Origin: Podarcis liolepis | Taxonomy: Eukaryota | Direction: 5' to 3' (one strand) | Length of the DNA stretch: 64,000 bases | Assembly (NCBI GenBank): GCA_965112155.1 | Contig: OZ218104.1 | Shown: positions 1 to 64,000 of the stretch, piece after piece | How the letters are laid out: every line of letters starts with the position of its first letter | How positions within the stretch are numbered: position 1 is the first letter of the stretch | Translations under genes and position numbers: made by a program | Notes under the pieces: generated by a model | What the model saw: only the letters and a program-made list of their open reading frames with translations | Told to the model about the DNA's origin: nothing | Database searches by the model: none

Positions 1-56
1 ACTGACAGCGTAATAGGGCAACCAGGCCCCCTTCTCCCCCAACCTCTCTCACTCAG

Positions 57-3000
57 GGTCTGTCCCACAGGCCCTAGAGAAGGTGCTGCACCAGTTCAGC
101 CAGGCTGTGAAGACCCCAGACCACCCTATGGCACTGGAGCAGGCAGCCCGGATGCTGGATAATTTGACAAATTTCCACGCTCTGCTCTCAGACGATGCCC
201 AGGTACTGGCACATGGCAGGGAGGGAGGGTGGGTGGGTGCGGCCTATTCTCCCAGTCCTTGGTTGAGCCAGGCTCTACCCAGGCTATGTACAGAGGCAAG
301 CCTGCCGCTTGGCACAGCCAGCCTCGCCCTTGCACCCCCAAATCAGCCCCGCCAGATGACCAGCCCTGCCTTGTTCCTACAGGCCTCTGCCAGCCAGGCA
401 CTCCTCTCCCTGAGCTCTCAGCTACTGAGGGACCACTCTGCCAGCAATGCCTCCTGCCTAGACCTCGCATCCCAGGCTCTTTTCCAGGCCCTCAGCAACC
501 TCCTCCAAGCCTCAGGCAGCCAGGCACCCAGCTTCGGCCCGCAACAGGTGGGGGAGAAAGAGGACCTGCAGGGGTCGGGTGGAGGAGGCTATTATGACCT
601 GCCCCTTCCCCCTTCACTCTTTCCCAGGCCAGCAGAAGGATGGGGTTGCCAGCTCAGGCCTGCTGCATGGCTGGGTCTCATTCTGAAGGCACCCCCTTTT
701 GTCCAGGCCTTCCCATTGCTCTGAGCCCATGGGAAGGGAGCTGAGCTTCCCGGCTCCCCACCCTGGCTCTGCCCAGCTCCTGACCACACCTGGCCTTTCT
801 GCAGCAGAAACCAAAGGTCCTGGAAACAGCATTGAAAGCCCTTCCTCTGATCCAGACGGGGCTCCTGTTGGGAAGCTCCACCATGGAGGAATCCACAGTA
901 ACTGTGGTGTCTCCTGTGCTCAGCACCACCCTCAGCAGGTACCAGTCTCCTCTCTCCTAGGCACTGAAGAAGGGGGGGGGGGCTTGCTCAGGGCAGCTGG
1001 GGAACTGAATAAATTGTTTGGTTGCCAATTACCTATTGGAATCCTTTTGGTACGCAGAGTAAGACATTTTTCAGAGAATGCATCTTGGTTAGGGGACAGA
1101 CTTTTATGAGTTACAATCTCACACACAGGGATGTTTGTACCGTAGTTAAGATAAATAATAAAGGAGTCTATTACATTATTTTAAAAATTATTACTACATT
1201 TATAACCCACTTTTTCTCCAAAAAGCTCAGGATAGCTCACAGACTTCTCCTTTTTTCCATCTTATTCTCATAACAACCCTGTGAGGTAGGTTGGGGCTGA
1301 GAGATAGTGACTGGCCCAAAGTCACCCATTGGGTTTCATGGCTGAGAGGGGATTTGAACCCTGGTCTCCCACGTCCATGTCTCGCACTCTAACCACATAG
1401 TTGGATAGAAAAGTTCCAAGTTCTAGCCTAACAAGTCTGTACTAGAGCATGGTAGCCATGCTGGCTCCTGTCTTATCTCAGAGGATAATTCTTCTTGGAG
1501 AGAGAAATTTGAGAGGAGCAGGAAGTTGTGAAACAGAGTGCAGCCTGAGAATATCAAAAGAGATAGAGAGGTGAGCTGAAGAGGTTAATGACACAAAGGT
1601 AGTCTGGGAATCTGGAGGTCTCGAACTCTGTTCTATCTGTCCTAACCTACGCAAGACCCCTCTTCTGAAAATGGAGTTGCACTCAAACTTTCAACAGTAA
1701 CCCCTCTCCCCACTCCCTACCAGGTGTGACAAAGCCTCCCTGCCCCATGCCTCCTTCCATCTGCTTCAGCCAAGGGGGCTGAACGTAACCTTCCCATCCA
1801 GCTCTGCTCTGGAGCCAGTTCTGAGCCAGCACCCTCAAGTACAAGTCCAGGTAAGGTGGTAGTGGCTTGCTGCCCACTGGGTCCTTGTAGGGGGACATAG
1901 TGCAGGACTGGCAGGGCATGGAGGTGGGGCAGAGGGCACCCCCACAGCTCACTCTTGCTCTCATCTTCACTCTAGGTGGCCTCCTTTGCATTCAATCCTT
2001 TCCGGCACCTGGATGGGAAGCCGATCAAAAGGACGGCAAGTATCGCTCTCATGGCCAGCGAGAAGTCCATCGGTGTCCACAATCTTACAGAGGAAATAGA
2101 GGTGAGAATGGATACTGTACTGGGACGTTCTCTCATCAGGGGGACTCTTCTCTCAGCACCCTAGTGCCATGGAGAAGCAGCGCTGTCCAAGGTCCAGCTC
2201 TGGATCAGAGATAAGCACTTTGTGCTGTATGGCCTGATGGGAGACAATATGTGCTCAAGGACCAGTGGGGGGACGGACGGACTGCAGGGCTGACCATAGG
2301 CATTCTGTCTGCTTCCAGATTGGGCTCAGTGCTGAGGCTAGTGCTGAGGCCCCTCATACTCACTTGATTGGCAACGTCAGGAACTTTGACATTGTGGTAA
2401 ACATCACATCAGTAGAGGATGCCCTGCTAGTATCGGTGGAATCCAGCACAGTGGTCCAGATCACCTTGCACCTGGGCCTCCAACCTGAGCCCAACAAGAA
2501 CAGCAGCCTCCTCAATACCACCCTGCCCAGCAGCGGATGGCAAGAGGGTGAGGACTTGTTAGAAGGAAGCTAGAGGGCAGGTGCTGCTTTGGGACTTCCT
2601 ATTGGAGCATCTGACTGACCTCTAGGAGAATAGTGCTGGACTAGAGTGACCATTGGCCTGATGCAGCAGGTTCTTCTTATGCTCATACATACAACACAAT
2701 GGTGCATGTATCCCCTTAAAAGTAAGTCTCATTGGAGTTCAGTGAGGTAACTCTCAGGTAAGTGGGCATAGCTTTGAGGTGTTAACTTCACCGGCTGTTC
2801 TGGGTTTCAGCCATAAGACATGACCTGTATGGCAGGCTTCCTCAAACTCGGCCCTCCAGATGTTTTGAGACTACAATTCCCATCATCCCTGACCACTGGT
2901 CCTGCTAGCTAGGGATCATGGGAGTTGTAGGCCAAAAACATCTGGAGGGCTGAGTTTGAGGAAGCCTGCTATATGGGAACAATTTACCTCTATAAATAAA

Positions 3001-6000
3001 AAGGGAAAGTTGCAAAAGTATACAGATTGAATCAGCTGTGTTTCAATTATTTAATTGCCCATTAAATTCATTTAATTGCAAATTAACATGGTGTAGTGGT
3101 CAGATTTGCACTGTGGGAAACATCAATGGGAAATTTGATTTAAATCGCTTAGTTAAATCAGCCCGTTTCTTCATTTACATAATTGACCAAAACACTTTGA
3201 TTTAAATCTGTGCACCTGGGAGTAGGCACAGAGGGAGGGGCTTGAGGAGCTGGGGCCAGGCAGGACTGTGTCCCCCAGTGGGGGAAGGTGTGGGTGAGGT
3301 CAGTGGGTGTGGTCCCTCTCTGCTCTCTTTGACTCACTGCTCTTGCTTCAGAGGGTACCTACACATGGGTGATTCCTCCAGAGGAGCTGCAGCATCATGG
3401 CCTGGGCACCTACTACATCTCTGCAGAGGTGGCTCCCCTCTCTCAGGGCCCCTGGAACCTCTCCATTCACACCATCATCTCTGGATGCTACTACTGGTCC
3501 AGCCAGCGTGAGGCCTGGAGAAGTGATGGATGTCGGGTATGCAGTAGGGTCAACCAGGCCAGAGGGCTGCAGGGCAGGCAAGCAAGCCTTTGCTTCCATG
3601 CTGGGAGAAAAAAAACGTAGGGCAGAATGTCATGGGGAACCAAATGGAGCAGAACTATTGGGACCTCATCCTCCTGTGTTGGTTTCTAATGCATCAGTGC
3701 TTCCCTCCCAGGTGGGCTCCCAAAGCACCCTCCACAGCACCCAGTGCTTGTGCAACCACCTCACCTTCTTTGGGTGCGTCGCCTTGGTCCTGCCACACCT
3801 GATTGACCTTCACAACACTGCAAAGCTCCTGAGCACCGTGGGCCAGAACCCTTCTGGGCTGGCCTTGCTAAGCAGCTTGTTGCTGGGCTATGGAGCTGCC
3901 CTCGTTTGGGCTCGATGGCGACAGAGAACGGATGTTAAGAAGGTGAGGGGAAAGGGCAAGCAAAAGATTTATGATGGTGGTTTGGGGTTATTAGCATTTG
4001 CAGGCCAGAGACACCCACCCCCCATTTGCCCTCATTCAGGCCCTTCTTGTCTGATGTGCTGAAATGAGGAACAATGAAAGTTTTTCATTGGAAATGCAAA
4101 CGGGTCATGAGAGAAGACATTTTACACCGTCTTTTTAGGGTATGAGATATTTATTCAGCAAACAGCTGAGAGCCAGACCCCCTGGAAAAGCCGACTTGCT
4201 GAAGTGGGGCTTGGCCATTTCTAGGGCCACCCACCCCATGTGTGTCTCTCCCCCCTCCAGGTGAAGGTCACAATCCTAGCAGATAATGAGGCCACCGCCT
4301 GCTTTCCTTACCTGGTGCAAGTCTTCACAGGCTACCGCCGAGGGGCTGGGACCTCTGCTAAGGTAGGGGAGGGTCTTACTTCCCTGCAGGCCCACTTTGT
4401 ACTGTTGATGGTACAAGTGCTGCCCATCAAGTTCCATGACCTCGGGCACCTGCCCACAGAATCTGGGCCAAGTCTGGCAGATCTCTCCCTATCAGGGAGT
4501 GGGTGTGTGGGGTGCAGTCTTCTGTGTGACTGGCTGCATGCAAAAGCCTGTCTTTGATGACATCCTTCATGTGCTCCCTGCTTGGGCAAGGAACTGAGGA
4601 AAGGAAGCAATCCATGAACCCCACCCAGCATCCGCCCTCTTTTCCCTTTCCTTGATTGACCCCTTCTCCCTCCTTGGCTTGAGATTATCCTGACCCTCTA
4701 TGGGGCAGAGGGCCGGAGTGAGCCACACCTGCTACAGCACCCCCAGGGGCCCTCCTTTGAGCGAGGTGCGCGGGATGCCTTCCTCCTTGCCACTCAGAAG
4801 TCCCTGGGCAACCTCCACGCCATCCGCCTCTGGCACGACAACACTGGGCCCAACCCCAGCTGGTAAGTCCATGGCCCAGCGAGGGCTGAGGGTGGGGGCC
4901 AAGAGGGTGGGGTTAGAGCGAACCAGACAGCAACTGGGATGCCAGGCAAGGAGGAGGTTGGAAGCACACGACTGGCGTGGGAGAATCCGTTGGCAGCACC
5001 AGACCTTATCAGATGCTAGTAGGCGAAGGGACACTGCAGCTGGCATACCTAGTCCTCCCATGCCATGGGGTTGTGCTGCCAGGACCTGGACACATGCAGA
5101 ATTCTCAGGTCCTCAAAGATACCTCCTTTCAAGCCTATGCTGAAGAAATTCACAATATCCCTGTCCAACTGTAGCAAAACTAGCATCAGGTCAGTTGGAC
5201 ATTCCAGGGGGACGATGGAACTGTGGCATGTCTTGTCCCACCCAAGGTTCATGCTCACCATGTTAAAGGCCAGCTTTGGCTCCAGAGGCCACATTGTTAT
5301 GTCAAATAATGCATATGACCCACCTTTGGTATGAACCCCCAAACATAAAGGATACATCAGGGAGGGAATACGCTTCCATCTCCAGTCTTTTCCCAAAGCT
5401 ACTGGGCAAAGAATGCTTTATGTATAGGTTAACTTGGAGCAAAGCTTCTCTTGTGCTTGAGCCACATGCAGAGAGCCACATGCAGCTCTCTGCTTTGGCA
5501 AGGTAATGAGGGCAGAAGGAAAAGATCCCCACTGCTTCCCTTTAACCTGCAGCTCTTGAGTGATGGGGGAGTGGGGGCAGATCCCTTGGCTGTAGCTAAT
5601 GGGCACCACATGACTGCTTGGCAGTGCCACCCATGTGTGGGCAAACGACTGAAAGGCCTGAGCCTCCTGCAGGTTTGTGAGGCGGCTGGTTGTCTGTGAC
5701 CTGTCTGCCAAGAAGAAGTGGCATTTCCTGTGTGACTCTTGGCTGGCAGCTGACCTGGATGACGGCCATGTGGATAAAGTCTTTGCTGCTGCCTCCGAGA
5801 GGGATCTCCTGTCCTTCAGGTAAATATGAGCCCCACCCACCCACCTCCTGCCAGTTTGTGGCATCTCTGGAATGTGTTTTTGCCCTTGGGGTTTTTCTGC
5901 CCCTGATCTACCCAACAGGTACCTTGCCTTTTGTCAGGGAAGAGTTAGAGGTTTTCAGTTTATCAGAGGGAGAAAGCATTCCCCAAGGGGGGGAGGAGAG

Positions 6001-9000
6001 CAGTGAATCTAATAGAAGGGAGCAAGAGGAACAACAGGGAGGGACCGGTTGTTCAGGACAGGCAAGGGTTAAGTTCTAGCTCAGATTCTGAGGAGAGGAG
6101 ATACAGGCCAGCTCTAGCCAGGAGGTTAGAAAAAAGAGCGGGAAAGCGAAGGGAAAGGCGCCTTCGCCATTTTGAGAGTGGCTGGTCATGGAGAAGCAGA
6201 GCTCAGAAGGTATCTGAAAGAAGTGACTCTGAGGAACAATAGTTAAGAACTGTTTGTAAGAATGTTTTGTTAATACGCAATAAAAAGTTTTATAAAAGAA
6301 CCAGAAGCGTTTGTGTGGTGATCTGAAGAGGACAACGACCAGTCCTGACAGAATACCTTCTGCTCTGCGCCTCTTCACTATAAGTAAAGAAGGAGAAACC
6401 AAAATGGAGGGAGCTGTGGCGCCAGTTGGGCAAGGAGAAACCCCCGCGCTCCAGCTAACATTACAGGACTTATGGCAACAGAACTTACAGTTGAAAAGTC
6501 AAGTCGACGTACTATCGGCAGCACTGGGAGAACATAGAACCATGCTGCAATCGACGTGTGGAGATAGAGTGAGTAAAACATTTACTGTACGTCCACGTAG
6601 CTTCAAGGGAGAAAGCTCTGAATACATGGCTTTCAAGACAGAAATTTCTTACATAATTGAGATAAAGGATAAAGAATTTCAATCTGAGCAAGAGAAGGTT
6701 GCTTATGTGATTAATTTCTTGGAAGGGAGGGCTAAGGACTGTGTTATACCCCTCATATCTCGGAGGGATGTCGCCCTAGGAAATCTACAAATTTTTCTGC
6801 AGTATCTAGACACAATTTTCTTAGACCCTGCGCATGAAACAACCACAGCTAGACAGCTGCTGAGAATGAGACAAGGAAAAGACACTGTGGGAGTTTATTG
6901 GTCCAACTTTAGTTTGCTGGTGCAGAAATTAAAATGGGATCTGAATTCCCCAACAGTTGCAGCCCTTTTTAGGGAAGGACTGAATAATGAGATTTTAGAC
7001 CAATTGGCCCAAATGCCAGAACCTAGTTCCTTGGACTCTCTGGTCCGAACGTGCCTGCAATTGAGCCTACGCGTGGAACGGAGGGCTAGTGAAAAGAAGG
7101 AACAATGGAGACCACGGTGGCGGGAAAATAATATCGAAAGTACAGAGAGCAGAGCGGGCAACGTGACAGGACGAGAGCGGCCAGAGCCCATGGAATTAGG
7201 AGCAGCCAGACCCCTCCCAGTTACTACCTCTTCTATGGTAAGAGGAAATGCAGGGAAAGGAAGAGATGCAAGGCGTTGCTTTGTCTGTGGAAAACCAGGG
7301 CATCTAGCACGACAATGTCACAATCGTAAAGGATGGGAGTCTCTATCTGGAGCAGACATGAGACACGACAATTGCCCAGAGGAACTGCATCAGGGAAACG
7401 AATGTCCCCGGCTGGAAATGGGAGCTTGCAGCCGGGTGGAGAAGCAATAGAAGGCTCTCACGCGGAACCACCTATCCCAGGGCTAACGGTGAAGGTGCAA
7501 CTACAACTACCCAATGGACACAGCGTCCAGGTAGAGGCGTTGTTAGACTCAGGAGCGTCAGCAGATTTCATAGACCAGAAATTGGTACAGGAACACAAAA
7601 TCGCTTTGTTACCTTTGAGTTCCCCACTGCGAGTGAAAACAATCGACGGCAGACCGCTACTTTCAGGAGAAGTGACTTATGAGACTCCACCAATGAGAAT
7701 GGATATGGGTCATCACTCAGAGACCAGGGCATTTCATGTGACCAAACTAGCTGGGCACCCAATGGTGCTGGGCATGAGTTGGCTCAATCGTCATAATCCG
7801 GTAATTGCCTGGCATCAAAGATCTTTGGTTTTTGGTTCGATATATTGTATGACACATTGTTTGGGGCAAAAGGGAAAAATCTCGGTGGAAGTAATGGGAA
7901 CAGAGGTAGAAGGGAAGTTGATGGGGAATGAAAGTGAGATTCCATCACAATATATGGCTTATCAGGATGTTTTTTGTGAAAAAGAAGCAGATAAACTTCC
8001 ACCACATAGGCCCTATGATTGCAAGATAGATCTAGTCCCTGGGGCACAGTTGCCACCAAGCAAGATATATGCCATGTCGGAAGTAGAATCTGCAGCATTG
8101 AGGGAGTTCCTGCAAAAGAATTTGCAGAGAGGTTTTATTAGAGAGTCTACGGCCTCTGGGGGTGCTCCTGTCTTTTTTGTCAAAAAGAAAGGTGAGGAAG
8201 GGGCACCAAGATTAGTATGTGACTTCAGAATCCTTAACAGTCAAATGAAGCCTCGTGTGTGCCCACTGCCACGTATAGATGACCTCTTAGAGAGAGTAAG
8301 GTCAGCCAAAGTCTTTACCAAGCTTGATCTACGAGGAGCATATAATCTGATAAGGGTCAGAGAAGGGGATGAGTGGAAAACCAGTTTTTGTACTAAGTAT
8401 GGTGCATTTGAATTCTTGGTAATGCCTTTTGGCTTGCAAAATGGCTCAGGGGTATTTCAAACCTTCATCAATCACGTATTAGCAGGTATACTGGATCAGT
8501 TCTGTGTCTCTTATTTAGATGACCTCTTAATATATAGTGAAAGTATGGAGGAACACGTAAAACATGTCACACAGGTGTTAGAGAGATTGAGGACCAACAG
8601 GTTATATGTGAAGTTAGAGAAGTGTAAATTCCACACACAAAAGGTGGAGTTCCTGGGATATTGCATTTCCCACAAAGGGGTGCACATGGACCCCAGTAAA
8701 GTTCAGGCAGTGGTGGAATGGGAGGCACCTAAAACTAAGAAAGATCTACAGAGGTTTTTAGGATTTGCTAATTTCTATCGTAAATTCATAGGTAATTACT
8801 CCAAAATCACAGCGCCACTAACTGATTGTCTAAAAGGCAAGGGGCCATTCAGATGGACTGAGGAAGCACAGAAGGCCTTTGATAAATTAAAGGTGGTGTT
8901 TGCTTCAGAAAAATATCTTATGCACCTAGATCCAAGTAAGCGTATAAAGGTAGAAACTGATGCCTCTGACAGGGCTATTGGGGCCATTCTGCTGCAACAG

Positions 9001-12000
9001 GACAAGGAAGGGGACTGGAGACCCTGTGCATTCTACTCTAGAAAATTAAATCAATCAGAACAAAACTACACCATATTTGATAAGGAACTTTTAGCTGTGC
9101 ACGCTGCCTTTAAAGTGTGGAGACATTTTTTGGAAGGGGCATCACATCAGGTGGTGGTACAAACAGATCATAAGAATTTAGAGTATTGGAGAACTGCTAG
9201 ACAGCTAAACCAAAGGCAAATTAGGTGGGCAGAGTTTTTTGCTGGGTTTAATTTTAGGATTGAGTACATACCTGGGCATCAAAACATTCGTGCAGACGCG
9301 CTATCGCGCAAACCTGAGTATATGGAAGGGGAAGCACCTCCCAAGTTGCGAGAAATGCTGAGATCGGATCAGTGGGGGTGTGCAGCCGTAGTAGTGGACG
9401 GCAGGGAATTCCAGCAATTGACAGTAACAGATGAGTTTGCACAAAAGAAAATGGAGGAACTGAGAAAAGGTAAAGGGGAAGAGGAAGGTTTCAAAGAAAA
9501 AGATGGATTGTTGTACAGGAGAGGGGTGCTGTATGTACCTGCAGGTGAATTAAGAGGTAAAGTGTTGAGGCAACATCATGATAACCCGACTGCAGGACAT
9601 TTTGGTAGAGAAAAGACCCTGTATCAGATCACACGGCAGTTCTGGTGGCCAAAGTTGAGGGAGGAAGTAACACAATATGTAAGAGGTTGTGAAGTATGTC
9701 AACGAGCCAAGGCACCCAGAGCAGCTCCCGCAGGGTTGTTGCAACCTATGCCCACGCCGGGAAGGCCTTGGGATGTGGTGTCTATGGATTTTATAACGGA
9801 TCTACCGTCATCGCACAGGCAAACAGTGATCTTTGTAGTGGTTGACATGCTAACCAAGATGGCACATTTCATACCATGTACCAAAATTCCGACCGCACAG
9901 GAAACTGCAAAGATGTTTTTAGATAATATTTTTAGGTTGCATGGTATGCCATCACAAATCATTTCAGATAGAGGGGCCCAATTTACATCACAATTTTGGA
10001 AGAGGTTAATGCAGTTACTAGATGTGGAGCTAAGCCTCACGTCAGCGAGACACCCGCAAACCAATGGGGAAGCTGAAAGAACGAATGCAACACTACAACA
10101 ATATCTGAGGTGTTATGCTGGTTATCAGCAGAGCGGGTGGTTAGAGAAGTTGAGTCTAGCAGAGTTTGCGTATAATAATGCAATGCATGTGTCTACGGGC
10201 AGAGCCCCATTTGTGGCAAACTATGGCTTGCACCCAAGGGCATTCCCAGGTCAAGAGGAGCAGTTAGCAGTACCAGCAGCAGAACAAATGATAGAGGAGT
10301 TGAGGTGCATGCATGAGATATTGAAAGAGGATTTGGAAGAAGCTAAAGAGGCTTACAAAAAAGCTGCAGATAGGCACCGGCGAGTTGGGGAAGAAATCCA
10401 AGTAGGGAGCTGGGTATGGCTGTCTACCAAGGGACTACCAATACGAGGGAAGTGTAAAAAGCTAGAACCAAGGAGATTGGGACCTTTCCAAGTAAAGGCT
10501 CAAATTAACCCAGTCGCTTTCAAGCTTCATTTGCCTGAAAATATGAGAATACACCCTGTATTTCATAGATCTTTATTGTCAGTGTTTGTACCAGCACATA
10601 AGTATCAAATCTCAAGGGAACCACCTCCTTTCCCCACCATGATGGGGGAAGAAGAGACCGAAGTGGAAAAGATATTAGACTCGAGAATAAGTAGGAGGAA
10701 ATTACAGTATTTGGTTGCATGGAAAGGGTTAGATGAGTCTGAGAACTCATGGGAACCAGCAGAAAAAATTAACGTTCCGGAATTGCAGCGAGAATTTCAT
10801 AGAAAATATCCCCACAAGCCAAAACCCCAGAACTGGCATCTTCAAGAAATTTTTGAAGAGACAGATAGCGAGGAAGAGGAGTTCATAGGGTTCGGTCCTC
10901 CAGAAACAGAGGAGAGCGAGGAGGAGGAAGGGGGGCTTAGGGGAGGGGGTGATGTCAGGGAAGAGTTAGAGGTTTTCAGTTTATCAGAGGGAGAAAGCAT
11001 TCCCCAAGGGGGGGAGGAGAGCAGTGAATCTAATAGAAGGGAGCAAGAGGAACAACAGGGAGGGACCGGTTGTTCACAGGACAGGCAAGGGTTAAGTTCT
11101 AGCTCAGATTCTGAGGAGAGGAGATACAGGCCAGCTCTAGCCAGGAGGTTAGAAAAAAGAGCGGGAAAGCGAAGGGAAAGGCGCCTTCGCCATTTTGAGA
11201 GTGGCTGGTCATGGAGAAGCAGAGCTCAGAAGGTATCTGAAAGAAGTGACTCTGAGGAACAATAGTTAAGAACTGTTTGTAAGAATGTTTTGTTAATACG
11301 CAATAAAAAGTTTTATAAAAGAACCAGAAGCGTTTGTGTGGTGATCTGAAGAGGACAACGACCAGTCCTGACACCTTTGACTGAATTATGCTAAGAACAC
11401 CTGTGTGAAAAAGCAATATGCAGACATCAAAAAATAAAAGTCAGAATGGCAGGCTTTGTCCCAGAATCTGCTTGGAATGACGAATCTCAGACCCAGTGAA
11501 GAAAGTTCCTTTGACTATACACAGAGAGGGCCTTTCTCTTCCACCCATCTGGGAGTTGGGTCTTCCTTCCAGGTCAGAGAGTATGATGCAGCTTCCAGCT
11601 CCTCCCCATTCAGAAATTATGTGCAGCAGGAAAGGTCCCACCCTGCTCCTGGCCCTTGACCCTCTCCACCAAATACGTCCCTTATCCCACTTCACCAGGT
11701 ACCAGTTCTGGTCAGGGCTGGTGGACAAATTGACGCAGGAGCACCTGTGGCTGTCGGTGGTGACCTGCTCGCCCTGGAGCCCCTTCACCCGTGTCCAGAG
11801 GCTCTCCTGCTGCCTGGCCCTCCTCTGCTGCACCTTCCTCATCAACATCATGTTCTGGAGAAAAGAGGCAGGGTCCAGAAGCCCTGAGGCTGGTGAGTCG
11901 GCTGCCAGCTGGAGACTAGCATAGCCAGTGCCTTTCCTTGTCCCCTGCCCCAACATGATGCAGGTGGGCGCTGGGCTGGGGGCAGGTGAGTGGGTGGGGT

Positions 12001-15000
12001 AGGGAAGAGGCTGGCTTCCCACCACTTGCCATGGCTCACAGCCCCCAAGGCAGAGCCCTAAAGGGTCCTGTATTTTTGCTCCTGTCCCCATGCTCCACCT
12101 TCCATGCATAGGGCTTGTGTGTCTCTAAGTAGCAATGAGGATTCTAAGCTTCACAATGGAGCTGGGAGTCCCCCTCTGCACCCCGCCTAGCATTTTTGGC
12201 ATCGAAACTGCCTCAGCCACAGCAGTGATCCTTTCAGCCACCCCCTCCTCCTGACTGAAGGTCTCTGTCTGCCCCTCCTCTGCCCTCCCCCCGCTCCCGA
12301 GACAGGGCCTTTTATGGTGACTTGGCATGAGCTGCTGGTGAGTGTGGAAACGGCCATCTTCCTAATGCCAGTGAGCCTACTGATCAGCCACATCTTCCAG
12401 CTGGTCCAGCCCCCAGCCCCAAAGCCTCCGGCTGCCAGCCCTGAACTCCTGCAGACTGTGATGCCCCCCAAGCAGGTGATGCCCATCACACGAGTCAAGC
12501 AGGTGAGACCCCCTCCTCACAAGTCCCTCCAGTCAGCAAGAGGTTCTGAGCGGTCAGCCTCCGCCCTGATGGGTGCTTGGCACCTTTGCCCTGCTCTCTC
12601 CATTGCAGGAGCTGGAGGAGACCCTGGGCTTCCTCTACAAGAACAGCCTCTGCCAGTGCAGAGCCATGGACAAGTTCCCTGGGACTTCTGAGCAAGTACC
12701 AGAGCTTGTGGCTGCTCTGTGTGACCTCATTGAGTCCCACCTCCAGCACCAGAAGGACCTGGAAGGTCCCCCTCAGGGTAAGAGTAGCTTGTCTTGGCAA
12801 CAGATGCAAACACCACTCCCTTCCTCTCAGACAGAGAGTGCGCCACCCTTCCTCATGCTCTGTGCACCAGTTTGTACCTTTGGGGAGCTGAGCAACCCTT
12901 GACTCAATTGGAAAGAGGAGGGGGAATTAAGGCTCTGTAGGGTGAGAGTGATGCCTCTTTGTACTTGTTTCCAGAGAGGCGCTTCAACCTCCACAGCTAC
13001 CTGAGCCATGTGCTGAATGACTTGGGGACTCAGCTCTGCAGCCTGGATTTGTGCAGCTTTCCTAACCCCTATGACCGTCTGCATGCAGTGGACCAACTAC
13101 GGAGAGTCCAGCAGCACCTAGAGCAGCAGCAGGCCCAGCCCTGGCCCAGCCCTGAGGGGCCTGGCAGGTAGCCCCCATTTGGAAGCTCCCCTCATCTATC
13201 TCTTCCCCACTCTCCTGGCCCCATTTCCTGGTAACATTATGCAGAGATTGCTCCAAACCCAAAATAGTACTTGGGGAACAAGATCCTCATTTGTAAGCTG
13301 CTGTGTGGCATCTACTGTACACACCCTACATATGTATACAAAGAAACACACCTAGCTAAGGTCAAAGTTCCTTCCATGAAATAGCTTGCAGGAAGAAACT
13401 AACCAGATATCTTCACACTCCAGGGAATGCCTTCAGGGGCTGGGTGAGGAGGCAGGTCACAGTTACAGGAGATAGAAGCTGCCCCCCCAGGACTCACCAG
13501 TGAGAATGGGGGTCGCATATGCAGCAGAGTGTTCATATATTACCCAGAAACAGAGTGAGGCAACAGTCCAAGGTCACCACCGCAGTCGAGTTCAGGCAAG
13601 GTACAATGCAGCAAGGCAGGGCGATGAGAATCAGGAAATAAGGCACCAGAGACCTGTATTATTTCCTGCAACTAGAAGGCTCACTAGGGAGGCTTTATAT
13701 GGTACTCTTGTCTCCTAAACTACACTCATCCACAGCCACTGACTGCTTCCTCACAAGCAGACTGCTGCCTCTGATTCCAGAGACTGGCAGGGGGAGCTGT
13801 TCCACCCCCTGTTCTGACAGTTCCATGAGTTTTTCATCAGGTACTAACCTGGAGGGCCCCTGGATCTATAGGGTATCTGGTTCATCTTCGGAGGACTCTG
13901 TGTCTGGTCCTGTGTCACACTCAGACCCAAAGCCAGCCAGCCAGTTTTCCCAGCCCACCCAATAATGGTCTTTTTCTTAACTGCCTATTGCTTTTTCTGC
14001 TTGGTCTGTGGGACATTTCCCCTCCCCACTGCACAGTTCCCTCCCTCCACTGTTGTTCTCAAAGGCTGAGGTGCCATTTATTCTCCTGTCTCTGTGTCTC
14101 AGGCCCACCGGGCCCAGGAGCGAGCTCAGCAGTTTCCCACTTGAAGACCCTGACAAGGAGAGGCCGCCGTTCTCCCACTGTCTCCCCGGGAGATTCAGCT
14201 TTGCCTGCTGGCTCACAGTGGGGATCATCAGCCTGGTTTCGGCCTTCTTCACAGTGCTCTACAGCCTAGAAATGAGCAGGGACGAGGCTGGGCACTGGGC
14301 CGTCAATATCCTGCTCTCAGTGCTACAGAACATCTTTGTAATGCAGCCCCTGAAGGTAACCTGGTCTTATCTGGAGTGCAGCTAACCTCTCCCCACACCC
14401 TTGCCAGACCCAGAATCTCCCCTCTTCTCCCTGCCTCTACAAATGTCTTTGGTGTTCTGTGATTCTGCAGCAACACTGCAGGGTCAGAGCTCTGCAAGGA
14501 TCCTCAGACCCCACATAAGTCCAGACTCTGTGTTTAATGCTTGTCCATCTCTCCCCCAATCCACACTGGTAATGGGTATAATGTTACTAACCATTCCATT
14601 TGTGGTGGGGCCCCTCCTGCATATTCTGCTAAGCGGGGCCCCAGACACCTGCCCTGTGGGGCTCCCCAATGGCAACCCTGTTCTCTCTCCTTCCCAGGTG
14701 TTGGCTCTGACCTTCCTCTTCTCACTGCTGCACAAGAGGGAGTTGTGGAAGGACAAGGGGCAGGAGCAGCAGCTCTGGTGGGCCCTGGGCCTTGTCACAG
14801 GTAATTCAAGCTCCCCAAACCCCCCTCCCTGCGCCTCCATCTGCAGTGCTTGATAGGGCATCTGCCTGAGTGGCCTCTGACCAAAGAGGGCCTTTTTCCT
14901 CTTGCTTGGGACTGACTCCAGCTTTCCTCTCCCTCTAGCAAGGGGCCTACAACTGGAAGCTTATGGGCAGAGAGACTGGGCAGACCCAGCTTACAGACCC

Positions 15001-18000
15001 CCTGCCCTCCAGCCAATGGTGCGGCCAAAGGAACGAGCCTTGAAAGACAAGAAGTTGTACTCCTTGATCAGAGAGATTGCAGGTGAGACCAGGCACGAAG
15101 GCCAGTAAGGGCGTGGATGGGTTGTGCAACACTTCCTGCTCCCTCCCCACACCAAGCAGGGGTGAAATATGCTCAGCATTCACACTCCTAAGCATCAGTG
15201 GTTAAGGAAGCAAGCCAGACAGAGAATGATACCAAGGTCAGAATGGTGGGAGCGGCAGTCGCCTCTAGGAACACAGGAAGAAACTGCCACATACCATGTC
15301 AGAACATTGGGCTTACCTTACATTTTCATCAAAAAATTGCTTTGCACAAGTAACTACCATAGAGTTAGCAAAATTTTCAAACGTAGGGGGTCCATGGCTT
15401 GGCTTTTGAAAAATAGGGGGTCCTCAGTACAGTGTTCCCTCAGGTTACAGATGCTTCAGGTTACAGACGCTTCAGGTTACAGAATCCACTAACCCATAAT
15501 TAGTACCTTAGGTTAAGAACTTTCATTCAGGATGAGAACAGAAATCACGCAGCGGCAGTGGGAGGCTCCATTAGCTAAAGTGGTACCTCAGGTTAAGAAC
15601 AGTTTCAGGCTAAGAACGGACCTCTGGAACGAATTAAGTTCTTAACCCGAGGTACCACTGTAATTAGCTAATTGGGAACCACTGCTATAAACCATACATA
15701 ACTCAGTGGATGCAGAATCTGCTCAGGACAAATCTTCAGATGTAATTTGCAAAATTTAAACCACCAGCAGGGAACATCATACCCAAGGGCGTAGAAAGGG
15801 GTGTGTGTGCGGGGGTGGGGTGGGGGTGCGGTCTGCCCCGTGTCACTCCTGAGGGGGTGACAAAATGGCACACTGCGGGAGGGTGGGAGACCTGGGAGAA
15901 GAGGCGGCGGAAGAGGACTGGAAGAAGTTTAAAGACTATTTACAAAAACATTATAAGCTGTATGAGTGTTAGGAGAATGCATGACAGAAAATAATACGGC
16001 ATCAGTAATTTAGCCATAAGAGATATGAGTAAGCGAGGTTTAAGAAAATGACGATATTCGAGGTAATATTATGCTTAAGTTAATTGGCCAAATATATGAT
16101 AAAAACATTGATAATCGGGGACATAATATTCGAGAACTATTAATATGATTTGAAATAAGGTAATAAATTGCTGTTTATAACTGTATGACTGAGAACGCAG
16201 GAAAAGGTGATGTGAGGAAGTCCAAAGTTTATGGAAATATGATTTATGGATAAATTGATTTTTAAGTATTTTTTTCTCTTTCTTTTTACTTTTTAAATCT
16301 TTTCTGTTCTTTTTTTGCTGGACTGTATGGTGATGGTACTATATATGCTTGTTAATCTTTCTTCTGTTTAAAATGCGCAATAAATATTTTATAAAAAAAA
16401 AGAAAGGGGTGTGTGTGCGGGGGTGGGGTGGGGGTGCGGTCTGTCCCATGTCATTCCTGAGGGGGTGACAAAATGGCACACTGCGGGAGGGTGGCACTTA
16501 CCGTGGGGCCTGGCCTGCAGCGCGCCCAAGCCATGCGTCTCTCCTGGGAGTGATGCAGTGGCTCAGGGCCCTGAGCTGCCCAAAACAGACTCCATGGGCA
16601 GATCACCACGCCACCCCCCAGGCGGATCACCATGGCGCCCCCATGGGCGGTGCCCCCCACTCCCGCTGCTCCGGGTGCCAGAGCAGCTAGCTACACCCAA
16701 TCATACCTGCAAGTGGGTGGGTTGCTTAGACCTGGAAGGGGTTATAATTTGGCCTGTGAGGTTGTTCCCCCTACGTCGTCTGGCTGTAGGGATGCAAAAT
16801 CCAACAGGACAAACTGTTTCGATCCACTTCCCTTTTCTGACACCCAGTGCAGCTTGTGTTCCTGGCTGTGCTGATGGTTCTCAGCTATACTGAGAGAAGC
16901 CCCAATGAGTTCTACTTTAACAACGCCCTCCAGAGGACCTTCACATCCCACCTGGAAGACATCCTTACCCCAGAGGAGTTGTACGGGTGGATCAGGGTGA
17001 TTTTGCTGCCTGGCCTCCATGGCAATTCTGAAGGTGAGCAGCACAGGGAACAGAGATAAAAGAGACATCCTTCTGTATACAGGCAGCCCTCTGCTTATGG
17101 GCATTCTACTTGTGTGTGACTGCTTTTATGCGGGTCACCACAAAATGAATGACTGAATAAATTGAAACAGTGTACCTTCCCTTGCTCAGGGCCGCTGCCT
17201 GGAAGTCTCTTTTTGCTGCTCACTCACTGTAATGGGAGGGATTGTGGGGAAGGCTCAAGGCAGAAGCCTCAAGAGAGGGAAGGTGTGCCGGGCAGTGGCC
17301 CCGGCGGCACACACTGTATAAATTATAAAAACATGGCCTCTTTAGGCTTTTTCAGTGTTGCCAAAGCTGAAACCTGAAATTTGCCCAGCTTTTCACATCT
17401 GTACAAACAGGTGTGCGTCTGTGTGTTTTGCTTCTAAGCAGCACATTTCTCCCCTCTCTCAATCTTCCAGGTTTGGCCATGGATGGAAACTCTTTCCTTG
17501 TGGGCAGCGTGCGGCTACGGCAGATCCGAGCCACAGGAGCCCCACCAAAGCCAGGGCCAGCTTTTCTCCCACTCCAAGAGGGAAAGCAGGGTCCCACGGC
17601 CAGCTGGGGGCCTCCTGCTGCAGGTGGGAGAGGTCAGGCGAGTGCCTGGGTCTTCCAGAATGAGAGCACCCTGCAAGAGTACCCCATCTGGGGGAAGTTT
17701 GCTCTCTATCCGGGAAGCGGCTACCTGGCAAACCTTGGCAGAAACAAAAGCTACGCCTGGAGGTATGTGGACTGAGGGAGCTGCAGAACAGGCATCAGGT
17801 ACTGAAAGCTCCAGGGGCTCTTTCTGGGCAGGTGTATCTCAGTCTCTGCCCACTATCTCCTGATCTGGTGAAGCTGTGGGAGAGGGTAGGCGAAAGCTAA
17901 AGACCCACAGTCCTGGCTAACAGTAGTGAATATGGCATTGCTAGCTGAAGTCTGGCAGGTGGTACTTGGGGGAGAACTGATCAACTGGGCAGGGCATGCA

Positions 18001-20466
18001 ATAGTAAACTAGAGTTGTGTTTCTCTTCCCCTGCCGCCAGTAGATTTAGGTACAGCCCTTAGAATTCTCTCCCACTGCAAGGTGGATACACAATACAACT
18101 TTTTTCTGCACCATTCCCACCAGAACCCTTCGCTATCTGGAACGGAACAACTGGTTGGACAAAAGCACACGAGTCGTCTTCATTGAGTTTGTTGTCTACA
18201 ATGCAAATGTCAACCTCTTCTGCGCAGTCACGCTGGTCTTGGAGGCCAATGGGATAGGCAAGAGCGTGTAGTAGAGACAAAGGGGGCCTAGCCCTGCAAT
18301 GGGCCTCAGAGGCAGGATGGCTGTCCTGGGACTGTTGGGGAGGGAGAAGGAGAATAGGCGTTCCCTCTCCCTGGGAGCCAGCCTTGCTTGCAGCCTCCAT
18401 GCTTGACCCTGTGCCTGTTTCTGTGGCAGGGGCCTTGTTCAGCAAATCGGAGCTGCAAATTCTGCGCCTCTATCCAGACCTCCAGCTCGTCCTCCAATTT
18501 ATCTGTGCCCAGATCACCTTTCTCCTGCTCATACTATATTACATCTTTGTGCAGGTGAGCAGGGCCTCTGTGAGGCAGCTTAGTTTCCTTAGCCTAGCAC
18601 CCTCTGGATATTGCTGGACTACAACTTCCATCAGCTTTAGACAGCACTCTCAAGGTGCCTAGGGTTAGTGGGAGGTATCAGCCAGTACCAGCTCAGGGGA
18701 GCTGAGATGTAGAACCTGTGGTGGGCCCTCTGGGTGCTGCTAGGCTCCCATCATTCCTGACCATTGCCATTGGCTGCCTAGAGCAGTTGGGCATTTGGAT
18801 TCCAGCAACACCTGGAGTGCCGCAGGAGTGTCATCCCACCCTTGTTTTAGGGCAGTGTCAACCTTGGGTCCCCAGATGTTGTTGGACTATAACTCCCATC
18901 ATCCCTGAGCTCTGGCCTTGCTAGCTAGGAATGATGGGAGTTGTAGGCCAAAAGCATCTGGGGACCCAAGTATGAGAAAGGCTGTTTTAGAGGGTGGTGG
19001 TTTGCGGAGGTTGCTGTATTGCCAGAGAAAGAGCATCACACCACCACTGCTCCTTCCACTTGCATTCCCCCCCCAAACATGTGGCTGCCTGAGTCAAACC
19101 TGCTTCTTCCATGGGGCCAGCAGGGCCGGCAGTTGAAGCAGCAGAAGTGGAAGTACTTCAGCAGCAAGAGAAACCTGCTGGATGCCAGCACCATCCTCAT
19201 AAGTGTGGCAGCTATTGGCCTTTATGTGAAGAGGCGCGTGCTGGCAGAAGGCATCCTGAAGCAGCATCGCCAAGACCGCAACAAGTGAGTGTCTACCATC
19301 CGAAACAAGGGGCAGGCCCCCACTCAGCAGAGGCGGCTTTCACACACCCTAAAGCAAATCTCCCTCTACACCCCTGCCAGGTTCATCAGCTTCTATGAGA
19401 TGGTGGAAGTTGACTCTGCTCTGACATACCTCATTGCTTTTCTGGTGGCCTTGACAACCATCAAGCTGTGGAACCTCCTGCGCCTAAATCCCAGAATGCA
19501 CCTCATCACACAGACACTGCAGAAAGCCTGGGATGAGGTCCTGGGCTTCCTGCTCACACTTCTGGTGCTACTTGTGGGTTACGCCATTGTGGTAAGAAGA
19601 GACCTGCCAACTGCAGGGAAACCAACCAAGGGCGGGGGGAAGAGCCCCCCTTCCTGTGTCCTTATACCCCTCCCCCTACATCACCTTCACTCTCTTGCCA
19701 TCAGTGCAACCTCATGTTTGGATGGAGCATAGATGACTACAAGACCTTCTTTAACTCAGCTGTGACCATCGTAGGGCTTCTCATTGGAATCTTTAATTAT
19801 GAAGAGGTGAGTGCCATGCAGCCCCACTTTAGGCTGAGGCACACTGCCAGGCTGCCCTTCCAGGACACCACAGATCGCAACAGACCCCCAGCCCCATTCC
19901 GCTCCCAGCTCAGCACCCAGAGAGACCTGCATGGATTTCAGCTTTCTGGGTCTAGAATGCCATGCTTCCCTGTGCCCTGCAAAGCACAGCACGGCCAACA
20001 GCTCTCTGCTATGTGCATATGTAGACACAGGGGACATAACTGTGCTCTTCATGCTTAGGTCATTGCTGTGGACCCTGTGTTTGGCGCTGTGCTGATTGTA
20101 ACCAGCGTCATCTCCATGGTGTTTGTGATCATCAACCTGTTTGTCTCTGCCCTCTTGACAACCTTCAGTCGTGAGATGAAGGCTGCCAAGGTAGGTGTAA
20201 GCCCAAGCGGCTGGTGCTGCTCATCGCCAGCCACCAGCCAAGCTTCAAGCAATTAAGCCTTCATGAGAAGCTGCTTGTGCCGCAGCCACCCCTCAGAATC
20301 AGAGTTCACATATAAGGCATCTCTCTCTCTCTCTCCTGGTTCATCACAACAGGCCAGCAAGGAGGAATCCATGTTGCAGCTGATTCAACTGAAGATTTCC
20401 ACCTTGTTTGGAATCAAGAAACAGCTGCGCATCCCAGCAGCTTCCCGAAAGGAGCCACAGGACTGA
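57..20466 (+). CDS. PKD1L3: Polycystin-1-like protein (PKD1L3 by synteny), 5'-incomplete multi-exon CDS: GAIN/GPS, TM1, PLAT, polycystin channel domain
   Basis: Phase-consistent exons read by eye: 57-202, 383-547, 805-938, 1724-1850, 1976-2101 (VASFAFNPF), 2319-2547, 3352-3536 (CYYW..W..DGC), 3712-3942 (GPS CLCNHL|TFF, TM1), 4261-4362, 4684-4862 (PLAT, IRLWHDN), 5673-5819, 11699-11892 (FTRVQRLSCC), 12306-12502, 12609-12777, 12975-13167, 14103-14355, 14698-14800, 14939-15082, 16848-17033, 17471-17762, 18124-18257, 18430-18554, 19124-19284, 19381-19591, 19705-19806, 20059-20190, 20353-20466 (TGA). Tail-to-tail with IST1, as human PKD1L3 is. The paralogue choice (L3 vs L2) rests on synteny. Confidence 0.85.
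1190..1397 (-). mobile_element. tRNA-derived/CORE-type SINE copy (squamate MIR-like)
   Basis: ACAACCCTGTGAGGTAGG...TGACTGGCCCAAAGTCACCCA...GGATTTGAACCCTGGTCTCC is the reverse complement of a B-box head plus CORE body. Boundaries are approximate. Confidence 0.6.
2833..2968. mobile_element. hAT-type MITE (palindromic)
   Basis: TIRs CAGGCTTCCTCAAACTC...GAGTTTGAGGAAGCCTG; near-perfect 8-bp TSD CTGTATGG (2825-2832) / CTATATGG (2969-2976). Confidence 0.85.
5932..6350 (+). repeat. 5' LTR (419 bp)
   Basis: Direct repeat of 10953-11373, identical except for a missing CA dinucleotide (GTTCAGG vs GTTCACAGG). AATAAA at 6279-6284. Confidence 0.97.
6351..6377 (+). promoter_or_regulatory. Primer-binding site of self-priming type
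   Basis: No TGG/tRNA 3'-end complement. ATACCTTCTG (6353-6362) is the exact reverse complement of LTR CAGAAGGTAT (6204-6213). Confidence 0.75.
6404..7450 (+). CDS. gag: Retrotransposon Gag (capsid-like domain + CCHC zinc knuckle)
   Basis: ATG at 6404 in good Kozak context (AAAATGG); PEG10/sushi-like capsid motifs (QEKVAYVINFLEGRA, LRMRQGKDTV, FREGLN, PEPMELG); knuckle CFVCGKPGHLARQC. Confidence 0.93.
   Translation: MEGAVAPVGQGETPALQLTLQDLWQQNLQLKSQVDVLSAALGEHRTMLQSTCGDRVSKTFTVRPRSFKGESSEYMAFKTEISYIIEIKDKEFQSEQEKVAYVINFLEGRAKDCVIPLISRRDVALGNLQIFLQYLDTIFLDPAHETTTARQLLRMRQGKDTVGVYWSNFSLLVQKLKWDLNSPTVAALFREGLNNEILDQLAQMPEPSSLDSLVRTCLQLSLRVERRASEKKEQWRPRWRENNIESTESRAGNVTGRERPEPMELGAARPLPVTTSSMVRGNAGKGRDARRCFVCGKPGHLARQCHNRKGWESLSGADMRHDNCPEELHQGNECPRLEMGACSRVEKQ
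7393..7460 (+). promoter_or_regulatory. -1 programmed ribosomal frameshift signal (G GGA AAC + H-type pseudoknot)
   Basis: Slippery heptamer 7393-7399 in the gag frame. Stem 1 pairs 7407-7414 with 7429-7436; stem 2 pairs 7419-7427 with 7452-7460. Confidence 0.88.
7393..11265 (+). CDS. pol: Retrotransposon Pol (PR-RT-RNaseH-IN-chromodomain), entered by -1 frameshift
   Basis: Uninterrupted ORF 7333-11265 in the -1 frame relative to gag. Motifs: LLDSGA (protease), YLDD (RT), ETDAS (RNase H), HHCC and DDE integrase, GPF, chromodomain VEKILDSR...QYLVAWKG...SWEP. Confidence 0.96.
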   Translation, partial: GKRMSPAGNGSLQPGGEAIEGSHAEPPIPGLTVKVQLQLPNGHSVQVEALLDSGASADFIDQKLVQEHKIALLPLSSPLRVKTIDGRPLLSGEVTYETPPMRMDMGHHSETRAFHVTKLAGHPMVLGMSWLNRHNPVIAWHQRSLVFGSIYCMTHCLGQKGKISVEVMGTEVEGKLMGNESEIPSQYMAYQDVFCEKEADKLPPHRPYDCKIDLVPGAQLPPSKIYAMSEVESAALREFLQKNLQRGFIRESTASGGAPVFFVKKKGEEGAPRLVCDFRILNSQMKPRVCPLPRIDDLLERVRSAKVFTKLDLRGAYNLIRVREGDEWKTSFCTKYGAFEFLVMPFGLQNGSGVFQTFINHVLAGILDQFCVSYLDDLLIYSESMEEHVKHVTQVLERLRTNRLYVKLEKCKFHTQKVEFLGYCISHKGVHMDPSKVQAVVEWEAPKTKKDLQRFLGFANFYRKFIGNYSKITAPLTDCLKGKGPFRWTEEAQKAFDKLKVVFASEKYLMHLDPSKRIKVETDASDRAIGAILLQQDKEGDWRPCAFYSRKLNQSEQNYTIFDKELLAVHAAFKVWRHFLEGASHQVVVQTDHKNLEYWRTARQLNQRQIRWAEFFAGFNFRIEYIPGHQNIRADALSRKPEYMEGEAPPKLREMLRSDQWGCAAVVVDGREFQQLTVTDEFAQKKMEELRKGKGEEEGFKEKDGLLYRRGVLYVPAGELRGKVLRQHHDNPTAGHFGREKTLYQITRQFWWPKLREEVTQYVRGCEVCQRAKAPRAAPAGLLQPMPTPGRPWDVVSMDFITDLPSSHRQTVIFVVVDMLTKMAHFIPCTKIPTAQETAKMFLDNIFRLHGMPSQIISDRGAQFTSQFWKRLMQLLDVELSLTSARHPQTNGEAERTNATLQQYLRCYAGYQQSGWLEKLSLAEFAYNNAMHVSTGRAPFVANYGLHPRAFPGQEEQLAVPAAEQMIEELRCMHEILKEDLEEAKEAYKKAADRHRRVGEEIQVGSWVWLSTKGLPIRGKCKKLEPRRLGPFQVKAQINPVAFKLHLPENMRIHPVFHRSLLSVFVPAHKYQISREPPPFPTMMGEEETEVEKILDSRISRRKLQYLVAWKGLDESENSWEPAEKINVPELQREFHRKYPHKPKPQNWHLQEIFEETDSEEEEFIGFGPPETEESEEEEGGLRGGGDVREELEVFSLSEGESIPQGGEESSESNRREQEEQQGGTGCSQDRQGLSSSSDSEERRYRPALARRLEKRAGKRRERRLRHFESGWSWRSRAQKVSERSDSEEQ
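10930..10952 (+). other. Polypurine tract (PPT)
   Basis: GGGGGGCTTAGGGGAGGGGGTGA immediately precedes the 3' LTR TG. Confidence 0.8.
10953..11373 (+). repeat. 3' LTR (421 bp)
   Basis: Direct repeat of 5932-6350; AATAAA at 11302-11307; followed by TSD CCTTT. Confidence 0.97.
15430..15660. mobile_element. Tc1/mariner (Tigger-like) MITE
   Basis: TA|CAGTGTTCCCTCAGGTTA ... TAACCCGAGGTACCACTG|TA: imperfect TIRs with TA target duplication. Confidence 0.75.
15887..16400 (+). mobile_element. 5'-truncated L1-like LINE (ORF2 C-terminal remnant, 3'UTR, poly-A)
   Basis: Begins with the peptide RDLGEEAAEEDWKKFKDYLQKHY, then an AT/T-rich UTR, AATAAA and an A-run. Flanked by a 94-bp direct repeat. Confidence 0.7.
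18853..18984. mobile_element. hAT-type MITE related to 2833-2968
   Basis: Same internal core (ACTCCCATCATCCCTG...TGATGGGAGTTGTAGGCCAAAA); CAG...CTG ends; TSD TTTTAGGG/TTTTAGAG. Confidence 0.75.
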
Positions 20467-22776
20467 AGTGGCATCATTCCACCTCCCCATTTGGACAGCT
20501 CTTTTCTATTCTAAAATGGGAAGGGTCACCATTTTCCAAGTATCACTAACGTACATGCTATCTTTAAGAATATCAGAGGTCAGCTGGGCTGGCAAGAAAA
20601 TCTATAGGGCTTTTCTCCCACTTTTAAGCTGCTCCTCCCGCTCTTCAGCTAATTTACCATGTGATCTTGACTCAACATTACCTCATGCTACATCCTACTT
20701 CCTTTATCCTTGACACGCCTTTGAGTTGTTGGGACTAACCAAGGCAGAACAAATCTGACTGCCCAGAAATCTCCTGCTGCAGCCCTGCAGGTTGAAGAGC
20801 AAAGCCGATCTTACTGGCTTCCAGCCCAAAGGCCGGTCAAGCCCCTAAACAGCAGGAGCCAGTTTCTTCTCTGCCCAAAGAGGCAGAGCAAAGGAGGGCT
20901 GTTCTTATTAGCCAATCCCAAATACTCAGTGGTGCACATCAATTAAGCCTTACAAATCAATTTATTTTTCATGTCGCTGAGGAACTCTTTACCTATTGCA
21001 GGGCTTAACCCCTGAGGAGACAAACAGGGAATTGTAGATTATACTCCTCTACCCAGCCACAGATTTGAAGAACTCATATGACAAAGGTGGGTCTGTTGAG
21101 ATGCACAAAGGATACACTGTTTCAAGGTGAACCAGAGGGAGGAGACAGAAGGGCGGGTGGGGAAGAAGAGTGACTATTGCCCCTCCCCACCCAGAGAGCT
21201 CAGTTTGCCCAATGAGAGAGATCAAATCCATGAAAGGAATCCAATCCTGCCTTTCCTTAAAGGCAGCCAACCTCCAAGATGCAAGAATCCTTAAGCAGCC
21301 CTTACCTTAATCCAGAGGGGACCCTTCAGCCTGGCCCAAGCAGAAAGCACTCATCCCCCTGCTCCAACCTGTAAAGGTCAGCATAAATCCTACAAGGGCT
21401 AATTTCTCAAGAATGATAGCTTGACAGTTCTATCACATCACTGCAGAGAAGGACAGCTGCTTCAGCACCCAGGCACTTCCCCGTGCCCTGCAGGACAGGT
21501 GGCCCGCTCTTCTGAAGCTGCCCCTGCTGCCACCAACCACAATGTCTTGTGGGAAGCAAGTCTAAAGGGAGCCTCATAAATTCGCCTGTGGGCGGTGGTT
21601 GTGGGCTGCACTGCAGATCCTCAGGTGTGCGATCCAAACTGATAGGACTTGTTCCAAAATATAACTGCGAAGCCAAAGTAAAGGCAACACATTTGCATGC
21701 TCCTTTTTGCCAATATTTCCCCTTCCCTCAATAAACAGTACTTCTTGTTTGACTGGAAGTGTGACTGTCAGTCTGAAGGAACGGCCATGATAAGAACTGG
21801 TGGCAGCTGCCCCTCCATGTTGTAAACATAACATGCCTCCTTTGCTTCCCCTCCACCACTGCCAGAAGCCAGGAAATATTATGTTTCACTTGAGACAGAT
21901 CCAGTCAAGGCTATTCCTCAACTTTATTTAGAATAGAGAAGATACAAACCAATCAAATTGTCCCAGAAAAGCCACAAGAAAGAGTTACATACAGAGTGTT
22001 ACATGGGAGAGCTGAGGTTGGCTGCTGGCACTGCAGCTGGTCTGTAAGAGCAGCAGAAGTTGCTGGATGTGTTGCTGCTGCTGTCACCACCACCACCCAT
22101 GGCTTTGCCCTATAGGCAAGGGAAGAGGCTAGAGAACCAGGAGTGATGGCACATGTCAAGCAATGGCCCTGAACCCAGCCTGATGCAGAGCCACGTTAAG
22201 GCAGAACTGGGCTCACTCAAAGCTAGGAAAATGTGCCTGCTGCTCTGCAAGCCAGAGGCAGGAGGATCACTGAGCCACAAGGAGTGTAGACTGGTCAACT
22301 CCTGTGCCCCACAGCATCCCTCCCCAAAGGAAAGTCATAATGGCCCCGGAGGGCTCCCTGAGAACGCGGCAGGCAAAACAAAGCTATCAGGGGCCCAGAG
22401 CAGCTCCCCTTCCACAGCACATGCCTGGAGGGGGGGGGGCGCTTCTGTCCAACTACGTTGCCCAGAATCTTCAGGTTGGTGTCCCTACACCACTGTCTGT
22501 CCAAATGAGAGGCCACCTACATCACTCCCTTTCCCCTCTAATGCCCGGCTGCAGACTGCAGAGCAATGCATTCGGAGGGATTGTTCCTGCTCCCATCTCA
22601 AAGAGGCTGTGCAGTCCCCCACTCCTGGAGCAGAATGTCAGAAAAGCAGTGGCATTTGGTGTAAGTACAGAAGGGAGAAAGGCCAAGCGGAGGAAGAGGA
22701 ACGAGCACTTGGCCGTGCTAAGAGGGAAGGAGGAGGCAGCAATCAGGCCCATCGGCCCCCTGTTCAGGGGCTCTTT

Positions 22777-25700
22777 TTAAGTTTTCTTCTTCAGTTCCTC
22801 AAACCTTCGAGAGAGGTCATCGAAGTCAATGTCTTCTGAGGCGGAAGTGTTGGCACCAGCAGAAGCGGCAGGCAGCGTGTCTGGCACAGATGGCAACTCT
22901 GGCAGCACAAAATTATCGCCCGAAGTAGGAACTGCAGCTGGTGGCCTCCCCCTCGGCTGTGGCTTTGGGGCTGGTCCTGCAGCAGACAAGAGTGACTGGT
23001 TACAAGCAGTGGGCAGGCTCAAGGCAGCGAAAACAGTAGTCTACCTAACAGTAGTAGGGGCAGGGGTAGGACCATTCTTCTTTTTGCTGTACTACAGTTA
23101 GTATATGTCCTGAAGAAGTGAGCACTTGCTGCACTTCAGTTGAGCCTTGCAGCTCCTGCCAGTTGCTAAAGGGGCCCAAGCTCTCTGCCATGAAGAGTCC
23201 CAGTCTCTGCCCCAACACAGACACACATGGGCACATGCTTAGCAACTCAAGAGCAAACACAAGAGTGAAGGGGACCAACAATAAACACAAGCACCAGCTT
23301 TCCCCTGACATCAGCACCTCCCTCCCTCCTCACTGCCTTGCCAGCTCCACAGCCTCCCCCTCCAGCTCTGCACTCACCGGTCACCTGTGGGGATGGCAAT
23401 TCCTTGTCAGCACCCATGTCATCAATCTGAAACAGAAAAAAACTGGCTTTGCATGGAGCACCCCACACAGAACCACCACCTGACAACTCCCTAGAGGCCT
23501 ACATGCACAGCAGAAGCACCATATCTGGTGTTCCCATCTTCTTCATGCAGCCTGACCAGACAGCAGAAGGAAGGAGGAAATGAGGAATCTGGAGGAGGAA
23601 GCAGTGGTGGTGAGCCTGGCCTGGTGGTGCCATAGGTGAGGGAGAGCTGCTCAGCATGGCTGACTTCCTGACTAGCAAGCGGCCCTGACTATGTCCCCCA
23701 AGGACGGCCTGACGGTGCAGTAGCTCTTCACCATCGCTGGCGGTCTCACCTTCAACCTGACATGAAGCACCACCACCAGCAACCACAGAAGTTTGGAGAG
23801 CAGTAGCTGAACAAGCGAAAGGCCTGAAGGTGGACACATCCCCATTTCCACACTCCCTAGCTGCTCAGCCCACCCCCACATCTCATCCTCTACCCCTGCT
23901 GGCCAATGTCCTCCGCTCATGCTTTCCATGGGCAGCAGCCTGGTCTCTGAGACCAAGGTGACCTCTGAGTCACTGCCTGCAAGCTCATCCAGGCTGCTGA
24001 GATCATGCTGAAGCTCCCTTGGTATCTTTATCACAGCCCCTCCCTCCTGCCTGGTAGACTCAAGTAGCTGCCCTGCTCGATCCCCTCAGCGGCTGCCTCC
24101 TCCACCACCACAATGTCAACCAAGGTGCGGCTGAAGAAGCTGGAGCAGTTCCTGGTGGACAGGCTACAGGGCCACTGCTGGACCTCCTGGTCGTCCTCTA
24201 AACCAAGTGCAGTTGCCACTCGCTGCTCCAGAGGGACAGGCTTGTCTTGGACTTCCTCAAGTGGGAATGGGACTCCTGATTATTGAAAGTGACCTGGGCA
24301 AGTTTCTCCTCAACAATGCCTAGGCAGTCAACATCCACCTTACCACTGGCGGTAGGCCTAAGAGCCCCATCATCTCCACCATGGCCCACTACTCGAGGAC
24401 CCCAGCCAGTGCAACATCTGGCATTATGTGCATTTATGTGTATTATAATGAACTGAACAGAGTGAAAGATTATGAGTCATGGGGGTACAGAGACTGTGTG
24501 AATGAACTTAGTGCTTAGCTTATATTTTTAATTGCTATTTTGTTAATGTTTTTAATATTGTTTTATAGATTCTAAATGCCGAATTGATTTGTTAATCGCA
24601 TGACTTGCTGTAATTGTGAGGTTTAGCTTATTTTTAGTTGCTGTTTTGTTAAGTTTTTTTATAGACTGCCACTGTTTTATTGATGTTTTATTGATAATTT
24701 GTTAATTATTTTATATGATGTATTTGTGACATGCTAGTATGTTTTATTATGTTATGGCTATTTATTGTTTGTAAGCTGCTTTGAGATGAAAAGCAACATA
24801 GAATGAATGAATGAAAAGCAACATAGAAATGCAATAAATCAAAATCATATCAAACGTGCATGAAGTTTGCTGCAAGCCCAAATCCAGTGGATGGCAACTC
24901 CTCAGTCAGTCCAAGTGGGAAGGCCTGCCAATACCCAGCACTAGACTAGGGACAGCAACAGTCCCAGCAGAGAGGACTTGCCCTCCCAGCAATTCAGCTT
25001 TTGTTTTTCATCAGCAGTACTTACAGACTCGTATGTTGGAGGTGTTGCTGGAATCTGAGGTGGGTGAAGGCTGGTGAAAGGCTGGTAGGTGCCCACCGGT
25101 AGCCCGTTGAAGTGCTCCTAAAGGGAGAAATTGTTAAGTCAGACCAGCACCCCTTCCTAATGGCAGAATCAGATAGGCAATACCTGCCAGAACAGCTGGA
25201 AAACCTTGTTCACACAGCAGGTAGTGAGGTGTGCTCAGATGCTAACTCACCACAGTAGACTGCTATCCTTTCCTCCCCCCCCCCACTACCACCCCCAATC
25301 CCAACTTTACAGACTCCCCTCCTGTTACAAGCAAGACATAGGACTTACTGGTCCCTTTGGAGGTGGGTATGCAAAAGGGGGAGCTGGAGACGGCATGGGC
25401 ATGGGCATTGGCATTGGCACAACTCCATCAGGACCAGCCATTGGGGTCATGAAGCCGCCGCCACCGCCACCACCTCCACGGCCACCTTTCTTTGTATCAT
25501 CCACGAATCCCACATCAATCAGGTCAGCTTCCACGCCTGCGGGAGCCTCAGCCTGGGAAGAGGAAGAAGCTGATGTCACATGTGGGAAAGGGAGCTGCTA
25601 CTGAGGGAATTGAGAGTGGAACCGCCTCCCAGTCACTCACCATGACAACAGAGTCTGGCTCATAGGGCACGTTGTAGTTCTTTGCGATCTCAATCAGGTA

Positions 25701-27587
25701 CCTCTCCACTAGGATTTTGGGAGGTGCCTCTACGCTCAACTTGTGCATCAGCTGGAAGGGAGGGAGGGAAGAGTGAGCCCTTCACTGAGCTGGGCAGGTC
25801 AAGAACACTTACCTAGCTAAGAGATATCCAAGCCAGAAAAAAGATAAATTTCTACCACAGGCAGGACCACCTGCTGCAAACAACTCATCTTTATGAAGCA
25901 CTGATATTGTTCCCTCCCATAAGAACAGCCTGCTGGATCCGCCTGTCTAGCCCAGCATCCTGTCCTCACAGTGGCCAAACAGATGCCCCAACAAGAAGCC
26001 CCTGAGTGGAGCAGCAGCAGCGCTCTCCTTCACCTGCGATTCCCAGCAACTGACTTCAGGAGCAGATCACTTCTGACAGCAGAGGAAGACGTAGCCATTG
26101 TGGTTAGTAGCTCCTGAGAGCCTTACCGCTATCTCACCCCCATGATGCCCTTCCCATTCCACTCACCCTGTCATTGACGGTCCCAATCTGGTTGCTCCGG
26201 CACAACTTGCCATACTCTTTGCTGTACTTGGCACAGAGCTGGTCAGCAACCTAGTATGGAAATGGCACACTCAAAACAGAGTCCAGGCACCACTGACTCC
26301 CCTCTATTTAAGACAGGGCACAGCAACTATCGCAGCACCCCTGGACAAAAGGTTCAGGAGTTTGGAGACTGGAGCCAACCTAAACTCCCAGATCAAACAA
26401 GAAAGTCACCAAGTTCTCTGAGCATCCTGTGAGGATAGATCAAAGTCTTTTCCCAACTGCTGCCCCCAGGTGTCCAGGAAGGCTGAGCAGCCTGCCAAGA
26501 CACAACTGGCACTACTCACCATTTTCAGCTCAGCCACCTCCGCTTGCAGTCGGGGGGCAGCCCAGATGAGGGTGGAGACAGCTTCTGCCAGGCCGGAGTC
26601 CAGCTCCCTGAAGGGACACAAAGTAAGGCAAGAGTGAACAAGTAGTTGAAAGACAAGGAGGACAAATAGGTCCCAGACCTAGCAGACTGAGGGGAGGGGA
26701 CATGTGGCAGGCACCCAGCACCCTCTTCCCCATAGGCCAAGACCTTACTTCATAGATTGTATGAGGCCAAAGCGTGCCAGAAGCAAGTCACAGTAGAGCT
26801 CCAGGATCTCCATGGCCTCCACCAAGTAGTCCTCCCGGATGATGTGCTCCACACGGATGCGAGCCCGCTCATCTTTGCCAGCAGACAGGTAGTCAGCAAT
26901 TTCCTTCCGTGCCTTCTGGGCTAGCTCAGCTGCAAGAAAAGGGTTCATCATGGGGCAGCAGGGGAGGCCCACAAGCCTGCCCTGGCCCCGCCTGGGGTGT
27001 TTGTGTATGCAAAGAGAGGGGCTCCACCAAGAAGGACTGTGGGTTGTCTCCAACTAAGTTACCGTATCTTTCGCCCTATAGGACGCACTTTTCCCGTATA
27101 CTCAGAATAGACATGTTGAAATTAAGTAACCATGTCCATTCAATGAGTATAGTGGGGCTAGAAGATAGTTAAAAAGACTCTTCTTAAAAACCTAAAAACT
27201 CCCTTTAAAAAATCAAGTCTTCAAAAAAGTTATATGATCTAAGAAAGTCTTTTAAAGAACCCTTCCAAAAGAATTTAAAAATTATAATGTAGCACCCTAG
27301 AGACCAACTGAGTAGTATAAGCTTCCGTGTGCATGCACACTTCTTCAGATACACTGAAACAACATGTGCAGGCTATAAATTAAGCATCTCTTAATTTATA
27401 GCCTGCACATGGTGTTGTGGGACACCACGACTACCAGAAACCTCCTGAATCACTGCTCTGGTGATGAGGTCAAGGAATTAGGTAGGAAAGTCCACTCACT
27501 TTTCTTTTTCTCCAACAGTTTGAGGCGATTGATGACAAGACGTAGGTTGACTCGCAAGCGCTCGGCCTTGAATCCAGAGCCTAACAT
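22777..27587 (-). CDS. IST1: IST1, ESCRT-III-associated factor
   Basis: Coding exons (minus strand): 27500-27587 (MLGSGFKAERLRVNLRL), 26749-26929, 26520-26607, 26167-26250, 25641-25751, 25349-25552 (PMPMPMP), 25025-25117, 23378-23426, 22777-22976 (MIM: DIDFDDLSRRFEELKKKT*). Non-coding exon 1 donor near 29304; AATAAA (minus) at 21923-21928. Confidence 0.96.
23656..23755 (+). pseudogene. Decayed captured fragment of the IMPDH1/IMPDH2-like start-codon exon
   Basis: With two frameshifts it reads MADFLTS-SGPDYVP-KDGLTVQ*LFTIAGGLTFN, against IMPDH1 [33 protein letters not shown]. It stops at TTC AA, the phase-2 exon end I recall for IMPDH genes. Confidence 0.82.
23896..24022 (+). pseudogene. Decayed captured fragment of cyclin L (CCNL2/CCNL1-like) exon 1
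   Basis: Reads LLANVLR-MLSMGSSLVSETK-DL*VTACKLIQAAEIMLKLP, against CCNL2 [44 protein letters not shown]. The stop (TGA) is a CGA CpG-decay product. It ends at the LP(Q) exon-1 boundary. Confidence 0.8.
24113..24265 (+). pseudogene. Decayed captured fragment of CDC42BPB (MRCK-beta)-like exon 1
   Basis: Reads MSTKVRLKKLEQFLVD...LLDLLVVL*TKCSCHSLLQRDRLVLDFLKW+G, against MSAKVRLKKLEQLLLD...[29 protein letters not shown]. It ends at TGG G, the phase-1 exon-1 end. Confidence 0.88.
24500..24840 (+). mobile_element. L2/CR1-type LINE 3' tail terminating the chimeric insert
   Basis: T-rich UTR, then TTGTAAGCTGCTTTGAGATGAAAAGCAAC stem-loop (24775-24782 with 24790-24797), (GAAT)n, and a tandem re-copy of ATGAAAAGCAACATAGAA (24786-24803, 24811-24828). 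Confidence 0.6.
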
Positions 27588-27914
27588 GGTGTAGAATTCC
27601 TGCCAAGAATACAAGAGAGAAAAAGCCTACTGTCATGTGTGTTAAAGGCAGACAGCTAGCAGTTTCCTGTGTAGATATATTCTACTTGTAATATTTATAT
27701 ATTGCTTTGCACATTCAGAGCCATTCCAGAGTTATTTAGAATAAAATACAAAATACATTTAAAATTCAAAAAAGTGATACAAATATAAAACACCAAAAGT
27801 GCTCAAAAATTAATCTAAACACAATATTCCCTGCTCTACACAAGCAGGACACCAGTATTCTCAAAAATCTCAATCATCAGCGCTGTCCAAATGCTGAGAA
27901 TAACTTTTTTGCAT

Positions 27915-28115
27915 GGTTCTAGATTCAGGTAGGTAGCTGTGTTGGTCTAACACAGTCAAAATAAAATAAAATAAATGTCCAGGAGCACCTTAGAGACCAG
28001 CTAAGTTTGTTCTGGGTATAAGGTTTCGTAGGTATCTGAAGAAGTGTGCATGTGCACGAAAGCTTATACCCAGAACAAACTTAGGTAGCCTCTAAGGTGC
28101 TACTGGACATTTTTT
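27915..28115. mobile_element. Penelope-like element terminal fragment in inverted (hairpin) arrangement; a related piece lies at 27290-27365
   Basis: ATGTCCAGGAGCACCTTAGAGACCAGCTAAGTTTGTTCTGGGTATAAG ... CTTATACCCAGAACAAACTTAGGTAGCCTCTAAGGTGCTACTGGACAT is an inverted repeat of about 55 bp. The family assignment is from memory. Confidence 0.6.
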
Positions 28116-28474
28116 AAATTAATCAATTTATTTTTTGCATGGTGCTGGAGCATTTCACAATTGGAGCGGGGGGGGGGGATCTGTTCTCTTGTTGCTACCT
28201 GCTGAACATCTTTTGGAGAGGCAGACAGTGAATTGTCTCAGATCTCAGGATCTGGATTGGTTTGAATGTGGAAAGGTTGCGAGCTGTAATGTTTTATCTC
28301 CGCTGCAAATATATAATAAAGCAAACAAGCAAATATAAGTAATTTTAATGCGCATTTTCGTATACAGCAAAAATAAATGTTTGAATAGACTATAAATGCC
28401 AGCCATTTTTAAACAGAGCCCATACACTCAAGTGTGTGTAATAGTACAGTATGCCAAAACCTATTTAAGAAATG

Positions 28475-28506
<32 letters not shown>
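28475..28506. repeat. (TG)n microsatellite
   Basis: About 15 TG units seen directly. Confidence 0.9.
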
Positions 28507-28509
<3 letters not shown>

Positions 28510-28799
28510 TCTGTATGTATGTGTAGAGCACTTTCATCTGTGCAAGCAACAGATTTCTGGTTTCCCCCCCTTTTGTACATGATTTGATCAGCCAGGCCCA
28601 ACCATATACAGCACAAGGGGCAGCTCACAACCTTGGATCTCTTTAACCAGTTTCAATCCCTGGAGGACAAACCTGCCCCGCTTTTCAGCACTGGAAGCGG
28701 TAGAGAGCTCAGCTCCCACCTATGTGGGAGCTGGTGGAGGATTTGCTCCAAGAGGGTGGGGGAGTTTGCAGGTAGTTGAACTACAGAGGCACGAAGGCA

Positions 28800-30500
28800 A
28801 TTCTCAACTCTTCTTCCGGCAACGGCTTCGCTTTCGGCTAGACACAGGCAGCTGCCCGCTCCGGGTTCAGAGACCCCAAAAGCGAAACACGAGCGCCGCC
28901 CGACCCGTGGCCCAGACAGCCAGTTTCGATGTGCTACAGGCCCCAAGGAGGAGCCATTCCCGGCCAGCGGCAGGAGCAAGAGCCGGAAGGGAAGGCGAGC
29001 GGTCAGGCTGGGCAGAGGCCAAGCCCGCCAGCCGCGGACCAGGAAGCGCCTCTTCTTCGCCCGCGCCTCCCGCCACCGGCTGGCCGAAGGCAGCTTCAGG
29101 CGGCGGTCCCTCCGGGCCTCTCTCGCCTTTCCCGGGGCCCTTCCCTGCCTCGCCCCGTTCCTCGGGCGAAAGGCGACCGGGAAGGCGGGGGAGGCTTGTG
29201 AGGGCGGCGGGAACCAGGACCTCGAGTCGTCCAAGGAGGGCAACGGCCCCGCTCCCCGGAAAACGCAGAGCCGAGCGAAGGCGGTCAGCCGGGACGGCCT
29301 TACCCGGGGGCGGGGGGGGGGGAGTCTTTTTGTCTCCGTCTGTCCCGGCAGGCAGCGAAGGTGGCGTCGGCGGCGTCACGGGTCCGGCCTCAGCTGGGCA
29401 GGCGGAGGGATACGTCTCTTCTCTGCTTTTCAGGAGAAGGAGGTGCGCGACAGCGACAGTAGCAAAAGCAATAGTCGTAGTTCCTAGCAGCGTCCGGTCC
29501 TCCGTCTGCGACGCGGCTTCTCCAAGATACAGTGCAGCGACGCACGGGGCGCTTTGTGTTGGTACGGAACTACTTTACGGGCGGAGGGATCTCTCCCCGG
29601 AGAAAGAGGGACCTCAATAAAAGTCGTACTTCCTAAAGCGAGCGTTACCTTCATTGAGGTCCCTCCATAGCCCTCAACCGCGGCTGGAGAGTTCCGGCCT
29701 CGTCGGGTACGACGTCGGAGAAGGAGGAGGAAGAGGCGGCGGCCCCGCCCACTGCCCCCCTCCCTCCGAGCTGCTTCCCACCCACGGGGGCGTCGCGCGG
29801 CAGACTGGAGCCCTCCCGCTGTAGGGGCGCTCGCGTGAAAGGCCGGGCACCTTGCAGGGCATGGCGGGGGCGTCAATCGGGTCCCCCTGCTCGTGGCTTG
29901 AAAAGAGGCGGGGACGGCGGCAGCCCCGCCACTAGCACCGCGGCGCTGCCGCTGCGACAAGAGGAGAAGCGGCCCCGTGGAAAGAGGCGACTCGGGGCAA
30001 GGGAGGCGGGTTGCAGCAGCAGCAGTTGCTCCTGCTCCTCCTACTCCTCGGTAGCTGGGCCCCTGGAGAGCGCCGAAGGACACAACTCTGGCCCTGCTGG
30101 CTGGTCTGGGTGTGTGAAGCCCCCGGAGGCGCCGGCCTGATGGCTGCGGGACCCCCTCCCGGCTGATCGCCTGCGCCGGCCTCGGGATCGGCGCCCCTGC
30201 TGCCAGGCAGGAGGCGCGCTCCGCTCGGAGGGGAGGGCTCCAGCGCAGCGCGCCCCCGTCCGCCTGTCTGTCCGTCGGTCCCGCCGTGCACGAGCCGGGC
30301 GCTCCCGCCGTGCCGCCATCTTCCTCTGTCTGTCTGTCTGCCAGCCCGGGCGGCCCTTTGTCCTCCTGCAGCGCTGCTGGGCGAGTCCAGGCCGGGCGAC
30401 GGAGTCAGGTAAGGGCCAAGGATTTGCTCCAGCGCGGGGTGGGGGCTGATCTCTAAACGCCCCCCGCTCGCCTACCCTGGTCATCCCCCGCATGGTGACA
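28800..30500. promoter_or_regulatory. CpG island / divergent promoter region of IST1 and ZNF821
   Basis: Very high GC and CpG density. IST1 exon-1 donor (minus) near 29304; ZNF821 non-coding exon donor CAG|GTAAGG at 30408; YY1-type GCCGCCATCTT at 30312. Confidence 0.8.
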
Positions 30501-30546
30501 GGGCTCTTCTTTCCGCAGGTGCGCCCCCCCTGGGGGGGGGAAAACC

Positions 30547-33500
30547 ATGTCCCGTCGGAAACAGACCACCCCCAATAAAGTCCACTGTGAGTAATAAGGG
30601 GAGGGGGGCTGTTGTCACTTCCACCTTCACCCCCTTCCCCCGCTCAAGCGAGGCATCCTCATCCACAAAATGATGGGGGGGACAGCCCTCCCCTCCACTA
30701 TTTGCTGCATTCTTCTCCCATAGCCCTGGTGGGGACTCCCTGCCCAGCATCGAGGATTTGTTGGCTGAGCTGAGACATGTCCACGTAACACCTCTTGGAG
30801 CCTAAGGGCTCCTTAGGTACTCTGGGGGCTCAGAACCCCTCTCCGCCATTCTAGTGGCATTCTGTCTCTCATTGGGCCACCTTACCCACTGATGTTTCTT
30901 CTGCAAATGAACAGCTTTTCAGCACTAGTTGGGAATGGCTGGCTAGTCTCCCTTGCACAATGAGGAACAGGGGACTTCCAGGCACCATGATAGCTTTAGG
31001 ATCAGAATGGAAATAGCAAAGGCCCAGGAAAGAGTCTGGCAATTTCAGGCAAGCAATGCCCACTTTGCACAACTTAAGAGAAAACATATCAAGGAGGAAC
31101 TAAAGCAGATAACTAAACCTGGACTACAAAATCCACAGAAGAAGTCTCCCACCACAAATTTGGCTTGCAAAAGTAGATAAGTAGGTTTGCTATTGCCTAT
31201 AGTAAAGCATCTTTTACACACATGTAACAGCTTTGCCCCTGGAGGAGAACCTGTATGGCAGGACAAGCTCTTCCAAAATATGGGCCCTGGGGGTGGGAGA
31301 GCACATGCAAATTCTAGGGCGGAGCCAGGGCAGGCAAGAGCCCTCCCTGTGTGCTTAATGCTGCTGAAGACATTTGTATTTCCAGGTCATGTTGGAAAGG
31401 ATGCGAAGGGACGGATTGGTCAGGCCACCGTTGCTTTGCAGGAAGGGTTTGGGGAAAGCTGTTTTGGGGAATGGAGCCCAGGCATTAGTCCCATTCTGGG
31501 CCATCTTCAGGTAGGGGAGACCATCACTGGGCATCTGAGGAGGGGGCAAGGAATGACTGGGCTTGGGAAGGGCAATGGGCTAATGCGGCTTCTTCCTCCC
31601 CCATTGTACTTCCAGGGGAGCAAGTCTTTGCTGGGTTAGAAGAGCACACACGTCAGGCCATGATGCGAAGAGACTTCCCTGGGCTGCTTGGAGCCCAGTC
31701 ACCACTCATGCAGCAGCTGCCACCTCCACCACAAGAAAAGGACTCCAACAGCAGCAGTAGCAGCAGCAGCAACAGTGAGTTTCCCCATCTTGTACACAAG
31801 GGCAGCTCTGGGACACCTGGGAGAGACCAAACACCTGCATGCTGCTTTGGAATCCTGTCAGCTGGTCTGTGGCAGAGGCCTAAAGCTGTTCTGTATTCCA
31901 GGTGATAGCGAGGGGGATGAGACAACACAAGATGAGGTCTCCTCCCATGCTTCTGAGGAGGACGGAGCATCAGCGACAGTGAAAAAGGAACTGGAACTTA
32001 CTGAGCAGCTGGGCTGCAGCAAGCAGGTCGCTCGAGGCCATGAGGCAAGTGCATCACATTGGCCGTAGGCAACACATACTAAAGCAAAAGTGCAACACTG
32101 CTGTGGTTACTCGGTGGAAGGGAGAATAGCAATAGCAGACTCTTGAATGGCTCTAGCATGGAGAAAGAGGACTGTATAGCCCACTCTGGGATTCCTGGGC
32201 CTGGTCCATTGATGTGTCCAAGTGATCACTACAGCAGGCTCAAGTGATTGGGTCTGGACTTTTTGGCATTAGAGTTCCCTAATAGTAATGGGGGCAAGGG
32301 GAGTGATAGAGCTGTTGTCATCTCATTCTGGGCTTCCCAGAAGAGGCATTTGGTTGGCTGCTCTTTGTTAGAAAGACAATACACAACTAGGTAGACCCTC
32401 AATCTGATTGCGCAGGGCTAATCTTACATTGTAGAGAATCCGTCAACATGGTCTTAAAGGGTCTGGTGCAGCATTAGTTGGGGGGGGGAGGGGTATGTGT
32501 ATGCATGTGGCAGAATACCAGGTATGGGTCTTGTCCTCTGCTCTTTCCTTAGCCTGCTTTTCCTTGCTTGCAGATGGGTTTAAATGCCAGCCCAGATACC
32601 CTGATGGGACTCTCCCGTTGTCCCCTCTGCCAGCTAGAGTGTGGAAGCAGGGAGCAGCTTGTCACTCACGTCTATCAGGTACTTAGAGGGGGCTTTGATG
32701 AGACCATCACGCAAGGCTAAACCATCCCTGCCCTGGCTCCCCCTTTCCTTCCAGGCTGAAATTAGTAATCCTGGACTGGGAAAGGGTGGGGATGGGGGCA
32801 GGGGCTGTTGGCATTGGATGCAATTTGAATCATCCCCCCTGGTGGGTTTGCACCACATCCCAGGGAAGGCCTTGCGGGTCTCTCTCCTTCTTTCCCTAAC
32901 AGAAGAGGGAGCTCTTCCGTGGCTTGGCCTTGGCTGCCAGCCCTCATAGGGACAGCTGAGAGGGGGACAGGGCGGCGGAGCCCTTGCCTCACAGCCCGGC
33001 CTCGTTTGCAGCATACGGCAGCTGTGGTCAGTGCCAAGAGCTACCTGTGTCCCGTCTGTGGCCGAGCACTCAGCTCCCCGGGCTCCTTGGGCAGGCACCT
33101 CCTCATCCACTCCGAGGACCAACTGTCCAACTGTGCGGTGTGTGGGGCTCGCTTCACCAGCCATGCTACTTTCAACAGGTGAGAAGTGGGCATCTCTGAC
33201 GGTGGGACTGGGACAACGTGGCCCAGGCCGCATTTTGGAAGTCCTGGAGGGGCCCTGTTCAATGGAAGCAATGGAGGTTATACCTGGCAATTTCTGGAGG
33301 CAGCTGGAATAGGTGACCCCAGCCAGAAGCATTCTGCAGGCCAGCATTCATGTGGGTGGGGTGGCTTGTAAGCATGGCCAGAGGGAGGGGGAGGGTTACA
33401 GCTAAGGCAGTAGCTTGCAAGCCTACACAATGGCTTCTTAAGATCTGTGCCGACCACCCGTCATTTCTACTCTTTGACTTTCACAGTGAGAAGGTGTCAG

Positions 33501-34156
33501 AGGTGCTGTGTGGAGATGCCCTGCCCATTCCCCTCCCTGAGGCTTCTTCTGGTGCTGAGGAAAAAGCAGATGGTGGTGGTGCTGCTGCTGTCAGCCCCAC
33601 AGTGTATCCTGCTGGCATCCTCCTGGTGTGCAACAGCTGCGTGGCCTACCGCAAGCTTCTGGAAGCTCAAGCTCCAGGGGTTCGCAAGTGGGCCTTGCGA
33701 AGGCAGAACGAGCCCCTGGAGGTGCGGCTGCAGCGCCTGGAGCGAGAGCGCACAGCTAAGAAGAGCCGTCGAGACAACGAGACGCCGGAGGAGCGGGAGG
33801 TGAGGCGCATGAGGGATCGAGAGGCCAAGCGGCTGCAGCGCATGCAGGAGACGGACGAGCAGCGTGCGCGCCGCCTGCAGCGGGACCGTGAAGCGATGCG
33901 CCTCAAGCGGGCCAACGAGACCCCTGAGAAGCGGCAGGCTCGGCTCATCCGGGAGCGTGAAGCCAAGAGGCTAAAGCGGCGGCTGGAGAAAATGGACATG
34001 ATGCTGCGGGCACAGTTTGGCCAGGACCCCTCGGCCATGGCTGCATTGGCAGCCGAGATGAACTTCTTCCCACTGCCAGTGGGTGGGCTAGAGCTTGAGG
34101 GGCAGCTGCTTGGTAAAATGGCCTTTGAGGAGCCGAGTCCCAGTGCCTTGCACTGA
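30547..34156 (+). CDS. ZNF821: Zinc finger protein 821 (C2H2 fingers + STPR repeats)
   Basis: Exons 30547-30586 (MSRRKQTTPNKVH), 31616-31774, 31902-32044 (GC donor; alternative end 32026), 32574-32678, 33012-33178 (CPVC...HLLIH), 33487-34156 (ETPEEREVRRMRDREAKRLQRMQE repeats). AATAAA at 34294-34299. Confidence 0.95.
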
Positions 34157-37100
34157 GGAGGGTAAAAAGGAGGACCTGCTCTTGTCTGCTGAGGCCCCAC
34201 TTGCTCCGCCAGTGAAGCATGGAACTGGAGTGTGACAACGGTCTGAGAGGGGCAGGGAGGGAGGAAGGGGCGGGCGTACTGGCTGTGATCAGAAATAAAT
34301 TAATTGTACATGTCCTCAGTCTGTGCCTCTTGGGCTTGGCCAATTCACTGCAGCAGCTTGAGAGGCAGCTGCTGCTTCTGCCTTGCCCAGGTTGCTTCCT
34401 TGCTGGGCAAGATTCAGCTGGAACTTTGCAGTTCTGTAGCCTGCCCCTTACTACATCACGCTGGAGCTCTTAAGTGGGGACTAACAAAGAAGGTGGAGTC
34501 CTGAAGAGGGAGGTGTATAATACAGCTTGGAGCCTCACAAGTTACCCACAGGGGTGTATTAGGCCTAATCATAGTGGCTGCTAGACTTAGGTACAGCAGC
34601 ACCAAATGGGAGGTTTGTGGAAGAATTTGACATTCTGGGGGGATATGTGTTGGGGAGGGAGAAAGCTCCTAGATTTGAGTGCTGCTGCTCTTCTTGCCTT
34701 TGTGCGTAGAGAGATGGTGGTGGAAGGAGCACCAGTGAAAGGCAGACTTTTAAACAAAGGCTAGAGGAAGACCCTGCTGAGGGGTATATTTCTTTTCTTG
34801 GTCAGCAGCCTGTGTCGTCTCTTGCCCAACTTCCAAACTAGGTAAAAGGGAGAGACTTGGCTGCACAAGCGAGGAGAAGTTATCTCTGTCTTGTTAGCCA
34901 GGTCTGTTCTGTTCTATTAATCTTAAATCATAAAACCTATGTGCAGCCTGTTAAATTTTTTACACAACAGAACAGAGCTAATTGTGCTAGTGTGAAGATT
35001 GCTAATTGGGGCTTTAGTGACCATCGTATGAATGTAAGGAAGTTTCCTTTATGAGCTTTGGTATTTCTGCCAAAATTTTCTCCAGGAGACAAGTAAGACA
35101 CAGACACATCAAAGGAAAAGCTATTGGCTTATAATTATATAGATATATATATAGATATAGATATATGTATATATACTGTTTACATAAGTCAACAAGTTAA
35201 ATGCAGTATTCATAAGAGCATTAACAATAAAAATACAATCTGTGTGTACAGAGACTTTAAATGGTAAAACAGGAAAAAGGATCTCACCCAAAATACAAAT
35301 ATACAGTACAAATTGATTTATTTAAAACAGGTACAAAAAAAGCACAACAAAATAGATTATCCTCCTTAGATTGGTAATGCTTCATTAAAGATCAGGTAGG
35401 AGAAAAGGGGCTGGGCACTCGGCTAGTCCTAAGGCTTTAGAGATACGATGCAGTGGGTTTCGGAGTGAAGATGACTGGTGTTGGTTGCAGGGCTGCTACA
35501 CACTTGCCCCTTGCCAGCTGCATACAGGAAGGTGACCCACCCCAACTAAGGTGCTATGCAAGGGATTGAAGGGTGGCAGGCTGACTCTGTTTGCTTTCTT
35601 CCTTGGTGCATCTTGAGATATAGCAAAGGAACTTTCTCTGCAACAAGCCACTGGGTCAGGCCATCGCTCAGTGTTTCTGGGCAGAGGTGGGACTTAATAT
35701 AAGCGGATGTTTGCTCTTGCAGGCAAGGGCTACAGAAACAGCTGGCAAGAAGGGATGGGAAACGTTTTAGCTGGAAAGGGTATCTGGTTGGTGCCCTTCT
35801 GAAAAGCAGGACCCCAGTTTATCACCCCCTAGTTTGGCACCCCACACTGAAACGTGTCTCTTTTAGCAGCCCCCATCCTACCCCATGGAATGGCCAAATG
35901 GACACAGCTGTGCAGCTGCCAGTCCCACAGTATTGCATATTAGGGAGCCCTTCCCAAATATTTACTAGGGCTTGGAAAGGGGTCGTGCTGTAGTGTCACA
36001 AGAGAGAAATAGCTTATTGCTCTAGGAAGCTGGTTCTCCCAACCCTCCAGCGGCCCCAGATGGAGTAGTGCCCAAAGACACTTCCATATTTTGCAGCTCT
36101 ATTCCTAACTCGGTCCTGGGCCCTAAGGGCTGTGCAGCAAGCTATCCTGAAACAGCACTGGACCAGGGTGGCAGTAGTGTTGGGCGGTCCAGATGAACTG
36201 AGGGGAACTGACCCTCAATAGCCACGGAGGGCCAGAGTTGGTGCCAATGAAAGAGGTGACCAATCAGGCTCTTCTGCTGTGATGCTGTGCAAGTGATCCA
36301 GCTCCCATGAAGCCCTGGGAGTAGAAGGGCACTCTGCCCTAATGGCATGAAGCAGACATCTCCTCCCTGGTGGCAGGGGAGCTGAAGGACAAACCTAGGC
36401 CAGCATTTACATGGAAATGAGCCTTGGTCTAGTAAGCACACAATCCAGGGGAGCCCAAGGGCAAGTAAGGAAGGCAGAGGGTGGTTTGCAGGGAAACCTG
36501 GCTCGGAATAGTGCAAAGTGCCGGGCCTTCCAGAGGAGAACAGCAAAGTCTTCCACCTTTCATATAGAGAGGGCTTGGAGTGGATGAGGTGGCTGGTCAG
36601 ACAGGAAAGCAGTTCCCGTGGTGAGCCAGGAATGCCTGTAGGCAATGGCCTAAAAGCAACAACTGTAGACAAAACATCCAAGGGAAACAAGCCAAGGCTG
36701 CCCATTTGGAGCAGTGGGAGGAGCTTCCTGGCTGCTATTCTGGAGTGGGACTTGGATGGCACTGATGCAGAGTCACAGCTATGATTCAGAGCCCTAGAGC
36801 TCACCCCTGCCGAGTTGTGGGCACCAGTGCAGGAGAAGGTACTCAGCCAGCTTCTTGAACCCAAGCACTTCTACAGCTTTCTCGGCTCAAAAACCGTTAA
36901 CCACTTGCACGTTTTATCTTCTTTCATTCTGTCTGAGTCACCAGTGCACACAGAAGAGCAATTTTCATCTTTATCAGAAGAACCTGAATACATTTTTCTA
37001 ATATCCAAAGAAATCTTACACATGTAGTGGGAGCCATTCAAGCTGGTTACAGTGGCCAGAATGTCCCCTCTCCAAACTCTCAATAGGAAATGCTTTAATC

Positions 37101-37969
37101 ACCCCAAGGAAAAGCAGGAGTGTCTGTATGTGCACTAGCATGCTCTTATATACAAACTGCCTTGCACTTTTCAAAGGAGCTGGCTGTAACTCGAGGCATC
37201 CACAACTGTGACAAGCCTTAGTCAGCCCAGGCCATTCAGACCTGGCTTAGCTGTGAACATCTAAAGCATCTGCAACAGAAGTGGATGCAGCCTTTCTAGA
37301 AGATGGAGGTGGGGGCTTAAGAGCAGGATGGAGATAGCTGAAGAAGCCAGAGCTAGAACATCCTCTCACACGTACACCTACACCATACCCACCTATGGGA
37401 TTCGAGTTCTACCTGGCTGCAGAGCTGTGAGGCAACACATTGCCAGGTTTGCAATTTAACAGACTATTCACCATTTCCTTTCAATCTAACACATGTGAGG
37501 AAATTGCATACAAATACTACCTCCCTGAGGAGAAATCCAGGCTCCCTTGACTCGGTGCCTGGAGAGGGGCTGCTGGGAGGCCCAGACAAAAATCCTTAAC
37601 TTGGGACCCGAACCGAAGAAACCTGGCAAACTCCCTCACTGCTCCCTTGCCCTGGTAAAAGCACCCTCCTGCTATGTGTGAGCAAGTGTCCAATAAAGTG
37701 CTTGAGTGAGGTGGTGGGGGATGTTGAGCCCTTGCTCCTCTCCTCACAGAAGCAGCGCAGTCACTGCTTCCTTCAGAGTCTCCCCTTGGCTGACCCCAAT
37801 CTACCCTACCCAGGCTCAGACCTCCCCTACAGGGGGTGGAGAGAAGGAGCCTCTGTCAGTGGAATGATTCTAGGCACACAACTGGGGGAAGGGCCGAGCA
37901 TCTGAGCAGTGGCCAAACTGGAAGGAACCCAGTTAAGCGTGGCACACAAGTTCGCCCACCACTGGGGCT

Positions 37970-39955
37970 TCACTTCCCTGCATTTGAACGGCCCTCGATG
38001 GACAACTTAACCTCCTGGGGAATGAATGAAGGGCGGAGGAGTGGTGGCCGGGGCTCCTCCCCAGACCTTTGGAAGCTGGGGCCTGCCCAACCATGCAGAG
38101 AAACAGGATCATGGTGGGTGGACTCCTGGGGGGAGCCCACTGCCACCCCACCCTTCTCCAATGGGTTTTTCTGCAGCTCCTGGAGACTCTCCCCACCCCG
38201 CCCAGGTCTCTCTCGGGTAGCACTCTGGGGGCTTGCCTGGGGCACAAGCCTCCCATTCAGACTCTGTAAACTGATGGAGATGCAAACATCTCCCACCTGC
38301 AGCCTGTGGCAGGAGAGTGAGAAGAGCCGATTTGTCCTCTCTGGACTGCATGAGGACCAGCCCTGTCCATACACAAAGAAAGGGTGCTCAGGGGGCACAT
38401 TGATGCTCACTTTGCTCTGCTGCTCCCCCACCACAAAATGCAGTGTGACGAAACCCTGCCAGGGACTCTCTTGGATGTCCACCACAGTGCTGGAGTCAAT
38501 CTTGAGGCCACCACTCACCTCTGCACTGCGCACAAAGTCCTGGGTCTGCAGGTCCTCCACCCTCTTTAGCTCTCCTGTGGCCAGCTGGATGATGGCTCCT
38601 TTCATGAAGTGGGAGGGTAAGTGGCTCTGGGAATGGGCACATTCCGTGTCAGGTAGTCCCTCATGGGCTGTTCCCTCAGGACTTGCACCTCCCAGGCCAT
38701 CCTGAGCCCCAGGAAGGAGGGACCCTGAGACTGGCCGACCATTGGCCATTGTAATGCCTTTCAGTATTTGCCGATGGCGGAGCTGCTCCTCAGGGGACTT
38801 TGCCGACAGTCTCCGAAAGTGGCTTTTCTCAGCAGTAGCAGCCACCACAAGTTCCACTGGGTTCCTCATTGACTCTGCCTTCTGCTCAGGGGGATTACGA
38901 TGGGAAAGGTTTAGAGGGCTCAAGCCATCCTTCTGCTGAGCAGAACAAACAGGGTAGTCCTGGGAAGCAAGCACTCCAACCACCCTCTGCACCTCCAGGT
39001 CTGTATCTGGGGTGCTCCGCTGAGATGGCACAGAGATCTCTGTTCTCAAAATCTGACTGCTTGTCAAGAAGGTACCTTCAGTGCTGCACTCTACTGTTGT
39101 CCTTGGCCACTGCCCTTCAGCCTCACTTTCCTTCGCCCCCACGGCAGACCTTTGCACCCCATTTGCTGTGACTTTAGGATCTAGCTGATTCTCCTGCAGA
39201 GACTGTTCAGTGTTTGGGCCAGCAACAGAAGCTTCAAATGATGAATAGCCTGCTGGCAGACGGGACATCTGATAATAGACTGGAATTCGGCCCTGTGTAA
39301 CATCCAGTGGCTGACCTCCAACATGGGGCTGCAGAGAGCCTGAAGACAAAACTGAGGCACTGGTCTTGCCAAAGCTGTGGGCTGCCTGTGGAGAAGGAGC
39401 AGAGTCTTCAGCCAGGAGAGGTGCATAGGGCACAAAGTGTGGGATATGAGAGGCAGCAAGGCTGGCTGAAGAGGACAGAAGGTGGCTGGGCAGGAAGCCA
39501 GGAGGCACAGCGGCGGCATAGGGTACAGAGTAGTGTGATCCCACAAACTGCAAGGGAGCAGGAGGAAGTTGAGTGTAATGGATAGGCGAGTAGGGGATAC
39601 CAGGGTGCGGGATCAGCTGTGAGGTCATACTGAAGGCTGGAGGCAGCGGGCTAACATTCACCACGGGTGAGAAGGTGGCTGGGGGCATCGCCACTTTGTA
39701 CAATAAGCCGTACTGGTCCACGGTAAGACTGGTCACTGTGTCGGAGCTGCCACCAGCCTCCGAGTAACGTGAAGGTGCCTGGCTCTGCCTGCCTGTTGCT
39801 GAGCCCCGGGACCATTCCACAGAGGTCTCGCCGCCGCCGCCGCCCACCAGACCCGACTCAGCCGCCCGCCCCGGCTCTTCGTTGTTGGCAGCCACCGGCA
39901 GGTCGCGCTTCTTGGGGGGGAGGAATTCCTGGCCCCGCTCCTGAGCCGCTCTCAT
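37970..39955 (-). CDS. ATXN1L: Ataxin-1-like, single coding exon, 661 aa
   Basis: ATG at 39955 gives MRAAQERGQEFLPPKKRDL; RSTPDTDLEVQ motif; AXH domain (LPSHFMKGAIIQLATGELKRVEDL...EHPFFVYGQGWSSC); C-terminal IPQEVKLSIEGRSNAGK. Confidence 0.97.
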   Translation of the reverse strand: MRAAQERGQEFLPPKKRDLPVAANNEEPGRAAESGLVGGGGGETSVEWSRGSATGRQSQAPSRYSEAGGSSDTVTSLTVDQYGLLYKVAMPPATFSPVVNVSPLPPAFSMTSQLIPHPGIPYSPIHYTQLPPAPLQFVGSHYSVPYAAAVPPGFLPSHLLSSSASLAASHIPHFVPYAPLLAEDSAPSPQAAHSFGKTSASVLSSGSLQPHVGGQPLDVTQGRIPVYYQMSRLPAGYSSFEASVAGPNTEQSLQENQLDPKVTANGVQRSAVGAKESEAEGQWPRTTVECSTEGTFLTSSQILRTEISVPSQRSTPDTDLEVQRVVGVLASQDYPVCSAQQKDGLSPLNLSHRNPPEQKAESMRNPVELVVAATAEKSHFRRLSAKSPEEQLRHRQILKGITMANGRPVSGSLLPGAQDGLGGASPEGTAHEGLPDTECAHSQSHLPSHFMKGAIIQLATGELKRVEDLQTQDFVRSAEVSGGLKIDSSTVVDIQESPWQGFVTLHFVVGEQQSKVSINVPPEHPFFVYGQGWSSCSPERTNRLFSLSCHRLQVGDVCISISLQSLNGRLVPQASPQSATRERPGRGGESLQELQKNPLEKGGVAVGSPQESTHHDPVSLHGWAGPSFQRSGEEPRPPLLRPSFIPQEVKLSIEGRSNAGK

Positions 39956-40140
39956 GGCGCTCGCTTCGGGAAGCTGCAAGGTGGGCTGCTGCTGTCGCCT
40001 CCTCCTCCTCAAGGGGGTCTCCGGGCGGGATCACCTGCAAAGACACAGAGAAGAGCACAGGGGTCAGCCGGGTGGGGGGGGCAGGCGGGCGGCTTCCGCC
40101 CGGCGGGGGGAAGGGAGCCCCGGACACTCCTGTCGCTCAC

Positions 40141-40460
40141 CCGCCGCCACCGCCGCCGCCTCCACGGCTGACTGCCATCCCTCTGCCCGCCGACTCCGCA
40201 GCCACCCCGGGCCTGACCCCGCCCTCTTTCTTCTCCGCCGCCGCCGCTGCCGCCGCCTTGCACGGCGCGCCGGAACTGCCGAGGCTCATGACGTTAGGAC
40301 GGCGCGCGCACAGCGCACAGCGATGACGTGATCGCCGCCTGCGGTTGCCATAACGACAGCCGAGGAAGCGGCGGCGGCATCGCTATAGCGACAAACGCAC
40401 CTTCCCTTCCCCTCTGCACGTGACGTCGCGCCCCGGCATCCCCCCGAGCTCTACTCCGTC
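40141..40460 (-). promoter_or_regulatory. ATXN1L CpG-island promoter and non-coding exon 1
   Basis: Donor G|GTGAGC at 40141 and acceptor at 40034. RFX X-box GTTGCCATAAC near 40344, CRE-like TGACGT half-sites and E-box CACGTG near 40417. Confidence 0.7.
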
Positions 40461-41849
40461 GAGCCATAACTGGTCTACCTGTAGGGTTGTTGTAAGGACT
40501 GCTGAGGTCTGGCTTGAGAAATAATAAGCGATGCTTGTGCACTTGAAGCGGTCTCTCCACTGTGTGGTGTGCGTCTTTTATTAAGATGATGAAGCCGCCA
40601 GCCTCGTGCCTTTGCGGCAGGAAAACCGAAGCGCCCCACTTGCTGGTATCAAACTGGGATTGGAAAGGAACGAGTAAGCTAGCGCTGCTTCTCGGCTGGC
40701 TATTCTAGGCCTTAAACCGAGAAGATGCGTAAATTATGGCCACAGTCAAATTCACGCTAAGCAAATCAAGGAAGGGGAAGCAGCCAGTAAGTGTTTCCAA
40801 AACCGCAAAGAGCCAGGCCGCTTCAGTCACAGCCTCTGCACGGCACGAGTTCCTTTTACAAGGGCAACAATTCTCGAAGCACTTTCCAACCTTCAAGCAT
40901 AAAAGTGGCCTTGGCCTTATACTGGCAGGACAGGAACAGCTTGCTGGTGCTAGGTAGATGGGATGGGATAGAGCTGTCACTCGATGTTGAGTTGTTTAAC
41001 TATTTTTCCTTTGTGTCTGTGAGAAAGAGACGAATGCTCTCAGTGGGGCTTCTGTCGCCCATCGATTTGCAACTAAAAAAAAAAGCCGCTGTCTGGCGAG
41101 ATCCTAGGAAAAGCTCTGCTTGTCCCTTAGATCAAACTAAGTGGAGGAGGGAAGGGAAGGGCTGCATGTGCTTTTGCTTGCAGACAGGACCAGACTTAAA
41201 CTCCTGGCAGGCACTTTCAGGTAGGCCAGAGTGAGGAATCCTGCCTAAAACTGTGAAAAGCTGTTGACCACCAGTGTAAGCAATACTGAGCTAGGTGGAC
41301 CAAGAGACTGACTCAATTTAAGACAGCTTCCTACAGTATCCCCATCTGTTTCCCAGCGATTAGCCAGATGCCCTAATGGAATGCGGAAGCAGTACAAAAA
41401 GCCGCCTACGTTGACTATCAGAGATAACGATTGAAGTGACCAATATATATTCCGTGGCGAGGCTTTCTAGCCCCCAAACCTTAATACTAGCCGCGGAACT
41501 ATAGAGCCCTAAGAGAGGCCAGAGCTGAAATGGATGTATCGGCCACATTAGCGAAAACTGTTTCACGCAAATCAGAGGAGGTTGAGCCGGGAGGCTCTCC
41601 ACGTTCAAACAAGGTGCTTGCCAGCAAGCTTCTTCGTCTCTCTGCGGCCTCAGAAACGGGACACTGGAGCTCCGTGCAAAGCCTGCAGTCCTGTGTATGT
41701 CCAAAGCACTGGGATATATTTCCGAGTAAACTTGCTTAAGATTGAGCTTGCTAGGAAAGCACGTGCTCTGTACGGACTTGGCCCCGCTACTGTCAGGCTA
41801 GCCCCCGGCAATTCGCAATTGGCGAAGACGCTTCAGTCGCCCTGACAGC

Positions 41850-43060
41850 TGGTTTTTTTCTCGAAGGACGGGCAGGCGCTTCGCTTCTTGGGCTGTGGGC
41901 AAGTTTCGTATCCAGAACGGAACTTTAAAGTTCGCTAATACGACCCGGCCGGACGCATGTCGTGAGCACAGCCGCAGCGGTGACTAGGCAGGCGTCTGAC
42001 GTCATCACTACCTGCCACGGCGCAGTCTCACCGCTAATCGTGTGACACCGCTACAGATACTTCCGCGGAGGAAACGAGTTCTTGGGCCAGTTACCGCGGT
42101 TCCAAGCGCCGAGCATTCTGTCTGGCCACGAAACGCGCCGGCCGGCGGCGACGGAGGACGCAGCAACGTTAATGGATGTAGCAGGCTATCGCCGCGCCGA
42201 GCTCTGAGAGAGGGCAGTCAGTGAGTCCCGGTCTCCAGATTCCTCCGCCTGCGGTATCGGTGCTGAGGCCGCGCCGCCGCCATTTTGGATGCCAGGCTCT
42301 AGCTACTGCCGCCGCCGCCTTCGCCGTAGGGATCCGGCCCGGTGAGTGCCGCACGGGGAGAGAGGAGGGGCGCTGCCAGGCAGGGTAGGTGTTGCTGCTG
42401 CTGCTTTTACTTCGGCGGTAGGATCCTGGGCCCGCCGCCGCCGCCCGGGGCAAGGCCCAGCCGCCGCCGCCTCCCGCCCCGCCTCCCGGGACGGACTGAG
42501 CCTTGGCCGCCGGGGGCCCGGGCGCTTTCCGGTCGGTGGGTGGGTCGGCTGGCTAAGGGGAGAGGCGCCGCTTCCTAGCGCAAGAAGGGAGCGCGCTACC
42601 GTGTTCCTTGAGGGTTGCTGCCGTCTGACTCGCCAGCTGGCTCGTGAGGCCTGGCGGGGCTGCTGCCCCTGCCGGAGCAGCCCTTCGCCCTCCCGGGCAA
42701 GAGGTGGCTGTTCCTCCGTCCGCGCCGCCGCGTCCCGAGCAAAGGCCAGCCTAGGCGGCGTTCCTTAGCCCATGACTTCCCTCCCGCTATTCGAGGCGTT
42801 TTTCTCCTCGCCCGGCCAGTTCTGTCTCTGCTGTCGGCGGAAGTGCCTGTGGCCTCTTATGTTATAGACAAGGAGAGTCTTCTCCGGTTCACCCTGTACA
42901 GCTCGCCCGGGCCTCCGACGATCGGATCGGCTCCTATCCGAGGTCTGAAGAAAACAGACTCGACTCGCCCCTTGACAGGCCTTGTGAGCAAGGGGCTTAG
43001 GAACACCTCGTCGGGGAAAGAGACTGAGAGTCACTTCCGATTACGGCAGGGTCGACACTA
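41850..43060 (+). promoter_or_regulatory. AP1G1 CpG-island promoter and non-coding exon 1
   Basis: Full CRE TGACGTCA 41997-42004; YY1 CCGCCATTTT near 42277; exon-1 donor CCG|GTGAGT at 42341. Confidence 0.75.
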
Positions 43061-45875
43061 GGAAAAGGCTCAAGGCTGTTGGATGTGGATTCCGACGCTT
43101 TGCAAAGAATGGCTGTTCAGTGAGCGCTGGGGAAAGGAAAGGCCAAGACCAGGGGTGGGTGCGGGGAAGTGAGAGGGCAGTCCAGCCAGCTGGCTCACCT
43201 GTCAACTTGACCTGAAGAAGCCATTGCAGTTCCTTTTCTTGCCCTCCTGTCGAGAGGGAAATATTTGTTTATTTTTATTTAACGAAAGTTTTATTCCATT
43301 TGATTGTAAGAATTTATAAGGGTCTTACAAGTGAGATAAGCTGCTTTCCTACTGAGGTTAATGATTGTGAAGGAGTTATCTAGTAGTACTCTTGTAGATG
43401 AGTAACAGTTGGAAGAGGGTTACTCAACATCTGCAGACCTTCTGAAATTTAACTTAACTTTATTTTAATATGGATAGTCCTGCCCATATCCTTAGTTGCT
43501 GCAGCTTGATTGCCCAGTTTTCTGTCCCCTAGACTGGAACTCCTTGCAAGAAACCCTTTGTGACAATCTCTTTCTCTTCTCTTCAAACACTTCCTCAAAA
43601 CACATTTTTACTTTGAAGCCTGTTGTTTAATGCCTTTGGTTTCACCTTCATTGTTGCAACATGGAGTATTTGCTCACATTTCTCCTTCATCTGCCATTTA
43701 AAATTTAGAAACTGTAAGCTCATATTGATGTGATTCTCTGCAAAGCATCATGTGGAATGATGGTGCTACCTTATAACTAATGATTAACAGAACCTGTCTG
43801 ACAGACGGCCCCTCTTTTATAAAATGTCTAGCTAGTGTATGCTGAAAATCCTCTGTGTCTCTTGAAAGAAACTGTGACAATTGGGCAGGATTGTTACATT
43901 GACTAAGTTTGGTGTAGTTCAAAGATATATCATGAGAGGGAAGATTTGCTTTTAAATAGTATTGCAGATGGAGTATGCTTGTCTTTTGTCTGAATACAGT
44001 GGTCTTTATCTTTGTTGAATTTCTGCTGGCTATGGGCAAGTGTCCAAAATTAGCCAGGTGCATTTTGCACCTGACGATTGACCACTCGCAACCATGAGAT
44101 ATTTTATCTGCACAATCAGAATGAATTTCAGGAACCAAAATGCTTTTTCTGTGCAGCCTAAGCAGGAGCAACGTTAGTTAATTATTGTAGTTTGTCTTCA
44201 CTTACCCCACCCCACTGACCTTGTCACAGTTGTGAAGAACATTCCTATGTTATGAATGGTCAGTGTCACCATTTAGAAAAAGATGTAGGAATAGGCCAAT
44301 ATGTATGTGGACTGTCCCTGCATCAAGTGACTTTTCTTCTTTAAGATCTCAAAGTTCTTAACCTACGGGTAGTTCAAGGTAGTCATCTGAACTAGCCAGG
44401 TGTTTCACTGATAATCACAATTAGTCCATCATTTGAAAAATAAGACTTTAGAGCCATCTTACCCTCAAATGGCAACTAGATATTCTGTTTTGGTGACTGT
44501 AGCCTTGGTTTAAGGAGCCCTTTGGCACCTAACTTACATATCATAGTTTCTAACACTGCTGTGAGCTTATTCTGGATGTTTTTGTATTTGTAGTACACTT
44601 TCTTTCCACCAGTATGGTTGCACTGTCACTGTTTTTGTTAACAATGTCTGGCTGGTAATTCAGGGTGTACCTGCATTGAGGCGGTGAATTGCGTTCTGTG
44701 TCTCTCCTCCCAAACATAGTTAATAAACTTTACTTTGTGCGTTGGCTTGCATGTTGACCATCTTATGGCAGAGTTGGATTTTAGGAGTAATTGCAGGTGT
44801 TTTTGAACCAAAGACCTGTTTTTTATTGTTTCTTCAGCTTGGGCATCTTCTGAGAGTTTTTTTTTGGGACCTGCAATCAGAAACTGTTTGAAATCTGAAC
44901 AGTGCTGTCTTGAGACCTCTTGCTGCCTGAGGTAGATCTCAAATTTCTGTTCTGTAGGGCTAACCCTGTACCATTCAAACAGCAGTACAGCCTCCCTCTA
45001 GCTTTGGCCACTCCCATTATGCTGCCTGAAGTGCACTGCTTCATCCTGCTATGTATCAGGGCCCACCCTCATTGTGAAAGTTCCGTTAAGAGTGTTGTTA
45101 CTTTGAAAGAGTTCTTATATTTGGTTTATCTTGTGACTCATACCTTGGAGTACCTGAAGAGAGGTGGGGTCAACTTTAGTATAGCAAGATGAGCTTTAGG
45201 ACAGCCTTGCATGTAACAACTCACCTGGTAGTCATAGGCAACCAGAAATTCCATCCTGGTGAGTGAATGCCACTTTAGACAGATAGCTATCAGAGCATTT
45301 CTTACTAAACATCTGTTTACCAGAGATTATTTTTAAAATGTCATAAAGGCACTTGTGGTATGTTGGCTACTCTGGAAGGTTGTGATTCACTAAGAAGCTC
45401 TTCCAAAGCGTCTTATTAGAAGTTAGATCATGAGTACTTCTGGATCTTAGAAGCAGCCTGAGAGCCTCCTTCTTAACTGGGAGCTTTGGATGGAGACTCA
45501 AGCTGGCTCATGAAACATGGAAGGAGCTGGCTCACTGTGGGTTGTGTGCTTGCTCTGATCCACCAGGATCCTCCTGTGTAATTATGGCAACAGCTTCCTT
45601 TCCTAAGGAATCCACACAGATTTGGCAGTAAGGTTGGAAGGCACAAGATGGAACAAGACTCTCTACCAGGCATGGGTCTACCCTGGTTAGCACTTGGGGA
45701 AAAGGAAATAATTCTGCTTCTCTGTCGCCAGAAGATCAGCCCTGGAAGTCTGGTCAGTCTCCATTATCCTGCAACACCTGCAGTTTGTGCTGTGGTTTAT
45801 TTTCCATAAACCACCTTGGATACTCTGTGAAGGGACATAAATCATCTAATAACATGCATGAATGAATAATGGCAT

Positions 45876-46065
45876 GGGGAAGGAATTCGGCTCAGTAGTG
45901 GAGCACCAGCTTGGCAAGTAGAAGGTGCCAGGGTCAATCTCCAGGTAGGGCTGGGAGAGACCCCCTACCTGAAAGCCTGGAGAACAACTGCTAGTCAGTG
46001 TTGACCGTTCTGAGCTTGATGGACCAGTAGTCTGACACAAACAGAAGGCAATTTACTATGTCGCT
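45876..46065 (+). mobile_element. tRNA-derived squamate SINE (Squam3-like); related fragments near 41220-41335 and 53760-53905 (-)
   Basis: A-box-like GGCTCAGTAGTGGAGCA, then CTCCAGGTAGGGCTGGGAGAGAC...CTGAGCTTGATGGACCA body. The family name is from memory. Confidence 0.6.
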
Positions 46066-48373
46066 ATGTTGGTGGCAAATGTAAATTGTGGAATGAAAGA
46101 ATATATAACCATAAATATTCCCTTAATGAGAAGCCTCCAGTTTGGAGACTGGTGGCTATAGAGAGCTCTGATGAGATCTCTCTGCCTGAACAGAGTCCTC
46201 TGCTTTCAACCAGCACATGGACCCATCTGTGAAGGGAGGCTGCAGACTTCTTGTCAACTTCATATTGTGTTGCAGGGGGCAGTGTTAGAGGAGTGTCTTG
46301 GGAAGCATGTTTGTTCTCAGTAGCAGAAAGGGAGGCTTTTGAAGAAGGGGAATCATTTTTGCATGTTGATTTGGAAGCAAAGTCCAGAAATATAGTTAAT
46401 AGAATGAGGTTGGTTGGATAAATGTGAAATCACCCAGTAAACAGGACCGGGATAGGGGAACTATTTCTGCTAGCAGGAATGAAAACAGCCATTTGATCCC
46501 AAGAATGGGCTTGAGAGCACATTATTAGAGTTCAAGAAAACTTGACCTAGAGTCAGTCCCTACCTGGATGGTTTGGAACTCCATGGAATCAGTTCATCTG
46601 TAGGTGACTGCCTGCTTGCTGCAGATGCTGCTGAAGGGAAGCCCTGCTCTGGGCTCCACCTATGGCATGTGGACATATGCGGTTAGGCTTTCTTGGTGAT
46701 GGTGGAGGCCCCTTGGTTATGAGACTCTTCTCCATGGACTCAGCCGATGGCCTCCTTTTTCTCTTCAGGCAACAGGTCAGAACAGTATGGCTTGAGCCAT
46801 GCATTTTTCAGATGTTTTTCCTCTGTGTGTGCCTTGGATTTTTATATTGCTGCTGCAATATTAGGATTTATGATGGTGGTTCGGTGGTTTGAACATTTTG
46901 TTTTGGGATGGAAAAGTGGGAAATCAATGTTAAAGGAGAAAAAATAATGCTGAAGTTTTCAAATAATAATAATAATGCCCCATCCATCCAGCTGGGTTTC
47001 CAGCGCATATAAAAACATAAGATGTCAAACATTAAAAACTTCCCGATACAGGGCTGTCTTCATAAGTGAAAGGTTCATCAGAGACCATGTCTTTCACCCA
47101 CCTGCTGACTACAGTTTTCTTGACAGGTAGGACTGTTCAGCCTACCAAAGAGAGGCAGTTCAGAATACCTTGGAAGATGGTGGCCATCCAGCTTCTGCTT
47201 TAAAACCTTCTGGGGCTGGTGTGTGTAGTAATAGGTCTCCTCCATCGATCTGCAAGAGGTTGTACTAGGATGATTTGTGAGGTCCCCTTCCAGCTCTGTA
47301 GCTAGCAGCAGCAGCATGACCTGAAAGGCATGTGTCCTTCTTTTGTTTCTCCTACTTGACAGCCACCTTCTTTTGAAGGTGGATGTGAGGAGGCCCTTAC
47401 AAAATCAGCTTGGGAAACGAATGGGCTGGCACAAGTGGATTTCACAAGCAATAAGAGAGAACTTGCAGTGGTTTCTGTAGCTTGTTGAACATCTAACCAC
47501 ATTTTGTAGTTTTTATGAAATGCATCAGTCAAAAATGTAGGCATCTACAGATGCTGAGTGCTCAGTCTAGAGCTGCGTAATTTAGAATTTCTGTCCGTTA
47601 TTTATTGCACAACCCTTAACAAATGAAGTCTCTGAATGGATTGGTGTAGTCACAGTTTGAATGCTCAACTAAAAGAGAGCCACAGCCCACTGTAATGTGA
47701 CTTGTACTGATGAAGCGCCTTTAGAAGAGGCCTTGAGTTGGGCTACCTAGCTTCTTCCCACGGTTTTAAATAACAGCATAGACTTTTCCTGGGTTTCATC
47801 GTTTGGGCTCAGTGGCTACCTGTTGGGCCTGCAAGTGCATTTGGAATCAGCTCTGGGTTTGGTCACATGTGAGAAGCAGCAGCAGTGCTGGTGTCCATTG
47901 AGTGCTGGGCTCAGTTTTTAGGCAACCACTGGGCTGGGAGTGTACTGAAAGTAGTCTGCTTAAGGCAGTACTGGGAAAGTGGGGGAGGGGATGTCCCACC
48001 CTTCTGGAACTGTCCCACTCAGGCTCCGCTGTCCTTGCTTTGAAAAAGCCTGAGAAACAGCCATAATGAAGAGCCTGAAATGGGGCAGAGCTGTCTGGAC
48101 GAAAAGGACTTGAATGAAACCCTGATTGTCTCCATCAGGTCCTCAGGAGTAAGATGTCACATCGGCATGAAAATTGTCTTCACAATGTTAATGACACTTG
48201 CTTGCTCATGTTTAGCTGTGCTAATTGAAACTTAGGTTTGCATGTTTGACTGGTCTAAAAATGTGTCCGCTCTGTAAGTATTATTATATCATGGTAACAG
48301 TAAACTTGGATATGATTTACTTTGTATGAGATGTATTTACAGACACATGCATTTTAAATTCCAAAGAACGATA

Positions 48374-48610
48374 CAGTTGTACCTTGGTTTTCGAACAGAA
48401 TCCATTCCGTTTGACTTCCAAAAACGTTCAAAAACTGAGGCACGGCTTCTGATTGGCTGCAGGAGCTTCCTGCACTCAGTTGGAAGCCACATAAGTCGCA
48501 TTGGATGTTTGGCTTCCAAAAAAGTTTGTAAATTGGAACACTTCTGTATTTGCGCGTTCGGGAGCCAAAACGTTTGAGTCACAAGGCATTTGAGAACCAA
48601 GGTACAACTG
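48374..48610. mobile_element. Tc1/mariner (Tigger-like) MITE
   Basis: TA|CAGTTGTACCTTGGTT ... AACCAAGGTACAACTG|TA: 16-bp perfect TIR with TA TSD. Confidence 0.85.
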
Positions 48611-49540
48611 TACAATATCAGAATGACCATTCTCATTCGTAAAAGTAATGTACATATTAGTATTATGCAGTAGTGTATGCTGGGCCTTGAAAATAATACT
48701 TTTTCCTCCTGACTTGTGGATAATTTATTTCAGTTTGTTTGGCAGATAAACAGACCAGGGTAGCAGAGAGTTACCCATGCATTGGGGCCAAAGGCTGCTT
48801 TGAAATATAATGGGAGTTTCCTTTAGTTGAAAAGCAAATCCAGAGTGAAGTAGAATATTTGGGTTTGAGCCAGAGGTGTTCCTGTGGTTTGCTAGATCCT
48901 GTAAATAAGCTTTCACCTTGGGGCCGGCAGATTCAGATGCTTTTATGGCTGCATAATATGGTTTGCTTCAATCTCAGGTTTGTTTTCACAAGCAGGGCTT
49001 AATCCAAGGCTCAGGAAGGTTGTGTAGGGTCGCTGATTAATCTAGGACTTTTGCCTTATTTGGGGATGGCAGAAGGAGGGAGGAGGCTCCTATCTGTGCT
49101 GGTATGCAAATTTAGGCAGAAATTCCTGGTGATTAGGGACCAGCCACAGGAAGAAAGAATCAGTTTCTTGGGTTTGCCATGAGAGGTGAGCTGTGTGTGT
49201 TGTAAAGAGCACATGCAGTCAGTTTATCACCAGCCTTAGTCTGCCACCCATTCCACCATGCAGTAGTGGAGACAGAGCTGCAGCGAATACATCATTACAT
49301 ACCTTGGCAACAGAGCCATATCTCTTTCCTTACTACAGATATCTTAAGCCACTTGGCAGGGAAGACAGACTTTTTGAGGCTGAAGTATTCTGGAGTCCCA
49401 GCTGTGGCAGAGATGGCTGACTTGGGATAAACACCGTGGATTGAACCATAGAGAGTTCTGTCAGTATAACCAATGCCAGCTTGGAGACCCTACCAGCCTC
49501 TCTCTACGGTTTCTCATGGGGTACTGTTTTAAAGACTTAA

Positions 49541-64000
<14,460 letters not shown>

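Follow-up and report, generated by a model that had tools for sequence, protein, structure and literature searches.

The 64,000-nt window of Podarcis liolepis DNA contains an intact, young Ty3/gypsy chromovirus with both LTRs and a 5-bp target duplication (Table 1). The pol reading frame begins within the final part of gag, in the -1 frame, and the Pfam domains of Pol follow the order PR, RT, RNase H, IN zinc domain, IN core, SH3 and chromodomain. The PR-RT-RNase H-IN order, the chromodomain at the integrase C-terminus and the flanking LTRs identify the element as a chromovirus. It is young and active, and several observations besides the target duplication bear this out. In the alignment of the 5' and 3' LTRs, the sole difference is a 2-bp CA indel. 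Three related species lack the insertion at the orthologous site, and their contigs run from position 5926 directly into 11374, with 5 bases of overlap. The family is also abundant: its word depth is tens of times higher than in the flanks. The six-frame ORF list of the insertion flanks comprised more than 400 segments.

Table 1. Features of the chromovirus and of its integrase tail (positions in the window)
Feature	Position	Strand	Basis or remark
Target-site duplication CCTTT, left copy	5927..5931	+	LTR/flank alignment; empty-site contigs with 5-base overlap
5' LTR, TG..CA ends, inverted termini TGTCAGG/CCTGACA	5932..6350	+	alignment to 3' LTR
gag ORF, capsid-like domain and CCHC zinc knuckle	6401..7450	+	ORF and domain search
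pol ORF, 1310 aa, intact: PR, RT, RNase H, integrase, SH3, chromodomain, acidic tail	7333..11265	+	translation, Pfam
Chromodomain, Pol aa 1110-1158	10660..10806	+	Pfam PF00385, E 1e-13
Putative helix WHLQEIFE, aa 1168-1175, hydrophobic anchor of the module	10834..10857	+	AF2, alignment of relatives
Acidic Ser/Thr linker EETDSEEEE, aa 1175-1183, 9 residues	10855..10881	+	translation
FIGF, aa 1184-1187, FxGF motif	10882..10893	+	Glu (E1182) at -2, giving E-x-F-x-G-F
Acidic tract GPPETEESEEEE, directly 3' of the motif	10894..10929	+	translation
Polypurine tract core AGGGGAGGGGG	10939..10949	+	3 nt upstream of 3' LTR; inside pol reading frame
3' LTR	10953..11373	+	initial 313 nt are the final 104 pol codons
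Target-site duplication CCTTT, right copy	11374..11378	+	LTR/flank alignment; empty-site contigs

After the chromodomain, Pol has a tail of 147 residues, 33 of which are Glu. Nucleotides 10840-10893 encode exactly LQEIFEETDSEEEEFIGF, residues 1170-1187 of the translation of 7333-11265. This peptide had been placed just after the chromodomain, and the translation and Pfam assignment agree, since it starts 12 residues past the chromodomain end. The Ile-Phe pair of the module lies at offset 9-10 after the KP that ends the chromodomain. The CK2-type S/T-x-x-E sites that had been pointed out in the acidic tract are present at T1177 (TDSE) and S1179 (SEEE). The tail is purine-rich coding sequence adjoining the polypurine tract.

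Comparison of the tail peptide with FxGF-type motifs

We drew the motif definition from a review of TND-interacting motifs (TIMs) and from the DPF3a paper. According to the review, a TIM is an obligate helix with F, V, L or I anchors followed by an acidic linker of 8-16 residues. The linker is rich in D, E, G, S and T and is phosphorylated by CK2, which raises affinity, and all known LEDGF/HRP2 ligands possess and require FxGF. The DPF3a paper reports (S/E)xFxGF as the consensus, along with a DPF3a peptide whose binding to HRP2 is validated, LFGSTSESDTSTFHGFDEDD. The initial annotation had recognized such a motif in the tail, and the window matches the published IBM/TIM description: WHLQEIF, a predicted helix, is followed by the 9-residue linker EETDSEEEE, rich in the listed residues, and then by FIGF (Pol aa 1184-1187) with Glu at -2, so that E1182-E-F-I-G-F fits (S/E)xFxGF.

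The AF2 model of the unbound chain has a helix at fragment residues 169-176, which correspond to WHLQEIFE. The mean pLDDT is 81 for fragment residues 161-170 and 56 for 171-180. Beyond the helix, AF2 shows no secondary structure and pLDDT does not rise above about 50 as far as the C-terminus, as predicted for a disordered tail. In each of three modules (that of the window and both modules of the relative P0210), a helix on the hydrophobic anchor is followed by low-confidence coil. The helix confidence is moderate to low, with pLDDT dropping from about 80 to 50, and falls below 50 in the second module of the PodA family.

The host motifs of the FxGF subclass (KMT2A/MLL1, JPO2/CDCA7L, POGZ, IWS1, ASK, MED1 and DPF3a, and Drosophila JIL-1-JASPer) have the helix-linker-(S/E)xFxGF build that the window motif matches with a predicted helix and, like the window motif, are located in disordered regions with CK2-type sites. 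JPO2 has tandem motifs, as does the PodA family. However, the host motifs sit on transcription regulators, whereas the window motif is on the integrase of a mobile element and is a putative ligand by its sequence.

Conservation in relatives and the chromodomain cage

Relatives were collected without reference to the motif, using search words from Pol aa 740-1165 only. Among the matches with usable tails, the module lies at a constant distance from the chromodomain end in three diverged families, the window's own and those of Podarcis proteins. In all three, PhiF is at positions 9-10 after the chromodomain and [F/L/M]xGF at 19-20, with a linker of 8-9 residues between helix and FxGF. Acidic or Ser-rich residues follow FxGF in the relatives too. 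Including cluster members, the motif-bearing set comprises 33 proteins in 21 distinct versions. In the PodB family, F, G and F are fixed while the x of FxGF varies (Q/H/R), and the module, WLFTPTLSASTFHGFDSDEE, is very similar to the DPF3a peptide. In the first PodA module, the first Phe of FxGF is replaced by Leu or Met, and the second, tandem module ends in FRGF in 12/12 copies. The sister lineage in Anolis has EEEN[L/F]GF only.

In a tree built from the integrase core only, the motif-bearing families form one clade (99% SH-aLRT), and the paths between families amount to 0.9-1.3 changes per site. Conservation within the family had been set out initially as the check on which the motif should stand or fall, and the motif is kept in three diverged families of this one clade. 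Apart from a few assembly contigs, the relatives with the motif belong to a single lizard genus, so this is conservation among paralogous families within one host lineage. The remaining tail upstream of the polypurine tract gave no alignment between the motif families. At closer range, the 311-aa C-terminal fragment, used as query, returned seven matches, one of them useful: a Podarcis lilfordi copy, 94% identical, in which all 21 motif residues are unchanged and about 15 of the next 120 differ. With motif match, family conservation and a young element, the predictions made initially at the level of sequence all held.

Other searches added less. Matching the 95-aa chromodomain-plus-motif segment against 1.84 billion representatives with phmmer returned mostly multi-chromodomain proteins, with three relevant ones (P0121, P0210 and P0236). 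Scoring a homolog search on aa 1095-1200 yielded four matches, none informative; phmmer with a 39-aa peptide against PDB chains found only a chance match to MCM6 (E 2.5), and an ESM Atlas feature search with aa 1162-1200 gave uninformative scores of at most 0.81.

The chromodomain of the window element has T/W/L at its cage positions. By the definition in the literature, a Group I chromodomain reads H3K9me with a Y/W/Y aromatic cage; compared with the Y/W/Y of its relatives, the window element has lost the first and third aromatics and so lacks the three that mark Group I. Across the motif clade, the cage positions are T/W/L, N|Y/W/E or N/R/T. In every scorable relative outside the squamate clade, the first cage position is aromatic and the second is Trp, and nearly all of these relatives have the full Y/W/Y. 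The 94 tree relatives outside that clade end 0-30 residues past the chromodomain, barring a few longer, non-acidic tails. Group I chromoviruses (MAGGY, Sushi-ichi, and fish- and amphibian-like relatives) resemble the window element in Pol architecture, C-terminal chromodomain and integrase clade. They differ in having a Y/W/Y cage and a Pol that stops just past the chromodomain, whereas the window element has T/W/L and an acidic, motif-bearing tail of 147 residues. The association of cage loss with motif gain is a single evolutionary event and hence carries no statistical weight.

A possible integrase tether

We hypothesized that the conserved module is a selected linear motif of the FxGF-type TIM class in a disordered integrase tail, which docks LEDGF/HRP2 to tether the intasome. 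In this reading, its parts would be a short amphipathic helix anchored by Phe, Ile and Leu, an acidic linker of 8-9 residues open to phosphorylation, and FxGF. On the sequence match and its conservation, we consider this reading plausible, at somewhat less than even probability. The integrase tail would dock onto the IBD/TND of the H3K36me readers LEDGF/p75 (PSIP1) and/or HRP2 (HDGFL2), copying the binding mode of the host ligands KMT2A, JPO2, IWS1, POGZ and DPF3a. Phosphorylation of T1177/S1179 by a CK2-type kinase would probably strengthen the contact. The docked tail may then tether the intasome to transcribed chromatin, and this tether would replace the reading of H3K9me by a chromodomain stripped of its aromatic cage.

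The module might instead be a functionless chance match in a low-complexity acidic tail. When the 147-aa tail was shuffled 200,000 times with its composition preserved, F.GF alone appeared in 1.4% of the shuffled tails, and the purine-rich coding sequence of the tail adjoins the polypurine tract, which would both be in keeping with chance. However, [SED].F.GF was found in 0.58% of the shuffles, and the full pattern, in which a hydrophobic residue paired with Phe precedes [SED]xFxGF by 8-16 residues, in only 0.018%. The module exceeds chance because the same module is at the same offset in diverged relatives, in families about one change per site apart in the integrase core, and it has also been duplicated; we disfavour the chance reading as very unlikely. 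Deltaretroviral IN binds PP2A-B56 via an LxxIxE motif, and LQEIFE (aa 1170-1175), followed by acidic residues, fits L-x-x-I-x-E, in which case FxGF would be incidental. We rejected B56 docking, which appears highly improbable, as LxxIxE is not kept in the relatives (FRREYF in PodA module 1, FDDWLF in PodB and WRGVFK in some PodA module 2 copies), while FxGF or PhixGF is kept in all of them. It is hardly credible that what is conserved is a cis-acting nucleic-acid element close to the polypurine tract rather than the peptide. The polypurine tract and LTR start just downstream are indeed conserved, and for this reason the GG.DVRE peptide is common to the families. The motif itself, however, is 46-110 nt upstream of the polypurine tract, and in PodB more than 100 codons upstream, and the conserved amino-acid pattern (F, G, F, PhiF, acidic or Ser/Thr) uses different residues and codons in each family.

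If the peptide is under selection, its partner may still be other than a TND. Acidic-aromatic peptides bind many partners, and histone-binding elements are commonly acidic stretches with aromatic anchors. The very acidic tail (33 Glu/147 residues) might contact histone surfaces (H2A-H2B or H3-H4), an import factor, or a different part of the intasome or chromodomain, and conservation alone indicates selection, not the identity of the partner. We regard such a partner as rather unlikely, since the invariant F-x-G-F with variable x and the fixed 8-9-residue spacing from the helix-borne PhiF are specific to TIM/IBM motifs, and the PodB module is a near-copy of the validated DPF3a IBM. The module could also bind a TND in a role other than targeting, such as nuclear or chromatin retention of the integrase or pre-integration complex, stability, or interference with host elongation complexes. 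The review notes that TNDs are present in several elongation factors and that TIMs build higher-order complexes, and a link from motif to insertion site would be hypothetical. Still, this role is improbable given the position of the motif on the integrase C-terminus, the site of chromodomains and of other known targeting determinants in LTR elements and retroviruses.

Taking the module as a tether to LEDGF/HRP2, we considered a switch of targeting in the squamate chromovirus clade. In such a switch, the cage would have decayed, a mimic of LEDGF/HRP2 ligands would have been gained (and duplicated in one family), and insertion would have been redirected from heterochromatin to H3K36me gene bodies. 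This scenario, built from the cage residues and the motif, is possible but somewhat doubtful; a single insertion is uninformative on targeting. The likeness of PodB to the DPF3a peptide would allow the motif to have been captured from the host DPF3 gene, which we considered alongside convergence; a stretch of about 20 residues is too short to distinguish the two.

Chromoviruses are thought to target via the chromodomain, and tethering of integrases by host factors is known from lentiviruses, gammaretroviruses and yeast Ty elements. Our literature search found no paper describing such a motif on the integrase of an LTR retrotransposon. If the tether is real, the element would be, as far as this search shows, the first LTR retrotransposon with TND/IBD mimicry, and mobile elements would be seen to mimic TIMs more widely than known so far. 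Cage-intact sister families devoid of the motif and cage-lost families with one or two motifs would then provide a natural comparison within one genome, which could reveal how targeting modules are exchanged in evolution. Such a tether might also account for where young insertions accumulate in lacertid genomes.

The proposed tether has parallels in other integrases. The C-terminal tail of MLV integrase binds the BET ET domain and the targeting domain of Ty5 integrase binds Sir4, and both set the insertion profile. Judging by the titles of the papers on Ty1 integrase-AC40 and on Ty3-TFIIIB, a short integrase peptide and a host factor set the insertion profile there as well. As proposed here, a peptide in or near the integrase C-terminus of MLV, Ty5, Ty1 and Ty3 binds a host chromatin or transcription factor, but the host partner and the chromatin destination differ from those of our proposal. 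To our knowledge, an FxGF-type motif has not been described in any of these four systems. Lentiviral integrase binds the IBD with a folded surface, the interface of the catalytic-core dimer, and not with a linear motif. The disordered tail of the window element would instead copy the linear motif of the host, and its case would thus be one of host-ligand mimicry and of convergence on the same tether by a different binding mode. The LEDGF tether would then have been reached at least twice, through different binding modes. The use of H3K36me readers as the chromatin tether would be shared with lentiviral integrase, which works with LEDGF/p75 or HRP2 (review, section on viral mimicry).

The Pol tail of an intact chromovirus

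An intact Ty3/gypsy chromovirus lies in the window; its LTRs differ solely by a 2-bp CA indel at about 11075-11078. The pol frame continues through the polypurine tract (PPT) and the first 313 nt (104 codons) of the 3' LTR, and the motif lies upstream of both. Translation bears out exactly the peptide that the initial annotation had read there.

Features of the chromovirus and of the window (nt)
Feature	Position	Remarks
5' LTR	5932-6350	TG..CA ends
3' LTR	10953-11373	TG..CA ends
Target-site duplication		CCTTT, 5 bp, either side of LTR pair
gag ORF	6401-7450	between LTRs
pol ORF	7333-11265	1310 codons, -1 frame
Pol domains		Pfam: protease, RT, RNase H, integrase zinc, integrase core, Tf2-type SH3, chromodomain
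Chromodomain	10660-10806	Pol aa 1110-1158 (Pfam)
Motif peptide	10840-10893	LQEIFEETDSEEEEFIGF, Pol aa 1170-1187
LQEIFE	10840-10857	LxxIxE-like
PPT	10939-10949	inside pol reading frame
Stop-free frame, - strand	37973-40030	686 codons; probably another mobile element

According to the review of TFIIS N-terminal domains (TNDs), a TND-interacting motif (TIM) needs a short helix with Phe, Val, Leu or Ile anchors and a CK2-phosphorylated acidic linker that spans 8-16 residues and is rich in Asp/Glu/Gly/Ser/Thr; FxGF is optional for TIMs generally, and it is present and essential in every known LEDGF or HRP2 TND ligand. The paper on HRP2 and its host ligand DPF3a gives the consensus (S/E)xFxGF and a validated peptide, LFGSTSESDTSTFHGFDEDD, whose binding is abolished by Phe-to-Ala mutation and strengthened by phospho-Ser at -2. 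The JASPer paper found the contact of FxGF with the LEDGF domain also in Drosophila. In the window, WHLQEIF is followed by EETDSEEEE (9 residues) and FIGF with Glu at -2, and T1177 and S1179 of the linker are in S/T-x-x-E context. AF2 modeling of the SH3-chromodomain-tail fragment predicted a helix at aa 1168-1175 (WHLQEIFE) and coil beyond, at pLDDT of about 50 or lower. Helix anchor, acidic linker and E-x-F-x-G-F all appear to fit the published definition, in agreement with the proposed build of a TIM or IBD-binding motif (IBM) with CK2-type sites. When the 147-residue tail was shuffled 200,000 times with its composition preserved, F.GF arose in 1.4% of the shuffles, [SED].F.GF in 0.58%, and the latter preceded at 8-16 residues by a hydrophobic-Phe pair in 0.018%.

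The module in related elements

Search words and scoring for homologs were limited to Pol aa 740-1165, which excludes the motif, and therefore it could not bias the matches. The best 120 homologs were of two kinds, a short-tailed majority and squamate elements with long acidic tails. Nearly all of these 120 end 0-30 residues past the chromodomain end (FHxxYPxKP) with short, basic tails, and the short-tailed ones look like elements of fish or amphibian type. The few longer tails among non-squamate homologs (57-87 residues, one a fusion gene model) were not acidic and lacked the module.

The initial annotation had set conservation in the family beforehand as a test that could refute it, and the module was found at a fixed offset after the chromodomain in three families (that of the window element and two represented by Podarcis proteins), with the hydrophobic-Phe pair at 9-10 and xGF at 19-20. 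It is carried by 33 proteins (21 distinct versions), whose hosts are essentially one genus. One evidently decayed copy has FEEF. In PodB, x of FxGF varies and F, G and F are invariant. All 12 copies of PodA and PodA' bear a second module, W..[V/M]F with nine acidic or Ser residues and FRGF, and thus at least one canonical FxGF is kept in every family. AF2 predicted a helix, with low confidence, at the anchor of both modules of P0210, the PodA' protein. The PodA and PodB families, which match the motif types of tandem modules and SASTFRGFDSDED, were verified in public proteins. A Podarcis lilfordi copy differs from the window at 0 of 21 motif residues and about 15 of the next 120, which is suggestive and alone not significant. 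PodB tails (P0010 and others) also have a second conserved Trp-rich element, SYWWDD.PEE.WRRKW, about 35-60 residues past FxGF.

Module and chromodomain cage residues by family (P-numbers, single homolog proteins)
Family	Proteins	Helix	Linker	FxGF	Cage
Window		WHLQEIF	EETDSEEEE	FIGF	T/W/L
PodA	P0002, P0003, P0068 + cluster	RFRREYF	GTTDEE.E	[L/M]EGF	N or Y/W/E
PodA'	P0210	RFWEEQF	ATTDEEEED	FVGF	
PodB	P0007, P0009-11, P0018, P0044 + cluster	FFDDWLF	TPTLSAST	F[Q/H/R]GF, then DSDEE	N/R/T; no Pfam chromodomain match
Anolis			EEEN[L/F]GF only		F/W/F
Scored non-squamate relatives					first aromatic and second Trp in all; third Y/F except few H/C

A maximum-likelihood tree was built from the integrase core alone, with chromodomain and tail excluded. 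It united the squamate elements in a single clade (99% SH-aLRT), inside which the window element, PodA and PodB grouped together (99%), with Anolis and two motif-less lineages as sister; paths between motif families measured 0.9-1.3 changes per site. Outside the module, the non-LTR tail was unalignable among the motif families. The LTR-coded tail could be aligned with those of PodA and PodB around GG.DVRE, which is common to them because the PPT and LTR start are conserved.

Candidate partner and purpose

The module is very probably a linear motif under selection. A cis-acting constraint on the nucleic acid could also conserve it, but this is unlikely, as different families build the same pattern from different residues and the PodB module is separated from the PPT by more than 100 codons. 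The best candidate partner would be a LEDGF/HRP2-type TND, given that the module has the three-part geometry, keeps F-G-F invariant, has been duplicated and resembles DPF3a, whose validated peptide is strikingly similar to the PodB module. The main rival, a different reader of acidic-aromatic peptides as the partner, is held to be less likely. Deltaretroviral integrases use LxxIxE for PP2A-B56 docking; LQEIFE was considered as such a site and rejected, since related families have not kept the pattern.

The integrase C-terminus, where the module is located, is also where targeting determinants are found in other LTR elements and retroviruses, so tethering of the intasome would be the module's most likely purpose. 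The whole chain, from selected motif through a LEDGF/HRP2-type TND to intasome tethering, is tentatively put at slightly under an even chance. Known cases comprise host IBM/TIM proteins, the hijacking of LEDGF by lentiviruses, and the tethering of Ty1 and Ty3; our literature search found no FxGF or TIM motif described in any retrotransposon.

Chromodomain cage, age and copies

Group I chromodomains read H3K9me with a Y/W/Y cage, and group II chromodomains, known from plants only as of 2013 (2013 paper), lack the first and third aromatics. Nearly all scored non-squamate relatives have the full [Y/F/W]-W-[Y/F] cage. The window chromodomain has lost the first and third aromatics, which is the group II pattern, and the PodA and PodB cages are eroded further. 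Cage loss and motif gain coincide among the lineages compared; both fall on one and the same branch, which makes this an observation rather than a statistical association.

The element is young and its family active. In three related species (organisms B, C and D) the orthologous site is empty, as shown by contigs at single-copy depth that run from 5926 straight into 11374, the two sides overlapping by 5 bases. In the same runs, word depth, which is not copy number, was 340-470 in the internal region, 1000-2800 in the LTRs and 9-20 in the flanks. This depth indicates tens of near-identical family copies, and its excess in the LTRs suggests many solo LTRs. Between the internal contigs and the window there are 0-6 differing bases per kb, and the unchanged motif in these contigs is uninformative at such identity. 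RNA of organism E (a stranded-looking run) gave a few reads over 7670-11400 and none on gag, with the first mate solely on the + strand; their strand and source are ambiguous, with an antisense transcript, a read-through transcript or a truncated copy as possible origins. Identity to the window is 94% both for a Podarcis lilfordi protein (P0314) and for a Podarcis muralis fragment (P0121). P0121 is a 147-aa gene model in which an integrase fragment, chromodomain and intact motif are fused to unrelated sequence, which may reflect a chimeric model spanning a rearranged copy.

Follow-up and report, generated by a model that had tools for sequence, protein, structure and literature searches.

LINEs of the stringent type are usually thought to be poor spreaders of host sequences, and the trapping of exons by a non-autonomous retroposon, which thereby acquires a new GC-rich 5' end, is to our knowledge known only from the hominid SVA elements driven by L1. 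In SVA_F1, the first exon of MAST2 is spliced onto the SVA, which is a documented route (PMC6139936). The chimpanzee family pt_SVA_D6 carries the first exon of STK40, and many of its members add exons of eight other genes (PMC6139936). The tails of stringent LINEs have a fixed 3' end and combine a stem-loop with a short terminal repeat, and are recognised by the cognate ORF2 protein; these LINEs mobilise RNAs that bear their 3' tail stem-loop, and the tails are common to their SINE partners (PMC4176376).

The window analysed here, a stretch of 64,000 nucleotides from Podarcis liolepis (contig OZ218104.1), contains within an intron of IST1 an old insert with CpG decay, which belongs to a real, non-autonomous composite retroposon family. 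The IST1-intron copy is the most elaborate member of this family, with gene-derived 5' modules set on a LINE-type tail. As in SVA_F1, the family is a non-autonomous composite non-LTR retroposon whose copies number in the tens and differ in their 5' ends. However, SVA is moved by L1 via its poly(A) tail and with target duplications, whereas the lizard element ends without poly(A), in a LINE-type tail that is rich in AT and bears a candidate hairpin and (GAAT)n, and a target duplication is not detectable. Its host is a reptile and not a hominid, it is old, decayed and not active, and its splicing is inferred where that of SVA_F1 is documented. With pt_SVA_D6 it shares the proposed iterated capture, in that a family-wide first exon is preceded in some members by exons of other genes; the chimpanzee family also means that a statement that iterated capture is without precedent needs correction (PMC6139936). 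The two differ in partner LINE and host lineage, and the extra exons of pt_SVA_D6 lie in separate members, whereas the lizard copy stacks three or four modules.

The tail-sharing partners of stringent LINEs of the L2/CR1 kind (PMC4176376) resemble the lizard element in their LINE-type 3' tail, short terminal repeats and sharp 3' end, in having copies truncated on the 5' side, and in a stem-loop, which the lizard family shows in its consensus. Unlike the SINE partners, its body appears to consist of mRNA first exons and has no tRNA, 5S or 7SL head (an Rfam scan of 22000-26500 returned a chance snoRNA match only). Pack-type transposons and Helitrons likewise bring together parts of several host genes that are unrelated to each other, promoters and first exons being frequent among them, but their termini are defined on both sides and their cargo is genomic DNA with introns or promoters, whereas the lizard element has no such termini and is repeated only on its 3' side. 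The principle, including its iteration, is known from the ape SVAs; what would be new here is the reptile host and the different kind of LINE partner.

IST1 lies on the minus strand of the window, where its exons can be read in stop-free stretches, the gene starting at 27626 and its last exon ending at 22780. Pfam Ist1 matches three of the exons, which in the IST1 sense are upstream of the intron 23427-25024; the insert takes up most of this intron. The joint across it is present in 52 raw stranded RNA reads of the sister species and in one transcript contig, and the exons flanking it give IST1-like translations. RNA joint, Pfam match and exon translations agree in placing the insert in an IST1 intron, antisense to the gene, as had been annotated at first. 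At the orthologous IST1 site of the sister species (~3.5% diverged) the entire insert is present. Within the window, neither further copies of the insert nor a LINE were found. An ATXN1L-like ORF is located near IST1 in the window. The features of the locus are as follows:

23427-25024, minus strand: IST1 intron with the insert, 1598 nt; RNA joint from 23426 to 25025, CT..AC ends on the plus strand
23530-23655, plus strand: leader before the IMPDH-like ATG; single-copy depth in both DNA runs, 5' border putative
23656-23755, plus strand: IMPDH-like first-exon coding fragment, from translation; two frameshifts and one stop, identity putative
23756-24022 (clearest at 23896-24022), plus strand: cyclin-L-like first-exon fragment, from translation; identity putative
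24023-24095, plus strand: 73-nt linker, beginning TGGTATCTTTATCACAG; depth ~2.5-3.7x
24096-24265, plus strand: CDC42BPB (MRCK beta) first-exon fragment, from PDB matches; ATG at 24113
24266-24445, plus strand: module 4, a family-wide segment, putatively gene-derived; depth 14-18x
24446-24847, plus strand: AT-rich LINE-type 3' tail; GC 0.28, depth 40-170x in two species
24515-24557 and 24623-24663, plus strand: internal duplication of the tail, from a self-match
24775-24797, plus strand: tail hairpin; fold no better than shuffles in the IST1-intron copy
24801-24815, plus strand: (GAAT)3.8, from a tandem-repeat search
24786-24844, plus strand: 25-nt terminal duplication, from a tandem-repeat search

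Three decayed coding pieces had been described in the insert, and translation of 23400-24460 in three frames reproduces their peptides, stops and frameshifts, with ATGs at 23656 and 24113. All frames are broken, and a Pfam search with every stop-free piece of the insert, on both strands, found no family; the insert is non-autonomous and without coding capacity. CpG is depleted in all segments (observed/expected 0.10-0.36; 0.27 for 23530-23755), as expected of the CpG decay that the initial annotation had read from the sequence.

The naming of the third piece as CDC42BPB is borne out by the PDB (177,635 sequences), in which two stop-free pieces find chains of MRCK-beta/CDC42BPB as their sole matches, 24107-24169 at residues 1-16 (E 0.25) and 24202-24276 at residues 39-59 (E 0.32). 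While each E-value is weak singly, the match is not a chance one, because two independent pieces find the same protein alone, collinearly and from residue 1 beside the ATG. The likeness begins at residue 1 and ends at Trp 58 (codon 24262-24264), and no frame downstream carries it on. A 72-aa open frame at 24068-24283 gave chance matches only in the PDB, since most of it is out of the CDC42BPB reading frame, and a protein homologue search for its relatives yielded no candidate. PDB and Pfam gave no match for the LLDLLVVL piece.

The piece at 23656-23755, putatively IMPDH, shows a good likeness to the N-terminus of that protein; PDB and Pfam searches with the IMPDH pieces gave no match, the stop-free pieces being shorter than 20 aa or blank. 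Similarly, the piece at 23896-24022 is presumably cyclin L, again with a good likeness to the N-terminus and without a match in PDB and Pfam. This piece seems to be 5' truncated and without a start of its own. A literature search with IMPDH and cyclin-L peptides returned nothing. None of the three coding pieces runs on into a second exon, the likeness ending within ~33-60 codons, putatively at the first-exon ends of the IMPDH, cyclin-L and CDC42BPB genes. Processed pseudogenes are excluded as a source, as no piece enters a second exon and the insert has no poly(A).

Copy number was estimated from DNA contigs of the window species (X1) and of the sister species (X9) mapped on 23000-25500 at >=80% likeness. 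The single-copy word depth is ~67-83 in X1 and ~11 in X9, and contig word depth is a measure of rough copy number only. The depths along the locus, as multiples of the single copy, are:

23504-23839, IMPDH piece: X1 1x, X9 1x
23840-24091, cyclin-L piece and linker: X1 ~3-4x, X9 ~2.5-3x from 23924
24092-24175, 5' half of CDC42BPB: X1 8x, X9 5x
24176-24259, 3' half of CDC42BPB: X1 24x, X9 21x
24260-24427, module 4: X1 14-16x, X9 16-18x
24428-24847, tail: X1 68-168x, X9 42-160x
24848 onward, intron flank: X1 1x, X9 1x

The family has a fixed 3' end and copies that are shorter on the 5' side: in both species, depth drops from ~65-93x to 1x at 24847 and falls stepwise toward the 5' side. The CDC42BPB/module-4 junction (24265/24266) is bridged by contigs of other copies (X1 record 4, 24246-24408; X9 record 20, 24231-24420), and position 24350 in module 4 is covered by at least 15 distinct contigs. 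Other copies join module 4 directly to the tail, from 24283 to 24547, from 24387 to 24525 and from 24408 to 24740. Two of these three joints, each at the depth of a single copy, are common to the two species, which makes the copies concerned orthologous and old, and the age of the family also follows from the pairwise difference of 13-20% between copies. The sharp 3' edge, the stepped depth and the common junctions uphold the original reading of the insert as a retroposon and exclude both an independently inserted tail and a chance mosaic. The further expectation of dispersed copies with common junctions holds for the CDC42BPB/module-4 junction and probably for that between cyclin L and the linker (about two extra copies), but not for IMPDH, which is at 1x.

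Cyclin-L depth is ~3-4x from ~23840 in X1; in X9 it is ~2.5-3x from ~23924 and 1x before. Two extra contigs cover position 23856. Both species have extra contigs besides that of the locus at 24027, which means that about two extra cyclin-L copies probably run on into the linker. These extra matches are probably copies of the element rather than cyclin-L genes.

For the IMPDH piece, the DNA contigs of the two species contain no second copy at >=80% likeness. No significant target-site duplication was found at the borders of the insert, the best candidate being reached by 137/500 shuffles. From its single copy and the want of such a duplication, the IMPDH piece is only putatively part of the retroposed unit. 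The best direct-repeat candidate pairs 23752-23767, at the IMPDH/cyclin-L junction, with 24850-24865, just after the tail; if real, this repeat would put the IMPDH piece outside the retroposed unit.

The tail had been described as AT-rich, with a stem-loop and (GAAT)n. Its AT-richness (GC range 0.26-0.37) and its (GAAT)n stand, whereas the stem-loop of the IST1-intron copy does not exceed shuffles (z = 0.22). In the IST1-intron copy the tail loop is partly missing; the loose-end consensus of the family alone has the 8-bp stem, GCCGCTTT...AAAGCGGC, with a longer loop in most members, followed by ATAGAAAT. In many family members the match starts at 24446 and the sequence upstream differs, which indicates that the composite borrowed just the last ~400 nt of a much more abundant element. 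The tail would derive from an abundant LINE or SINE of the stringent type, probably of the L2 clade. No poly(A) is present at the insert, and inverted repeats joining its ends do not go beyond chance, the best end-to-end pair being 10 nt long. A 13-nt inverted pair (24429-24441 and 24821-24833) was rejected, as its letters are absent from the family consensus.

The stack of modules may have grown by repeated 5' capture of first exons through splicing, each followed by retroposition, a plausible route that fits best and to which we give slightly better than an even chance. Under serial trapping, the core of the family would be module 4 and then the CDC42BPB first exon placed in front of the tail, as 5' modules that were once CpG-rich; a few copies would have added the cyclin-L first-exon piece, and the IST1-intron copy alone the IMPDH piece. 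The tail would let the reverse transcriptase of a LINE copy the RNA of the composite. For each capture, a copy would have to lie within intron 1 of a gene with a CpG island, and in the sense of that gene, so that the promoter of the gene drives the transcript, and exon 1 would then be spliced to a cryptic acceptor near the 5' end of the element; retroposition of the chimeric RNA would complete the cycle. The proposed order of capture predicts the depth ranking that is seen, with CDC42BPB above cyclin L and cyclin L above IMPDH, and the splice acceptor would be invisible because splicing would have removed it. We infer the order of capture, the benefit of a promoter, the L2 partner and the splicing itself. 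Counted against serial trapping are the 73-nt linker and module 4, which it does not account for, the single copy of the IMPDH piece, the want of a target-site duplication and the hairpin of the IST1-intron copy, which is not significant.

A depth gradient anchored at the 3' end is also expected if a single multi-exon master simply gave rise to copies truncated at the 5' side. Such a chimeric master could have been made by template switching, with the reverse transcriptase jumping onto other mRNAs as in U6-L1 chimaeras, and it speaks for this account that no acceptor site is demonstrable. However, template switching should join at arbitrary points, whereas all upstream pieces here are coding 5' ends that stop within ~33-60 codons, and none of them reaches exon 2. 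A switch at the 5' end of the template also fits poorly with the cyclin-L module, which seems 5' truncated, and poly(A) is missing, so that this origin appears unlikely. Alternatively, a Pack-type element (hAT or Helitron) might have captured the pieces as DNA. In favour of this are the short repeated AT-rich motifs of the tail, which resemble subterminal repeats, but the 3' end with its microsatellite and hairpin is like that of a LINE tail. Terminal inverted repeats are not beyond chance, and no flanking direct repeat is significant, where a hAT element would have an 8-bp target duplication. The 3' side alone is repeated, the 5' 300 nt being single copy, as is 23504-23839 in both DNA runs, and promoter or intron DNA is not evident beside the coding pieces; we regard this capture as quite improbable.

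Several nested or adjacent independent events would leave a retroposon of ~23768-24849, or shorter, next to an IMPDH-like piece that was already present or arrived separately. The single copy of that piece agrees with this arrangement, as does the position of the best match to the post-tail sequence, which falls exactly at the IMPDH/cyclin-L junction (23752-23767 versus 24850-24865). The same match, however, is reached by 137/500 shuffles, it is not simple to explain how a lone first-exon fragment that lacks its own 3' end could arise, and the translation of the sequence past 24866 shows no obvious continuation into IMPDH exon 2. Independent events are a little less likely again than template switching. 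At the far end of the scale, the coding resemblances might be due to chance in GC-rich intron DNA that lies beside a fragment of some ordinary LINE or SINE. The gene names IMPDH and cyclin L are indeed putative, and the PDB E-values are weak taken singly (0.25, 0.32), but two independent pieces share one sole PDB protein, collinearly and from residue 1 beside the ATG, and the CDC42BPB segment belongs to a repeated family. Chance resemblance is accordingly very improbable.

If serial trapping is true, a reptile family built on a LINE-specific tail would represent an independent evolution of the exon-trapping strategy, and stringent LINEs would be able to disperse the 5' ends of genes. Three or four first exons stacked in a single copy would then allow the history of its source loci to be read. 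It is possible, although we hold it to be somewhat less than an even chance, that a reptile lineage had an SVA_F1-like system of its own on a stringent L2-type LINE, with serial captures from CpG islands (module 4, CDC42BPB, cyclin L and IMPDH), and that such capture is a general route of promoter gain.

Two sets of sequences may stem from sources of the modules. One contig, 623 nt long and of low depth (27), matches 24096-24262 alone and is unlike the locus on both flanks; it may be exon 1 of the parental CDC42BPB gene, a GC-rich stretch with the promoter on one side and the intron on the other. For module 4, searches of Pfam and PDB with all frames gave no match. However, 22 stranded RNA reads match 24327-24393 at ~85% and extend into CpG-rich sequence on both sides. 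Their first mates are on the minus strand and, since the IST1 reads show the first mate to be antisense to the RNA, the module-4 RNA is in the plus sense. This RNA comes from a parental exon or from an unmethylated source copy, and under either origin it fits a once CpG-rich, transcribed source.

Module 4, the family-wide segment between the CDC42BPB first-exon fragment and the AT-rich tail of the retroposon copy (24266-24445, + strand), has an expressed relative in the sister species. This CpG-rich relative, in + sense, is represented by 22 RNA reads corresponding to 24327-24393, with fixed differences at 24350, 24359, 24360, 24370 and 24372. The transcribed sequence is either the parent exon of module 4 or a source copy within the retroposon family that is free of methylation. 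Directly 3' of the cyclin-L piece, the first-exon-like fragment at 23756-24022 (+), the linker begins with TGGTATCTTTATCACAG (24023-24039), which by its sequence reads like a splice donor joined to a pyrimidine tract and AG. This donor-like start may be a relic of transcripts that read through into an intron, or else have arisen by chance.

The window also contains the following features:

37970-40012, - strand, ATXN1L-like ORF with AXH and ATXN-1_C domains
33350-34156, + strand, ORF with a weak STPR-repeat match
5932-11373, LTR retrotransposon
5932-6350 and 10953-11373, its LTRs, each about 420 nt and 100% identical to each other
7333-11265, its ORF, open over 1310 codons
2828-2973, 18858-18989 and 27965-28120, three short palindromic units
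15793-15886 and 16401-16494, G-rich direct repeat of 94 nt

ATXN1L adjoins IST1 in other vertebrates, and the STPR-repeat ORF presumably resembles ZNF821. The LTR retrotransposon inserted very recently. The palindromic units have arms of 49-65 nt with 86-89% complementarity and, since two of the three are 80% alike, look like a MITE-type family. The two G-rich copies share 97% identity at a spacing of 608 nt.
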